DNA from: Botryllus schlosseri
Taxonomy: Eukaryota
Direction of reading: 5' to 3'
DNA length: 64,000 nt
NCBI GenBank assembly: GCA_051294905.1
Contig: CM119381.1
Location: 14,632,001-14,696,000, forward strand
Position numbers and translations under genes: made by a program. Each line of letters begins with the position of its first letter. Positions within the stretch are counted from its first letter, which is position 1. Shown here in pieces: positions 1 to 64,000 of the stretch. Under the pieces are notes generated by a model. The model was not told where the DNA came from and did no database searches. It saw only the letters and a program-made list of their open reading frames with translations.

Positions 1-132
1 ATGCTCTCCGTGTCAGAGTTATTTTTTGCAATTTTCGTCATTTCAAAACGGTACGAGATTGCGATATAAGGAAAATGCGTTAGGCCTACTACAATTCCAA
101 ATTGACCGAGTTTGTGCGACAATAATGCAAAA

Positions 133-253
133 GCTGCCTACGGCACACGGTATTCCCAGCCGGTCACCCATGCAAGTACTAACCGCGCCCAACGTTGCTT
201 GACTTCCGAGATCAGACGAGATCGGGTATGTTCAACGTGGTATGGTCGTAGGC
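133..253 (-). rRNA. 5S rRNA #1 (flank A, U26)
   Basis: Full 5S fold: helices I-V pair, A box/C box internal control region present, gcTTTTgc Pol III terminator at 129-132. Confidence 0.97.
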
Positions 254-276
254 GACATTGGCTACAATCTGTGCCG

Positions 277-283
277 TTTTAAA
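277..283 (-). promoter_or_regulatory. TATA-like upstream element (TTTAAAA at -24 to -30) of the 5S genes; representative copy
   Basis: ttttaaatgac sits at exactly the same distance from +1 in flank classes A, B and C/D, although bases -1 to -12 differ. Confidence 0.6.
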
Positions 284-598
284 TGACATTTTCCGTTTCT
301 CTCAGGCGAAAAGTCGCCATGCTGCCAACGAGACGCCAAAAAGCAGATTGTCTGATTGCGCCGAGCCACTTTCGACCCAACCGGAGAGAAAAGACTGCTA
401 GCGGTCGAATATCGTTGGCATCCTGCTCTGTTCTTGTACCTGGTCATGAAAAAACCCAAGTAAATTATGCTCTCCGTGTCAGAGTTATTTTTTGCAATTT
501 TCGTCATTTCAAAACGGTACGAGATTGCGATATAAGGAAAATGCGTTAGGCCTACTACAATTCCAAATTGACCGAGTTTGTGCGACAATAATGCAAAA

Positions 599-719
599 GC
601 TGCCTACGGCACACGGTATTCCCAGCCGGTCACCCATGCAAGTACTAACCGCGTCCAACGTTGCTTGACTTCCGAGATCAGACGAGATCGGGTATGTTCA
701 ACGTGGTATGGTCGTAGGC
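599..719 (-). rRNA. 5S rRNA #2 (flank B, U26, G66A)
   Basis: Array unit; gcgtcc variant at 654. Confidence 0.96.
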
Positions 720-1064
720 GAACGATGTGACAATTTGTGCCCTTTTAAATGACGGCTTCCCTTTCTCTCGGGCGAAAAGTCGCCATGCTGCCAACGAGAC
801 GCCAAAAAGCAGATTGTCTGATTGCGCCGAGCCACTTTCGACCCAACCGGAGAGAAAAGTCTGCTAGCGGTCGAATATCGTTGGCATCCTGCTCTGTTCT
901 TGTACCTGGTCATGAAAAAAACCAAGTAAATTATGCTCTCCGTGTCAGAGTTCTTTTTTGCAATTTTCGTCATTTCAAAACGGTACGAGATTGCGATATA
1001 AGGAAAATGCGTTAGGCCTACTACAATTACAAATTGATCGAGTTTGGGCTACAATAATGCAAAA

Positions 1065-1185
1065 GCTGCCTACGGCACACGGTATTCCCAGCCGGTCACC
1101 CATGCAAGTACTAACCGCGCCCAACGTTGCTTGACTTCCGAGATCAGACGAGATCGGGTGTGTTCAACGTGGTATGGTCGTAGGC
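1065..1185 (-). rRNA. 5S rRNA #3 (flank C, C26)
   Basis: Array unit. Confidence 0.96.
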
Positions 1186-1532
1186 GACAGTGGTTGCAAT
1201 CTGTGCCGTTTTAAATGACATTTTCCGTTTCTCTCAGGCTAAAAATTCGCCACGCTGCCAACGAGACGCCTGAAAAGCAGATTGTCTGATTGCGCCGAGC
1301 CACTTTCGACCCAACCGGAGAGAAAAGACTGCTAGCGGTCGAATATCGTTGGCATCCTGCTCTGTTCTTGTACCTGGTCATGAAAAAAACCAAGTAAATT
1401 ATGCTCTCCGTGTCAGAGTTCTTTTTTGCAATTTTCGTCATTTCAAAACGGTACGAGATTGCGATATAAGGAAAATGCGTTAGGCCTACTACAATTACAA
1501 ATTGATCGAGTTTGGGCTACAATAATGCAAAA

Positions 1533-1653
1533 GCTGCCTACGGCACACGGTATTCCCAGCCGGTCACCCATGCAAGTACTAACCGCGCCCAACGTTGCTT
1601 GACTTCCGAGATCAGACGAGATCGGGTGTGTTCAACGTGGTATGGTCGTAGGC
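1533..1653 (-). rRNA. 5S rRNA #4 (flank C, C26)
   Basis: Array unit. Confidence 0.96.
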
Positions 1654-2000
1654 GACAGTGGTTGCAATCTGTGCCGTTTTAAATGACATTTTCCGTTTCT
1701 CTCAGGCTAAAAATTCGCCACGCTGCCAACGAGACGCCTGAAAAGCAGATTGTCTGATTGCGCCGAGCCACTTTCGACCCAACCGGAGAGAAAAGACTGC
1801 TAGCGGTCGAATATCGTTGGCATCCTGCTCTGTTCTTGTACCTGGTCATGAAAAAAACCAAGTAAATTATGCTCTCCGTGTCAGAGTTATTTTTTGCAAT
1901 TTTCGTCATTTCAAAACGGTACGAGATTGCGATATAAGGAAAATGCGTTAGGCCTACTACAATTACAAATTGATCGAGTTTGGGCTACAATAATGCAAAA

Positions 2001-2121
2001 GCTGCCTACGGCACACGGTATTCCCAGCCGGTCACCCATGCAAGTACTAACCGCGCCCAACGTTGCTTGACTTCCGAGATCAGACGAGATCGGGTATGTT
2101 CAACGTGGTATGGTCGTAGGC
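2001..2121 (-). rRNA. 5S rRNA #5 (flank A, U26)
   Basis: Array unit. Confidence 0.96.
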
Positions 2122-2466
2122 GACATTGGCTACAATCTGTGCCGTTTTAAATGACATTTTCCGTTTCTCTCAGGCGAAAAGTCGCCATGCTGCCAACGAG
2201 ACGCCAAAAAGCAGATTGTCTGATTGCGCCGAGCCACTTTCGACCCAACCGGAGAGAAAAGACTGCTAGCGGTCGAATATCGTTGGCATCCTGCTCTGTT
2301 CTTGTACCTGGTCATGAAAAAACCCAAGTAAATTATGCTCTCCGTGTCAGAGTTATTTTTTGCAATTTTCGTCATTTCAAAACGGTACGAGATTGCGATA
2401 TAAGGAAAATGCGTTAGGCCTACTACAATTCCAAATTGACCGAGTTTGTGCGACAATAATGCAAAA

Positions 2467-2587
2467 GCTGCCTACGGCACACGGTATTCCCAGCCGGTCA
2501 CCCATGCAAGTACTAACCGCGCCCAACGTTGCTTGACTTCCGAGATCAGACGAGATCGGGTATGTTCAACGTGGTATGGTCGTAGGC
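2467..2587 (-). rRNA. 5S rRNA #6 (flank B, U26)
   Basis: Array unit. Confidence 0.96.
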
Positions 2588-2932
2588 GAACGATGTGACA
2601 ATTTGTGCCCTTTTAAATGACGGCTTCCCTTTCTCTCGGGCGAAAAGTCGCCATGCTGCCAACGAGACGCCAAAAAGCAGATTGTCTGATTGCGCCGAGC
2701 CACTTTCGACCCAACCGGAGAGAAAAGTCTGCTAGCGGTCGAATATCGTTGGCATCCTGCTCTGTTCTTGTACCTGGTCATGAAAAAAACCAAGTAAATT
2801 ATGCTCTCCGTGTCAGAGTTATTTTTTGCAATTTTCGTCATTTCAAAACGGTACGAGATTGCGATATAAGGAAAATGCGTTAGGCCTACTACAATTACAA
2901 ATTGATCGAGTTTGGGCTACAATAATGCAAAA

Positions 2933-3053
2933 GCTGCCTACGGCACACGGTATTCCCAGCCGGTCACCCATGCAAGTACTAACCGCGCCCAACGTTGCTT
3001 GACTTCCGAGATCAGACGAGATCGGGTGTGTTCAACGTGGTATGGTCGTAGGC
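2933..3053 (-). rRNA. 5S rRNA #7 (short flank D, C26)
   Basis: Array unit. Confidence 0.96.
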
Positions 3054-3295
3054 GACAGTGGTTGCAATCTGTGCCGTTTTAAATGACATTTTCCGTTTCT
3101 CTCAGGCTAAAAATTCGCCACGCTGCCAACGAGACGCCTGAAAAGCAGATTGTCTGATTGAGCCGAGCCACTTTCGACCCAACCGGAGAGAAACGTCTGC
3201 TAGCGGTCGAATATCATTGGCATTATCCTGCTTTTTTCTTGTATCTATGTACTACAATTACAAATTGACCGAGTTTGTGCTACAATAATGCAAAA

Positions 3296-3416
3296 GCTGC
3301 CTACGGCACACGGTATTCCCAGCCGGTCACCCATGCAAGTACTAACCGCGCCCAACGTTGCTTGACTTCCGAGATCAGACGAGATCGGGTATGTTCAACG
3401 TGGTATGGTCGTAGGC
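3296..3416 (-). rRNA. 5S rRNA #8 (flank B, U26)
   Basis: Array unit. Confidence 0.96.
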
Positions 3417-3761
3417 GAACGATGTGACAATTTGTGCCCTTTTAAATGACGGCTTCCCTTTCTCTCGGGCGAAAAGTCGCCATGCTGCCAACGAGACGCC
3501 AAAAAGCAGATTGTCTGATTGCGCCGAGCCACTTTCGACCCAACCGGAGAGAAAAGTCTGCTAGCGGTCGAATATCGTTGGCATCCTGCTCTGTTCTTGT
3601 ACCTGGTCATGAAAAAAACCAAGTAAATTATGCTCTCCGTGTCAGAGTTATTTTTTGCAATTTTCGTCATTTCAAAACGGTACGAGATTGCGATATAAGG
3701 AAAATGCGTTAGGCCTACTACAATTACAAATTGATCGAGTTTGGGCTACAATAATGCAAAA

Positions 3762-3882
3762 GCTGCCTACGGCACACGGTATTCCCAGCCGGTCACCCAT
3801 GCAAGTACTAACCGCGCCCAACGTTGCTTGACTTCCGAGATCAGACGAGATCGGGTATGTTCAACGTGGTATGGTCGTAGGC
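3762..3882 (-). rRNA. 5S rRNA #9 (flank A, U26)
   Basis: Array unit. Confidence 0.96.
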
Positions 3883-4227
3883 GACATTGGCTACAATCTG
3901 TGCCGTTTTAAATGACATTTTCCGTTTCTCTCAGGCGAAAAGTCGCCATGCTGCCAACGAGACGCCAAAAAGCAGATTGTCTGATTGCGCCGAGCCACTT
4001 TCGACCCAACCGGAGAGAAAAGACTGCTAGCGGTCGAATATCGTTGGCATCCTGCTCTGTTCTTGTACCTGGTCATGAAAAAACCCAAGTAAATTATGCT
4101 CTCCGTGTCAGAGTTATTTTTTGCAATTTTCGTCATTTCAAAACGGTACGAGATTGCGATATAAGGAAAATGCGTTAGGCCTACTACAATTCCAAATTGA
4201 CCGAGTTTGTGCGACAATAATGCAAAA

Positions 4228-4348
4228 GCTGCCTACGGCACACGGTATTCCCAGCCGGTCACCCATGCAAGTACTAACCGCGCCCAACGTTGCTTGACTT
4301 CCGAGATCAGACGAGATCGGGTATGTTCAACGTGGTATGGTCGTAGGC
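4228..4348 (-). rRNA. 5S rRNA #10 (flank B, U26)
   Basis: Array unit. Confidence 0.96.
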
Positions 4349-4693
4349 GAACGATGTGACAATTTGTGCCCTTTTAAATGACGGCTTCCCTTTCTCTCGG
4401 GCGAAAAGTCGCCATGCTGCCAACGAGACGCCAAAAAGCAGATTGTCTGATTGCGCCGAGCCACTTTCGACCCAACCGGAGAGAAAAGTCTGCTAGCGGT
4501 CGAATATCGTTGGCATCCTGCTCTGTTCTTGTACCTGGTCATGAAAAAAACCAAGTAAATTATGCTCTCCGTGTCAGAGTTATTTTTTGCAATTTTCGTC
4601 ATTTCAAAACGGTACGAGATTGCGATATAAGGAAAATGCGTTAGGCCTACTACAATTACAAATTGATCGAGTTTGGGCTACAATAATGCAAAA

Positions 4694-4814
4694 GCTGCCT
4701 ACGGCACACGGTATTCCCAGCCGGTCACCCATGCAAGTACTAACCGCGCCCAACGTTGCTTGACTTCCGAGATCAGACGAGATCGGGTGTGTTCAACGTG
4801 GTATGGTCGTAGGC
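4694..4814 (-). rRNA. 5S rRNA #11 (flank D, C26)
   Basis: Array unit. Confidence 0.96.
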
Positions 4815-5056
4815 GACAGTGGTTGCAATCTGTGCCGTTTTAAATGACATTTTCCGTTTCTCTCAGGCTAAAAATTCGCCACGCTGCCAACGAGACGCCT
4901 GAAAAGCAGATTGTCTGATTGAGCCGAGCCACTTTCGACCCAACCGGAGAGAAACGTCTGCTAGCGGTCGAATATCATTGGCATTATCCTGCTTTTTTCT
5001 TGTATCTATGTACTACAATTACAAATTGACCGAGTTTGTGCTACAATAATGCAAAA

Positions 5057-5177
5057 GCTGCCTACGGCACACGGTATTCCCAGCCGGTCACCCATGCAAG
5101 TACTAACCGCGCCCAACGTTGCTTGACTTCCGAGATCAGACGAGATCGGGTATGTTCAACGTGGTATGGTCGTAGGC
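5057..5177 (-). rRNA. 5S rRNA #12 (flank A, U26)
   Basis: Array unit. Confidence 0.96.
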
Positions 5178-5522
5178 GACATTGGCTACAATCTGTGCCG
5201 TTTTAAATGACATTTTCCGTTTCTCTCAGGCGAAAAGTCGCCATGCTGCCAACGAGACGCCAAAAAGCAGATTGTCTGATTGCGCCGAGCCACTTTCGAC
5301 CCAACCGGAGAGAAAAGACTGCTAGCGGTCGAATATCGTTGGCATCCTGCTCTGTTCTTGTACCTGGTCATGAAAAAACCCAAGTAAATTATGCTCTCCG
5401 TGTCAGAGTTATTTTTTGCAATTTTCGTCATTTCAAAACGGTACGAGATTGCGATATAAGGAAAATGCGTTAGGCCTACTACAATTCCAAATTGACCGAG
5501 TTTGTGCGACAATAATGCAAAA

Positions 5523-5643
5523 GCTGCCTACGGCACACGGTATTCCCAGCCGGTCACCCATGCAAGTACTAACCGCGCCCAACGTTGCTTGACTTCCGAG
5601 ATCAGACGAGATCGGGTATGTTCAACGTGGTATGGTCGTAGGC
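5523..5643 (-). rRNA. 5S rRNA #13 (flank B, U26)
   Basis: Array unit. Confidence 0.96.
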
Positions 5644-5988
5644 GAACGATGTGACAATTTGTGCCCTTTTAAATGACGGCTTCCCTTTCTCTCGGGCGAA
5701 AAGTCGCCATGCTGCCAACGAGACGCCAAAAAGCAGATTGTCTGATTGCGCCGAGCCACTTTCGACCCAACCGGAGAGAAAAGTCTGCTAGCGGTCGAAT
5801 ATCGTTGGCATCCTGCTCTGTTCTTGTACCTGGTCATGAAAAAAACCAAGTAAATTATGCTCTCCGTGTCAGAGTTATTTTTTGCAATTTTCGTCATTTC
5901 AAAACGGTACGAGATTGCGATATAAGGAAAATGCGTTAGGCCTACTACAATTACAAATTGATCGAGTTTGGGCTACAATAATGCAAAA

Positions 5989-6109
5989 GCTGCCTACGGC
6001 ACACGGTATTCCCAGCCGGTCACCCATGCAAGTACTAACCGCGCCCAACGTTGCTTGACTTCCGAGATCAGACGAGATCGGGTGTGTTCAACGTGGTATG
6101 GTCGTAGGC
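5989..6109 (-). rRNA. 5S rRNA #14 (flank D, C26)
   Basis: Array unit. Confidence 0.96.
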
Positions 6110-6351
6110 GACAGTGGTTGCAATCTGTGCCGTTTTAAATGACATTTTCCGTTTCTCTCAGGCTAAAAATTCGCCACGCTGCCAACGAGACGCCTGAAAA
6201 GCAGATTGTCTGATTGAGCCGAGCCACTTTCGACCCAACCGGAGAGAAACGTCTGCTAGCGGTCGAATATCATTGGCATTATCCTGCTTTTTTCTTGTAT
6301 CTATGTACTACAATTACAAATTGACCGAGTTTGTGCTACAATAATGCAAAA

Positions 6352-6472
6352 GCTGCCTACGGCACACGGTATTCCCAGCCGGTCACCCATGCAAGTACTA
6401 ACCGCGCCCAACGTTGCTTGACTTCCGAGATCAGACGAGATCGGGTGTGTTCAACGTGGTATGGTCGTAGGC
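6352..6472 (-). rRNA. 5S rRNA #15 (flank C, C26)
   Basis: Array unit. Confidence 0.96.
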
Positions 6473-6819
6473 GACAGTGGTTGCAATCTGTGCCGTTTTA
6501 AATGACATTTTCCGTTTCTCTCAGGCTAAAAATTCGCCACGCTGCCAACGAGACGCCTGAAAAGCAGATTGTCTGATTGCGCCGAGCCACTTTCGACCCA
6601 ACCGGAGAGAAAAGACTGCTAGCGGTCGAATATCGTTGGCATCCTGCTCTGTTCTTGTACCTGGTCATGAAAAAACCCAAGTAAATTATGCTCTCCGTGT
6701 CAGAGTTATTTTTTGCAATTTTCGTCATTTCAAAACGGTACGAGATTGCGATATAAGGAAAATGCGTTAGGCCTACTACAATTACAAATTGATCGAGTTT
6801 GGGCTACAATAATGCAAAA

Positions 6820-6940
6820 GCTGCCTACGGCACACGGTATTCCCAGCCGGTCACCCATGCAAGTACTAACCGCGCCCAACGTTGCTTGACTTCCGAGATC
6901 AGACGAGATCGGGTGTGTTCAACGTGGTATGGTCGTAGGC
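6820..6940 (-). rRNA. 5S rRNA #16 (flank D, C26)
   Basis: Array unit. Confidence 0.96.
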
Positions 6941-7182
6941 GACAGTGGTTGCAATCTGTGCCGTTTTAAATGACATTTTCCGTTTCTCTCAGGCTAAAAA
7001 TTCGCCACGCTGCCAACGAGACGCCTGAAAAGCAGATTGTCCGATTGAGCCGAGCCACTTTCGACCCAACCGGAGAGAAACGTCTGCTAGCGGTCGAATA
7101 TCATTGGCATTATCCTGCTTTTTTCTTGTATCTATGTACTACAATTACAAATTGACCGAGTTTGTGCTACAATAATGCAAAA

Positions 7183-7303
7183 GCTGCCTACGGCACACGG
7201 TATTCCCAGCCGGTCACCCATGCAAGTACTAACCGCGCCCAACGTTGCTTGACTTCCGAGATCAGACGAGATCGGGTATGTTCAACGTGGTATGGTCGTA
7301 GGC
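7183..7303 (-). rRNA. 5S rRNA #17 (flank A, U26)
   Basis: Array unit. Confidence 0.96.
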
Positions 7304-7648
7304 GACATTGGCTACAATCTGTGCCGTTTTAAATGACATTTTCCGTTTCTCTCAGGCGAAAAGTCGCCATGCTGCCAACGAGACGCCAAAAAGCAGATTG
7401 TCTGATTGCGCCGAGCCACTTTCGACCCAACCGGAGAGAAAAGACTGCTAGCGGTCGAATATCGTTGGCATCCTGCTCTGTTCTTGTACCTGGTCATGAA
7501 AAAACCCAAGTAAATTATGCTCTCCGTGTCAGAGTTATTTTTTGCAATTTTCGTCATTTCAAAACGGTACGAGATTGCGATATAAGGAAAATGCGTTAGG
7601 CCTACTACAATTCCAAATTGACCGAGTTTGTGCGACAATAATGCAAAA

Positions 7649-7769
7649 GCTGCCTACGGCACACGGTATTCCCAGCCGGTCACCCATGCAAGTACTAACC
7701 GCGCCCAACGTTGCTTGACTTCCGAGATCAGACGAGATCGGGTATGTTCAACGTGGTATGGTCGTAGGC
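7649..7769 (-). rRNA. 5S rRNA #18 (flank A, U26)
   Basis: Array unit; #1 + 7516. Confidence 0.96.
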
Positions 7770-8114
7770 GACATTGGCTACAATCTGTGCCGTTTTAAAT
7801 GACATTTTCCGTTTCTCTCAGGCGAAAAGTCGCCATGCTGCCAACGAGACGCCAAAAAGCAGATTGTCTGATTGCGCCGAGCCACTTTCGACCCAACCGG
7901 AGAGAAAAGACTGCTAGCGGTCGAATATCGTTGGCATCCTGCTCTGTTCTTGTACCTGGTCATGAAAAAACCCAAGTAAATTATGCTCTCCGTGTCAGAG
8001 TTATTTTTTGCAATTTTCGTCATTTCAAAACGGTACGAGATTGCGATATAAGGAAAATGCGTTAGGCCTACTACAATTCCAAATTGACCGAGTTTGTGCG
8101 ACAATAATGCAAAA

Positions 8115-8235
8115 GCTGCCTACGGCACACGGTATTCCCAGCCGGTCACCCATGCAAGTACTAACCGCGTCCAACGTTGCTTGACTTCCGAGATCAGACG
8201 AGATCGGGTATGTTCAACGTGGTATGGTCGTAGGC
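8115..8235 (-). rRNA. 5S rRNA #19 (flank B, U26, G66A)
   Basis: Array unit; variant at 8170. Confidence 0.96.
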
Positions 8236-8580
8236 GAACGATGTGACAATTTGTGCCCTTTTAAATGACGGCTTCCCTTTCTCTCGGGCGAAAAGTCGCC
8301 ATGCTGCCAACGAGACGCCAAAAAGCAGATTGTCTGATTGCGCCGAGCCACTTTCGACCCAACCGGAGAGAAAAGTCTGCTAGCGGTCGAATATCGTTGG
8401 CATCCTGCTCTGTTCTTGTACCTGGTCATGAAAAAAACCAAGTAAATTATGCTCTCCGTGTCAGAGTTCTTTTTTGCAATTTTCGTCATTTCAAAACGGT
8501 ACGAGATTGCGATATAAGGAAAATGCGTTAGGCCTACTACAATTACAAATTGATCGAGTTTGGGCTACAATAATGCAAAA

Positions 8581-8701
8581 GCTGCCTACGGCACACGGTA
8601 TTCCCAGCCGGTCACCCATGCAAGTACTAACCGCGCCCAACGTTGCTTGACTTCCGAGATCAGACGAGATCGGGTGTGTTCAACGTGGTATGGTCGTAGG
8701 C
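8581..8701 (-). rRNA. 5S rRNA #20 (flank C, C26)
   Basis: Array unit. Confidence 0.96.
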
Positions 8702-9048
8702 GACAGTGGTTGCAATCTGTGCCGTTTTAAATGACATTTTCCGTTTCTCTCAGGCTAAAAATTCGCCACGCTGCCAACGAGACGCCTGAAAAGCAGATTG
8801 TCTGATTGCGCCGAGCCACTTTCGACCCAACCGGAGAGAAAAGACTGCTAGCGGTCGAATATCGTTGGCATCCTGCTCTGTTCTTGTACCTGGTCATGAA
8901 AAAAACCAAGTAAATTATGCTCTCCGTGTCAGAGTTCTTTTTTGCAATTTTCGTCATTTCAAAACGGTACGAGATTGCGATATAAGGAAAATGCGTTAGG
9001 CCTACTACAATTACAAATTGATCGAGTTTGGGCTACAATAATGCAAAA

Positions 9049-9169
9049 GCTGCCTACGGCACACGGTATTCCCAGCCGGTCACCCATGCAAGTACTAACC
9101 GCGCCCAACGTTGCTTGACTTCCGAGATCAGACGAGATCGGGTGTGTTCAACGTGGTATGGTCGTAGGC
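9049..9169 (-). rRNA. 5S rRNA #21 (flank C, C26)
   Basis: Array unit. Confidence 0.96.
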
Positions 9170-9516
9170 GACAGTGGTTGCAATCTGTGCCGTTTTAAAT
9201 GACATTTTCCGTTTCTCTCAGGCTAAAAATTCGCCACGCTGCCAACGAGACGCCTGAAAAGCAGATTGTCTGATTGCGCCGAGCCACTTTCGACCCAACC
9301 GGAGAGAAAAGACTGCTAGCGGTCGAATATCGTTGGCATCCTGCTCTGTTCTTGTACCTGGTCATGAAAAAAACCAAGTAAATTATGCTCTCCGTGTCAG
9401 AGTTATTTTTTGCAATTTTCGTCATTTCAAAACGGTACGAGATTGCGATATAAGGAAAATGCGTTAGGCCTACTACAATTACAAATTGATCGAGTTTGGG
9501 CTACAATAATGCAAAA

Positions 9517-9637
9517 GCTGCCTACGGCACACGGTATTCCCAGCCGGTCACCCATGCAAGTACTAACCGCGCCCAACGTTGCTTGACTTCCGAGATCAGA
9601 CGAGATCGGGTATGTTCAACGTGGTATGGTCGTAGGC
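9517..9637 (-). rRNA. 5S rRNA #22 (flank A, U26)
   Basis: Array unit. Confidence 0.96.
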
Positions 9638-9982
9638 GACATTGGCTACAATCTGTGCCGTTTTAAATGACATTTTCCGTTTCTCTCAGGCGAAAAGTCG
9701 CCATGCTGCCAACGAGACGCCAAAAAGCAGATTGTCTGATTGCGCCGAGCCACTTTCGACCCAACCGGAGAGAAAAGACTGCTAGCGGTCGAATATCGTT
9801 GGCATCCTGCTCTGTTCTTGTACCTGGTCATGAAAAAACCCAAGTAAATTATGCTCTCCGTGTCAGAGTTATTTTTTGCAATTTTCGTCATTTCAAAACG
9901 GTACGAGATTGCGATATAAGGAAAATGCGTTAGGCCTACTACAATTCCAAATTGACCGAGTTTGTGCGACAATAATGCAAAA

Positions 9983-10103
9983 GCTGCCTACGGCACACGG
10001 TATTCCCAGCCGGTCACCCATGCAAGTACTAACCGCGCCCAACGTTGCTTGACTTCCGAGATCAGACGAGATCGGGTATGTTCAACGTGGTATGGTCGTA
10101 GGC
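9983..10103 (-). rRNA. 5S rRNA #23 (flank B, U26)
   Basis: Array unit. Confidence 0.96.
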
Positions 10104-10448
10104 GAACGATGTGACAATTTGTGCCCTTTTAAATGACGGCTTCCCTTTCTCTCGGGCGAAAAGTCGCCATGCTGCCAACGAGACGCCAAAAAGCAGATTG
10201 TCTGATTGCGCCGAGCCACTTTCGACCCAACCGGAGAGAAAAGTCTGCTAGCGGTCGAATATCGTTGGCATCCTGCTCTGTTCTTGTACCTGGTCATGAA
10301 AAAAACCAAGTAAATTATGCTCTCCGTGTCAGAGTTATTTTTTGCAATTTTCGTCATTTCAAAACGGTACGAGATTGCGATATAAGGAAAATGCGTTAGG
10401 CCTACTACAATTACAAATTGATCGAGTTTGGGCTACAATAATGCAAAA

Positions 10449-10569
10449 GCTGCCTACGGCACACGGTATTCCCAGCCGGTCACCCATGCAAGTACTAACC
10501 GCGCCCAACGTTGCTTGACTTCCGAGATCAGACGAGATCGGGTGTGTTCAACGTGGTATGGTCGTAGGC
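10449..10569 (-). rRNA. 5S rRNA #24 (flank D, C26)
   Basis: Array unit. Confidence 0.96.
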
Positions 10570-10811
10570 GACAGTGGTTGCAATCTGTGCCGTTTTAAAT
10601 GACATTTTCCGTTTCTCTCAGGCTAAAAATTCGCCACGCTGCCAACGAGACGCCTGAAAAGCAGATTGTCTGATTGAGCCGAGCCACTTTCGACCCAACC
10701 GGAGAGAAACGTCTGCTAGCGGTCGAATATCATTGGCATTATCCTGCTTTTTTCTTGTATCTATGTACTACAATTACAAATTGACCGAGTTTGTGCTACA
10801 ATAATGCAAAA

Positions 10812-10932
10812 GCTGCCTACGGCACACGGTATTCCCAGCCGGTCACCCATGCAAGTACTAACCGCGCCCAACGTTGCTTGACTTCCGAGATCAGACGAGA
10901 TCGGGTATGTTCAACGTGGTATGGTCGTAGGC
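10812..10932 (-). rRNA. 5S rRNA #25 (flank B, U26)
   Basis: Array unit. Confidence 0.96.
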
Positions 10933-11277
10933 GAACGATGTGACAATTTGTGCCCTTTTAAATGACGGCTTCCCTTTCTCTCGGGCGAAAAGTCGCCATG
11001 CTGCCAACGAGACGCCAAAAAGCAGATTGTCTGATTGCGCCGAGCCACTTTCGACCCAACCGGAGAGAAAAGTCTGCTAGCGGTCGAATATCGTTGGCAT
11101 CCTGCTCTGTTCTTGTACCTGGTCATGAAAAAAACCAAGTAAATTATGCTCTCCGTGTCAGAGTTATTTTTTGCAATTTTCGTCATTTCAAAACGGTACG
11201 AGATTGCGATATAAGGAAAATGCGTTAGGCCTACTACAATTACAAATTGATCGAGTTTGGGCTACAATAATGCAAAA

Positions 11278-11398
11278 GCTGCCTACGGCACACGGTATTC
11301 CCAGCCGGTCACCCATGCAAGTACTAACCGCGCCCAACGTTGCTTGACTTCCGAGATCAGACGAGATCGGGTATGTTCAACGTGGTATGGTCGTAGGC
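11278..11398 (-). rRNA. 5S rRNA #26 (flank A, U26)
   Basis: Array unit. Confidence 0.96.
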
Positions 11399-11743
11399 GA
11401 CATTGGCTACAATCTGTGCCGTTTTAAATGACATTTTCCGTTTCTCTCAGGCGAAAAGTCGCCATGCTGCCAACGAGACGCCAAAAAGCAGATTGTCTGA
11501 TTGCGCCGAGCCACTTTCGACCCAACCGGAGAGAAAAGACTGCTAGCGGTCGAATATCGTTGGCATCCTGCTCTGTTCTTGTACCTGGTCATGAAAAAAC
11601 CCAAGTAAATTATGCTCTCCGTGTCAGAGTTATTTTTTGCAATTTTCGTCATTTCAAAACGGTACGAGATTGCGATATAAGGAAAATGCGTTAGGCCTAC
11701 TACAATTCCAAATTGACCGAGTTTGTGCGACAATAATGCAAAA

Positions 11744-11864
11744 GCTGCCTACGGCACACGGTATTCCCAGCCGGTCACCCATGCAAGTACTAACCGCGCC
11801 CAACGTTGCTTGACTTCCGAGATCAGACGAGATCGGGTATGTTCAACGTGGTATGGTCGTAGGC
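11744..11864 (-). rRNA. 5S rRNA #27 (flank B, U26)
   Basis: Array unit. Confidence 0.96.
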
Positions 11865-12209
11865 GAACGATGTGACAATTTGTGCCCTTTTAAATGACGG
11901 CTTCCCTTTCTCTCGGGCGAAAAGTCGCCATGCTGCCAACGAGACGCCAAAAAGCAGATTGTCTGATTGCGCCGAGCCACTTTCGACCCAACCGGAGAGA
12001 AAAGTCTGCTAGCGGTCGAATATCGTTGGCATCCTGCTCTGTTCTTGTACCTGGTCATGAAAAAAACCAAGTAAATTATGCTCTCCGTGTCAGAGTTATT
12101 TTTTGCAATTTTCGTCATTTCAAAACGGTACGAGATTGCGATATAAGGAAAATGCGTTAGGCCTACTACAATTACAAATTGATCGAGTTTGGGCTACAAT
12201 AATGCAAAA

Positions 12210-12330
12210 GCTGCCTACGGCACACGGTATTCCCAGCCGGTCACCCATGCAAGTACTAACCGCGCCCAACGTTGCTTGACTTCCGAGATCAGACGAGATC
12301 GGGTGTGTTCAACGTGGTATGGTCGTAGGC
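12210..12330 (-). rRNA. 5S rRNA #28 (flank D, C26)
   Basis: Array unit. Confidence 0.96.
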
Positions 12331-12572
12331 GACAGTGGTTGCAATCTGTGCCGTTTTAAATGACATTTTCCGTTTCTCTCAGGCTAAAAATTCGCCACGC
12401 TGCCAACGAGACGCCTGAAAAGCAGATTGTCTGATTGAGCCGAGCCACTTTCGACCCAACCGGAGAGAAACGTCTGCTAGCGGTCGAATATCATTGGCAT
12501 TATCCTGCTTTTTTCTTGTATCTATGTACTACAATTACAAATTGACCGAGTTTGTGCTACAATAATGCAAAA

Positions 12573-12693
12573 GCTGCCTACGGCACACGGTATTCCCAGC
12601 CGGTCACCCATGCAAGTACTAACCGCGCCCAACGTTGCTTGACTTCCGAGATCAGACGAGATCGGGTATGTTCAACGTGGTATGGTCGTAGGC
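12573..12693 (-). rRNA. 5S rRNA #29 (flank A, U26)
   Basis: Array unit. Confidence 0.96.
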
Positions 12694-13038
12694 GACATTG
12701 GCTACAATCTGTGCCGTTTTAAATGACATTTTCCGTTTCTCTCAGGCGAAAAGTCGCCATGCTGCCAACGAGACGCCAAAAAGCAGATTGTCTGATTGCG
12801 CCGAGCCACTTTCGACCCAACCGGAGAGAAAAGACTGCTAGCGGTCGAATATCGTTGGCATCCTGCTCTGTTCTTGTACCTGGTCATGAAAAAACCCAAG
12901 TAAATTATGCTCTCCGTGTCAGAGTTATTTTTTGCAATTTTCGTCATTTCAAAACGGTACGAGATTGCGATATAAGGAAAATGCGTTAGGCCTACTACAA
13001 TTCCAAATTGACCGAGTTTGTGCGACAATAATGCAAAA

Positions 13039-13159
13039 GCTGCCTACGGCACACGGTATTCCCAGCCGGTCACCCATGCAAGTACTAACCGCGCCCAACG
13101 TTGCTTGACTTCCGAGATCAGACGAGATCGGGTATGTTCAACGTGGTATGGTCGTAGGC
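13039..13159 (-). rRNA. 5S rRNA #30 (flank B, U26)
   Basis: Array unit. Confidence 0.96.
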
Positions 13160-13504
13160 GAACGATGTGACAATTTGTGCCCTTTTAAATGACGGCTTCC
13201 CTTTCTCTCGGGCGAAAAGTCGCCATGCTGCCAACGAGACGCCAAAAAGCAGATTGTCTGATTGCGCCGAGCCACTTTCGACCCAACCGGAGAGAAAAGT
13301 CTGCTAGCGGTCGAATATCGTTGGCATCCTGCTCTGTTCTTGTACCTGGTCATGAAAAAAACCAAGTAAATTATGCTCTCCGTGTCAGAGTTATTTTTTG
13401 CAATTTTCGTCATTTCAAAACGGTACGAGATTGCGATATAAGGAAAATGCGTTAGGCCTACTACAATTACAAATTGATCGAGTTTGGGCTACAATAATGC
13501 AAAA

Positions 13505-13625
13505 GCTGCCTACGGCACACGGTATTCCCAGCCGGTCACCCATGCAAGTACTAACCGCGCCCAACGTTGCTTGACTTCCGAGATCAGACGAGATCGGGTG
13601 TGTTCAACGTGGTATGGTCGTAGGC
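13505..13625 (-). rRNA. 5S rRNA #31 (flank D, C26)
   Basis: Array unit. Confidence 0.96.
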
Positions 13626-13867
13626 GACAGTGGTTGCAATCTGTGCCGTTTTAAATGACATTTTCCGTTTCTCTCAGGCTAAAAATTCGCCACGCTGCCA
13701 ACGAGACGCCTGAAAAGCAGATTGTCTGATTGAGCCGAGCCACTTTCGACCCAACCGGAGAGAAACGTCTGCTAGCGGTCGAATATCATTGGCATTATCC
13801 TGCTTTTTTCTTGTATCTATGTACTACAATTACAAATTGACCGAGTTTGTGCTACAATAATGCAAAA

Positions 13868-13988
13868 GCTGCCTACGGCACACGGTATTCCCAGCCGGTC
13901 ACCCATGCAAGTACTAACCGCGCCCAACGTTGCTTGACTTCCGAGATCAGACGAGATCGGGTGTGTTCAACGTGGTATGGTCGTAGGC
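13868..13988 (-). rRNA. 5S rRNA #32 (flank C, C26)
   Basis: Array unit. Confidence 0.96.
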
Positions 13989-14335
13989 GACAGTGGTTGC
14001 AATCTGTGCCGTTTTAAATGACATTTTCCGTTTCTCTCAGGCTAAAAATTCGCCACGCTGCCAACGAGACGCCTGAAAAGCAGATTGTCTGATTGCGCCG
14101 AGCCACTTTCGACCCAACCGGAGAGAAAAGACTGCTAGCGGTCGAATATCGTTGGCATCCTGCTCTGTTCTTGTACCTGGTCATGAAAAAACCCAAGTAA
14201 ATTATGCTCTCCGTGTCAGAGTTATTTTTTGCAATTTTCGTCATTTCAAAACGGTACGAGATTGCGATATAAGGAAAATGCGTTAGGCCTATTACAATTA
14301 CAAATTGATCGAGTTTGGGCTACAATAATGCAAAA

Positions 14336-14456
14336 GCTGCCTACGGCACACGGTATTCCCAGCCGGTCACCCATGCAAGTACTAACCGCGCCCAACGTTG
14401 CTTGACTTCCGAGATCAGACGAGATCGGGTGTGTTCAACGTGGTATGGTCGTAGGC
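14336..14456 (-). rRNA. 5S rRNA #33 (flank D, C26)
   Basis: Array unit. Confidence 0.96.
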
Positions 14457-14698
14457 GACAGTGGTTGCAATCTGTGCCGTTTTAAATGACATTTTCCGTT
14501 TCTCTCAGGCTAAAAATTCGCCACGCTGCCAACGAGACGCCTGAAAAGCAGATTGTCTGATTGAGCCGAGCCACTTTCGACCCAACCGGAGAGAAACGTC
14601 TGCTAGCGGTCGAATATCATTGGCATTATCCTGCTTTTTTCTTGTATCTATGTACTACAATTACAAATTGACCGAGTTTGTGCTACAATAATGCAAAA

Positions 14699-14819
14699 GC
14701 TGCCTACGGCACACGGTATTCCCAGCCGGTCACCCATGCAAGTACTAACCGCGCCCAACGTTGCTTGACTTCCGAGATCAGACGAGATCGGGTGTGTTCA
14801 ACGTGGTATGGTCGTAGGC
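14699..14819 (-). rRNA. 5S rRNA #34 (flank C, C26)
   Basis: Array unit. Confidence 0.96.
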
Positions 14820-15166
14820 GACAGTGGTTGCAATCTGTGCCGTTTTAAATGACATTTTCCGTTTCTCTCAGGCTAAAAATTCGCCACGCTGCCAACGAGA
14901 CGCCTGAAAAGCAGATTGTCTGATTGCGCCGAGCCACTTTCGACCCAACCGGAGAGAAAAGACTGCTAGCGGTCGAATATCGTTGGCATCCTGCTCTGTT
15001 CTTGTACCTGGTCATGAAAAAACCCAAGTAAATTATGCTCTCCGTGTCAGAGTTATTTTTTGCAATTTTCGTCATTTCAAAACGGTACGAGATTGCGATA
15101 TAAGGAAAATGCGTTAGGCCTACTACAATTACAAATTGATCGAGTTTGTGCTACAATAATGCAAAA

Positions 15167-15287
15167 GCTGCCTACGGCACACGGTATTCCCAGCCGGTCA
15201 CCCATGCAAGTACTAACCGCGCCCAACGTTGCTTGACTTCCGAGATCAGACGAGATCGGGTGTGTTCAACGTGGTATGGTCGTAGGC
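15167..15287 (-). rRNA. 5S rRNA #35 (flank C, C26)
   Basis: Array unit; 469 bp because of an A8 run. Confidence 0.96.
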
Positions 15288-15635
15288 GACAGTGGTTGCA
15301 ATCTGTGCCGTTTTAAATGACATTTTCCGTTTCTCTCAGGCTAAAAATTCGCCACGCTGCCAACGAGACGCCTGAAAAGCAGATTGTCTGATTGCGCCGA
15401 GCCACTTTCGACCCAACCGGAGAGAAAAGACTGCTAGCGGTCGAATATCGTTGGCATCCTGCTCTGTTCTTGTACCTGGTCATGAAAAAAAACCAAGTAA
15501 ATTATGCTCTCCGTGTCAGAGTTATTTTTTGCAATTTTCGTCATTTCAAAACGGTACGAGATTGCGATATAAGGAAAATGCGTTAGGCCTACTACAATTA
15601 CAAATTGATCGAGTTTGTGCTACAATAATGCAAAA

Positions 15636-15756
15636 GCTGCCTACGGCACACGGTATTCCCAGCCGGTCACCCATGCAAGTACTAACCGCGTCCAACGTTG
15701 CTTGACTTCCGAGATCAGACGAGATCGGGTATGTTCAACGTGGTATGGTCGTAGGC
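15636..15756 (-). rRNA. 5S rRNA #36 (flank B, U26, G66A)
   Basis: Array unit; variant at 15691. Confidence 0.96.
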
Positions 15757-16101
15757 GAACGATGTGACAATTTGTGCCCTTTTAAATGACGGCTTCCCTT
15801 TCTCTCGGGCGAAAAGTCGCCATGCTGCCAACGAGACGCCAAAAAGCAGATTGTCTGATTGCGCCGAGCCACTTTCGACCCAACCGGAGAGAAAAGTCTG
15901 CTAGCGGTCGAATATCGTTGGCATCCTGCTCTGTTCTTGTACCTGGTCATGAAAAAAACCAAGTAAATTATGCTCTCCGTGTCAGAGTTCTTTTTTGCAA
16001 TTTTCGTCATTTCAAAACGGTACGAGATTGCGATATAAGGAAAATGCGTTAGGCCTACTACAATTACAAATTGATCGAGTTTGGGCTACAATAATGCAAA
16101 A

Positions 16102-16222
16102 GCTGCCTACGGCACACGGTATTCCCAGCCGGTCACCCATGCAAGTACTAACCGCGCCCAACGTTGCTTGACTTCCGAGATCAGACGAGATCGGGTGTGT
16201 TCAACGTGGTATGGTCGTAGGC
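16102..16222 (-). rRNA. 5S rRNA #37 (flank C, C26)
   Basis: Array unit. Confidence 0.96.
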
Positions 16223-16569
16223 GACAGTGGTTGCAATCTGTGCCGTTTTAAATGACATTTTCCGTTTCTCTCAGGCTAAAAATTCGCCACGCTGCCAACG
16301 AGACGCCTGAAAAGCAGATTGTCTGATTGCGCCGAGCCACTTTCGACCCAACCGGAGAGAAAAGACTGCTAGCGGTCGAATATCGTTGGCATCCTGCTCT
16401 GTTCTTGTACCTGGTCATGAAAAAAACCAAGTAAATTATGCTCTCCGTGTCAGAGTTCTTTTTTGCAATTTTCGTCATTTCAAAACGGTACGAGATTGCG
16501 ATATAAGGAAAATGCGTTAGGCCTACTACAATTACAAATTGATCGAGTTTGGGCTACAATAATGCAAAA

Positions 16570-16690
16570 GCTGCCTACGGCACACGGTATTCCCAGCCGG
16601 TCACCCATGCAAGTACTAACCGCGCCCAACGTTGCTTGACTTCCGAGATCAGACGAGATCGGGTGTGTTCAACGTGGTATGGTCGTAGGC
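16570..16690 (-). rRNA. 5S rRNA #38 (flank C, C26)
   Basis: Array unit. Confidence 0.96.
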
Positions 16691-17037
16691 GACAGTGGTT
16701 GCAATCTGTGCCGTTTTAAATGACATTTTCCGTTTCTCTCAGGCTAAAAATTCGCCACGCTGCCAACGAGACGCCTGAAAAGCAGATTGTCTGATTGCGC
16801 CGAGCCACTTTCGACCCAACCGGAGAGAAAAGACTGCTAGCGGTCGAATATCGTTGGCATCCTGCTCTGTTCTTGTACCTGGTCATGAAAAAAACCAAGT
16901 AAATTATGCTCTCCGTGTCAGAGTTATTTTTTGCAATTTTCGTCATTTCAAAACGGTACGAGATTGCGATATAAGGAAAATGCGTTAGGCCTACTACAAT
17001 TACAAATTGATCGAGTTTGGGCTACAATAATGCAAAA

Positions 17038-17158
17038 GCTGCCTACGGCACACGGTATTCCCAGCCGGTCACCCATGCAAGTACTAACCGCGCCCAACGT
17101 TGCTTGACTTCCGAGATCAGACGAGATCGGGTATGTTCAACGTGGTATGGTCGTAGGC
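17038..17158 (-). rRNA. 5S rRNA #39 (flank A, U26)
   Basis: Array unit. Confidence 0.96.
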
Positions 17159-17503
17159 GACATTGGCTACAATCTGTGCCGTTTTAAATGACATTTTCCG
17201 TTTCTCTCAGGCGAAAAGTCGCCATGCTGCCAACGAGACGCCAAAAAGCAGATTGTCTGATTGCGCCGAGCCACTTTCGACCCAACCGGAGAGAAAAGAC
17301 TGCTAGCGGTCGAATATCGTTGGCATCCTGCTCTGTTCTTGTACCTGGTCATGAAAAAACCCAAGTAAATTATGCTCTCCGTGTCAGAGTTATTTTTTGC
17401 AATTTTCGTCATTTCAAAACGGTACGAGATTGCGATATAAGGAAAATGCGTTAGGCCTACTACAATTCCAAATTGACCGAGTTTGTGCGACAATAATGCA
17501 AAA

Positions 17504-17624
17504 GCTGCCTACGGCACACGGTATTCCCAGCCGGTCACCCATGCAAGTACTAACCGCGCCCAACGTTGCTTGACTTCCGAGATCAGACGAGATCGGGTAT
17601 GTTCAACGTGGTATGGTCGTAGGC
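17504..17624 (-). rRNA. 5S rRNA #40 (flank B, U26)
   Basis: Array unit. Confidence 0.96.
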
Positions 17625-17969
17625 GAACGATGTGACAATTTGTGCCCTTTTAAATGACGGCTTCCCTTTCTCTCGGGCGAAAAGTCGCCATGCTGCCAAC
17701 GAGACGCCAAAAAGCAGATTGTCTGATTGCGCCGAGCCACTTTCGACCCAACCGGAGAGAAAAGTCTGCTAGCGGTCGAATATCGTTGGCATCCTGCTCT
17801 GTTCTTGTACCTGGTCATGAAAAAAACCAAGTAAATTATGCTCTCCGTGTCAGAGTTATTTTTTGCAATTTTCGTCATTTCAAAACGGTACGAGATTGCG
17901 ATATAAGGAAAATGCGTTAGGCCTACTACAATTACAAATTGATCGAGTTTGGGCTACAATAATGCAAAA

Positions 17970-18090
17970 GCTGCCTACGGCACACGGTATTCCCAGCCGG
18001 TCACCCATGCAAGTACTAACCGCGCCCAACGTTGCTTGACTTCCGAGATCAGACGAGATCGGGTGTGTTCAACGTGGTATGGTCGTAGGC
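17970..18090 (-). rRNA. 5S rRNA #41 (flank D, C26)
   Basis: Array unit. Confidence 0.96.
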
Positions 18091-18332
18091 GACAGTGGTT
18101 GCAATCTGTGCCGTTTTAAATGACATTTTCCGTTTCTCTCAGGCTAAAAATTCGCCACGCTGCCAACGAGACGCCTGAAAAGCAGATTGTCTGATTGAGC
18201 CGAGCCACTTTCGACCCAACCGGAGAGAAACGTCTGCTAGCGGTCGAATATCATTGGCATTATCCTGCTTTTTTCTTGTATCTATGTACTACAATTACAA
18301 ATTGACCGAGTTTGTGCTACAATAATGCAAAA

Positions 18333-18453
18333 GCTGCCTACGGCACACGGTATTCCCAGCCGGTCACCCATGCAAGTACTAACCGCGCCCAACGTTGCTT
18401 GACTTCCGAGATCAGACGAGATCGGGTATGTTCAACGTGGTATGGTCGTAGGC
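18333..18453 (-). rRNA. 5S rRNA #42 (flank B, U26)
   Basis: Array unit. Confidence 0.96.
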
Positions 18454-18798
18454 GAACGATGTGACAATTTGTGCCCTTTTAAATGACGGCTTCCCTTTCT
18501 CTCGGGCGAAAAGTCGCCATGCTGCCAACGAGACGCCAAAAAGCAGATTGTCTGATTGCGCCGAGCCACTTTCGACCCAACCGGAGAGAAAAGTCTGCTA
18601 GCGGTCGAATATCGTTGGCATCCTGCTCTGTTCTTGTACCTGGTCATGAAAAAAACCAAGTAAATTATGCTCTCCGTGTCAGAGTTATTTTTTGCAATTT
18701 TCGTCATTTCAAAACGGTACGAGATTGCGATATAAGGAAAATGCGTTAGGCCTACTACAATTACAAATTGATCGAGTTTGGGCTACAATAATGCAAAA

Positions 18799-18919
18799 GC
18801 TGCCTACGGCACACGGTATTCCCAGCCGGTCACCCATGCAAGTACTAACCGCGCCCAACGTTGCTTGACTTCCGAGATCAGACGAGATCGGGTATGTTCA
18901 ACGTGGTATGGTCGTAGGC
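18799..18919 (-). rRNA. 5S rRNA #43 (flank A, U26)
   Basis: Array unit. Confidence 0.96.
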
Positions 18920-19264
18920 GACATTGGCTACAATCTGTGCCGTTTTAAATGACATTTTCCGTTTCTCTCAGGCGAAAAGTCGCCATGCTGCCAACGAGAC
19001 GCCAAAAAGCAGATTGTCTGATTGCGCCGAGCCACTTTCGACCCAACCGGAGAGAAAAGACTGCTAGCGGTCGAATATCGTTGGCATCCTGCTCTGTTCT
19101 TGTACCTGGTCATGAAAAAACCCAAGTAAATTATGCTCTCCGTGTCAGAGTTATTTTTTGCAATTTTCGTCATTTCAAAACGGTACGAGATTGCGATATA
19201 AGGAAAATGCGTTAGGCCTACTACAATTCCAAATTGACCGAGTTTGTGCGACAATAATGCAAAA

Positions 19265-19385
19265 GCTGCCTACGGCACACGGTATTCCCAGCCGGTCACC
19301 CATGCAAGTACTAACCGCGCCCAACGTTGCTTGACTTCCGAGATCAGACGAGATCGGGTATGTTCAACGTGGTATGGTCGTAGGC
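19265..19385 (-). rRNA. 5S rRNA #44 (flank B, U26)
   Basis: Array unit. Confidence 0.96.
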
Positions 19386-19730
19386 GAACGATGTGACAAT
19401 TTGTGCCCTTTTAAATGACGGCTTCCCTTTCTCTCGGGCGAAAAGTCGCCATGCTGCCAACGAGACGCCAAAAAGCAGATTGTCTGATTGCGCCGAGCCA
19501 CTTTCGACCCAACCGGAGAGAAAAGTCTGCTAGCGGTCGAATATCGTTGGCATCCTGCTCTGTTCTTGTACCTGGTCATGAAAAAAACCAAGTAAATTAT
19601 GCTCTCCGTGTCAGAGTTATTTTTTGCAATTTTCGTCATTTCAAAACGGTACGAGATTGCGATATAAGGAAAATGCGTTAGGCCTACTACAATTACAAAT
19701 TGATCGAGTTTGGGCTACAATAATGCAAAA

Positions 19731-19851
19731 GCTGCCTACGGCACACGGTATTCCCAGCCGGTCACCCATGCAAGTACTAACCGCGCCCAACGTTGCTTGA
19801 CTTCCGAGATCAGACGAGATCGGGTGTGTTCAACGTGGTATGGTCGTAGGC
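19731..19851 (-). rRNA. 5S rRNA #45 (flank D, C26)
   Basis: Array unit. Confidence 0.96.
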
Positions 19852-20093
19852 GACAGTGGTTGCAATCTGTGCCGTTTTAAATGACATTTTCCGTTTCTCT
19901 CAGGCTAAAAATTCGCCACGCTGCCAACGAGACGCCTGAAAAGCAGATTGTCTGATTGAGCCGAGCCACTTTCGACCCAACCGGAGAGAAACGTCTGCTA
20001 GCGGTCGAATATCATTGGCATTATCCTGCTTTTTTCTTGTATCTATGTACTACAATTACAAATTGACCGAGTTTGTGCTACAATAATGCAAAA

Positions 20094-20214
20094 GCTGCCT
20101 ACGGCACACGGTATTCCCAGCCGGTCACCCATGCAAGTACTAACCGCGCCCAACGTTGCTTGACTTCCGAGATCAGACGAGATCGGGTGTGTTCAACGTG
20201 GTATGGTCGTAGGC
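20094..20214 (-). rRNA. 5S rRNA #46 (flank C, C26)
   Basis: Array unit. Confidence 0.96.
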
Positions 20215-20561
20215 GACAGTGGTTGCAATCTGTGCCGTTTTAAATGACATTTTCCGTTTCTCTCAGGCTAAAAATTCGCCACGCTGCCAACGAGACGCCT
20301 GAAAAGCAGATTGTCTGATTGCGCCGAGCCACTTTCGACCCAACCGGAGAGAAAAGACTGCTAGCGGTCGAATATCGTTGGCATCCTGCTCTGTTCTTGT
20401 ACCTGGTCATGAAAAAACCCAAGTAAATTATGCTCTCCGTGTCAGAGTTATTTTTTGCAATTTTCGTCATTTCAAAACGGTACGAGATTGCGATATAAGG
20501 AAAATGCGTTAGGCCTACTACAATTACAAATTGATCGAGTTTGTGCTACAATAATGCAAAA

Positions 20562-20682
20562 GCTGCCTACGGCACACGGTATTCCCAGCCGGTCACCCAT
20601 GCAAGTACTAACCGCGCCCAACGTTGCTTGACTTCCGAGATCAGACGAGATCGGGTGTGTTCAACGTGGTATGGTCGTAGGC
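20562..20682 (-). rRNA. 5S rRNA #47 (flank C, C26)
   Basis: Last complete unit. Confidence 0.96.
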
Positions 20683-21030
20683 GACAGTGGTTGCAATCTG
20701 TGCCGTTTTAAATGACATTTTCCGTTTCTCTCAGGCTAAAAATTCGCCACGCTGCCAACGAGACGCCTGAAAAGCAGATTGTCTGATTGCGCCGAGCCAC
20801 TTTCGACCCAACCGGAGAGAAAAGACTGCTAGCGGTCGAATATCGTTGGCATCCTGCTCTGTTCTTGTACCTGGTCATGAAAAAAAACCAAGTAAATTAT
20901 GCTCTCCGTGTCAGAGTTATTTTTTGCAATTTTCGTCATTTCAAAACGGTACGAGATTGCGATATAAGGAAAATGCGTTAGGCCTACTACAATTACAAAT
21001 TGATCGAGTTTGTGCTACAATAATGCAAAA

Positions 21031-21076
21031 GCTGCCTACGGCACACGGTATTCCCAGCTGGTCACCCATGCAAGTA
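21031..21076 (-). pseudogene. 5'-truncated 5S rRNA pseudogene at the array boundary
   Basis: Only nt 76-121 and the terminator remain (gctgcctacggcacacggtattcccagctggtcacccatgcaagta, then unique sequence). Carries a private G93A change at 21059 and lacks the A box and 5' end. Confidence 0.92.
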
Positions 21077-23196
21077 TAGTTGTTTGTTTTTGCCATTATT
21101 ACGTCATACAGACAAAATAGTTCCTTCATTTCGAATTGACGTTCACTACTGATGAGAGTCAGTCGAAAAGCTTTTTGCGAATAAATTAGCAATGTGAAGT
21201 TATTGTTTCGCGTTATTCTGAAGTTCTGTACCCCAAATGGCTTGTTCAATTACTGTAATAATAAAAATGAATTCATTTTCATAGGTGATGCTCGGGTCGC
21301 GAAATGCCGCAAAAAATCAGATTTTGGTGGTAGGCTAAAAAGCTGCTTTGCCATTAAACTGTTATGAATTCTGAAGTTAGATGGAGCTAAAGAGCAGAAC
21401 ACACGGCATCGCGAGATCATTTGTTTTTCTCATTTACTCGCGAGACAAATGGGGAAATCGAAAAAAAAAACAGAACACGAGTTGGAGCAACGTATCATAA
21501 GGTAGCGAGTTCTAATGTGCCTACTTTCCTTGATCGTTCTGGATCTTATTTTCCAAGACATAAGGCAAAATTCTCAACACAAACCTGTGTGGGTTTCACC
21601 CTTTCGGCAGATAGAAAGCTAGACTCGGGCTATTGGACCGTGATGTTGAGGTGTGGCCGAAGGTGACCTTTTACTTGTCACCCCATCAGAACCGGAGGCA
21701 GAACAGGGACGTGAGGTAGTTGATGACCTTTTTCTGTTTCTATTTGTAGTCGTATTCTTGCCATGTCTTCGTTATCGATGATAATTTTATACCATGGCGA
21801 TATAACATATTTTTAAATAGTATATTCATATTGAAATGAACCCGAATATTTTCGGCTGACACTCGTCAGGGGTAATCGTCAGCAACTAGTAGAGAATTGG
21901 AAAGAACATTGTATATCAACAATCGTATCACAAAATATGACGTCACCAGCATGAAATTTCGAATGAGAGAGCGTTCAATGTACTATTTTTAGGTGGTACA
22001 CGACATATTTTGATTCCTGAGATGCCAACTTATAGCACGGACCACTTTTTGTAAGATACTGCTTTTGCAGATCCGAGGACGAGTAGGAGCCAATATAAAC
22101 CTCCAACACCTAGGAAGGCATTCCCACCATCGAGAAATGTATAGGCCTACTCATTTGGATGTGAGGTTCACGCTTACAAATTAGAATTGCCGACATAGCC
22201 ATTCACATTGCGATTGCTAGGTAGCGTGCCAGCATTGCAGGTAAAATGTAGGCTCTGGGCGCAACGTAATGTTGTAGGCGACAAATTTGAGAATTGAGAA
22301 GTAATGTTGATCAAATTATATCAGTTAACAAATTTCACTGGTCCTGAGGTTTATCATCCCGGTTTGTTGGAACTGCAATTGAACAGCAGCTGGCTGCCAG
22401 TAAGACTCTTGACCGAGGTATTGCTATCCCCACAGAAGCTATTACACGATCGGCATGGAAACGCGTTTGGCTTCCAAGTATAGACAGTTAGACACCTCTA
22501 TACGCGTCTGTATTTGTTAGTGACGATCGCGATTGGACTCTTCCATGCGACGGTTAATTACATCGACAACGAGGTAGTGGGCAGACTTTGTTGTCAAGCC
22601 AATCTTATGAAATTAACCTCGGCCTGAAGTTTGAACGAGATCTCAGCAGGCAAGTTATGTGGCAACAGAGGTAATGGTTGATAATTCAAAACCTCACACG
22701 GATTGAGAGAAAGTCCTTATTCCTGTCTGCAATAAAATTGTAAAAAAAATGAAGAATTGAAACGATCCCCATGTCAAATTATACTATTCGTAGACGTATT
22801 TGTGAAATGTCCGGAGAGATAAAAGAAAACTTAATTTCTTCTTTGAAGCAGCGAAAAGCCTACTTGAGTACGCCGAAAAGGCAGAAGTACTTCGTCAGTG
22901 ACCGGTGACCACCTATATAAGACTGTGGTTGCTGCTATACGCATTCTGGTAGTTTGCTTTTGCCGTAAGCCAAAAGAGTTCAGAACCACTGTGCTAGTGT
23001 GCCGCGAACTCTTTCATTTTCAAAGTGTGCCGGTTGGGAACCACTGTTGTAAGGTCTGTATTGCACAGGAGGGGTATTCAGAGATCGGTGAATAGCAGAA
23101 CCGAGACAGTTACAGGTTCGCATACTTGACACAGTACTGATACCCTGTCCCACGTTTTACCACGATTTCGTGAAAAAGGTTTAATGAATAACGCAA

Positions 23197-26100
23197 TCAA
23201 ACGAGAGACACATCATTCCGATAATTTAGAAGATCAAGCTGAGGGAAAATCTCCTTCAAAACAGAATCCAACATGTTGTATAAGAGTTGCCTATTCAATC
23301 CGCCGTCCTGAAGCGATCTCACGAGACGAGACACGCCGGTCTCAAACGAGGCGCTGCCGACAAGATAGCGCAACCCCACGGGCAACGCGTTTCTCAGGCA
23401 TTCCTCAACGCTCATTGTGATTTCGCGCTTTTTTTCATCACTCAAACGAGACCAAGTGTCTCTTTCGTCATTACCGTCACGCCACTCCCCTTTGGGCCAC
23501 AGTGATTCAATTAATATGGTCAGGTATTTCGTCCAAGCCTCGTCCGAGGTCAGTTCCGCTATCTCCGCGGACAAATACGATTGCACATATCGTTTTAGGG
23601 ACAACGACGTCAAGCATATTTGACCGCCAGCCAGGTCCCAGTTGTGGCGGACCAATTTCAGCAGCAGTTCGGCCGATAGCTCGTAAGGTTCTCTGGCGGG
23701 GCGTTCGGAGTCTTTCGAGTCGCAACCGTCTCCATAACCTCGTTGCGGAAGTCTGCCTTCGAATTTGTGTTCTGAATTTCCGGTGCAGTGCAGGTCGATG
23801 TCTGCTTCTGTCTTCCACGCGAATTTGAAGAGGTCTTGACGTGGCTGCATTGAAGGCATTTTATTTCGTGTGGCTATCATACTTTTGACGAGATGGATAA
23901 TGAAAATTCACAACTACAAAACAGCAAGGGGTATCGTATATACATCTAACATAACAAAATTATTGCACATCAGCACATGTATTTAGTAATGAGTAGGGCA
24001 ATTTTTTTTGACATGTAAAAAAAGTCAAAATTGAAGCATTAGGTCAAAAGCTGTCAAAATTGTTGACAAAGTTAAAAAACTTTTTTGCAACCTGCATTTT
24101 GTTTGTATCGTAGATTTTGCACTGTCGGTGAACTTATCATTTGACATTTTACAGCTTGTAGCCTACTTTATAGGCCTACCGTTGTAGACGGCCCTTTGTC
24201 TACTCATTGTGAATCATAAACATTCCAATGAAACAAATAGGTTGACATGGTGTTATGCTAGGGTTACCATATTTTGGTGAAGCAAATTCCGGACACTCTT
24301 TAGCGCCCACTAGCGGACTTTAAAATGAGGTGTAACACATTGTCCGTCAATATGACGTCACACTAGCAAAGCATCGCCAATCGACTGTGATACACTATAC
24401 AGGAATGGAGTGGAACATAGGTCACGAATTGGGCCATCTGTAATGTGAGCTCTGGTGATTGCTACTTGCTACAGTCTGCAATAGATTCTTCCACGGGCTG
24501 AATGAAATCGTCAGCGGGCCGTGTCTGGTCTGGCAGGATTGTAATTGAAAGCCCTGCTAAACTGTTAGGTCGGTGCGGCTACTGGTTATGTGTTTTAATC
24601 AGGTCCAAAACAACATTTTTTCTGCCCCCTTCCGCCCAAAAGAGCACTGATCTTGGGCCCATCATAGGGTAGTCGATGTAACCAGTTGTGCACTTATATG
24701 CATTTGGCTGTTAAATTTTATGTATGAATTCTGTCAATAATATTGATTCTTTCGTATATTAGGCTACTATAAAATGCACCAGCAGGTTACACATCCGGTG
24801 ATTTCCAACCTTTCATGGTCGCGACCTCATTTCGCACTTGAAAATGTTCCTTGGCAAAAGCTCAAAACTTGATAAGCTGATTACTAAAAAAAATTTAGCT
24901 TGCCCAAACTTACTCATGGCCTAGGAATCTGATTACGTCTAAAGCAGTGGTTCCCAACGTGGGCGGCCTAGGAGGCGAAAATGACGAAGGGTGCGATGGG
25001 GGGGGGGGGCGAAAATAGCGAAGGAGGCGGTGGGGGGGCAATGACGCGTTAAAACGGCTATATAGGAGTCAAGTCGAAGAAATGACCCTTTTTTTTAGTC
25101 AACCCACGGAAATTTAGTTGCAGAAGTGTAAAATTCGACATCGAGCCGAAAAGTTTACTAATATCATTATACGTTGCATTAAGTCGCGCACGACGCAAAG
25201 AAGAGTTTTGAATTGCGTAAATCTGCTTGAAAATATTATTGTTTATGTTAATTTACGAATAACTTTTGAGCCTGTTTTAAGCCTTCAAAATTCCGGACAT
25301 TTTGGCATATTTTAGAAATTCCTCCCGGACGCATATTTTTCAGGGAAATTCCGGACGTATGGCAACCCTATGTTATGCGCGACGTACCGCAATATCCCAA
25401 CTGAAGCAAGACTGCATGGGGATTGCATGGTTCTTATATCAAGAACCGCATGATGAAAAATTGTGCTGTAGACACCATTGCCAGAATGAAGCAAGACGGT
25501 ATGTCACCGGCAGTGTACGCACAACTTCGCTGTTGTCGGCCAACAACTGCTGCTGTTCAACGCTCTCTCTCCATTATTGGTAAGCTACTTAGTAAGGACA
25601 GACACTTCTACCCGACAATGTAGGGAAGTATCTTTCGTTGTACTACAAATTTTTTAAATTATTTCCATCATAATGGGTAATGTAACTACTGGAATTCTTC
25701 ATAGGGCCAGATGTCGTTAAAACAAAACTTTTTCATGTAAGAATTTGTCAGTTTCTGAGGCAAAAGAGTTTTTTTTTTGCCAAACTACTTCGTAAGGGCA
25801 GACAGTTCCAATCAGAAATAAAGATAAGTATTACAATTCTAGCATTATGTGGGAAAACACCTAATTTGCATACCTTAGGTCAAATTTGGTCAAAATTAAG
25901 AATTTTAAGGGAAAAAAATGTCAAAATTTTGATTTTCAAGTCAAAATCTTTCGTTTTTAGGTTAAAAAAATCGCCCTAATCATGAGACAACATTTTCAAA
26001 ATTGCCACACAGTTAGAGCAATACTTAGCAGACTGGTGTTCTACGGGGTCCTGAATTGGAAAAATAAATTCTTTTAGAGAGATGACATAAAAATGGAGGT

Positions 26101-29100
26101 TCGACAACTGCATTGTAATTCTGATTGACAGACATGCCTAGGAGTCAGTCAATATCAAGATGAATCTCGTACAAATGTGTAAATATAGACGTCAATTTTT
26201 AAGGGTCCGTCAAATAGTTTGGGAGCTGCATTGCCCAGCGTCAGTCATTTACCAAGAGCGTCTAATGCACTTTGAACATGAGCCCCTTAGATGTGCGGTC
26301 CGTGACCTTTTCTGCATAATTTGCCCCTATTGCTTTTAGATTTAAGCTCAAGGAGGAGGTCCAGGAATTTTTTACCATCATCAATAGGGCATTGTTTCAA
26401 ATTTTTACCATCACCAATGGGGCATTGTTTCAAAAAGTTTGAGAACCACAGCCCTAGAGAGCAGAATTTATCACAAACTACTCTAGCGAAGTGTTTGTTT
26501 TCAAGCACTACTTACTTCGAATCCCGCAAATTGCCGAGACGTGCTCGCTATCATATGCTGCTTCCCAGTTTCCAATTGTTTCACAGTACCGAAAACTTTA
26601 TTCCTCAATTTCGTGACAGCCCCCACGTTTCCGATTTCCGTTGAAGACAGAGGCGGGTTAGGTACATTTTGATCACCTTCTTTACTCTGTCACAAGTACA
26701 TATATAAAGTATTCTAGTAATGAGAGACTCGCGATGCATCCATGTCACTTACTGCAGTCGCCTCTGTTTGTACTGTTGCATACTCCTCTGGCAAGACGTC
26801 ACTGGTAAATTTCATAGAAGTGCTTCCTAGCAAGTCAAGTATGGCAGACTTGAACAGTTTGTCAAACCTAAATTTTTTCAACGAAAATTCAACAGTGGAA
26901 TGAACACTGAACAGTAAAAGTCCGTATACGTGCTGCCATCAAGCGATAGTGAAGGTATTTAATAAGGTTAGGTCAAAAATTGAAATTTCGAGGGCACATC
27001 ATACCAAATCGATTTCGAATCGAGCATGCAGGGGACATTCTTAATCACATTCAGGGCTGGTATAGTATGAGAGGAATACACAAAGACGGATGGATTCCGC
27101 TAGCTAAGCCTTACCAGCAGTAGGCAGACATTTGATTCAACTGGAAAATATGCAAATAAGCTCCTTCGATATGAAATTACTTTCGATAGTAAAACGACTA
27201 CAACTCAATAATAAATTAACATTATTGTAACATAGCTTATACGTGACTGACGTCCTTTCCCTTATCACTTTTAACCTATGTGCATGTGTTGAGCTTGAGA
27301 TGGTTAGTTTCCACCATGGCACACATATGAATGATATCATATTGAAAACTACCAGAATACCCAATGGAGCTAACACAAGTAGATGCTGTAGAAAAGTGTC
27401 CAACGATTGATCATACCTTGGCATCGATTCCGGTTTTCTCACATACGCAATCCTCGGGTCCGTCTCGTACGCCAAAAATTCACCCAGTTCCTTCGTCCGG
27501 CTGATGTATGGAATCGCTGATATCTGGTCAATTCAGATGCACTATAGCATTTACTACACCACAAGATTTGATTACATTGCTACCTCTCTGAGATAGGCTT
27601 GCAAGAATTTCTTCCTCTGTTCAATGTACTCGGTGTCCATGTTTCCAAAAGGCACAGGAAACATCCGAGACGGGCCTCTGATGTTCGCTATCAAAGTTTT
27701 CGCCACAGCGTTTTGCGACAATCTCTCTTGTAATGCTAGAAACTCCCTGAAACGCCTTTGCACCTGATATCGAAGAAGAATAGTGTCAGGGATTTACATA
27801 TGGACATTGCTGACTTACCCTACCATCTATTATGAAGCTGTTGCAATGTTATTATTCCAGCTTAATATCTGCAATACCACACTCGCCAATTGTGTATGTA
27901 TCTATCTTTTACGCACTGTTTCATGCTCCCAGTTGCTTTATGCTGAATTGTTGCTACGGCCAATGGGGATCTGTTTATTCTGATGTTATTCCTAAATACG
28001 ACATTGTTCATCATAATTTGCCATTTGATTTTACAATTCAACTGTTATATTGTGCTGTTTACTCTAGTTAACTCGAGGTGATAAACTTTAGCATAAATGT
28101 AGTTTTGAAAGAAGATCATTTAAACTTTGTGTTGATACAGGACAAATCGAAGGAAAAAATTGCACTGTACTACATATGAACAAGATGCAACACCTTCATG
28201 AAAGCAAAGTTTTGTGGAATATGTGAGACATCATAGTGGTCTACTTCATAGCAAACTCAACGATAGATGTAAATAGCCTAAAAATGAATTTGAGAAAATA
28301 CCATATGCTTTTTGTTGAATACGCCACTGTTCCGTACATCGCCTTCAGAAGGCACATCATCAACTTGGGATTGTTCTTTGGTGATGTAAGTGATTTTGTA
28401 CAAAGCATACTTCTTATTCGAGTCATACGCTTCCGAAGTAATGACGACATCGACAAGACGAATGCGATGGAAGAACTTTTGCGGCTTCTCACTGGAAAAG
28501 TGTTTGATCAAGTTTAATTTCAATTTCAGCTGTAAAGGTAAGGATATTGTTTTTCTGCGTGGCAGCAGACTGTGTTATTACCATGGCCACAGTAATTTCC
28601 GGATCCGTACCATGCTTACCATTAAAAAGTCTATTGCATTGAATTATAACTCCATACTTTAGATGGCCTATTATTATCATCAGAAGTAGAGTAGTACCGG
28701 AACTTCAATTTATTTGAAGTACTCAGTGAATTTTTGGCTACTTTCACTTGTACTTCAACATTTCTCAAGGTCAAACTGCCTTCTTTCGGTCTCAAACTTT
28801 ATCAAGTAAAAATTACAATTTGGGTAGGTTCATATCCCTTTTACGCGTCAAATGACCATGAAAACCAGCCGATGCAGGGCCTGCATGACTATAATTCCAA
28901 TAACGTTGTTCATCGCCATTAGTCATTCTGCATCAGTCGCAAAAGATGCATCTTGCCATTTGAAGAACTGTCACTGCTGAAAGTATAACCTAAACGCCTC
29001 ACCCAATCCACTTACTCAGTACTATCCAGGACTTCCGACCTTTCTACTTGAGTGTCAGCAATGACTACTTTGACCACAGCCTGAAGGATACCATAATTAC

Positions 29101-30961
29101 TGCGACTAATGACCTTAAAACTTAGCCTAGCCCAGGTATTAGTCAAGCAGTCAGTATTCGTTACCAATCAGGATAAACTACTCGAGAATAGATGAGCTAC
29201 AAAGAAACAAGACCAGCTGAAACGTATCAAGAAGGAGAATTTTACGTAAGGCACTAGCAGACAAAATGTCGTGAACAGCATTGAACCTTACGAACTTGAT
29301 TGAAGATCTTGATTCATCTGACCTACTGGGAATATACCACCATAATAGTAATAGCAAACCTTTTACTTTCCGCAGCAACGTGCGGAATATTATTGTCGGG
29401 CACCAGATGGTCATCGCATTCAGGCGCAAAATGCATTTCAGTGGACAGAAGCGGTAACGGAATGTCTCCTTCGATACTTTGAAATTGGTCACAATTTTCA
29501 TCACCGTTGCTGCATATAGTAGATACGGATTCCGAAAAGCTGGAGGCTGGCTTTCGTAAATCACAGCCATCGGCACTGTCTCTTTTAAGCAGAGGCACAT
29601 TGGTGTCAACATTGTTTTCAGGGAGAGGTAAAACTGTTTCCTCGGAACATAATGACGAAATTGGAACTGATTCTTCCGTATTGCCCTTGTCGTCATTGGT
29701 AATATCATCAACCTTACGATCAATGTCTACGCCGGACCAATCTCCATCGGCTGAATTTTCCATTTGATTGTCTCTGACAACATCATCCGATAAGATCTCT
29801 TTCACAAGTTCCAAGACATATAAAGGATCGGACATCATGTCAACAAGGCTGAATAGCACATTTTGCACAATCAGTTCTCTGACTATGTATAAAGGACTGC
29901 CCGAGACTTTGTAATCCGTAGGTAAAACTTCCTTGAGTAGCAGCAAAGCAACGCCACGCAGGTACTCCATTTCCGAAGTGGGGAAAGCTGACATGACTGG
30001 GTGAATTGCATTTTCCTCGCTGTATGCCACGGCTATATGATGAGTCTTGCTATCGTATTCTTTCCTGCATATATCAAGTAATTCAATCATGAAATAATAA
30101 GGCATGTAATACTATGCTAGGATCAGTGATCACAACGCACGACAACACCAAGATTAACCACCTAAATCGAGTACGCAAATAACAACGATAAAACTTCGCT
30201 GAACAGGAAGCATCCAAACACCAACATGAATAATAGCAAAAAACTAAGGTGTAGACAGATATAACAATATTAAAGCGTTCAGATTACCGTAAGTACACAT
30301 GCTGACAATCGCACAATAGGTAGACAATGTGATTCTGTCTTTAAATACTTTCTCACAATGAAAAATGTTAACGTTAGATCTTACCTATTCAAAAACTTGG
30401 ATTCCGTTTTTGCCGTCGCTTGATTGTAAGCAACAAGATGCTTTGTAAACACAATCAATATTGAATTCAGCAACTTTTCTCTATCGACACTGCTGATTTT
30501 TCGCCGGGAATGGACAAAAATATGCTCAAAGACTTCGAAGGCATCTTGAACGAATGTCACGTCGTCCGTAACAGTTTTGTACCACGACAGAATAAAGTCT
30601 TGAATGATATGTTCTGGAAGAGGCGCAATCTTCTATTATGAGTAAAATTAAGAAAATAGGAGTCCTTACTTGATAATTCTCGGAGCTTTTTGGTGATTTG
30701 ATCATCATGTTCAGGTAATCGGTCTTGTGTGTCAATATTTTTCACGTGTTGCAATGGATGGACATAATGAAATAACAAATCGGAAGGAAAGGCAGAATTT
30801 GTCAACAGCAAGAAATACAAAAAAGAAAGCAGAACGAAGCAAGACAAGAGCAGTTTCAAAATAGGCAAAGATCCACAAAAAGACCACAAAATGACAGTGA
30901 GGATTGAGATAAGGCTCATAATCTTGAGGCTGTTCATCTTCCAAACCGTTCTATTGCTCAT
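23197..30961 (-). CDS. SNX19: Sorting nexin 19-like (TM hairpin - PXA - PX - Nexin_C, no RGS domain seen), multi-exon
   Basis: Exon 30961/30937-30670: hydrophobic N-terminus. 30613-30385: HIIQDFILSWY (PXA). 30064-~29360: EMEYLRGVALLLLKEVLP...RELIVQNVL...MSDP (PXA). 28491-28302 and 27763-27584: VQRRFREFLALQERL...IRGPSRMFPVPFGNMD (SNX19-type PX). 27523-27417: ISAIPYISRTKELGEFLAYETDPRIAYVRKP. Last exon ~23880-23197: LQDGGLNRQLLYNMLDSVLKEIFPQL (Nexin_C). Several middle exons are not resolved. Confidence 0.88.
23994..25978 (+). mobile_element. Non-autonomous hAT derivative in an SNX19 intron, interrupted by a nested element
   Basis: TIRs tagggcaatttttttt / aaaaaaatcgcccta; decayed 8-bp TSD gtaatgag/atcatgag; internal hAT dimerisation-domain remnant PTTAAVQRSLSIIGKLLSKDRHF (25423-25623); collinear with 53251-54126. 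Confidence 0.85.
24259..25370. mobile_element. Nested hAT-type element (TAGGGTTACCATA TIR family)
   Basis: TIRs tagggttaccata / tatggcaacccta; perfect 8-bp TSD tgttatgc (24251-24258, 25371-25378). Removing it restores continuity with the 53.2-kb copy of the host element. Confidence 0.9.
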
Positions 30962-32788
30962 ACAGCATCAGATCATATTCCTCATCGGTGACAGATGTAT
31001 CAGGAAGGCAATGCAAGGCTTTTCCGATGTGAATTGCGAGAAGGTGTTTGCACTAAAATGGCACAACAAAAACAATTGCGGACACGTTTTCGAGTTGATA
31101 AATTGACAGCATGTTGCGATCAGTTGATAGGAGTTGATCGCTTCAGAAATAAGCGCATCATTAACAGACCTTCACATTTACACCTCGGTTCAACAATGAC
31201 AAGCAGCCAAGTGAAACCTGACATTTAGATGTATAATTTTTACATTCCACCATCGGCACTCAATATGATTCATTCATTAGGCACATTCTCGACTAGTGAT
31301 GATTAGGGCAAGTTTTTGTTGCAGTTAAATTGTGGTAAGTTGCATTTATTTTTGACAAAAGTTACAGTAAAAAGTTACATTTAATTTTTCACAAAAGTTG
31401 CACTAAATGACCACATTTTGATCGGTTGAATAAAAAAAAAAAGGTCAACTTTCCAGCTCAGAAATACCCGTAAGAGCGTTGCTTCAGTGCTGATTTACGG
31501 TATTTCAGTCGAATTTGGACATGTATTTCACCAAAAACAAAAATACTTTCATGAAAAATCGAAAAAGTTGCAAAAAGTTGCACTATAAGATTCCTTCAAA
31601 CAGCTTAAAACAATATTCTACATAGTATCTTACGAGTATTTCGGAAGCTGCCGGAAGCTGTAAAAAAAGTTGCAAAAACTTGCCCTAGTAATAATCATTT
31701 GACTGATTCCAAATGTCATTATCATAAAAATATCAACTCGAAACTGAGCTGACCCATACAAGGACCATTGTCGGTGCAAGCGTGCAACTAATAAATCCAA
31801 ACAGAGTTTGAAGTAGAGTAAAAGTAGCTTATAAATAACTCGCAAATGACAGATTTTTCACTACTGAGTCTGTCAGCTAGCTATTGGAACATGCCTATGG
31901 TACTGAAAATGAGGAGAGTGCTGTCTTGCAGCAGTTTCAAGTTGTCATGCATTAGTCATGAGAACGCAAGTCATCAAACTAGAAGCAGCCAAAGAGAGGC
32001 AGAAAGTGGAATTTTGGAAGTTAATTCCAAAACATTTCTCAATCTTTGCTCTATCATACCACTGTAAATTCTGATTCCAAACATGATATTCACTGAATCT
32101 GAAACTGATAACACTCATCTGAGAGCCACTACTAACCAAAATGTATTCACATACATAGTGACCATTAATAGTATAGGAACGTGTGTAAAAACTAGCCTTA
32201 TTCAGCAAATTCCGATGAGCAAGTCAACAACAGGTTGTGCAGTTAACATACCTCATTTCACACCAATAAAACAAGCACCATATGGTAATGCAAACACACT
32301 CACCATTATAAGTTCACATCTCCTCAACACTCCGAAAGTAAAAGAACGACAAGGGCAGAAACTCAAAGTAGAAGGGCAATGATACGATCTACCAGCGCTT
32401 CCAGAGACCTTGTTGCAAAACTGAGTTACTAAATATCAAACAAAGGTTGAAGTGGCACTCTGCTTACTTTGTAAAGATATCGACCATTCAAAGTAACGCA
32501 GCATGTAATGGAACCTTGATCGATGAGATTGAAGGCAGATAGGAGCGTGTCACCGAAAACACAATGCAGTCTAAAAATATTGATACATAATCCATGTAAT
32601 AGATAAATCGCTAGAACAGTCTACTTACAATGACATCAACTCACTGCTCACTGGAAAAGAAAAAGACAAGGCTAAAAGTTTCCGGATATACCATTGATTA
32701 TTTTCATTTTACCAAGTTTATTCTCTTTTCCTTCCTCTTCCACGAGACGAAAAAGCCGCTCTACAGTTTCATCCAACAACGGCCTCAT
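30951..32788 (-). CDS. ZSWIM7: Zinc finger SWIM domain protein 7 / SWS1, 135 aa, five exons (not in the ORF track)
   Basis: Exons 32788-32713, 32650-32629, 32570-32468, 32408-32304 and 31052-30951 all have GT-AG boundaries, are phase-compatible and total 408 nt. Translation: MRPLLDETVERLFRLVEEEGKENKLVSSELMSLLHCVFGDTLLSAFNLIDQGSITCCVTLNGRYLYKVSGSAGRSYHCPSTLSFCPCRSFTFGVLRRCELIMCKHLLAIHIGKALHCLPDTSVTDEEYDLMLYEQ. The SWIM CxC...CxH motif and overall layout match the recalled human ZSWIM7. Confidence 0.9.
31304..31687. mobile_element. hAT-like MITE in ZSWIM7 intron 4
   Basis: TIRs tagggcaagttttt / aaaaacttgcccta; decayed 8-bp TSD gtgatgat/gtaataat. Confidence 0.7.
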
Positions 32789-33278
32789 AGACGCTAATAT
32801 CCAATATCAGTTATGAGCATCCAAGTTCTATGGATCTGCTAAGCATGTTACTAAAAATAAATATATAATTTTACAAAATATATAAATATGATATAAAAGC
32901 ATCCTACTACGACACTGACATTGGGGCAGGTATTACAACAATCAAACTGCATATGAAATCTGAAGGACAGAACACTAATCGAAATTGATAGCACCGATGA
33001 AAATTTCAGAATTAATTTCGAAAGTAACAGAAAATATGCACCAAATCATAATGATCGTCGCTATGAAAATATCTACAACTACTGATGTAAATACTAAACC
33101 AATTGCGGAACCACGGAGACGGAGTGATTAATATTAAATATGAATTAGATATATATGCAACAGGCACCATTGCAACTGATGACTCTTATTGGATGACACT
33201 GTTGCATATGAAGAAAAATCATTGCAATATATAATAACAGGTAAAGCTTATAAGCAGTCCGAACACTCATCAGCATTG

Positions 33279-35993
33279 TCAGTCCAGGCATGGCAGAAGA
33301 GATTTCCATTTCTTCGATTCTTTGCCATCTTTTCGCAGCGATAACCAAAAGTCATCGTCCAAGTCGATTGCATTTTCTGACTCTGCCACAGAGTACGTTC
33401 TACTGGACGGCCTGTGATAACGATTATCGGATCCTGCACTAGAGACATGCGCAGTACACAGCAGTTTGGTCACTTCGACAATTCGTTTCACAGGCTGCAG
33501 TGATGGAATCACGTGTCTTGCACTTTCTAATAGGCCGTGATTTTGTGAAGATAGAAATTCGATCAATACAGTTACATCGTATTGAAACTGCAATCCGCCT
33601 TGAACACTGAATTTTGTACGAAGAGTAGCTATGTATTTCAATATCGCTTGGAAAACAGCGGAAACAACCGGAACAATCCCGGCGAGCTGAAACTGCGCGT
33701 CCATACCAGTAAGCGCCTTACAAACACTAGTCATTAAATCGTTGATTTCCTTCACATATACATTCTTAACTTCCGTGTCGATGGAACTTTTTTGCATCCA
33801 CACCTTCTGCGGCGGAAAATATCGCTCCAAAACCTCGGTGCATGCCTTACTGGCGATTTCAGACATTCTGCTCATTGTGGTCGTACTCGTGATTTGCATT
33901 CGGGTTATCAAAGTGTCGATGTCGCGCAGGTACTTTGTGGTTAAAATGAGAGTGGCGGAATTTTGATCCCGGCGTTTTTCTATCTCGTTGTGACACGCCT
34001 CGACGATTTTCAGGCTCTCTATCGCGACATTGGTCAGTATGCGCAAGTCGGTCAACGCAAAAGTCAAAACTGGAGGCAGGTCTTTCGCGGAGCTCGAATG
34101 CTCAATTTTCGAATCAACAAATTGATAACCGCACGTCAAAATGGACAGTATGGAAGGGATCCCGGTTTTAGACGTGACATCAAGGTTCGGATACGACTCG
34201 ACAATATGAAGTAAAGGTTGCAGCGCACTTACGCATAAAGAAGTACTCACAGAAAGTCGGTCGTTGACATCTAACGAATGTTGAAGGGCTGGTTTATCGA
34301 AATGTGGCGTCATACTTCCCAACATTTCACACGCGATACCATCCGAGCAGGACAACGCGGCGTTCGCAACAACGTGACTCGCCGCTGTTGTGATTGAGTT
34401 GTGCATCTGGATACTCAAGATATCGAGGCATTTCAAGTTGACAACGGCGGCTTGCATCACAATCAGATCCACGTCTGAGGCGAGGAAGCCTGCTTTGTGA
34501 TAATCGGCGCAACGGTTAGGGAGAGATGCAATGACAGAGTCCAAGTGTTTTGACGTAACCGATTTTATCGCTTCACTGTTTGAAGAATCCTTCCACGACA
34601 CCGATTTAAATTCCACGCTATGAGCCAAGGAAGATGATGCTCTGCTACTAGCACTGGCAACGGACATTGCATCATCAGTCGGACCCGTTTCAGAAAAATT
34701 TTGCAATATTTTTGTTTTTCCTCCCAGTCCATCTAAGAAATTATGTAGAACGCGTTTCTGGGAGTCAAACAATTCAATAACTGACTGACAATAGTCTGTA
34801 GACTGTGAGATAATGGTGTCTGGAATCGTAATATTTGCTACTCTCTTAATAACCTTATGAAAAGACATGTGACCTTTCGATTGCATTGGCCTTATCTCGA
34901 TTTTCGATGCCAGGTTCCAAGTGTGGCCTTGCTTAATTACATCCAACTGCGACGCTCCTGATTGCGAAGCAGCGTATCCGTCCACGAATGATACTTCAAG
35001 AACTTTCATGACAACACACGCCAAGTCTTTCACACTGTACTTCGAAAGGGAATCAAGCACGACATTCAGAGCGATTGGAGATATGTCCGAGACGTGAGGA
35101 ACGCATTCATCCAGGAATCGGCTTCTTTCTGAAAGGTTTTTCCACTGGGTTATCACCGACTGTCCAGTATTTGACTCTGTTAATCTGGTGACGTACATTT
35201 TCTCTAACGGTCTCTTAAATTCTAATTGTTTAACATGCTCCGAAGAAAATTTGTTGTAGATTTCAATGAGTTTACAAAACCTCTTGTTTTCGGCGGTGTG
35301 AAATATATCAGAGTGATTGATTTGAGCTTTGGTGTAAAGGTGTGTCAACAGTCCAATGTTCTCGAGTCTCGATAATATCAGCCACTTCACGTACAATAGC
35401 GTTTTACCTCTCCACATATGGCATTGCTGCCGTAGATGGTCTAATTTGTGTATAGTTGAGTTACTGCTTTCCAGAAGGTTGATTGTGGTTTCATTGCATG
35501 CCTTCATGCACGAAGTCAACTCGGCATAGACTTTTCCCAGCTTTGGTAATTTTATTGCGGTTGTCAAATCATCTAAATTCAAATCATCTCGGCAGTGCTC
35601 ATAGTATTGAGCAGTTTTCTTGAACTTTTTCTCGCTGTTCAGTGCGTTGGTAACCTTGAATATGAAAGTTTTCAAAGAAGTAACAGCGTCTCTCAAATTT
35701 TTCATTTGATCCAACTCTCTACTCATCCGCTGATACATGAGTGTTGCGTTCAACACATCTATGTTTGGAGCTTCCGATACATTGGCAATTAGGCTATCAC
35801 CAGATTCTGGTTCATGAGGCAGTTGAAACTGAGAAGCGTTCAACGATTTGCGTCGAGTCAATGTTGTCCACTCATTCGTAACTGCACTGCTACCCACATT
35901 GACATTCCGCCGTTCAATAGTGGATTCCGATATTGCCTGGAAAAATTCTTGCCAGCTTTCAGACGGTGCATCGTATTGGACACTGGAACCCAT
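33279..35993 (-). CDS. CCDC142: Coiled-coil domain-containing protein 142-like, single exon, 904 aa
   Basis: Uninterrupted 2715-nt ORF. The C-terminal FPPQKVW...KFSVQGGLQFQYDV...LLC...FWLSLRK resembles the recalled CCDC142 C-terminal domain (PPRRYW...RFSLQGALQLKQDF). Confidence 0.75.
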   Translation of the reverse strand: MGSSVQYDAPSESWQEFFQAISESTIERRNVNVGSSAVTNEWTTLTRRKSLNASQFQLPHEPESGDSLIANVSEAPNIDVLNATLMYQRMSRELDQMKNLRDAVTSLKTFIFKVTNALNSEKKFKKTAQYYEHCRDDLNLDDLTTAIKLPKLGKVYAELTSCMKACNETTINLLESSNSTIHKLDHLRQQCHMWRGKTLLYVKWLILSRLENIGLLTHLYTKAQINHSDIFHTAENKRFCKLIEIYNKFSSEHVKQLEFKRPLEKMYVTRLTESNTGQSVITQWKNLSERSRFLDECVPHVSDISPIALNVVLDSLSKYSVKDLACVVMKVLEVSFVDGYAASQSGASQLDVIKQGHTWNLASKIEIRPMQSKGHMSFHKVIKRVANITIPDTIISQSTDYCQSVIELFDSQKRVLHNFLDGLGGKTKILQNFSETGPTDDAMSVASASSRASSSLAHSVEFKSVSWKDSSNSEAIKSVTSKHLDSVIASLPNRCADYHKAGFLASDVDLIVMQAAVVNLKCLDILSIQMHNSITTAASHVVANAALSCSDGIACEMLGSMTPHFDKPALQHSLDVNDRLSVSTSLCVSALQPLLHIVESYPNLDVTSKTGIPSILSILTCGYQFVDSKIEHSSSAKDLPPVLTFALTDLRILTNVAIESLKIVEACHNEIEKRRDQNSATLILTTKYLRDIDTLITRMQITSTTTMSRMSEIASKACTEVLERYFPPQKVWMQKSSIDTEVKNVYVKEINDLMTSVCKALTGMDAQFQLAGIVPVVSAVFQAILKYIATLRTKFSVQGGLQFQYDVTVLIEFLSSQNHGLLESARHVIPSLQPVKRIVEVTKLLCTAHVSSAGSDNRYHRPSSRTYSVAESENAIDLDDDFWLSLRKDGKESKKWKSLLPCLD

Positions 35994-36391
35994 ATCTCAG
36001 GTCATGACCCTAACAAATCGACCTATTTTCTGAAATTAGAAGAAAAAACGTTGTATTCAGCCCCATCCATCAAAAATGCACCAAAACAATATCTATACTA
36101 ATCCATGAATTTAAGATGGTGATTTCAGCTTCTAAGTAATGTTGCGTTACATCACTATAGTATTGACGATTTTTAGCCTAGTAGGCCTATATGTAGAGCA
36201 TGACAGTTTTTGGTGACATGAATTTCAGTCAGCATAAAGCACAAACATATACAAACTACGAGACTAACCAAGATAAACATCTGTACAAATCATGCAACAT
36301 TTATTAGTCTGAAAAAAGCATCAAAATTTTCATCATGTTTCATAGTGAGAGAAAAGTTTCAGGCCTGGAAATGGTTCTCATATGCAAGAAA

Positions 36392-36835
36392 TCATTTCTT
36401 TACGTAACTGGTGTCATCTTCTTTCCATTCCTGTGGATTGTCTTTCATAGATACATGGCTCATGGCGTCTAACATAGCCGTCGTAAGTTCCGGTTCTTTA
36501 ATATCCAACTGTGGCGTTTCCTTTTTCAAAAAACGGTCTACAGGCGGAAAATAGTATGGCGTGAATCGGTTGAAGGAAGGCAGCAATTCAAGATATTCCC
36601 GTCCTTCTTCACGATTCTCAATAAATGTCTTATAATGCGCCTTGCGGTCTTGAATCACGTCGTACATCAAAAACACAGCTCCACCGTAGCAAAGTGCAAT
36701 TTTCAAAGGATTTATGCTCGGCTCGGGAATCTCATTTTTGCGAAACTTGTACCCGAACGACTTGGCGTATTCGCTCACACTCCTCCTTTGCGTATTGGCT
36801 ACACTCCGTAGCTGAGTGATTAATCTAGCAAACAT
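36392..36835 (-). CDS. Uncharacterised 147-aa protein with mitochondrial-presequence-like N-terminus and one TM segment
   Basis: Arg/Ser/Thr-rich, acid-free first ~20 aa (MFARLITQLRSVANTQRRSVS); hydrophobic segment IALCYGGAVFLMYDVI; AATAAA on the minus strand at 36300-36305; ccttag acceptor 2 nt before the ATG. Confidence 0.7.
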   Translation of the reverse strand: MFARLITQLRSVANTQRRSVSEYAKSFGYKFRKNEIPEPSINPLKIALCYGGAVFLMYDVIQDRKAHYKTFIENREEGREYLELLPSFNRFTPYYFPPVDRFLKKETPQLDIKEPELTTAMLDAMSHVSMKDNPQEWKEDDTSYVKK

Positions 36836-38487
36836 TACTAAGGTACTATTGACTAATAAATAGAATCTAATTATTGCATGGGTATAGCATATCTATGTTG
36901 ATCAGTCATAAATACAACTGTCAAGCAGTGTTGATATAAATTAATCATGTTGATACCTCCATCCAATAGTTTTTCAACCTAAGGCTATAACATTGTTTTG
37001 AGTCGCAGAGCTTTTCTGGAATACATCAGTGGTTGTCATCCGAGGAGGGGGGGTTCCAAAGGTCCCCACATTTTTTGTTTCCCACGTAGGTCTGGGGGAT
37101 GGTGCTGACCTTATTCCCTTAGTAATAATAAGGTATATAATGCAAAAAAATTTAGACATGGGCCAGGTAATATTTTCTAATAGGAAATTCGGACGTAGTC
37201 ATGAAAAGGTTGGGGAACATTACTCTATCTATACAAAAACGAACAGTTATAGCTAAAATGACATAGTCTGTTTCGAGTATGAGTAGCGCCTATTACTAGT
37301 GGGACTTGGTATCATGGTATTGTGAGTACCTTATAATATAATAGTCACAGAGCCCTGCCAATAACACTCTTTTATGGTTAATGATTTTATCCTTGCAAAA
37401 AATTCCGATACAATTATCAGATAAGAAGGTGTCGAAACTCAGACTTTGGGAATTGGGAGTACGGTACCCGGGTACCGACGTACCGGTACCGTATAGTCTT
37501 TGAAATCAGACATGACATACACCTACTATCTACGACAACCGGTAGCGAAATTAACACATCAGTTCCTAATTTTTAAGGCAGATAAAAATTCGGTTCGGAA
37601 GAACAATCGTGAAATGTTAAATCGTCAGCCTACCCTCCCACCGATCCATCATCGGTTGCCATAAGACAACCATTTGCCCTTCGCCAAGTAGAAACGCAAA
37701 AAATAGTAAACAGCATCAGGCAATGAACGACTGAACATTCATGCGTGACGCTCACGAATGTTTGGATGGATCTGATTTCCAACTTCTCACGGCTTTTTCT
37801 CCATTTATATGGTTGTGTATAATAATTGAATTCAATTTGTGCCTATTTGCCCAAACCTTTTTGGAAGTTTGATCATATTGCACAACTAAAAAAATAAGCT
37901 CCTAATGTTATACCGTAAGTTGGCGGAAGAGGTCAGAATACGGAGAGAGAGAGAAGTCAGCGAGCCAGCGAAGAAAAAAATACTCTATCCTGGTCACGCA
38001 CTGATTCACTCGGTTTTGGTGTTTGCCGTGTGCGCTGCTGCTTCACGCTGCTGCATGCACCAGAGCCAGCGAATATTCGTCCATTTTATTATAGTTTTAT
38101 CGATTCAAAATACCACTATGGCAATGGAGTGAGAAGAAGAGTCGAACCAACCGAACTCCTATCTACAAATATACTAATAAAATGCAGGAATGTGTTAAAA
38201 GGACGCATGTAGCTTAAATTGCACAGTTGCAGACTCAGTAAGAAATTGCCTATACAGAATTGGGCAATAAAGAGGCATGCAGGGGGTAAAGGCGCAGTCG
38301 GTGTGTCAATGCGGCCGCATCCGGGTATCTATATTCTCTAAGACAGAGGCAATTTCTTTTTACTGTCAGCACATCGCGGAAGTCTTGACCATACTGTGCT
38401 ATAACTATAGGCTTTGTCATGAAAAACTACCTCCAGAATCTATTACAGATCCTAATTAATTTTGATGCAAAGTTAATCTCCACTTCC

Positions 38488-41400
38488 ATGGATGATCAAC
38501 AGCAAGACGCAAATACAGCATTACTTGAATTGGACAAAGGTAATTGTGAATCCCCAGATCTATGGTTATGATGTAACACCATATTACACTTATCGTCATA
38601 GTCTGCACAACATGAATGATAAATCAATTATGTTTTCATAAACCCGACTATTTACAGGCTTACGAGCGCAGAAAGTTGGTCAGCAATGCGAAGCTATCGT
38701 GAGATTTCCGGGTCTGTTTGAGCGGTTTCCGTTTCCAATCTTGATCAACTCTGCATTTTTGAAATTGGCTGATGTTTTCAGAGACGGGTAATGGTGTATT
38801 TTGGAGTGTAGCCTAGAATCATCATGCAGTAACTCTTCCATTGACTACTGCGCGCTTAGCTTGCATTCACATCTTAGCACTGTTAGCAGTAGTGTTATAT
38901 TGGTCCAGAATCGTTTGTCAAGGGACATTCTCATGAAACTTCAACGAAGATAAGATAATGTATTTAGTAAACTCTCGCATGACTGTATTGATTATTTACA
39001 ATCAATCCACTACATTAGGCTTAATCTCTGTTCTGTACCGCTCTTGTCTTATATTCTATCTTGTCATAACCGTTGTATAGGCATATGGTAGCCTAATTTA
39101 TATCATTTTTCTAAAGTCCCTTTGTTTTATCACTAGGAACCAAAAATTGTCCGATAATTTGATAATTGACTGATAGATGGCACTTGTCACAAGTCACTCC
39201 TACATTTACATTGATATCTGTTTTAGGAACAATTTTCTTCGACTTTGTATCTTGCGAGTGGCTCAGCAAAGCTGTCATCACCTGGACAAAATCGTGAACG
39301 TTGCAGAATTCAGAAAGAGAATATCTGTTGTTATACATTCCAATGATCCCTACGCAAGAGCCATTACTTTGAGGTGAAACAAACATTGTGTTCCGCAGAA
39401 ACTTAGATCGAATTGTGATTCCATTGTTTTAGAATGTTTGGTAGCATCGCGTGTATTATAAGTGATGAAAAAGGTGTTCATCATAGCATCCGCCAAGGTT
39501 TGGACTCGCATGATCTTGTGGAGCAGGAAGCGGCTGTGTATGCGACAATTCAATTTTCTTCTTATTCTGAAGATTTTGCTAAAAGCATCTGCAATAAGAT
39601 TGCTGCAATGCTGCAAGGTTGGTACTGCAAAGATAGAAAAGAAAGAATATAATTTGAAGTCTACTGTCATTTTCACTTCTCAGGTCTGTCCACTCCTCTA
39701 CGAGTAAAATTAAAAATCATTCCTGTCTTGCAAAATATGTATCATGATGTCAATGTAAGTAGCAACTTCTTACTTCCAACTTACATCAGATATTTTAACG
39801 TTTTAGCTTAACCACAATAGTAAATAGTGTATCTGAGGTAAAATATCAGATGTAAATTGTTGCTTGTTTATCTAACTGACCTAGTCTATCGAACGGTGGA
39901 ATCAGTCTGAATAGACCGGCATGGAATTATACTACACGGATCGACTATTTCGATGTTATATCTGTATCAGCAATCTTGCAATGGACTTGAATTTGAAGTA
40001 GTCAAATTTCAACACTACGTAAATCACATAGTTAAGTGCCATACTAATTTAGTTTAGGTGTGCTTCTTACTTTTATGAAGAAATCATAATTGAATTGAAT
40101 CTAAAAACTAAACTAAAAATTTAGGCCTGCAATACATGAAATAGTAATGTGAAAAACATGAACCATCTGATTATAAACACCAATTTTATGAAGGAAGTCT
40201 TGATTTTTAAGTGCGATTAAATTTCCCATGGTTCGTGGACATGTGAGCAGGCGACATATAGCCTACTAGTAAACTACTTATGGTGGTTAGAAAAATTTCA
40301 GATAACTCGTTGCTTAAGCTTTTGCCGGTAACCGTGACATGTTGATTCAACAGGTCTCCTCAAAGTCGAGAGACGTGCTGAAAGAACTTTTGCCGGTATA
40401 CCCAGCAGAAGAATTTGTAGTGGCAACATTGAATACGCTCACAAACTTGTCTGTAAGGTCTTTGGTCGATATTCCATCTCAGGTAAATATAGGGGCTGGG
40501 GCGATATTGAGGGTTTGACTCCTTGTGAAGCATTATGCTTTGTTGCATAATCACGCAAAGAATATTATGCTACACATGACTTCTTGAAATTAGCAGGGAT
40601 GACTTAAAAGCAGTTCCCATTAACATTTGCTTTATATGCAGTGGCATATATATATTTATGTTGTCTGTCAACTCTCACTCTTTTGTGTTGGTATGTAAAG
40701 TTCTGTGACTTCACAGTCACTTTGGATCAGTGCACGAGAACCTGTTCCGCCACATCCGAATATCCGCGCTGATCTTATTTGAGCCATGCAGTTGAAACAT
40801 AGGCCTACTATAGCCAAGACTCTAACCGCATCCTCTCGATCCAATGGCGATGGATTGACCAACTGAGTCAACGACCCTCTCCCTCCTTACCAGTCCATAT
40901 GACGGTGATCATGTTCCTTAGAATATATTCTCACTTTTTATTGGAGCACAAATACCGATTAATGCTCAGGTTTCGGCACCCAGCCCCATGGAAAACGATG
41001 AAAGTATAACTCAAGCTACCGTATGTATCTCATCAGTATGCTTTTATATTTATGTAGATAGGCTTGCTGCTACAACACCTCCGCTGCGATCCGAGGGAGG
41101 CAATAAAGATCGTAACCCTACAAAATCTGAACATGCTTGCGGGGATAGCCCCCCATCTTTGGACAGCCGCCGATGCCTCCGAACTCTGTAAAGTCAGTAG
41201 TTTGTTGAAAGTCTTAGTGAAATCTACAATGTGACAAATTATCTCACCTCACTCTGTAGGCTTACGCGATTCCGTCTCTGAGGTCATCCTTGCAGGGCAC
41301 GATTCTAGATGTTCTTTGCACCCTGATGGGCGGAAAGTCAATTATACATTTACTCGACGATAGTGAGTAGTACTTGGATATTTTTGATTGTACGGGTATT

Positions 41401-44400
41401 TACGCCGTGCTGTTTGCAGGCGATAATATTACAGAGTTATGTCGCAAATGTTACTGCGATAGAGATTTGCGACAAGTGGCGTTATCCACGAAGCTGTTCA
41501 TACTGGTTTCGACTGGCGCAATCACAAGCAACCAAACTGCTTCGGTGTCAAGTGCGGCTGTTCTGAATGAGTGCGCAGAGTGCATGGAGTCTTTGTTGAT
41601 GATTTTGGCACCGGCATGCGATTATTCATATAAAGACAAGGCTACTTTGAAAGTATGAAAATCGCTGACGTCAAGAATTGTTGAGATGTAACTACTGATA
41701 AAATTTGCAGATACTACTTCCGGCGTTACATCGGCTGTGCAGGTCGGCATCTCCGGATATTGTCCACTCGTGAGTAGATATCGTGAATGATGAATTGTTG
41801 TTGTCTTATATGGTGTTTGTTTGCAGATTGTACAAGGTGGTGCTTGACCTTGTCGCGGAGTGTGAATCGGACTGCGAAGTGACGTCAATGCTGTTGGAAA
41901 TCTTGGTTTCTGTAGCCATAAAAAGGTAGCTGCTTTGTGATTTCTCATTCACGGTATCCTTCGACTTTTCTTTCGGTCTGATTGTTTTGTAGGAAAGAAG
42001 ATCTTCTGTCACGTTTCTCGTCAGTACTTTTGCATCTTCTATCTGAGACTGTGGTGAATTTCGAGCATAGAGACCGACCAATGTTTCAGAGGGTCATTGT
42101 AAGTAGGCGTTACTGTTATTTACTGGGCTACCGTTTGGCTAAATCTGAAATTTTGATGCTGTCATTCCTCTGAAATTCTGATATGCACTCAAGTTCGATT
42201 TCTTGTTCAGACCCATCTATGCACTCTCCTATTCATTTCCAATGTTCCCAATCGCAAAGAAAGGGTGGGAGAGAAAATCACGAAGCTACTGACCAACGAA
42301 GAATCAATCGCTAACAAGTGGACTTGGTACAGAGTTGCCCGTCAAGCTTCACGAATTGTGAGACATGTGTGCACTGTGCAGCATTTAAATTAGCCTTGAT
42401 TTTCCCCGTTTTTGTGGCAGGGTGAACATGCAGTCGCAAGCGAAATATACCGTTTACTGACGCATGATGTTGTGTCCGAAAGATATTATTATTGGCTTCG
42501 GGCGCTGCACGAATTCGAACATGCCGAGTCACATTTGCTGGCGGGTTGTGTGAACTCTCCAGTTGATCATAAAGCTCTTTTGCGCGCTTCACAACTTTAT
42601 CAAGAAGGCTTAACCTCATTAAATGTAAGTAGACAACGGATGAATTGAATTTATTTACAATTTTTTCAGGGGTTGGTGTTATCTTGAGCAGTTCGAGATT
42701 CTGTGATATAGATTTTATACTGTTCTTTATGTCGATTTTTCGTTTGTAGGCTGCTGTAAGCCCGGAGCACCAGCTCACGTTTCAACTAAAATTCACAAAA
42801 CTCCGCTCGGTTGTGCTTTCCGCTCACTCCCAACTTATCATGATCTGCAGGCAAATGCAAGTCTGCCCACCTGCGACGATAGACAAAGCCCAGCGGAGCC
42901 AAGGGAGTAACGGCTCCCAGAATAGTCTCATCCGAAGTCAGGTTAGATTTGATGGTTTCCCTCGTTGATTTGTAATTGTAAAGCTTTTTTTTAGTTGAAA
43001 GAATGCGCTGGTCTGTTCCTGTCTATTGCCGACAAATACGGAAAACTTCATCTTAGCTCATTTGATGCTGATCCGTCCACTTTGAGAAACCTTGACATGT
43101 ATGTGTGCCTTTTTTGCTGTACTTTAGTAGGCTTTTGCATTGTCTGTCTGCATGGACTACAGGACATGACAGGACATTTGTGATTGGGTTTGTTCTTTGG
43201 CCCGTGGCTGTGTTTTATATTTGTCATGCTGAATAGTGGCTATAATAGTGACTAATTTTTGACTCGCCATATTTGGATATAATGTCTGGACGAAATGGCT
43301 CAGGCTTTGAACTACAGTATGTTTTTTTTATTCAGTAGGCCTACTATAGTGTCCACACTACATCCAAGTACCTAACAACCAGACTTATGTTCGAATTGAT
43401 TATCGTACTAGTTTCTTGAAATCATTAGGAAGTATGACACATTGATTGAAATGAAAGTGAAGCTCTGATCATGTTGTTTAACTCAATACCGTGATAAACT
43501 CCAACCTGACATCTGGCGTTTGTGATGTATGCTGAATTGGTATTTAAAAACCAAGGCATATAAAGATATGATTCAAGTTAAATTTGATTAAGTTATTCAA
43601 ATTGTCCAATCCATTCATGCTATATATTTACACATTTCTTGGTGACATTCTCCGGTAAATAGATTAGTCCTACCACGTGATGCATTTAAATGGCAATGTA
43701 AAAAGATTAATTCCGATTCAGGTTGCAACACTCCTCTGCAGTAATGGCGCACGCTATTGACCTGATTGTCAACATGAAGTGGTGAGATGTCTTCCTACGA
43801 CTCATCAGAAGCTCTGTCCTGTAATCATGTTATTTTAAGGCAAGAACCAAGTGCGTTACAGAGGTCGAGTTCGTTGAATTGGGATATTTTCTCTCAAGAC
43901 GAATCTCTTTCCAATAAGGTTATTTACTGGCGTTTGCCAATATGATTTTATATCTTCATGTGAATCATGATTTTTTTTCAGGGCTTTTCAAAGGCCGTTA
44001 AAGACATCGTCACAGAACTGGAAAAAATTGCAATCAACTCAACTTCAGCAACTTTGAATGATAATGTAAGATATATTGTCCTTTAACATACTAATTTCAG
44101 TGTGTGACATCATTTCACGCATACAATACTTTGAGATTACTCAGTATTCATGTTCAAGCTATAGCTTAGGAAGCTGTAGGATAGAAGCTAGTATATAAAA
44201 TTACAGGATAAATCTATCTTCGGCCAGTGTTTTAAAATAATCATTCATGAGAGTCCAAAATTGTTTTTTGTGATTACATCTCCAGTTGCTGCATGTCTGA
44301 GCTTAGCTTACGGGTTCTATCCAGTAATCCCTCTAAATTTCACTGTGCAGCATACAGATTGCCTAGTGAAATGCACGTCTCTGTTACTGGCTGTTCCCAT

Positions 44401-46654
44401 TTCTATCCCGAGATACTTCTACCAAAGCTTGCAGACAACGACTATCAAGGCAAGATTGTGCATCTTCGATTCCGGGTTCTTCCGTTTACCATTCAGTTTG
44501 TCGCAACAGCTCGCGATGTCTCCGAGCCAGCGCGCGCCAAACGAGCCTGTCACTGTTGACGTCAACGATCACCTGACCTTGAAAATCGAAGGCGTGATCC
44601 GCCAGGATGGATCAGGGGTCGGTTTTCTGGAGCACGAACATTTCAGCGCAGGGACCATGCAAAATTTTGGTTCTGCAAAAGGAGAGACGGGGTCGAAAGC
44701 ATTCAGATGCGTCAACGAAATCCATGTCGCGGTCAGCTCGTCACACGCATCAGGAAAGTGGCAAGGGCACGGTGCTTCAAAGGTAGGTTGCAAGTCGGTG
44801 TCGTTATGGTAATGTCAAAAGTTGGTCCGGCGTTGAAATGTGTTATTGATTACAATAACACTGTATGGTGATGGTGAGTCAAATTCAATCAAGAGCTGTA
44901 ACATGGCTATATTGGGTATCAGTACTAAGGAGTCGGTTCACTTTACCACTGACCCCAATTCCGACTCCAGACATCTTCGATATACCTACTGCGAAACTTC
45001 AAACATTCTGACTCCAACTCCGACACATAATATTTTTTTCATAGCTACTCATAATTCATACGTCTGATAATTTATACGTCTGTTATGACCATATGCAGTA
45101 ATGCAGTAACCTATTTTGTTAATTACAAAAATGTGCTGACAGAACGAAACTGAGTTTGTGGAAGTCCGTCTGCATGAAATCTTGATAACTTCTTCAACGG
45201 CACTTTTTAGCGACGTCTGCGAACATTTGATTCGATTTCAAAAGAGTCAGAATCTGAGTATGTTAACAAATCCCGACTCCAGCTTGTAATTGTCCCCGCC
45301 CTCCAAAGTGTGTCACAATGTTTCTGTGACTCCAACTCCATTAAGAGAAAATTAAATGAAACTCCGACTCCACAGCCCTGTTGTGGTATCCTTGGCTTCA
45401 AAACAAATGCAATTCCAATGCCATAAGACTCGACCTTAGTCTAAAATCCAGACTTGAATCATACTTGAGGTAGGTTACATTAATTGTCAACGCTGTTACC
45501 GTAGTGAAAATTGTATATTAATATGCTTTTGCAGGTAAGTAAATTTGAAATGAATATTTTTATGTGAAGGCAACTGAGCATACGAAAAACCGACTTGAGC
45601 AGACTGTGAAGCCACACAACAATTACTTCCAAGTTCAGTTCCTACTATCGATTCCAGTTACTGGTGAGTGTAAACCATTACCTCATATACTTTCATCATA
45701 AAGTTACACACATCTCCCAACCAGCGCCTCAGATTTTTGGCAGTATGACCGATTTACCAGAAAACTTGCAAGACACTAAACGAATGAATTGTTGCCATGA
45801 TTTGCAGAAGCCCTTGTTATTAGTTGTTTTTGCAACTATGAGCAATTTCGATTTTACTTGGATTAGTTCCAGTACCACTATCAACTGTAATTTTAAGAAA
45901 ATAATAACTGGGACACCATATCGTAATTGATTTTTTTACAAAAATCGTAGATTGAGTTCTATGTAATATACTTGTCCTTGAGCCCCCCTACTGCTACTCT
46001 TTCAAGCTGTAACTGTCAACTGGTGACTTGAAATAAAATGAGCGTCCACTGTGCAATTTGTAACATGCAGTGGAAAATTATGTGGCCACGCACGAAGTAG
46101 TGTCAATTTTGAATGCTGTGTGGTCCGCAAAATGAGTGTCTAATTTACCTTATTGGCCGATATGTCGGACCTCAAATAAAACGAGAGAAAGGACAAAAAC
46201 AGTAAAATCTCTAAAATATACATATGCTGACTTTGCGTATGAATAATTTTTGACTAATTTTATTCAGTATTCTGTGTATTACGATATTTAATTTGATTGA
46301 TAAATCTTGCCATCACTGTTGCTATGGGCCTTAGAACTACTAGGTAACCTATGTGCGACCCTCAGTTTCACCACGTTATTTAATTTGACCCGGGTTACAC
46401 GCCCTACCCTAGCTTATACAATCTTCTTTAGAACCCTATATAGTATATCAGCAACTGATCGTCGGTGACAGTGTTTTATTTTATCTCTGCGACGGACAGG
46501 AACACATAACCTGGTTGTTGAGTGCAGTCTGATCGATGAAAAGGGAGCTAGGTGGAAGTCTGGTCCAACCGAAACCCTCACGGTGCGCTGCTCTGATGAT
46601 TCTCTACGTATCAAAACTGCCATGCTCCACAGCCACCAGGCTTCCGCGAGGTAG
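38488..46654 (+). CDS. INTS7: Integrator complex subunit 7, multi-exon
   Basis: DANTALLELDKG (38488-38539); LRAQKVGQQCEAIVRFPGLFERFPFPILINSAFLKLADVFRDG (from 38658); NNFLRLCILRV...IHSNDPYARAITLR; HHSIRQGLDSHD; IPRYFYQSLQTT / LAMSPSQRAPNEPV...LKIEGVI; LEQTVKPHNNYFQVQFLL; last exon GTHNLVVECSLIDEKGARWKSGP...SAR*. The start codon is provisional. Confidence 0.95.
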
Positions 46655-47691
46655 AGACAGAAGACGCGCTGATTGCTGGTGAATCTGGCTGAATAGTTGG
46701 AGAGTGCTTTTGGTGCGCTCCTCCGCGAAGCGCGTGATTTCTTGGCTGACTATGACCGGGATAATGCTGGCACAAATGAAAAGTTGCCACAGCTCTCGGT
46801 ACTTTGGCTGATTTGCATCACAACGAAATCGGGATTGTATCGATCCTTCGCTCTGACGTACAGATCTGCATGCTGACTGTTCAGTTGTCACACTCAACGG
46901 AAGGTCCTGCAGTGTACACATGACTGTTATGAAAGCTTGTTGGAGAAAAAGAAAACTTCATTTTCTCAAGTCCCACTTTAATATTCACTTGCAGTACGCC
47001 TGGTGACGATGAATGCGCGAATTTTCGAAAATTATGAAGCAGTCAAAAAATTGAGATCAGGGGCCACATCAAGCCATATGGTGTTTGAGGATGTGTTGCT
47101 GCTGATGTCGCTTGCCGTGCTGTGCATTTGATGTTAAGCATGAAAGACAGCCTAATCTGAGGTGAACTCCGTAGTTATGTCGCATTCTGCAAATGAATAA
47201 AATGTGTGCCACCGGCCCGCCGCACGAACATTTGTTGTGGTTTTATTGTTTTAGCTTGATCGTGATCGCACCGAGTACTATTACTATGTAACCGAAAGTC
47301 TGGAGCTTTTTCAACTCCCTATTATGTGCAACTGTACATTGTAGTACATCTGTAGCGTCATATACAGCGCGATGCAGGATCAGAGGGAAAATGCTTCTAT
47401 AGTGAAGGTCGCCGAATAATATCAGTATTCATAAATCCACGTCAGAGCATTTAAGCCTATGGGCCGTGACGTTTGCAGTGGGCCACAGATAGATGCATTG
47501 GCGTAGCAGCCATTTGTCGCTTCGCTTCTGGCTCTGCGCCAGGGGTGGCAAAATAGGTTGCCCGACATATGATGGTGAGACCCAATGAAAAGCAACAGAT
47601 CAGCATGCCTCACTTTGACATGTGGTTTCACAAACAGCCTCAAAACTTTCCCCAACCCCGCAATCAACCCATATATATATATATCCTAAAC

Positions 47692-47989
47692 CAGTGGTTC
47701 TCAACCTGGGAGGGCGTGAAAGCATCTGACGGGGGCGCGAAGAAGCGATCAATTGACATTTTTTTTCGCGCCGTGCGCGATATACCTCCAATTCACGAGT
47801 GATTCTCTATATATAGACCGAATTTCATATTTTTGAATTCTCTCATCAACAGTCATAACCTTCCATACCATCAAACAATCTGTCGAGGTTGCTAGTACCC
47901 CGGTTGGATTTTGTGATATGACGATAAGGGGGGCGCGAAATTGTTCACTACCATAAAGGGGGCCGTGTCTAAAATGTTGAGAACCACTG
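47692..47989. mobile_element. hAT (Charlie-like) MITE, 298 bp
   Basis: TIRs cagtggttctcaac / gttgagaaccactg; perfect 8-bp TSD tcctaaac. Confidence 0.92.
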
Positions 47990-48014
47990 TCCTAAACCAA
48001 TCCTCAATCTAATC

Positions 48015-48701
48015 CAGGGGTCGCCAACTCTAAACGGGTCGCGGGCCACTTTTTAAATGTCATAGAGGCCGCAGGCAGCATGAATTCAACGGGGTTGGAA
48101 ATAGGCCACACGGTTTAGCAATCACGATTTTAAAACTTTACGTCAGTACAACGCTGTGCTCTCTAACATTGGCGACGGGCATAGTGCCCCAAAAGAAGTA
48201 ATATTACACTTACGAAATACAAATGCAACAAAATAATATCATGATCATCACCTTCATTGTATTTTGAACTAAGCTGCTGCCAGTGCTGCGCACAATACCT
48301 GACAACGTTTCTAAGCGACTAAAGAATCGATATTGGGGTTAGCTAGACTCGGTACTTGCTGGAAAACTATCTCCTCGTAAAGCTGGATATTGCGGGCATC
48401 CCAAGTCGTTTTCCAAGCATCTCGGTCTTGGCAGTGTCTGGGCCATTGAGCGTCAAGGCAATATGCCCATTGCCCAATGCCCATTTGTATCAACTAATTC
48501 TCCCATCGTGGAATGCTATTATCTTCGCCGAAGCCGTATCAGCTAGTGAGGAATGGTGATGTTGGGCAATCACCAACAACAATACTTTTAATGCCTTCGA
48601 TTTCATCATTCGAAATGCTTTGATATGCGTTCTTACGAAATCTTAATTCAGGCCGCGGGCCGCAAAGTATGACCTCGCAGGCCGCGTGTTGGTGACCCCT
48701 G
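48015..48701. mobile_element. hAT (Charlie-like) MITE, 687 bp
   Basis: TIRs caggggtcgccaac / gttggtgacccctg; TSD atctaatc/atctaatt. Confidence 0.88.
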
Positions 48702-48879
48702 ATCTAATTCATACCCGGCCCTAACCCAAAATTTTACCCACATGCTCATGTGTCTCATGCCCGATTGTCGCATGCTGAAGTGTCACATGCTATTATGTCC
48801 CATGCGTTGGGCACAACTATAATAAATAATTAAAGAATTGGTCACCGTAAATATTATTTTATTCATGATCCAAATTTTT

Positions 48880-49270
48880 CGACGGCAATAACTCCGTATC
48901 CACTGGTTGGAATTGAACCAAATTTGGTGAACATCGTTTCTGTAGACAACCTAACACTTTCATGGGGTGAACAAAAAATTTTCAAATTTTTTGGTATTTA
49001 TTTTTATATAATAAATAGAAACTTTCTTCTCCTGTAGCAATGCGGCTACTGGTTGAAATTGAACCAAATTTGGTGTGCAGGCTTAAATTAGGTAACCTAA
49101 CAATTTTAACAAGTAGCCAGTACGATTTGAGAAAAAAAGTCATTTATGAAGACTCGTATTGTTCACAGACCGGCGAAATGAGGCTGCACAGCACATGCAC
49201 ATTGCACAATGCACATTGCACAGTGTCAACAGCTCGAAGAGATGGCTATAATCACGAGCTAATTTGTTAG
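48880..49270. repeat. Interspersed-repeat-like segment with an internal duplication
   Basis: ctggttg(g/a)aattgaaccaaatttggtg occurs at ~48902 and ~49048; family not assigned. Confidence 0.4.
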
Positions 49271-49577
49271 GTCCAAACTGGAGACGGTGGTTGTTTTCGA
49301 CAATAGGTTATGTTTTGCGTGACAGAGTTTGATGTTTTACAGTTGTTAGAGAAGTCGCATCTACTTGATTCGACACCGTATTTATATTTATGCTTGTGTC
49401 TGAACTCCATGTCTCACCATTGGTGCTTCAATTACGACCTGTGAGAGGAGTTTCTCAAAGCTCAAAATGACAAAGTCGTATTTACGTTCTACCATTAATG
49501 ATGATCGGCTATCAGATATATCGATTCTTACTATAGAAAGAGACTACGCTCAAAAACTAGATTTTGAAGATATTATC

Positions 49578-50070
49578 ACTAATTTTGCTTCGGCGAAAGC
49601 TCGTCAAGTTCAATTTTGAGGCGGCTATTAATCTTTTATTTTTATTAAACACTGCTGCAGTCACGACACCAATGGTTACTGGTTCGAGTCTCGGCTCTGT
49701 CATGTTTCTATGTGTCGGAGGTTTATCTGGGCTTCTCATCGCCGATCCCGCTGTAAATACAGCGCCTTGAAAAGCCCAGAGAAAGAGAGAGCCGAACTCC
49801 TGAAAGATGGATGGCATCAAAAGACTAAGTTGCGGGCGCATGAAAATCGAGAGAGACTGATTGTGGAAGAGCGCGTGCATGGAAGTCGTCCGTAATAGCC
49901 TACGACGAAAAGACCGTAAAAAGACAGTTGACATTACTGAAATTGATGTACTGGGCGCAAATGACCTTATAGGCGATAAGCGTGTTGTGCGAATAAAAAC
50001 AAACAAACTAATTTTGCTTCGGCGAAAGCTCGTAAAGTTCAATTTTGAGGCGGCTATTAATCCTTTATTT
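49578..50070 (+). repeat. ~64-bp direct repeat pair 429 bp apart
   Basis: actaattttgcttcggcgaaagctcgt(c/a)aagttcaattttgaggcggctattaatc(t/c)tttattt at 49578 and 50007. Confidence 0.85.
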
Positions 50071-51302
50071 GCCGAATATATTTGTTCTCTGTTTTCTGCC
50101 TTTTATTTTTGACCTTTCGTCTCCTTTCTCAAGCAATATAGAACTTCTCAGACGCGGCGCATTGTAATTATTTATATTTTTGCAATGTTCCCTCCTTTTT
50201 TCACGAGTCTGCGCGTACGCACCAGCTCACTGTGCGGTCCCTTGGAGAACAGTGCGTAACGACTAAAAAACTTTAAAAAAGTCATCACTTCGGCTGTCTT
50301 GTGCGCGGCACATGTTTTTCTGTGCGCAACGACTTTGCCAGCAGTGATGGGCCGCGCACGCGCGCGGCTTAGAGGGAACATATGCTGCAGCACCACTGGA
50401 TGGATGCCGACCCTTTTCAAGTAATCAGCTTCCCAAGTAGGTCCGTAAGAATGTCTGGGCAACGTTGTTCACCTTTTAGCAGTCAGCTTATCAAATTTAG
50501 AGGTGGAACATTTTCAATTCGGAAATTGGACAGCGAACATAAAAAGGTTTGGAACTACGCCTCTACAAGATTGACATACCTGGTATATGTACTAATTAAT
50601 CAATTTCTTGTCCAGTAACACATTTTCGATTAAATAATCGGTGTTTCTTTACGGTGGGTCATGGTGGCTTACCATTTCAGCAAAATATTCATTGATATTG
50701 GGAAGCATATTCTCCCCACTTCTGTTTACCATTGAAATGACGCAAAAATTATTTGGATCTGATTGTGTTATCACGAGTAGGCTATGTAGCCTATAGCCCG
50801 ACCACAATGCTGTAGGGCAGTACCTTCATGAATTGTTCTGTTTCACGACTTCAGGGGATGCATGTCTGACAGGAGAGATCTCTGCTGTGGATTAGTATGT
50901 AGCCTAAGTCTCACGGGCACCTGCGCACGTCAACAATACAAATACAGGACTGCGTCAAGCGGTTTACCTTCGGCTTCATGCCATAACTGACTATTTGATA
51001 TCGAAGTATCGGAAGGCATATGAGTATATACGACACTATGTCACGTAATAAAACTGACGGCTCGGCTCACCAATATCACCAAACAATCGCCGCTTACTTA
51101 TACTTACAGATTGCTGTAACTAATCAATACCATTAATCATCAGATTATATTTTCCACCTAGGGGAGATGTGGTACCGATGGATCAAAAATTGGAAAATGA
51201 TCGCTGGCCCCAAAATGTTCAGCCGAAAACAGCAGGTCTTTTGCTTGCTCAGCACTTTGATACAAGCTCTACCTATCGCGCACATATACATGAATAGGTA
51301 TA

Positions 51303-51512
51303 GTGGCGAGATAGCGCAGTGGTATAATCCGCGGCTGCAACACTAATGGGTGCGGTTTCGAGTCCGACCGAGGTCGACTTCCGAATTCCGATACCTAAGT
51401 GTTGGAGGTATACCTAGGCTCCTCCTCGCCACCTCATCCGCGTCAGCGGTGTCTTACAAAAGCCTAGAGGTGGGCCGCGCTATAATTCGGCAGTTACGGA
51501 AAAATAAGAAGA
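51303..51512 (+). mobile_element. tRNA-derived SINE-like element
   Basis: A box TAGCGCAGTGG (51312-51322) and B box GGTTTCGAGTCC (~51354-51365), followed by a non-tRNA body and an A-rich tail (aaaaataagaagaat). The acceptor stem does not pair. Confidence 0.6.
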
Positions 51513-52899
51513 ATATCGGCCTGGTGTAAATGACCATAGTAGTCGAAAAACACCATGAATACCCCAAAACAAACAAGCAAATATACATGAATACCCGTCT
51601 TTTCAAAAAATATTTATGGACGTTCAAAATTTGTTGCTCGAACGTGTCATCGGTCCCCACCCAGTGGGTCCAGTGGGACACGACCCGAGGACCTATGACA
51701 CATATACCCTAAATACCTCAGATGTGACAACTTTTCTTGCTCAGTATTATAATCTAAGCTACAGCAAGCCAAAGAAGAATGTTTCATCGCAACCGTCAAG
51801 AAATAGAATAAATATTAACTCAAATGTTGTCATAAAATCACGTTTCGATTTAGGCTCGGACTCATAAATTTGAGGGTACATACATATTGCCCGAAAATCG
51901 ACAGTGCGACTTCCAAACACCTCGTTATAGCGATAAAACATCATATGCAATTATTACATAAAGATTTTCTGTACGTAGGCATGTTTCATTTGTTTTACGA
52001 TTAGTATGCTTGATTATTTTGCTTGATTTGGCTATTGTATCATCGGCGGACCCCACCCTGCGAATTTTATACATGAATCGAAAAAAATTCCACTCAAGGA
52101 AAGTACTGAAAAAATAATAGGTGCCATTATATAGCCTGATACAAGCCCTGCACTTCACAATAAAAATGATTGCTGGTTTGTTCGTGTTGAAGGTTACAAA
52201 GAAAAATATGTATGTCGATATAAATTTACTTTACACCCCCCCCCCCCAACACAAAAAACATCTGTGAGAGACCCCATAGCTCGCGCACGTCGAATTTTTT
52301 TGTATGTGAGGAAAGATTTTGCCAGCAAGCAATTGTGGACAAGTTCATGGAGTGTAATGATGGAATTATCATAGAGAATTTTCAAAGTATTTTCGGTCCC
52401 AGTAATCCATCGGTACCACAACTCCCCTACCCAAAACACTCACAGAACACTGCAATATACATTATATAAGACACAAATAGGATGCAAATGAACAGATAGG
52501 AGGATGCCGAAACGACCAGTTGCTTGCCGCCGCCAGTGTGTTTTCCAATTGACAAAAAATATCAATAAATTACTGTCAGAATCTCTAAAGTCTGAATTGT
52601 TACTGTCACGTAACATTAAAGAGCCAATTTCTTCTATGTTTCGAGCCCATGCTATATTTTCCAAGTGGAAAGTGATTCACGGCTAGGGACCGATTTGAAA
52701 TCGAATCACGACAATAACAGCATTGCTGGCAAAGTGGTTTCGATTGACGGTCCCCTTACAACTGGTCAGTGGTCACTGACTATATATACTTATTATATCG
52801 AGGCGATCTTTCGCTCAGAGTTACCATTAAATTGAAAGCGATTGTGCATGGAATCACCCAACCGACCACAAAGTCGGGAACAATTTACCATTTTTTCAT

Positions 52900-52976
52900 G
52901 ATTTTACTCCAGCATTGTAAGTCTGAAAATTTTGAAAAGTGTCCTCTTTTCAGATTCCCAGAATATGATAACCCTA
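52900..52976 (-). mobile_element. End fragment of the TAGGGTTACCATA MITE family
   Basis: Reverse complement tagggttatcatattctgggaatctgaaaagaggacacttttcaaaa matches the left end of 57977-58269; no partner TIR with a TSD found. Confidence 0.55.
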
Positions 52977-53250
52977 TGTGAGGTGCATAGCATCACAATT
53001 AACCGATGCCTTGGAAGAGGAAAGTATTCTTGACATTTCAACTAGTCATCTTTTCAGCCCTCATCTACCTTTACGCCTTCGAATAGGTTATATTTACGCT
53101 GTTGGAAGCAATATGTGGCAGACGGTGTCCAATGATTTTCAGTATGAAGACAGATTTTAATTTAGTTTCGATATATTTCTGTCCCGCTGTAAATTTCGAT
53201 AAATAAGATCACAAGCCGTGGTTCGATTTTACCCATCGCTATATTATCAG

Positions 53251-54126
53251 CAGGGCGATTTTTTTTGACATGTCAACATTTGTCAAAATTTTGTCAAAAT
53301 TGTAGCGTTAGGTCAAAATTTGTCAAAATTGTTTACAAAGTCAAAATTTTTTTGACCTCAGCATTTCGTTTGTATCGTAGATTTTGCACTGTCGGCGAGC
53401 TTATCATTTGTCAGTTTACAGCTTGTAGCCTACTATAGGCCTACCGTTGTAAACGTCCCATCATCTGTTCATTGTGAATCATAAACGGTCAAATGAAACA
53501 AATAGGTGGACATGGTTTTATGGTCAACGTACCGCAATATCCTAACTGAAGCAAGACTGTCTGGACATTGCACGGTTCTTATATCAAGAAGCGCAAGCTG
53601 AAAAATTGTGATGTAGACAATATTGTCAGAATGAAGCAACACGGCGTGTCACCAGCAGTGTACGCACGCACAACTTCAGTGTTGTCAGCCAACAAATGCT
53701 GCTGTTGAACGTTCTTTCTCCATTCTTGGCAAGCTACTTGTAAGGACAGACACTTTCTACCCGAGAATGTAAGAAAGTATCTTTCGTTGTTGTACTACAA
53801 CAAAATTTATAATACGTGATACGTAATACGTGATGTAAATACTGGAATTCTTCATAGGGCAAGATTTCGTTAAAATACTAGTTTTTTCATGTAAAAATTT
53901 ATCAGTTTTTGAGCCAAAAACGTTTTATCAGGCCAAACTACTTCGTAAGGACAGACAGTTCCAATCAGAAATGAAGATAAGTAGTACAATTTTAAGTATG
54001 CGAAAACACCTAATTTGCATACGTGAGGTCAAATTTTGGTCAAAATTCATTTTTTAGGTAAAAAAAAATCGACATTTAAATTTTTTTGGTCAAAATCTTC
54101 CGTTTTTAGGTAAAAAAATCGCCCTA
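53251..54126 (+). mobile_element. Non-autonomous hAT derivative, 876 bp, intact ends
   Basis: TIRs cagggcgattttttt / aaaaaaatcgcccta; perfect TSD attatcag; internal remnant QPTNAAVERSFSILGKLL...ENVRKYLSLLYYN of a hAT C-terminal dimerisation domain. Confidence 0.92.
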
Positions 54127-54670
54127 ATTATCAGATGTCATGCCTTATCTACTTCGATGTCACGCAGTAGCTTTGTGCCTTGGAATGAAAAAAAGATCGT
54201 ACATAGGCATTCATATTTTCATATGCCGAAGACACGAAATCTACAGTACGAAACACAAAACCATGTATTGAACAGATAGTATACCTCCCTGTACTTGTAT
54301 CGTAAATATACGGTTTCGTCACTATGCCTCACGTATTTCATAAATACGACAATGGAAAGAATATATAGGGCAGGCTAGCCGTTCTTTATCGATAGCAACT
54401 GATCGAATTTCGTTTTTAATGCCAGAACCCTGCTTGGCCACTGAATGGTGGTACGCCAAAACCCATGTGTTCACAACGACTGTTTCCTCTCATATAACCT
54501 GGAGATTTAGTAAATGGAATGATATTATCAATATCCTGACCTAATTAGCCAAACTACTCCGCGAAAGAAGGAAAAAATGAGAAAGTAGATCTACATTGAA
54601 TATGAATTTCGGCTAGTTCCGTCGCGAGAAAAGCGGGAAATAGTTATATCCTCTTCATATATTTCGATTA

Positions 54671-54678
54671 TGACGTCA
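54671..54678 (+). promoter_or_regulatory. CRE palindrome TGACGTCA upstream of the H1/PL gene
   Basis: ttatgacgtcata ~65 bp before the first ATG, with AT-rich attaatata just downstream. The motif is frequent elsewhere in the window. Confidence 0.3.
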
Positions 54679-54742
54679 TAGGCAAAATTCATTAATATAC
54701 CAGTTTCGGTTACGTCCGAAAGATAGCAATAAATCCACAATC

Positions 54743-55366
54743 ATGACAATATGCGGTAATCTAAACATAGTTATGGCATATGCTAAGGAATCCGAAGCAG
54801 ACATGACCCCCGCCACCTCGGAAGAGAGTGTTGCCGTGCCGGAGCCCTCGACCGGAGGCCCGAGCTCTCGCCACCCTAGCTACAACGCGATGGTGAAGAA
54901 AGCCATTGTTTCTCTTAAGAACAAAAGTGGTGCTTCGCCAAAAGCCATCTCCAACTTCATCTGCAGCAACTTCGGCGTCAAAAAGACACCATGTGTAAGC
55001 GCAGTAGCCCGATCCCTGAAGAGAATGACCAAGAAGGGATTGGTCGCCAGGAACAGGCGAAACCGCTACAAGCTCACCGGAAAGGGCCGTAAGAACAAGC
55101 GCCGACGCAGGCGACGTGGCCGCAAGGCTTCCAAGAAGGCCGGACGCAGACGCCGCAAGAAGAAGTCCAAGAAGTCCAAGAAATCTAAGAAGTCCAAGAA
55201 GGGCAAGAAGAGGAGGCGAAAGGCTGCTAAGAAATCCCGCAAGGCTCGCCGTGGCCGCAAGCGCAGACGTGCGACCAAGAAGCGCACCCGACGTGTGACT
55301 AAGAGACGCACGCGCAAGCGAGGAAAGAAGGCGAAGAAGGCCGGAAGGAGAAGGCGCAAGCGTTAA
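54743..55366 (+). CDS. Histone H1-related, protamine-like (PL-I type) basic nuclear protein, intronless
   Basis: H15 winged-helix motifs HPSYNAMVKKAIVSLKNKSGASPKAISNFI...SLKRMTKKGLV...RYKL, followed by a ~95-aa tail almost entirely of Lys, Arg, Ser, Ala, Gly and Thr. Acidic N-terminal arm; alternative starts at 54773 and 54803. ATTAAA at 55399-55404 and no histone stem-loop. Confidence 0.9.
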   Translation: MTICGNLNIVMAYAKESEADMTPATSEESVAVPEPSTGGPSSRHPSYNAMVKKAIVSLKNKSGASPKAISNFICSNFGVKKTPCVSAVARSLKRMTKKGLVARNRRNRYKLTGKGRKNKRRRRRRGRKASKKAGRRRRKKKSKKSKKSKKSKKGKKRRRKAAKKSRKARRGRKRRRATKKRTRRVTKRRTRKRGKKAKKAGRRRRKR

Positions 55367-55899
55367 GCTACACATCATGTCGCTTTCTGAAAAAAAAAAT
55401 TAAAGTTTCGAATTTTTTCTGACTATTTTGACTTTGATGAAATACAAATCGGGATTTGTTATTTGGTAAAAAAAAGTCTATTGATATTCGCTGTTTGTAG
55501 GGATTTTGGAGTCGTGTAATCGGTGACAATCTGCATGACATGATAAGGCTATCGATGACGCTATTCTTTCGTTATAGTCTCACGCGGGCGCCGCGAGACT
55601 AGTATGGCAATAATAAGTGGCTTCGTATAAAACACTCCTCGTCAACAATGTCATTTCAAAGATCGAGTAGCTAGACCAGCAACAGCGTGAGGTGTATATA
55701 ACAAAGTTCTCGTGGCCTATTGATCACACTTGGATTTTAATTCTCGCTAGACGTAAGAGCGTGAAAGTTGCAATAAATATGCCTATACCTGCCAAGTTAT
55801 AGCCTAAAACATATATAGTCGAAATACAAGCAATTACTACTAAATAAATACAGTCCATCCTCAAGATTACCGGACCACGACTGGCCTATCGATCTCGCT

Positions 55900-56131
55900 T
55901 CCCATGGCATGCCGCCCTATTCTTGTCGCTTTCTTTTTCTGTACTATCTTCTTCACTTTCATTCAGTGTGCATGCCTCCTCTTTACATCGCCTAGGCCAA
56001 GGTGGGTGTCTGATTCCATAGACCACTCCTATAGTCGCTTCGACATCTTCCTGTCTTTTCATTGTATCGCATTTTTTGTGGTGTATTGAACTGATAAAAT
56101 TACTAATAAACCAATGATGATGATGATGATA
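55900..56131 (+). repeat. Diverged repeat resembling a retroposon 3' end with (ATG)n tail; second copy at ~57400-57620
   Basis: Shared blocks ttttcattcagtg...tttacatcgcctaggc...gtcgcttcgaca...tggtgt...taaaatta in both copies. Confidence 0.45.
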
Positions 56132-56414
56132 TATAATATATATACACAGGTGGTCAACGTAGCCATCGTCGGTAGGCTACTCAAGTAGGAGTAACGTCGC
56201 AAATTTACCCTCAAGTATACGAGTAGAAATAGAGATTTCGAGGACAGTAAAAGATTTGCCTAGAGTACTCCGAGGGAGTAGAATCATATTGTCTTTACCT
56301 GAGCATCGTTATCCGGACTCGCTCTTGCTTCGTCATCGCACATTGTCACATTCTTTATTGCTTCAAAAAATTTTCAACAACACGCTTATAGTTATCCAAT
56401 CAGATGCTTATTAT

Positions 56415-56833
56415 TAGAGCCCGACCGATTATCGGTTTGCCGATAATATCGAGTCGATATCACACTTTGAAAGAATTATCGGTATCGGTCATCGGATTTG
56501 AAAATATGTCGGCAATTTTCGTGACGTCACAGCATGGTGGTACGAAGTCAGAAACCTACAATCCTTGACCGTTAGATTGAGAATCTTGCTGTATTTCATA
56601 TAGCTTACACTTTCAAAGTGTCTAGATGCAGCCATTCTAGTTTATTTCATGTTCCAATGTGACAATAGCTTTAAAGCTGTTGTTATAAATGCTCTGCAGT
56701 TTTGAAAATGCGCCTTTTGAGGTAGATTCTACCTTATTTGGATATCGGCTGAATATATCGGTGTTATCGGTGAAGGTGTTAGATATCGGTTATATCGGTA
56801 TCGGCACAAAAATCCAATATCGGTCGGGCTCTA
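56415..56833. mobile_element. hAT-type MITE, 419 bp
   Basis: TIRs tagagcccgaccgat / atcggtcgggctcta; perfect TSD cttattat; internal atcgg/ccgat subterminal repeats. Confidence 0.92.
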
Positions 56834-57929
56834 CTTATTATTATGACAATTATGGTATAATACGGTAAGTATACATAAATATCGTCCGAAGGTTAAGGTC
56901 GAAATATAACCTCTGTAAGTTCTCTAGGTTTGATATAAACTTATTGTCCTTACCTGAGCCTCGTTATCCGATTGCGAACTCACTCTTGCTTTATCGTCAT
57001 TTGTGTTTTTCCGTATATATATATATTTGAATCGGACGTGATGTCATAATGTCAATTTTCACTTTTACGATGCCAAACAAACCATAAACTACTTAACCAA
57101 ACTTCTACACCTAGTTGTAATCCACACAAATAACGATAACATTGCCGCGGCGGATAGATCAGATTATGACGTCACAATCAATAGAAGTTATCTTTCTGAG
57201 ACCGCAATCATTTGCAGCGGAGCTTAGTTATTGTATCGCTGGGCGGGTTGACTAATGTGGCTGTCGACCTAAATCTCACTAAGGCTATATATATAGTCCT
57301 GCGAAAAAGTTTTGTTACATCATGGCCACACTTTGTCAGCGGTCGATATTATACCGAACCACAATCTGATATAACGACCTCGCCTTCCAACACGTTATTA
57401 CCCCACTTTTATCTCTTGACCTTTTTATTTTATCTTCTATACTTTTCATTCAGTGCACAGTGTACGCCTGTTTTTTGCATCGTCTAGGCTAGGTCAGGAC
57501 ATTGAAAGTCTGATTTTAAGACATGTCCAAGTCGTTTCGACACCTTACTATCTTATCATTGCAAAATAATCTTATGGTGTTTGTGAAAAGGTAAAATTAA
57601 TGCAATACACTTAACTTAACAATAATTGGTATACGGCCTACGTGCAATACGTACAGTACATACGCATACGTATACACTTTTCAGCGTAAATTTACTATAC
57701 GATTTCAGTCCTTCGATCGCTTCTCATATATAGCTTGGCGGTTATCGAGCCGGCCTATCTGGTGATTCGCATTTTCATAATTTTCCAGTGCCACCATTAT
57801 GACGTCATAGCAGTAATGACGATCGGGAAAGTTCTCCTAAATTGAGGTTTTAATTCTCAGTACACTATATGATTTCGCGTAGAATCCGTTAGAAAGAGCG
57901 AGACGGCCTATAGAGGTACAATGCAGAGT

Positions 57930-58760
57930 TGGCTTACCCGACTTCAATCTGCTCTCTCTGCGTAATTATCATATTGTAGGGTTACCATATTTTGAGATCC
58001 GAAAAAGAGGACACTTTTGAAAAATTCTGAAAACTCCAGCAACAGAAAAAAACTGGTGATTTTGAGAAGCTTTTTGCGATAATTTGTGGTGTTGCCTCAA
58101 AAAAGGTCATCACTTTGACTAAGTCCCGTTTTGTTCGCTGTATAGGGGTCGAGTATTTTTTAACGAATTTTCATATAAGAGAGGGCATTTAGGCGTCATT
58201 CAGGGACACTTTCAATTTAGTGAAAAAAAGAGGACAAATCCTCTTAAAAGGGAGCGTATGGTAACCCTATCATATTGAAGACGTGAAAACTTTCAAATAC
58301 CTTATGGGCGTATCGTTCACTATAATGAAACGAATGTGGGGATATCCGAAATCAACAATAGGATCAGGTCGGCTCGTCCAGCTTTCCAAGCTTATAAATA
58401 GGCTACCTGGCTTCGAAACTTCATAATTTGGTTTGGTACAAGAATAAAATTTTTGAATGCCTTTGTGAGTAGTCGACTCACATATGGTGGCTGCAGCGTA
58501 ATCAAAATCAAAGAAATGACCTGGATGTCTGCTACAGACAATTTTAGCAAAAAATGGTACATGGAGGCTACAGTCAAAAAGGAACCGACCACGCCTTCAA
58601 AATTAGTAAACAGAATCTTCATAAAATCTGTTGCTCTGCAGAACTCTCATCATTCATTGATCACCAACAAGCTAAATTTCTTGCACACATAATTCGAAAA
58701 CCTAATGACAGTGCCGTGAAGTCAATAACCTTGAAGATGGAAGGAAAACAAAAAAGGAAG
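57930..58760 (+). pseudogene. Degenerate RTE-like non-LTR retrotransposon fragment (RT C-terminal region)
   Basis: LSLRNYHIEDVKTFKYL, EINNRIRSARPAF, TRIKFLNAFVSSRLTYG, KFLAHIIRKPNDSAVK...GKQKRK follow the RTE pattern (LEVVxxFKYLG...EIxxRIxxARxAF...TKxxxxxAxVxSxLxYG...GHIxR). Contains stops and frameshifts. Confidence 0.65.
57977..58269. mobile_element. hAT-type MITE, 293 bp, inserted in the LINE fragment
   Basis: TIRs tagggttaccata / tatggtaacccta; perfect TSD tcatattg. Confidence 0.92.
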
Positions 58761-59474
58761 ACCCTCTGCACAGTGGCGTAGCAGCCACTTGGCGCTTACG
58801 GCTTTACGCCGCGGGAGGCAGGCTGCAAGGGAGCGGCAAAATGCGAGGTGATGACCTTTTTTAGTCGACACTACAGAAGTACTAAGGAACAAGATCAACG
58901 AAATTTCATTTTATTTCCAAGTTTTTACGAATTCAGTAAATCTGTGGAGCTCTAATTCTAATATAATTTGAAAAAAAATGTGTAGTTCTAGTTCCAATTT
59001 AATTTAGAAAAGCTGAAAATTTTCTAGTCCTAGTCTTCACGGAATCTTCTGAAACTTTTATAGAAGCTTATTTCTCCGACGCCAACCTAAATCGACGGAC
59101 CACTGATAGCACTATCTTATATGCTTAATTATTATTTATTACCTGATTAACGTATATCCTCAAGCATTAACCCCATACGTTTGCAAAAGGTTTAATTTTC
59201 AGTAGGCTTCAAGGTCACGCTCAGAATACAACCCATTATCAAAAAATTTACCCCCGCCACACCGCAAGCAAACAAACACACATATTTGCTCACGAAAATA
59301 TTCCAGCATACGAAAGTATGTCACGTTTCGAACCAAGAGATTAGATAAATCTCCCAAAAACCCTTTCAAGTCGGATTCGATAAAATGGTCAATGCCCTCC
59401 CGAAGATGCAGCACATTACCAGTCGATAGCATCTCCGTTTTAACTGTGTCACATCATCTCGTGGACACTTTCGA

Positions 59475-62400
59475 TCATTTTGAATTCAGTTTCACGAGGC
59501 CTTTGAGAACCTTACACATTTGCAGAATGGCGCCGTCCTTCGGAATATAATGTGGACCGAGATCGCTGTAATACACATACGGGAAGCGCAACACCCATAC
59601 CGAATCATTGGAAAGCAGTATATCAGGCACACCCGTTGTGAAAGTGGGGGTAGGCGATGGCCCTGGGACTACCTGTGGGTTGATAACAACTTCAATTGAC
59701 GGTTCAGGAGGGATTACAACGTATACCCGCATCAGCTGACCAATGAGCGTCTTGCCACCTCGGCCCGATGCTGGGCTGGGTGAGTAGAGAGGCATATCGT
59801 TCTCCAGCAGTTTATGACAAGATTCCTTCACCAACCCACTGCTTGTTACTTTGACGGGCTTATCCGGAGCGGAACATATAAATCTCTGACCACGCAACGT
59901 CTCGTATTCATAACCTATAAAAGCCCTGGCGGTGCTGTCGTCTTTGTTTCTTCGTCCGAGCAGCGTCTTTTGCTCTTTTATTTGCGGTATGATCTTTTTA
60001 CCCATACCAGGTGGTGCCTCGCCCGGAGACGGCCATTGTTGCATATCCTCACGCGGCTTGTCCACAACTATGTCCCAAGGGATAAGAAAATTCGTACCGG
60101 GTAGGAATCCAGGCGATTCCAAACCTCGCATGGCAGAATAGGTCGAATAAGACCCCACTCTCGCCAAACTCCACGAAGGGTACAACGGCAGAGCGCCTTT
60201 TTTACAGTTACTATGAATCATACCGTCAACATAATTGACTTTCTCTTCTTTGATGTGAGCAAAATTACGAGTTATTGGGTCCGCCGTGGATTCTCTCTGG
60301 CTATCGTGATCCACTGGACTCTGCATGCGGCCGCTGCCTTCCGACTGACCGCCGAAACTGAACGCGAAATTCAAGCTCGTGGCAACATGACTCTTGATCG
60401 GCTCTTTGATCGTAATCTTCTTCAAGTCCGAGTTGGCGGCTTCAACAAAGTCACGTTTTGGGGATTTCATTGGGGACGTGACAGAGGCAACATTAGGTTT
60501 GCCTTGGGATATCTCCTGACTGCTCACATCGGCATTGTCCTTTCCATCATAACTGTCCTGAGTCGAGACGGCGTTATCAAACTCTTCAGCAGTTGCTTCA
60601 GCAACGTTTTCAGAATGCTCCAAGGAACGTGCTTTCTCAGGCGCTTTCCTACCCTCTTTCGCGTTGCATTCGTAATCCTGAGTCGGTATGCTGCTAGATT
60701 GAATCAAACCCGAATAGGTGACTCGATAGTCTTGCTGATCGGTACCGATGACCTGCGACGAGAAGGACGCAGTCCCATCCGTGTTGTAACACACGTCGAC
60801 ATTCCCTTGAGATTCTTCACCTGGGTGATACACCGGGAAAGGATAAACCTCCAACGGCTGAATATGGGCTTTTTTGTCCAATTGCACGTAAAATTCGTAG
60901 TTTCCTTCTTTCAAGTCGAAGGGATCGTCCCTCATTCCCTGTGTGGTTCCGCAGCTACTGGTGGCCGTGGAACGGGACCTCGATGAATGGTGAAGAATTG
61001 GAGGGTCCGCATCGGGGTCTTGCACTTCGTTAAGCGCGGCCAGGATGTGGTAGCGATGAACGCAGTGCCTATCCGTGAGCGACCGAACCTCGCACAGCTG
61101 TCTGCCGTTCTGCCAAAATGCGACGCATTCCGACTTCAGTTGGTCGCGGTATTTCTCGATAGCCGGTCCGCGCGCATGTTGATTAAATGTATGCAACGCC
61201 TGAAGTAAAAATTTGGTGCATCGATTTTGGTGAAACTAAACAACACAATACAAACACTTACCTGCGCTAATTGATTATTGTGCACTTTGCTAGTGTAATG
61301 AGGTGGCAGGCTGCTTTGATACACAGCAACAGCCATCGGCAGGACTTTGCCGCACCTGCGCATTGAACGGGAAGCATTTTGATGACAATCTCACGCAAAA
61401 TACATGCACTGCAGCTTGCAAAATCATACCTTGCTTCGCTGAACTTGGTTTCGATGTCAATTTTCGAGGTCAGCTGTTGTCGCATATTCGCGACTTTGGA
61501 AAACAGGTCCAAAACAGTCTTGCCATTTTCTGTGCCTTTCTTCACGGCGCCAGCGCCCTCAAATTCAGGTCCTAGTGAATTTGAATCGGTGAGCAACAGG
61601 TTGTACAGACCATTCGCGACCTGAGATAATACAATTAATCAGATGATGATTATGGTGATCATGTGAGAGATCCATTACCTTCAACCACGTTTTTAACGTT
61701 GGCAATTCAAAATGGGAGGGTAGCGGGTTTCGCCCTATGCTGTCATTGAAACCTTTCTTCTCCAGAACGAGCGCTGTGTGTTCGTACAGGAAGGATTTCA
61801 GACTCCCTTCACTACGTAAAAGATAATACCTCATATCGTAGATGCCAACAATGAGTGAGTGACAAACAAAGTTACGGATAATCTTCAGAAATTTCATCTT
61901 CATCCATTGCGTAGTCTTCTTGCCAATGGGTTGGTGTGTTCAATAGGAGCTGTTTCGCTCTCGAAGTAGAATGGGGATCTCGATGCCTCTTGAAAGATGC
62001 TCGAAGAAGCTGGAACATGTCGGCGGTGGAATTGTTTGACTGTGAATAGATCAAATCAAATGAAAATCACTGTGTTAAAAAAGACAAATTTAATCAAATG
62101 AAACTACTTGACGAGTTTCTTCATGGTCCGCCATAATATGCACAAACGCTTGGTTCGGTGGTACACTGAATAAGCAATTCACGGCATTATTTGTGAGGAC
62201 CCGGCTATTGCGTAAAATCCTGTATACCTGCCAAGTTTTGCAAGTGAACATAACTTGATACAGTTCAAGCAATACATTCAAACCCACTTGATCTTCGATG
62301 GTATGTTGCAATCTTTTCACAGGACTTTTCTTCTTTTTGGACACAATTCCTGGCTCGCTGCTATTTTTGGTATCACCATCAACCTGTTGTAAAGCGACAT

Positions 62401-64000
62401 AAGCAGAGTACTTTAAGAATACCGCCTTGCTGATCAAAGTTAAAAGGTCATACTTTCAAAGTACCATACTTATAACTTGGGCGATTTTTTACATAAAAAA
62501 GGGAATATTTTGACCTAAGAAATCAAAACTTGGGACTTTTTAGACCTTAAAAACTCAATTTTGCCCAAATTTTGACGACATGTATGTAAATTAGGTGTTT
62601 CCCTGCATGTTAGAATTGTAGGCTACTACTTATCTTTATTTCTGGCTGAAACTGTCTGTCCTTACGAAATAGTTTAACCTGAAAAAACTTATTGGACTTG
62701 AAAACAGACTAATTTTCATATGAAAAATCTTTATTTCAACGGAATCTGGACCTTTGAAGAATTCCAGTAGTCCTTACTAACTAGCTTGCCAAGAATAGAC
62801 TAAGAACGTTCAACAGCAGCAGTTGTTGGCTGGCAACACTAAAGTTGTGAGTACACTAATGGTGACACAGCGTGTTACTTCATTCTGACAATGTTGTCTA
62901 TATCTCAATTGTTCATCACGCACTTCTTGATACAAGAACCAATGCCCACGCAGTCTTGCTTCAGTTAGGATATTGTGGCACGTTCAGCATAACGCCACAT
63001 CAACCTATTTGTTTCATTTGGCCATTTATGATCCACAATGAGCAGATAATGGGCGGCCTACAACGGTAGGCCTATAAAGTAGGCTAAGAGCAGTCAAATG
63101 ACAAGTTCTCTGACAGTGCAAACATTTATGACACAAACGAAATGTAGGTGGCAAAAAAATTTTGACTTTGTAAACAATTTTTTGACCTGAAGTGTGTCAA
63201 AAAAAAGCCGTTCTTATAGCATACCTGTTTGTGAGCGAGCGAATGCAGATGACATCTCTGAAAGACCAAAAGCAAGCGGGGTGGGCAAGGCCGAGCATTT
63301 ACCCACCAATCCCTACCGACGCCGCAATCCTTCAAAACATCCTTAATTACAGGCACCAATTTTTGACGAAGCGATGCAACTCTTTGAAACAGCCTGCAAA
63401 ATAAACATCATGCAATTCTGAATTGCCAGCAACAGCAATATTGCTATTGTACCTGTCGTAGCTGATGTCAAATTGACTAACTGGATGGGTGAGTATTAGG
63501 AGATGACAGACGGAGAATAGATATACTAAACCAAAGATGTGGCCAACCTGTAACGCAGAGCCAAAATGAGCACAGATTATCATACTTTTGCTAATACGGA
63601 TGCTAACTCCAACCAACTTTACTAACCTCGTGGCTCTTTACCAATGCATGCGATTCACTGCATGAGAATTTTTTTTCAGAGATTGCCGAAACAACTTCGT
63701 GAAGTCTGGTCGCATTGTAGATTGAAGTTAGTTGAAGATATAATATGTGATTCTCTTCATCCAAGTATCCCTCTATCTTCGGCCTTAAGGAATATTTGAG
63801 TATGATGATGGATGGCATACAATTATCATGCATATAAAATACACAGTATGTACTCATACGAACATGTATTCGAACAAAGAATTTTCTCTGTTTTCATCCT
63901 TTTTGACAGGTTTGCTCTTGTTTCCGTCAAGTGGCTGGTCGTAAGACTTGAGCAGGTTTTCAATAACAAAACTTCGATTTGATTCCCTCCATGCAGTTTT
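59475..64000 (-). CDS. SMG8: Nonsense-mediated decay factor SMG8, multi-exon, 5' end outside the window
   Basis: Last exon (61199-59475): SPGFLPGTNFLIPWDI, RAFIGYEYETLRGQRFICSAPDK, DMPLY, QLMRVYVV, VWVLRFPYVY. Upstream exons include KTAWRESN, IEGYLDEENHILYLQLTSI and ELPTLKTWL; short introns, e.g. 61200-61261. Confidence 0.93.
62477..63212 (-). mobile_element. Third copy (reverse orientation) of the hAT derivative, in an SMG8 intron
   Basis: Degenerate TIRs ttgggcgatttttt / aaaaaaagccgtt; TSD cttataac/cttatagc; internal sequence is the reverse complement of 53251-54126. Confidence 0.85.

What the first reader, a model, noticed from the sequence alone, without database searches (positions are those of the whole stretch)
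30917..31054. ZSWIM7 stop codon interleaved with the SNX19 start codons: candidate zero-spacer dicistronic unit
Seen: the last ZSWIM7 exon (acceptor cattttag at 31053) ends with TAG at 30953-30951. The SNX19 frame opens with ATGs at 30961 (overlapping the ZSWIM7 CDS by 11 nt), 30937 (13 nt after the stop, directly preceded by AG) and 30919. The SNX19 TM hairpin and PXA domain follow immediately, so there is no room for a 3' UTR plus promoter, and I saw no AATAAA just downstream. Known: tunicate operons are resolved by SL trans-splicing, and Ciona operon genes can abut. Inference: a meiotic/HR factor (SWS1) and an ER-endosome tether share one pre-mRNA. Either the ZSWIM7 cis-acceptor at 31053 doubles as the SNX19 trans-splice acceptor, or the TAG stop or GGAAG|ATG serves as the acceptor, making the two mRNAs mutually exclusive.
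Basis: partly seen in the sequence, partly recalled or inferred. Interest (0 to 1): 0.8.

Follow-up and report, generated by a model that had tools for sequence, protein, structure and literature searches.

The report
Conserved sea-squirt ZSWIM7–SNX19 two-gene transcript
Two unrelated genes, the DNA-repair factor ZSWIM7 and the membrane-tether SNX19, sit 13 bases apart on one strand and appear on the same spliced RNA, a pairing kept across sea squirts; this is an unusually tight example of the known tunicate operon, and how the second gene gets its own messenger is still unshown.

Summary
On the minus strand the last ZSWIM7 exon (31052-30951, acceptor AG 31054-31053) ends in TAG at 30953-30951. 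The SNX19 frame has ATGs at 30961, 30937 and 30919.

Both gene identities are confirmed. RNA contigs from two studies run spliced from ZSWIM7 exons straight into SNX19 exons.

ZSWIM7 followed by SNX19 on the same strand recurs in seven other tunicate sources:
- Ciona intestinalis and Clavelina lepadiformis genomes: 97 and 95 nt between stop and start, with a strong acceptor 6-8 nt before the ATG.
- Five RNA contigs: spacers of 13, 14, 19, 29 and 37 nt.

N-terminal alignment makes ATG 30937 the orthologous start. The "interleaved" ATG at 30961 is a by-product of the ZSWIM7 LYEQ codons.

So this is a conserved operon-type unit, compacted here to a 13-nt spacer.

Not shown: spliced-leader addition, its site, or the ZSWIM7 poly(A) site. 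The two raw RNA runs had no reads on these exons. Contig depths in one run, and two relatives with no AG in the spacer, mildly favour an SNX19 5' end upstream of the stop (the 31053 acceptor, or a start in intron 4) over a junction acceptor.

Verdict: a new, very compact member of a known kind. The scan noted other ultra-short spacers in this genome.

The parts
32713..32788 (-). ZSWIM7 exon 1 (CDS from ATG 32788)
   Evidence: RNA joint 32650->32713. The spliced CDS of 408 nt gives a 135-aa protein.
32629..32650 (-). ZSWIM7 exon 2 (22 nt)
   Evidence: RNA joints 32570->32629 and 32650->32713.
32468..32570 (-). ZSWIM7 exon 3
   Evidence: RNA joint 32406->32466, 'cut +2', which gives a GT..AG intron 32467-32409.
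32304..32408 (-). ZSWIM7 exon 4 (CxC half of the SWIM finger)
   Evidence: RNA joints; alignment with named ZSWIM7 proteins.
31053..32303 (-). ZSWIM7 intron 4, 1251 nt (the other ZSWIM7 introns are 58-62 nt); acceptor AG at 31054-31053
   Evidence: Joint 31052->32304 in X1 (depth 34.9) and X4 (depth 14.9). The acceptor has a T-rich run.
31290..31700 (.). Interspersed repeat inside intron 4
   Evidence: 4289 first-look candidates in the genome; scored copies are 78-87% identical. Very deep in RNA contigs.
31198..31235 (-). Possible internal RNA start: upstream end of the X4 contig at 31198, with a TATA-like TTATACAT at 31235-31229
   Evidence: X4 record 10 covers 31027-31198 at depth 7.87. X4 has no coverage at 31199-31269 or 31805-32232. 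Sequence. Weak: one run only.
30951..31052 (-). ZSWIM7 exon 5 (CKH... half of the SWIM finger, ends LYEQ-stop); TAG at 30953-30951
   Evidence: The whole protein is 72% identical to P0025, 50% to Styela clava ZSWIM7-like and 34% to a primate ZSWIM7.
30938..30950 (-). 13-nt spacer aacggtttggaag between the ZSWIM7 stop and the orthologous SNX19 ATG; AG at 30939-30938
30959..30961 (-). Upstream in-frame ATG overlapping the ZSWIM7 CDS (probably incidental)
   Evidence: It is made by the Tyr-Glu codons of LYEQ. The same ATG is in L012, but the 8 codons after it are not conserved (SNRTVWK against NSNAMSN).
30670..30937 (-). SNX19 exon 1 from the orthologous start ATG 30937: N-terminal membrane hairpin
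   Evidence: N-terminal alignment with 5 orthologues: an aromatic residue at position 18-19 from the Met. Joint 30613->30670.
30385..30613 (-). SNX19 exon 2 (start of the PXA domain)
   Evidence: Pfam PXA E 2.2e-13, profile positions 14-86; RNA contig.
29362..30066 (-). SNX19 exon 3 (rest of PXA plus a variable linker)
   Evidence: Pfam PXA E 3e-10; used as query.
23197..23880 (-). ORF holding the last SNX19 coding exon (Nexin_C)
   Evidence: Pfam Nexin_C E 7e-12. PX lies at 27572-27763, E 1e-8.
33280..34499 (-). 3' part of the upstream CCDC142 gene (stop TGA 33282-33280)
   Evidence: Pfam CCDC142 E 4e-18. Raw reads cover its 3' UTR down to about 32875.

Best explanation
ZSWIM7 and SNX19 form one conserved tunicate transcription unit (an operon-type pair). 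In this genome the gap between the two coding regions has shrunk to 13 nt.

Shown:
- RNA runs continuously from spliced ZSWIM7 exons 3-4-5 into spliced SNX19 exons.
- The same gene order, strand and abutment occur in eight tunicate sources.
- The SNX19 start that matches the orthologues is ATG 30937.

Inferred, and the reading I commit to: most SNX19 messengers take their 5' end upstream of the ZSWIM7 stop. That end would come from spliced-leader addition at the strong exon-5 acceptor (31053), probably fed by transcripts that begin inside the unusually long intron 4. ZSWIM7's last coding exon would then double as the SNX19 leader. ZSWIM7 itself would be translated from RNA that runs on into SNX19. 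A given RNA molecule would then serve one gene or the other.

The confidence given (0.45) is for this whole statement, including the inferred 5'-end mechanism. The operon-type unit alone I put at about 0.8-0.85.
For: Co-transcription:
- X1 contig of 2983 nt (depth 34.9) joins ZSWIM7 exon 3, exon 4, exon 5 plus SNX19 exon 1 (31052-30670 unbroken), exon 2, and about 2.2 kb more.
- X4 (another study): a contig at 30731-31001 bridges the stop and the start.

Conservation:
- Ciona intestinalis genome, 97 nt.
- Clavelina genome, 95 nt.
- RNA contigs L012 13 nt, L005 14 nt, L011 19 nt, L007 29 nt, L010 37 nt, all di- or tricistronic and spliced.

5' end upstream of the stop:
- X4 depths: exon 4-5 junction contig 14.9; intron-4-into-exon-5 contig 7.87; exon 5 13.5 + 14.5 = 28; junction plus SNX19 exon 1 contig 22.7. 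So exon 5 sits in RNAs that lack exon 4, and SNX19 exon 1 is not deeper than exon 5.
- The intron-derived contig stops at 31198 with no coverage further up the intron.
- Intron 4 is 1251 nt against 58-62 nt for the other ZSWIM7 introns.
- The 31053 acceptor is the only one here with a T-rich run. Junction AGs score 0.39-0.48 pyrimidine.
- The closest relative L012 and L005 have no AG at all in their 13-14 nt spacers.
- Trans-splicing at cis acceptors, and the intron-promoter idea, are described for Ciona (PMC11155486).
Against: - No spliced-leader-bearing read, cap site or poly(A) end was seen. Contig tips are clipped, and the two raw runs had zero reads on these exons.
- Contig depths are means over short contigs and come from one run.
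- The intron-4 contig could be partial intron retention.
- An exon-5 leader would carry four upstream ATGs.
- Ciona and Clavelina use a clear junction acceptor, so the ancestral mechanism is the junction type.
- This genome does have an AG directly before ATG 30937, and an AATAGA hexamer 12 nt upstream of it.
- A contig across two genes does not prove a single molecule.
Confidence: 0.45

Rival explanations
1. Classical Ciona-type abutting junction. The AG at 30939-30938 is the spliced-leader acceptor, so the SNX19 mRNA is leader plus ATG. ZSWIM7 mRNA is polyadenylated at the same G, with a 13-nt 3' UTR. The junction-spanning RNA is only the unresolved precursor.
For: - In Ciona operons poly(A) is added at the G of the trans-splice AG, and most lack AATAAA (PMC1488885).
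- Ciona and Clavelina have strong acceptors 6-8 nt before the SNX19 ATG.
- L007 and L011 have an AG 2 nt before the ATG, and this window has one 0 nt before it.
- AATAGA overlaps the stop 12 nt upstream of the AG here, and lies 15-25 nt upstream in L011 and L007.
Against: - No pyrimidine tract: 0.39 against 0.52-0.87 at proven acceptors.
- L012 (same 13-nt spacer) and L005 have no AG in the spacer.
- In X4, SNX19 exon 1 is not deeper than exon 5.
- An AG within 2 nt of the ATG in 2 of about 5 lineages is not beyond chance.
Confidence: 0.28
2. Two overlapping but independently transcribed genes. SNX19 has its own capped, leader-less start in ZSWIM7 intron 4 or exon 5. ZSWIM7 transcripts simply end inside SNX19. 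The dicistronic contigs come from assembly joining overlapping RNAs.
For: - The X4 contig 31027-31198 ends in intron 4 with nothing further upstream. A TATA-like element sits about 37 nt before that end.
- X1 shows about 3-fold more depth on the SNX19 contig than on ZSWIM7 exons 1-2.
- The tool warns that a contig across two genes shows no single transcript.
Against: - Abutment is conserved over eight sources, including Ciona, whose intron 4 is only 83 nt and cannot hold a promoter.
- Ciona and Clavelina have operon-type junction acceptors.
- About half of Ciona genes, and all 19 operon downstream genes that could be checked there, are trans-spliced (PMC1488885).
Confidence: 0.12
3. A true bicistronic mRNA. 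SNX19 is translated from the dicistronic RNA by termination-reinitiation across the 13-nt spacer, with no trans-splicing needed.
For: - The spacer is 13, 13 and 14 nt in three stolidobranch-like sources, two of them with no AG.
- ATG 30937 has A at -3. The relatives have a purine at -3 and G at +4.
- Dicistronic contigs appear in every RNA assembly seen.
- Reinitiation-based bicistronic expression exists in yeast (PMC11952965; abstract only).
Against: - Reinitiation after a 135-codon ORF is normally very inefficient.
- X1 depth suggests many SNX19 RNAs lack the ZSWIM7 5' exons.
- No translation data.
Confidence: 0.07
4. Assembly error or chance juxtaposition with no biological meaning.
For: None found.
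Against: Independent RNA contigs from two studies cover the junction. The same junction occurs in seven other sources.
Confidence: 0.01

Closest known systems
Ciona operons without intercistronic DNA (Satou 2006 PMC1488885; Satou 2008 PMC2760879)
   Same: Same-strand unrelated genes, less than 100 nt apart, no AATAAA, dicistronic RNA detectable. The Ciona intestinalis orthologous pair itself fits the operational definition: 97 nt, with an acceptor 8 nt before the ATG.
   Different: In Ciona the two UTRs abut, and coding regions are still separated by normal UTR lengths. Here only 13 nt separate stop and start, the junction AG has no pyrimidine tract, and two relatives have no junction AG at all. 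Leader addition was not shown here.
C. elegans SL1-type operons, and hybrid operons with internal promoters (as discussed in PMC1488885; internal promoters from my own knowledge)
   Same: No intercistronic spacer, so upstream 3'-end formation and downstream trans-splicing are mutually exclusive. A downstream gene may also have its own start inside the operon.
   Different: A different phylum and a different leader system. The nematode cases keep AATAAA and ordinary UTRs.
Trans-splicing at a cis-splice acceptor with a promoter in the preceding intron (Ciona TS-1stAS genes, PMC11155486)
   Same: A strong cis acceptor doubles as the leader acceptor, and an intron-internal promoter has been proposed.
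   Different: In Ciona it is the gene's own first intron. Here it would be the last intron of the upstream gene, so a coding exon of one gene becomes the leader of the next.
Botryllus fuhc-sec / fuhc-tm linked transcripts (PMC3691228)
   Same: An ascidian gene pair with spliced RNAs that link both genes, and no leader found on the downstream mRNA.
   Different: 227-nt spacer, a polymorphic locus, and the authors favour read-through. Here the spacer is 13 nt and the pair is conserved across tunicates.

Membership tests
Tunicate SL-resolved operon (Ciona type) | Neighbouring genes on the same strand with less than 100 nt between them | tested here: met
   13 nt from the stop to the orthologous ATG.
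Tunicate SL-resolved operon (Ciona type) | RNA that spans both cistrons | tested here: met
   X1 contig of 2983 nt and X4 contig 30731-31001 bridge the junction with more than 31 nt on each side. Caveat: these are contigs, not single molecules.
Tunicate SL-resolved operon (Ciona type) | Downstream gene carries the spliced leader | tested here: inconclusive
   No leader seen. Contig tips are clipped and the raw runs X26 and X27 had no reads on the exons. The species' leader was not identified: the Ciona leader has no exact copy here, and matches with up to 3 mismatches are under twice the control count.
Tunicate SL-resolved operon (Ciona type) | Upstream poly(A) site coincides with the trans-splice AG | not tested
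   No 3'-end reads were obtained.
Tunicate SL-resolved operon (Ciona type) | Upstream gene lacks AATAAA near its end | tested here: met
   No AATAAA or ATTAAA between 31100 and 30300; only AATAGA over the stop.
ZSWIM7 / SWS1 | About 135-145 aa, with sequence homology to named ZSWIM7 proteins | tested here: met
   Profile search names Styela, Ciona and vertebrate ZSWIM7. The window protein is 50% identical to Styela and 34% to a primate, E 1e-28.
ZSWIM7 / SWS1 | SWIM zinc finger CxC...CxH | tested here: inconclusive
   The motif C-P-C ... C-K-H is present. Pfam SWIM is below its cut-off on this protein and on tunicate orthologues: E 0.43 and 0.019.
SNX19-type sorting nexin | PXA, PX and Nexin_C domains in that order | tested here: met
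   Pfam hits on exons. The orthologues carry the same three domains.
SNX19-type sorting nexin | No RGS domain (which separates it from SNX13/14/25) | tested here: inconclusive
   No RGS is listed for the full-length orthologues P0002, P0006 and P0010. Not every exon of the window gene was scanned.

The most novel reading that the evidence does not exclude
In one ascidian lineage (this genome, its relative L012 and the Styela-like L005) the ancestral junction acceptor of the ZSWIM7-SNX19 operon, still present in Ciona and Clavelina, has been lost. The spacer is fixed at 13-14 nt. SNX19 is therefore expressed in one of two ways. Either the leader is trans-spliced inside the coding region of the upstream gene, at the exon-5 acceptor, so each transcript is an either/or choice between a recombination-repair factor and an ER-endosome tether. 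Or SNX19 is translated by termination-reinitiation on a stable bicistronic mRNA. Either would be a mode of operon use not described for chordates.
Probability: 0.3. Interest if true: 0.7.

Novelty: new member of a known kind. Interest (0 to 1): 0.45.

Why it matters
Tunicate operons without intercistronic DNA raise a question left open since 2006: how can one transcript give both an upstream poly(A) end and a downstream trans-spliced 5' end?

This pair is a clean natural series for that question. The same two genes occur with 97, 95, 37, 29, 19, 14, 13 and 13 nt between them, with and without a junction AG. Simple 5'- and 3'-end mapping in a few species would show whether resolution moves into the upstream coding exon, or is dropped, as the spacer collapses.

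It also warns annotators. The Clavelina annotation already misses the first SNX19 exon.

Tried and rejected
- **Raw reads.** Runs X26 and X27 gave no reads on ZSWIM7 or SNX19 exons, only on the intron repeat and the CCDC142 3' UTR. No 5' or 3' ends could be mapped.
- **Ciona leader.** It has no exact copy in this genome. With 3 mismatches there is only a modest excess over control (1162 against 667) and no clear family. I did not identify the species' leader. No leader-like string occurs in the fetched RNA contigs. L012 starts and L005 ends with a Nextera adapter.
- **Pfam SWIM.** Below cut-off on a 41-aa piece and on orthologue pieces. The PDB sequence search found nothing. Identity was settled by profile search instead.
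- **Spliced proteins.** The 135-aa spliced window protein was not typed into any database tool. It was compared only inside the sandbox.
- **Irrelevant or empty look-ups.** P0019/L008, P0013/L009 and P0092/L014 are not tunicate SNX19/ZSWIM7 contexts. P0001 had no DNA. Styela clava P0022 is not on record.
- **Literature.** The Oikopleura paper PMC507004 is not held.
- **ATG 30961 as the real start.** Rejected by the orthologue alignment.
- **A fusion protein.** Rejected, because the two frames differ and a stop intervenes.
- **A start at ATG 30919.** This Met is not conserved in L012.
Full report
**1. The observation**

Read on the minus strand, the window shows the following.
- A splice acceptor (...gccattttAG, AG at 31054-31053).
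- A 102-nt exon reading CKHLLAIHIGK...DLMLYEQ.
- A TAG stop at 30953-30951.
- A second frame that opens at ATG 30961, so it overlaps the first CDS by 11 nt. It has further in-frame ATGs at 30937 and 30919.
- An in-frame TGA at 30970-30968, which makes 30961 the earliest possible start.

No AATAAA or ATTAAA lies on this strand between 31100 and 30300. The only variant hexamers are AATAGA at 30955-30950, which overlaps the stop codon, and at 30637.

**2. Gene identities**

RNA joints define a five-exon upstream gene:
- exon 1: 32788-32713
- exon 2: 32650-32629
- exon 3: 32570-32468
- exon 4: 32408-32304
- exon 5: 31052-30951

It encodes 135 aa.

Pfam's SWIM model stays below its cut-off on this small protein. 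A profile built from tunicate orthologue pieces retrieves proteins named "zinc finger SWIM domain-containing protein 7" from Styela clava, Ciona intestinalis and many vertebrates. The spliced window protein aligns over its full length:
- 72% identity to P0025
- 50% to Styela clava ZSWIM7-like
- 39% to the Ciona protein
- 34% to a primate ZSWIM7 (E 1e-28)

The downstream gene carries these domains:
- PXA from the first residue of exon 2 (E 2e-13), continuing in exon 3 (E 3e-10)
- PX (E 1e-8)
- Nexin_C (E 7e-12)

Its full-length orthologues have the same three domains and no RGS on record. That is the SNX19 architecture. The gene upstream of ZSWIM7 is CCDC142 (E 4e-18).

**3. RNA evidence**

Only one read-laying run was allowed.

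The two raw RNA-seq runs (X26, X27) had no reads on ZSWIM7 or SNX19 exons. No 5' ends, leader junctions or poly(A) ends could be mapped.

Two contig sets from different studies are clearly RNA-derived: five introns are removed and intron depth is zero.

In X1, one 2983-nt contig (mean depth 34.9) runs in order through:
- ZSWIM7 exon 3
- exon 4
- exon 5 and SNX19 exon 1 as one unbroken block (31052-30670)
- SNX19 exon 2
- about 2.2 kb of further SNX19 sequence

ZSWIM7 exons 1-2 lie on a separate contig of depth 11.5.

In X4, depths were:

| Contig | Depth |
|---|---|
| 30731-31001, bridging the stop and the start | 22.7 |
| Two allelic contigs over exon 5 | 13.5 + 14.5 = 28 |
| Exon 4-5 spliced contig | 14.9 |
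| 31027-31198, running from intron 4 into exon 5 | 7.87 |

X4 has no coverage at 31199-31269 or at 31805-32232.

Three things follow from this.
- RNA covering the junction is present at a depth similar to the flanking exons.
- Exon 5 occurs in RNAs that lack exon 4.
- In X4, SNX19 exon 1 is not deeper than exon 5.

Limits: contig depths are means, contigs drop rare variants and short tips (so a 16-nt leader would be lost), and a contig across two genes does not prove one molecule.

**4. Comparative evidence**

A full HMMER search with SNX19 exon 3, a word-index search with an orthologue's ZSWIM7 piece and the profile search gave protein ids. Their contigs were then fetched.

In every tunicate source, ZSWIM7 lies directly upstream of SNX19 on the same strand (junction table):

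| Source | Type | Stop-to-ATG spacer | AG in spacer / acceptor |
|---|---|---|---|
| This window | genome | 13 nt | AG ends directly before the ATG |
| L012 (ZSWIM7 72% identical to ours) | RNA contig | 13 nt, stop TAA | no AG in the spacer |
| L005 (75% identical to Styela clava ZSWIM7) | RNA contig | 14 nt | no AG in the spacer |
| L011 | RNA contig | 19 nt | AG 2 nt before the ATG |
| L007 | RNA contig | 29 nt | AG 2 nt before the ATG |
| L010 | RNA contig | 37 nt | nearest AG 28 nt before the ATG |
| Clavelina lepadiformis GCA_961645235.1 | genome | 95 nt | strong acceptor ...ctttgttttAG 6 nt before the ATG |
| Ciona intestinalis type B GCA_018327825 | genome | 97 nt | strong acceptor ...tttttgttgcAG 8 nt before the ATG |

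Further points:
- All five fetched RNA contigs are spliced and carry both cistrons.
- The Clavelina annotation starts SNX19 too far downstream and misses this exon.
- In Ciona and Clavelina a POLE2-type gene lies convergent downstream.
- In Ciona the gene upstream of ZSWIM7 is Sec10 on the other strand. The conserved core is therefore the ZSWIM7-SNX19 pair, not the four-gene cluster noted for this window.

**5. Which ATG**

I aligned the SNX19 N-termini. The orthologues' first Met lines up with Met-30937, with an aromatic residue at position 18-19 in all six sequences.

The relative L012 also has the upstream overlapping ATG. That ATG is made by the Tyr-Glu codons of the conserved ZSWIM7 C-terminus LYEQ. 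The eight codons after it differ completely between the two species (SNRTVWK against NSNAMSN).

So the "interleaving" is incidental. The meaningful geometry is stop, 13 nt, start. ATG 30937 has A at -3.

**6. How it works**

Established background for Ciona:
- About a fifth of genes lie in operons whose members abut with no intercistronic DNA.
- The leader acceptor's G is also the upstream poly(A) site.
- AATAAA is usually missing.
- The two mRNAs may be mutually exclusive products of one transcript (PMC1488885; PMC2760879).

The Ciona and Clavelina versions of this pair look exactly like that.

For this genome I consider the operon-type unit well supported, at about 0.8-0.85. The open part is where the SNX19 5' end is made.

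For a junction acceptor at AG 30939-30938:
- the ancestral state is a junction acceptor;
- the AG sits directly before the ATG;
- the stop-embedded AATAGA lies 12 nt upstream of it.

Against it:
- there is no pyrimidine tract (0.39);
- there is no AG at all in the equally short spacers of L012 and L005;
- the X4 depths do not show extra SNX19 RNA starting at the junction.

For a 5' end upstream of the stop:
- the strong 31053 acceptor;
- the X4 surplus of exon 5 over exon 4;
- the intron-derived contig that ends at 31198, about 37 nt downstream of a TATA-like TTATACAT;
- an intron 4 of 1251 nt in a gene whose other introns are 58-62 nt.

I therefore lean, at modest confidence (0.45), to the reading in which exon 5 is both the ZSWIM7 coding end and the SNX19 leader. 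The Ciona-type junction comes next (0.28). Leader-less independent transcription (0.12) and a translated bicistronic mRNA (0.07) remain possible.

**7. Novelty and verdict**

Tunicate operons are well known, and the Ciona orthologous pair meets the published operational definition. This is a new member of a known kind.

Two things make it a useful case rather than a routine one:
- the extreme compaction to 13 nt between coding regions;
- the graded series across tunicates, including relatives with no junction AG.

Earlier unchecked notes of this scan mention other pairs in the same genome with 3-nt and 9-nt spacers. The phenomenon may therefore be general in this species.

Earlier notes call it a sea squirt with spliced-leader genes. 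The protein identities fit an ascidian distant from Ciona and nearer to Styela.

Noticed in passing
window 31290-31700: An interspersed repeat of about 400 bp sits inside ZSWIM7 intron 4. It has 4289 first-look candidates genome-wide, with scored copies 78-87% identical. It is very deeply represented in RNA contigs (depth in the thousands).
   Followed up: partly
window 32836-32875: Raw reads over the CCDC142 3' UTR (stop at 33282-33280) fade out near 32875. That is just upstream of a strong acceptor ...tatttttAG at 32852-32851 and of the 5' end of the ZSWIM7 contig (32836). It looks like a second, Ciona-type operon junction. In that run CCDC142 was covered while ZSWIM7 and SNX19 had no reads.
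   Followed up: partly
window 13459-21400: A large tandem array with 363-nt and 466-468-nt units, 95-98% matching, begins about 1.8 kb downstream of the SNX19 stop (23197).
   Followed up: partly
L013 9086-9660 (Clavelina lepadiformis GCA_961645235.1): The public annotation starts SNX19 at 9654. The exon encoding the conserved N-terminal hairpin begins at ATG 9181, 95 nt after the ZSWIM7 stop.
   Followed up: yes
L010 1-435: This RNA contig carries 435 nt upstream of the ZSWIM7 ATG, including a called 66-aa ORF. It may be an upstream cistron's end or an unprocessed outron.
   Followed up: no
G000, several places on C1 (e.g. 5594611, 5595927, 10511859): AGTCGATTTGAATAAGGC, a recurrent near-match to the Ciona leader, appears several times. 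It may be related to this species' leader genes.
   Followed up: no
L014 (Logan DRR046818 contig): A ZSWIM7-like 141-aa gene sits in a very compact, apparently intron-poor contig among kinase and Arf genes. SNX19 is not next to it. The organism is unknown.
   Followed up: no

What the first reader, a model, noticed from the sequence alone, without database searches (positions are those of the whole stretch)
54743..55366. H1-to-protamine intermediate: winged-helix protein with a mosaic Lys-block/Arg-block tail
Seen: an H1 globular domain with two Cys, an acidic N-terminal arm, and a tail alternating Arg runs (KRRRRRRG, GRRRRK, KRRRA, KRTRR) with a Lys block (KKSKKSKKSKKSKK). The gene is intronless, has a poly(A)-type signal and no histone stem-loop, and stands alone in a repeat-rich interval. 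Known: tunicate sperm PL-I proteins are H1-related and differ between species in having Lys-rich or Arg-rich tails, which has been used to argue that protamines derive from H1. Inference: a sperm nuclear basic protein caught between the two states; the acidic arm may be a removable leader.
Basis: partly seen in the sequence, partly recalled or inferred. Interest (0 to 1): 0.7.

Follow-up and report, generated by a model that had tools for sequence, protein, structure and literature searches.

The report
Sea-squirt sperm protamine P1 gene
This is a real, expressed, intronless gene for the sea-squirt version of the already described H1-derived sperm "protamine" P1; its half-lysine, half-arginine tail is one ordinary point on a continuum seen across the family, not a new kind of protein.

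Summary
The ORF encodes an acidic N-terminal arm, a linker-histone winged helix with two Cys, and a 92-residue tail (32 Lys, 34 Arg) with the quoted Arg runs and Lys block.

RNA reads show an unspliced, polyadenylated mRNA spanning 54758/9-55475 with no histone stem-loop. They also move the start.

The gene is single-copy. It sits in a roughly 1.7-kb unique island between two high-copy dispersed repeats.

Identity: it is the orthologue of tunicate P1 / protamine-like protein. It is 58-59% identical over the full alignment to Styela clava "protamine-like" and Styela montereyensis P1 protamine, and 52% to the Ciona orthologue. It falls inside that clade and away from this genome's four other H1 types.

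"Intermediate" is numerically true but unexceptional. R/(K+R) is 0.52 here, 0.33 in Ciona and 0.72-0.75 in Styela, and 16 family members span 0.28-0.74. Tails align in frame. The Lys block is four tandem copies of a 9-nt unit, three of them identical, where relatives carry Arg. It therefore looks secondarily expanded rather than ancestral.

Sperm-specific expression and leader removal could not be tested. Verdict: new member of a known kind.

The parts
53600..54140 (.). upstream dispersed repeat; its left end was not mapped, and 53600 is only where my query began
   Evidence: At least 4570 candidate copies in the genome at 88-89% identity. They match query positions 1 to about 535-546 of window:53600-54700.
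54671..54678 (+). palindromic CRE-type octamer TGACGTCA, about 85 nt before the cap site
   Evidence: Conserved with its flank (TGACGTCATAG) in relative L020 but not in Ciona. The motif is common in this window, 9 found against 1.2 expected.
54710..54718 (+). CRE-like element TTACGTCCG, part of the conserved core promoter
   Evidence: ACGTCCG is invariant in the window, L020 and Ciona L021. All three have the same 10-nt spacing to the TATA-like box.
54728..54734 (+). TATA-like box AATAAAT
   Evidence: Lies 24-30 nt upstream of the mapped cap site. ATAAAT / ATATAT is aligned in all three species.
54758..55475 (+). mRNA: cap site at 54758/9, no intron, no spliced leader, poly(A) added after 55475
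   Evidence: From run X24: 64 reads with the template-switch oligo before 54758, 28 reads with a poly(A) tail after 55475, no joints, and depth 60-110 per mate orientation (about 130-195 summed) only within this span.
54773..55366 (+). coding sequence, 197 aa plus stop; first AUG of the mRNA, 14-15 nt from the cap
   Evidence: Orthologues P0001-P0003 begin at the same MAYAK residues.
54803..54850 (+). invariant N-arm motif (Met11 to Ser26); Met11 is a possible second start
   Evidence: 16/16 identical to Ciona and to both close relatives. Present in 16 family members. Synonymous changes are frequent here, so the constraint is on the protein.
54869..55087 (+). linker-histone winged-helix domain with a shortened wing loop; Cys64 and Cys74
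   Evidence: Pfam E=5e-12, AF2 model, Foldseek match to H1.0/H5. A 5-residue wing-loop deletion is shared by the P1 clade.
55088..55363 (+). basic tail, 92 aa, 32 Lys and 34 Arg (72% basic)
   Evidence: It is colinear in frame 0 with the Styela tails, z=8 against shuffles. Other frames give z -1.1 to 2.6 against much lower raw scores.
55160..55195 (+). Lys block core: four tandem 9-nt units (AAGAAGTCC type), three of them identical
   Evidence: Units 1-2 stand where relA, relB and both Styela have R-R-G-R-K. No length polymorphism was seen in the reads.
55367..55475 (+). 3' UTR with ATTAAA (55399) and AATACA (55441); no histone stem-loop
55817..56120 (.). downstream dispersed repeat; its right end was not mapped
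   Evidence: At least 2349 candidate copies at about 96% identity. The 30-mer that reads carry before 55817 occurs 2492 times in the genome. The RNA depth there therefore comes from other copies.

Best explanation
This is the single-copy orthologue, in a stolidobranch sea squirt, of the tunicate sperm nuclear basic protein P1 (the PL-I / 'protamine-like' lineage derived from histone H1).

Shown:
- A compact TATA-type promoter with a conserved CRE-like element drives an unspliced, capped and polyadenylated mRNA of about 717 nt.
- The mRNA is very abundant in some libraries.
- It encodes a 197-aa protein with three parts: an invariant acidic, Ser/Thr-rich N-arm; an H1-type winged helix with a shortened wing; and a 72%-basic Lys/Arg tail.

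Inferred, from the known behaviour of H1 and of P1 in Styela sperm:
- The protein is made in spermatids.
- The winged helix and tail bind and neutralise DNA, replacing or supplementing histones to condense sperm chromatin.
- The N-arm, which has a TP site and CK2-type S/T-x-x-E sites, acts as a regulatory or processing module that tempers DNA binding until deposition.
- With only 14-15 nt of 5' leader, initiation may be shared between Met1 and the universally conserved Met11.

On the tail: its Lys/Arg mix reflects in-frame Lys<->Arg exchange plus slippage of a 9-nt Lys-Lys-Ser unit. It is not a frozen transitional state.
For: Family and fold:
- Linker-histone domain by Pfam and by fold.
- Best named homologues are S. 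montereyensis P1 protamine and S. clava protamine-like.
- In the globular-domain tree, the 12 P1-like sequences form a clade (80/98, stem 1.44). The window groups with two relatives (96/90) and with Styela (100/99). This genome's four other H1 types fall outside.
- Single copy in the genome.

Transcript and promoter:
- Cap site, absence of introns and the poly(A) tail come from raw RNA reads.
- No stem-loop here, with a positive control elsewhere in the genome.
- The promoter block ACGTCCG-N10-TATA is conserved out to Ciona.

Constraint and tail evolution:
- In transcripts, 9 coding differences are synonymous and 4 are non-synonymous.
- The N-arm is 16/16 identical to Ciona.
- The tail is colinear in frame.
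- The K/R continuum spans the family.
- The 9-nt repeat structure of the Lys block.

Literature: tunicate SNBPs arose from H1 (PMC9917458 and PMC11607694, both citing Lewis et al. 2004 and Saperas & Ausio 2013).
Against: - No tissue label could be read for any run, so testis or spermatid specificity is not shown.
- One RNA run (X21) gave no reads at all. The tool flags this as no test.
- No protein-level evidence exists for this species.
- The N-arm function, dual initiation and any processing are inference only.
- TGACGTCA-type motifs are generally common in this window, so the promoter motif is not specific evidence for a spermatid programme.
- The P1 clade as a whole has only moderate bootstrap support (80), and the AU test is uninformative (p=0.485).
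Confidence: 0.85

Rival explanations
1. It is a replication-independent somatic linker-histone variant of the H1.0/H5 type, used in differentiated cells, and not a sperm protein.
For: The best solved-structure sequence and fold matches are H1.0 and H5. The mRNA is polyadenylated and lacks a stem-loop, like H1.0. Tissue of expression is unknown.
Against: It is 58-59% identical over the full alignment (65% and 61% in the local BLASTP) to proteins named P1 protamine / protamine-like. It groups with them and not with this genome's other H1 genes. It shares their wing-loop deletion, N-arm motif and 70%-basic Arg-containing tail.
Confidence: 0.07
2. It is an oocyte or cleavage-stage linker histone stored as maternal poly(A) mRNA.
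For: The transcript is present in an oligo-dT marine metatranscriptome (run X6). That sample could contain eggs, embryos or larvae as well as sperm-bearing adults.
Against: There is orthology to a protein isolated from Styela sperm (the name given by the source). From general knowledge, known oocyte linker histones are longer and far less basic. Nothing here points to maternal expression.
Confidence: 0.04
3. It is a processed retrocopy or decaying pseudogene that happens to keep an open frame between transposable elements.
For: It is intronless and lies between two high-copy dispersed repeats.
Against: It is the only copy in the genome. The Ciona orthologue is also a single exon. The promoter is conserved across species. 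The transcript is abundant and precisely capped and polyadenylated. Variants are mostly synonymous.
Confidence: 0.01

Closest known systems
Styela montereyensis P1 protamine (UniProt Q7YXH7 = P0004) and Styela clava 'protamine-like' (P0003)
   Same: Same three-part architecture and nearly the same length. The N-arm motif is 14-15/16 identical. The winged helix is 62% identical and has the same wing-loop deletion. The tail is colinear in frame (z=8) and about 72% basic.
   Different: The tail is half Lys (R/(K+R) 0.52, against 0.72-0.75). A (Lys-Lys-Ser)n block stands where Styela has an Arg run. A helix-2 Cys is present here, whereas Styela has a Cys in helix 3 instead.
Ciona intestinalis LOC100184486 (P0005), the lysine-rich tunicate PL-type orthologue
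   Same: Single-exon gene. The N-arm is 16/16 identical, both Cys are conserved, and the ACGTCCG-N10-TATA promoter block is the same.
   Different: The Ciona tail has 46 Lys and 23 Arg (0.33). Only 40 of 92 tail positions are identical.
Vertebrate H1.0 / H5 (replication-independent linker histones)
   Same: Winged-helix fold with TM 0.79-0.89. Polyadenylated mRNA without a stem-loop.
   Different: Only 23-28% identity. H1.0/H5 have the full wing loop (GxGASGSF), a Lys/Ala/Pro-rich tail and no TPATSEES-type arm.
Replication-type H1 genes of the same genome (C8 and C1 histone-repeat clusters; L002, L003)
   Same: Same Pfam domain.
   Different: They are tandemly repeated next to core histone genes, or followed by a histone stem-loop. 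Their tails are Lys/Ala/Pro-rich with almost no Arg. They fall outside the P1 clade.

Membership tests
Tunicate sperm P1 / PL-I (H1-derived sperm nuclear basic protein) | Linker-histone winged-helix core | tested here: met
   PF00538 E=5e-12. AF2 model with pLDDT 92-95 over the domain. Foldseek match to H1.0/H5 with TM 0.79-0.89.
Tunicate sperm P1 / PL-I (H1-derived sperm nuclear basic protein) | Groups with biochemically named P1 proteins rather than with other H1 genes of its own genome | tested here: met
   E=1.4e-43 to S. montereyensis P1. Clade with Styela supported 100/99; whole P1 clade 80/98; own H1 genes outside.
Tunicate sperm P1 / PL-I (H1-derived sperm nuclear basic protein) | Conserved N-terminal arm (M-TPATSEES-V-VP-PS) and shortened wing loop. 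These are family signatures as seen here's alignment. | tested here: met
   16/16 identical to Ciona. Motif present in 16 members. The 5-residue deletion is shared by all 12 P1-like rows.
Tunicate sperm P1 / PL-I (H1-derived sperm nuclear basic protein) | Very basic Lys/Arg C-terminal tail (about 70% basic) | tested here: met
   72% basic, 32 K and 34 R.
Tunicate sperm P1 / PL-I (H1-derived sperm nuclear basic protein) | Present in sperm chromatin, with testis- or spermatid-specific expression | not testable with these tools
   The transcript is abundant in several runs, but sample labels are coded. No proteomic data are available.
Protamine in the strict compositional sense (P-type, arginine-dominated) | Arginine clearly dominates lysine | tested here: not met
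   The whole protein is 20.8% Arg and 22.8% Lys. Tail R/(K+R) is 0.52. By composition it is protamine-like (PL), not P-type.
Replication-dependent histone H1 | 3' histone stem-loop, no poly(A), and residence in a histone gene cluster | tested here: not met
   No RF00032 match at E<=10, with a positive control in L002/L004. Poly(A) tail observed. No histone genes in the window.

The most novel reading that the evidence does not exclude
Tunicate P1 tails may move along the lysine-to-arginine axis in both directions. The route would be in-frame Lys<->Arg replacement plus microsatellite-like slippage of short Lys-coding units. This species would then have re-gained lysine inside an Arg-rich lineage. 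That differs from the single frameshift step which, as I recall it (paper not held here), was proposed for the H1-to-protamine jump.

Separately, the invariant 16-residue N-arm, better conserved than the DNA-binding fold, may be a dedicated regulatory or processing module common to all tunicate sperm PL proteins.
Probability: 0.4. Interest if true: 0.45.

Novelty: new member of a known kind. Interest (0 to 1): 0.3.

Why it matters
The H1 -> protamine-like -> protamine series in tunicates is the textbook case for the origin of protamines. Another orthologue adds little by itself.

What is useful here is a well-defined gene model: cap site, start codon, poly(A) site and a roughly 100-bp conserved promoter. 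The gene also sits mid-way in composition between Ciona and Styela. Its Lys block can be dated as recent from its identical 9-nt units.

Together with the in-frame colinearity of the tails, this gives a concrete and testable picture of how tail composition drifts. It also flags the invariant N-arm as the least understood and most constrained part of these proteins.

Tried and rejected
- **Lewis et al. 2004 (PNAS; PMC384709).** The paper could not be read by DOI or by PMC id. Its frameshift model is therefore cited from memory only. Its general claim is cited through PMC9917458 and PMC11607694.
- **Literature searches.** Searches for ascidian testis or protamine expression data gave nothing usable.
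- **Whole-protein tree.** A tree that included the tails and the very divergent L018 protein was unresolved. I rebuilt it on the globular domain without L018 and P0023.
- **Second word-indexed protein search.** Restricting the search to residues 1-105 found only 4 proteins. The exhaustive profile search was needed to see the breadth of the family.
- **Codon-step analysis of Lys<->Arg differences.** It was uninformative. Synonymous sites between the window and its nearest relative are already about 40% changed, so three-step codon differences are expected.
- **Apparent second transcript from 55817.** It is read spill-over from about 2,400 copies of a dispersed repeat, not a neighbouring gene or a host gene whose intron holds P1.
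- **Run X21.** It gave zero reads, which the tool marks as no test.
- **Bacterial promoter/terminator scan.** Irrelevant to this eukaryotic gene.
- **Spatial proximity of the two Cys.** It could not be measured because model coordinates are not exposed.

Full report
**1. What is in the sequence**

The ORF at 54743-55366 on the + strand is real. Its product matches Pfam Linker_histone (PF00538) with E=5e-12.

An AlphaFold2 model built on an alignment of 12 family members has pLDDT 92-95 over the domain. It shows three helices followed by a beta-hairpin. Foldseek places it on the globular domains of H1.0, H1 and H5 with target TM-scores of 0.79-0.89 and rmsd 1.1-2.0 A.

- Two cysteines, at residues 64 and 74 of the corrected protein.
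- An acidic N-terminal arm with 6 acidic residues and 1 basic residue in the first 32.
- The quoted Arg runs and the Lys block.

**2. The transcript, and a corrected start**

Raw RNA reads of one run (X24) cover 54759-55475 only, with no joint of any kind. The gene is therefore intronless and not trans-spliced.

Sixty-four reads carry the SMART template-switch oligo, plus one untemplated G, immediately before 54758/9. That marks a capped 5' end.

The first AUG of the mRNA is at 54773, which gives a 197-aa protein. It starts exactly like its three closest orthologues. The 5' leader is only 14-15 nt. A second in-frame Met (Met11, at 54803) is invariant across the aligned family members. Shared initiation is plausible but is only an inference.

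Twenty-eight reads continue into a long poly(A) run after 55475, whereas the genome has only 8 A there. AATACA at 55441 is better placed.

No match to the histone 3' stem-loop model appears, even at E<=10. The same model does find stem-loops at two other histone loci of this genome.

Contigs of an oligo-dT metatranscriptome and of other runs also hold the transcript. One small library has very high word depth.

Coding differences seen in transcripts are 9 synonymous and 4 non-synonymous. No length variation was seen in the Lys block.

**3. Surroundings**

The gene is single-copy in the 496-Mb assembly.

- Sequence up to about 54140 belongs to a dispersed repeat with at least 4570 candidate copies.
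- Sequence from 55817 belongs to another with at least 2349 candidates at about 96% identity.
- The RNA depth that appears from 55817 comes from those copies. The 30-mer that reads carry before 55817 is absent from the window but occurs 2492 times in the genome.
- The stretches 54773-55363 and 55480-55816 each have a single match in the genome, and the upstream repeat match ends near 54140, so about 54145-55816 appears to be a unique island.

So 'alone in a repeat-rich interval' is right for dispersed repeats, although there are no local repeats. The nearest recognisable neighbour is an SMG8 gene on the minus strand from 59475.

**4. Promoter**

An alignment of the upstream region was made with a close relative's genomic contig (L020) and with Ciona (L021). 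It shows an invariant ACGTCCG (window 54712-54718) followed after exactly 10 nt by a TATA-like box (AATAAAT, 54728-54734). The box lies 24-30 nt before the mapped cap site.

A perfect TGACGTCA palindrome at 54671 is shared with the close relative only.

This CRE-like plus TATA arrangement recalls spermatid promoters of mammals. That is my own knowledge, offered as a lead only. TGACGTCA is generally over-represented in this window, 9 found against 1.2 expected, so I give it little weight.

**5. What it is**

The best named relatives are:
- 'protamine-like' of Styela clava (E=8.6e-50);
- 'P1 protamine' of Styela montereyensis, Q7YXH7 (E=1.4e-43);
- an uncharacterised Ciona protein (E=1.9e-34).

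Two unnamed proteins from public assemblies are 78-81% identical.

The genome holds four other kinds of H1 gene: two tandem histone-repeat clusters on C8 and C1, and two single genes on C10.

On a globular-domain tree the 12 P1-like sequences form a clade with support 80/98 and a long stem of 1.44. The window groups with its two close relatives (96/90), and that trio groups with the two Styela proteins (100/99). All own-genome H1s lie outside.

The clade shares a 5-residue deletion in the wing loop. It also shares an N-arm motif that is 16/16 identical between this species and Ciona. By comparison, the globular domain is 58% identical and the tail 43%.

Codons in the arm differ synonymously as often as elsewhere, so the constraint is on the peptide.

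The literature available here states that tunicate sperm nuclear basic proteins arose from H1 (PMC9917458; PMC11607694, citing Lewis et al. 2004 and Saperas & Ausio 2013).

**6. Is it an 'intermediate'?**

Tail composition, as R/(K+R) after the conserved KLTGKG:

| Protein | R/(K+R) |
|---|---|
| Ciona | 0.33 |
| This gene | 0.52 |
| Close relative A (P0001) | 0.55 |
| Close relative B (P0002) | 0.66 |
| S. montereyensis P1 | 0.72 |
| S. clava | 0.75 |

An exhaustive profile search found further members carrying the arm motif. Over 16 members the ratio runs continuously from 0.28 to 0.74, and six of them lie between 0.44 and 0.61. The composition really is intermediate, but that is common in the family.

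The tails are colinear in the same reading frame:
- The window's tail aligns with the Styela tails at z=8 against shuffled versions.
- The Ciona tail does so at z=2.7-3.4.
- For the Ciona tail the two shifted frames give no signal (z -0.5 to 1.5). For the window and its relative they give much lower raw scores (11-47 against 247-266) and z of -1.1 to 3.0.

No frameshift is therefore needed to relate these orthologues. Frameshifted tail variants do exist among database entries (P0018, P0038).

**7. Origin of the Lys block**

The block is four tandem 9-nt units at 55160-55195, three of them identical in sequence.

The last two units correspond to two diverged units in the close relative. The first two stand where both close relatives and both Styela proteins have Arg-Arg-Gly-Arg-Lys.

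About 40% of identical residues between the window and that relative already use different codons. Identical units therefore point to recent slippage. The Lys block is most simply a secondary gain in an Arg-richer lineage, not a leftover of a lysine-rich ancestor.

This is an inference. Strict parsimony on the five stolidobranch sequences plus Ciona allows two equally short histories.

**8. How it most likely works**

Shown: gene structure, transcript, fold, family membership and tail composition.

Inferred from what is established for H1 and for P1 in Styela sperm:
- The protein is synthesised in spermatids.
- It binds DNA through the winged helix.
- It neutralises phosphate charge with the tail to compact sperm chromatin.

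The N-arm carries a Thr-Pro site and S/T-x-x-E sites that fit proline-directed and CK2-type kinases. This reading comes from the sequence and was not tested. I propose that the arm is a phospho-regulated or processed module that restrains the tail until deposition.

Its extreme conservation argues that it is more than a charge-balancing leader.

**9. What could not be done**

- One RNA run gave no reads and is no test.
- The key 2004 paper is not held.

**10. Verdict**

This is a correct observation of a real gene, with a corrected start codon. It is a new member of the known tunicate P1 / protamine-like family. Its mixed tail is ordinary for that family, and the Lys part is probably secondary. 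Interest is modest.

Noticed in passing
window 1-20700, minus strand: Tandem 5S rDNA array: 47 full-length 5S rRNA genes (99.6-104 bits), with a repeat period of 466 nt and some 363-nt units.
   Followed up: partly
G000:C11:525464-525610 (locus L018:1348-1746, minus strand): A second small H1-derived basic protein on the same chromosome. It is 133 aa, matches PF00538 at E=1.6e-8 and ends in an Arg-rich stretch. Only one homologue was found among 5.8 billion proteins (P0028, 78% identical). It may be a lineage-restricted sperm basic protein; expression is untested.
   Followed up: partly
G000:C10 (locus L002:1417-2103): A 208-aa H1 whose tail is built of repeated SPKK-type motifs. A histone 3' stem-loop follows 14 nt after the stop. 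SPKK repeats are known from sea-urchin sperm histones (my own knowledge).
   Followed up: no
window 53600-54140 and 55817-56120: Two different high-copy dispersed repeats bracket the gene, with at least 4570 and at least 2349 candidate copies. The downstream one is about 96% identical among copies and is transcribed somewhere in the genome.
   Followed up: partly
proteins P0018 and P0038 (public metatranscriptome catalogues): P1-family members whose tails switch for a stretch, or entirely, into the +1 frame, giving Arg/Pro-rich sequence. These are either real frameshift alleles or assembly errors.
   Followed up: no
proteins P0029 (746 aa) and P0035 (486 aa): Proteins with 7 and 4 tandem winged-helix domains are among the best hits of the P1 profile. 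Their taxa are unknown. They may be multi-domain linker-histone-like precursors.
   Followed up: no
window 59475-62437, minus strand: Exons of an SMG8 (nonsense-mediated decay factor) gene. PF10220 matches the largest exon at E=1e-119.
   Followed up: no
whole window: The CRE palindrome TGACGTCA occurs 9 times against 1.2 expected from shuffles. This suggests it is a common promoter element in this genome.
   Followed up: no
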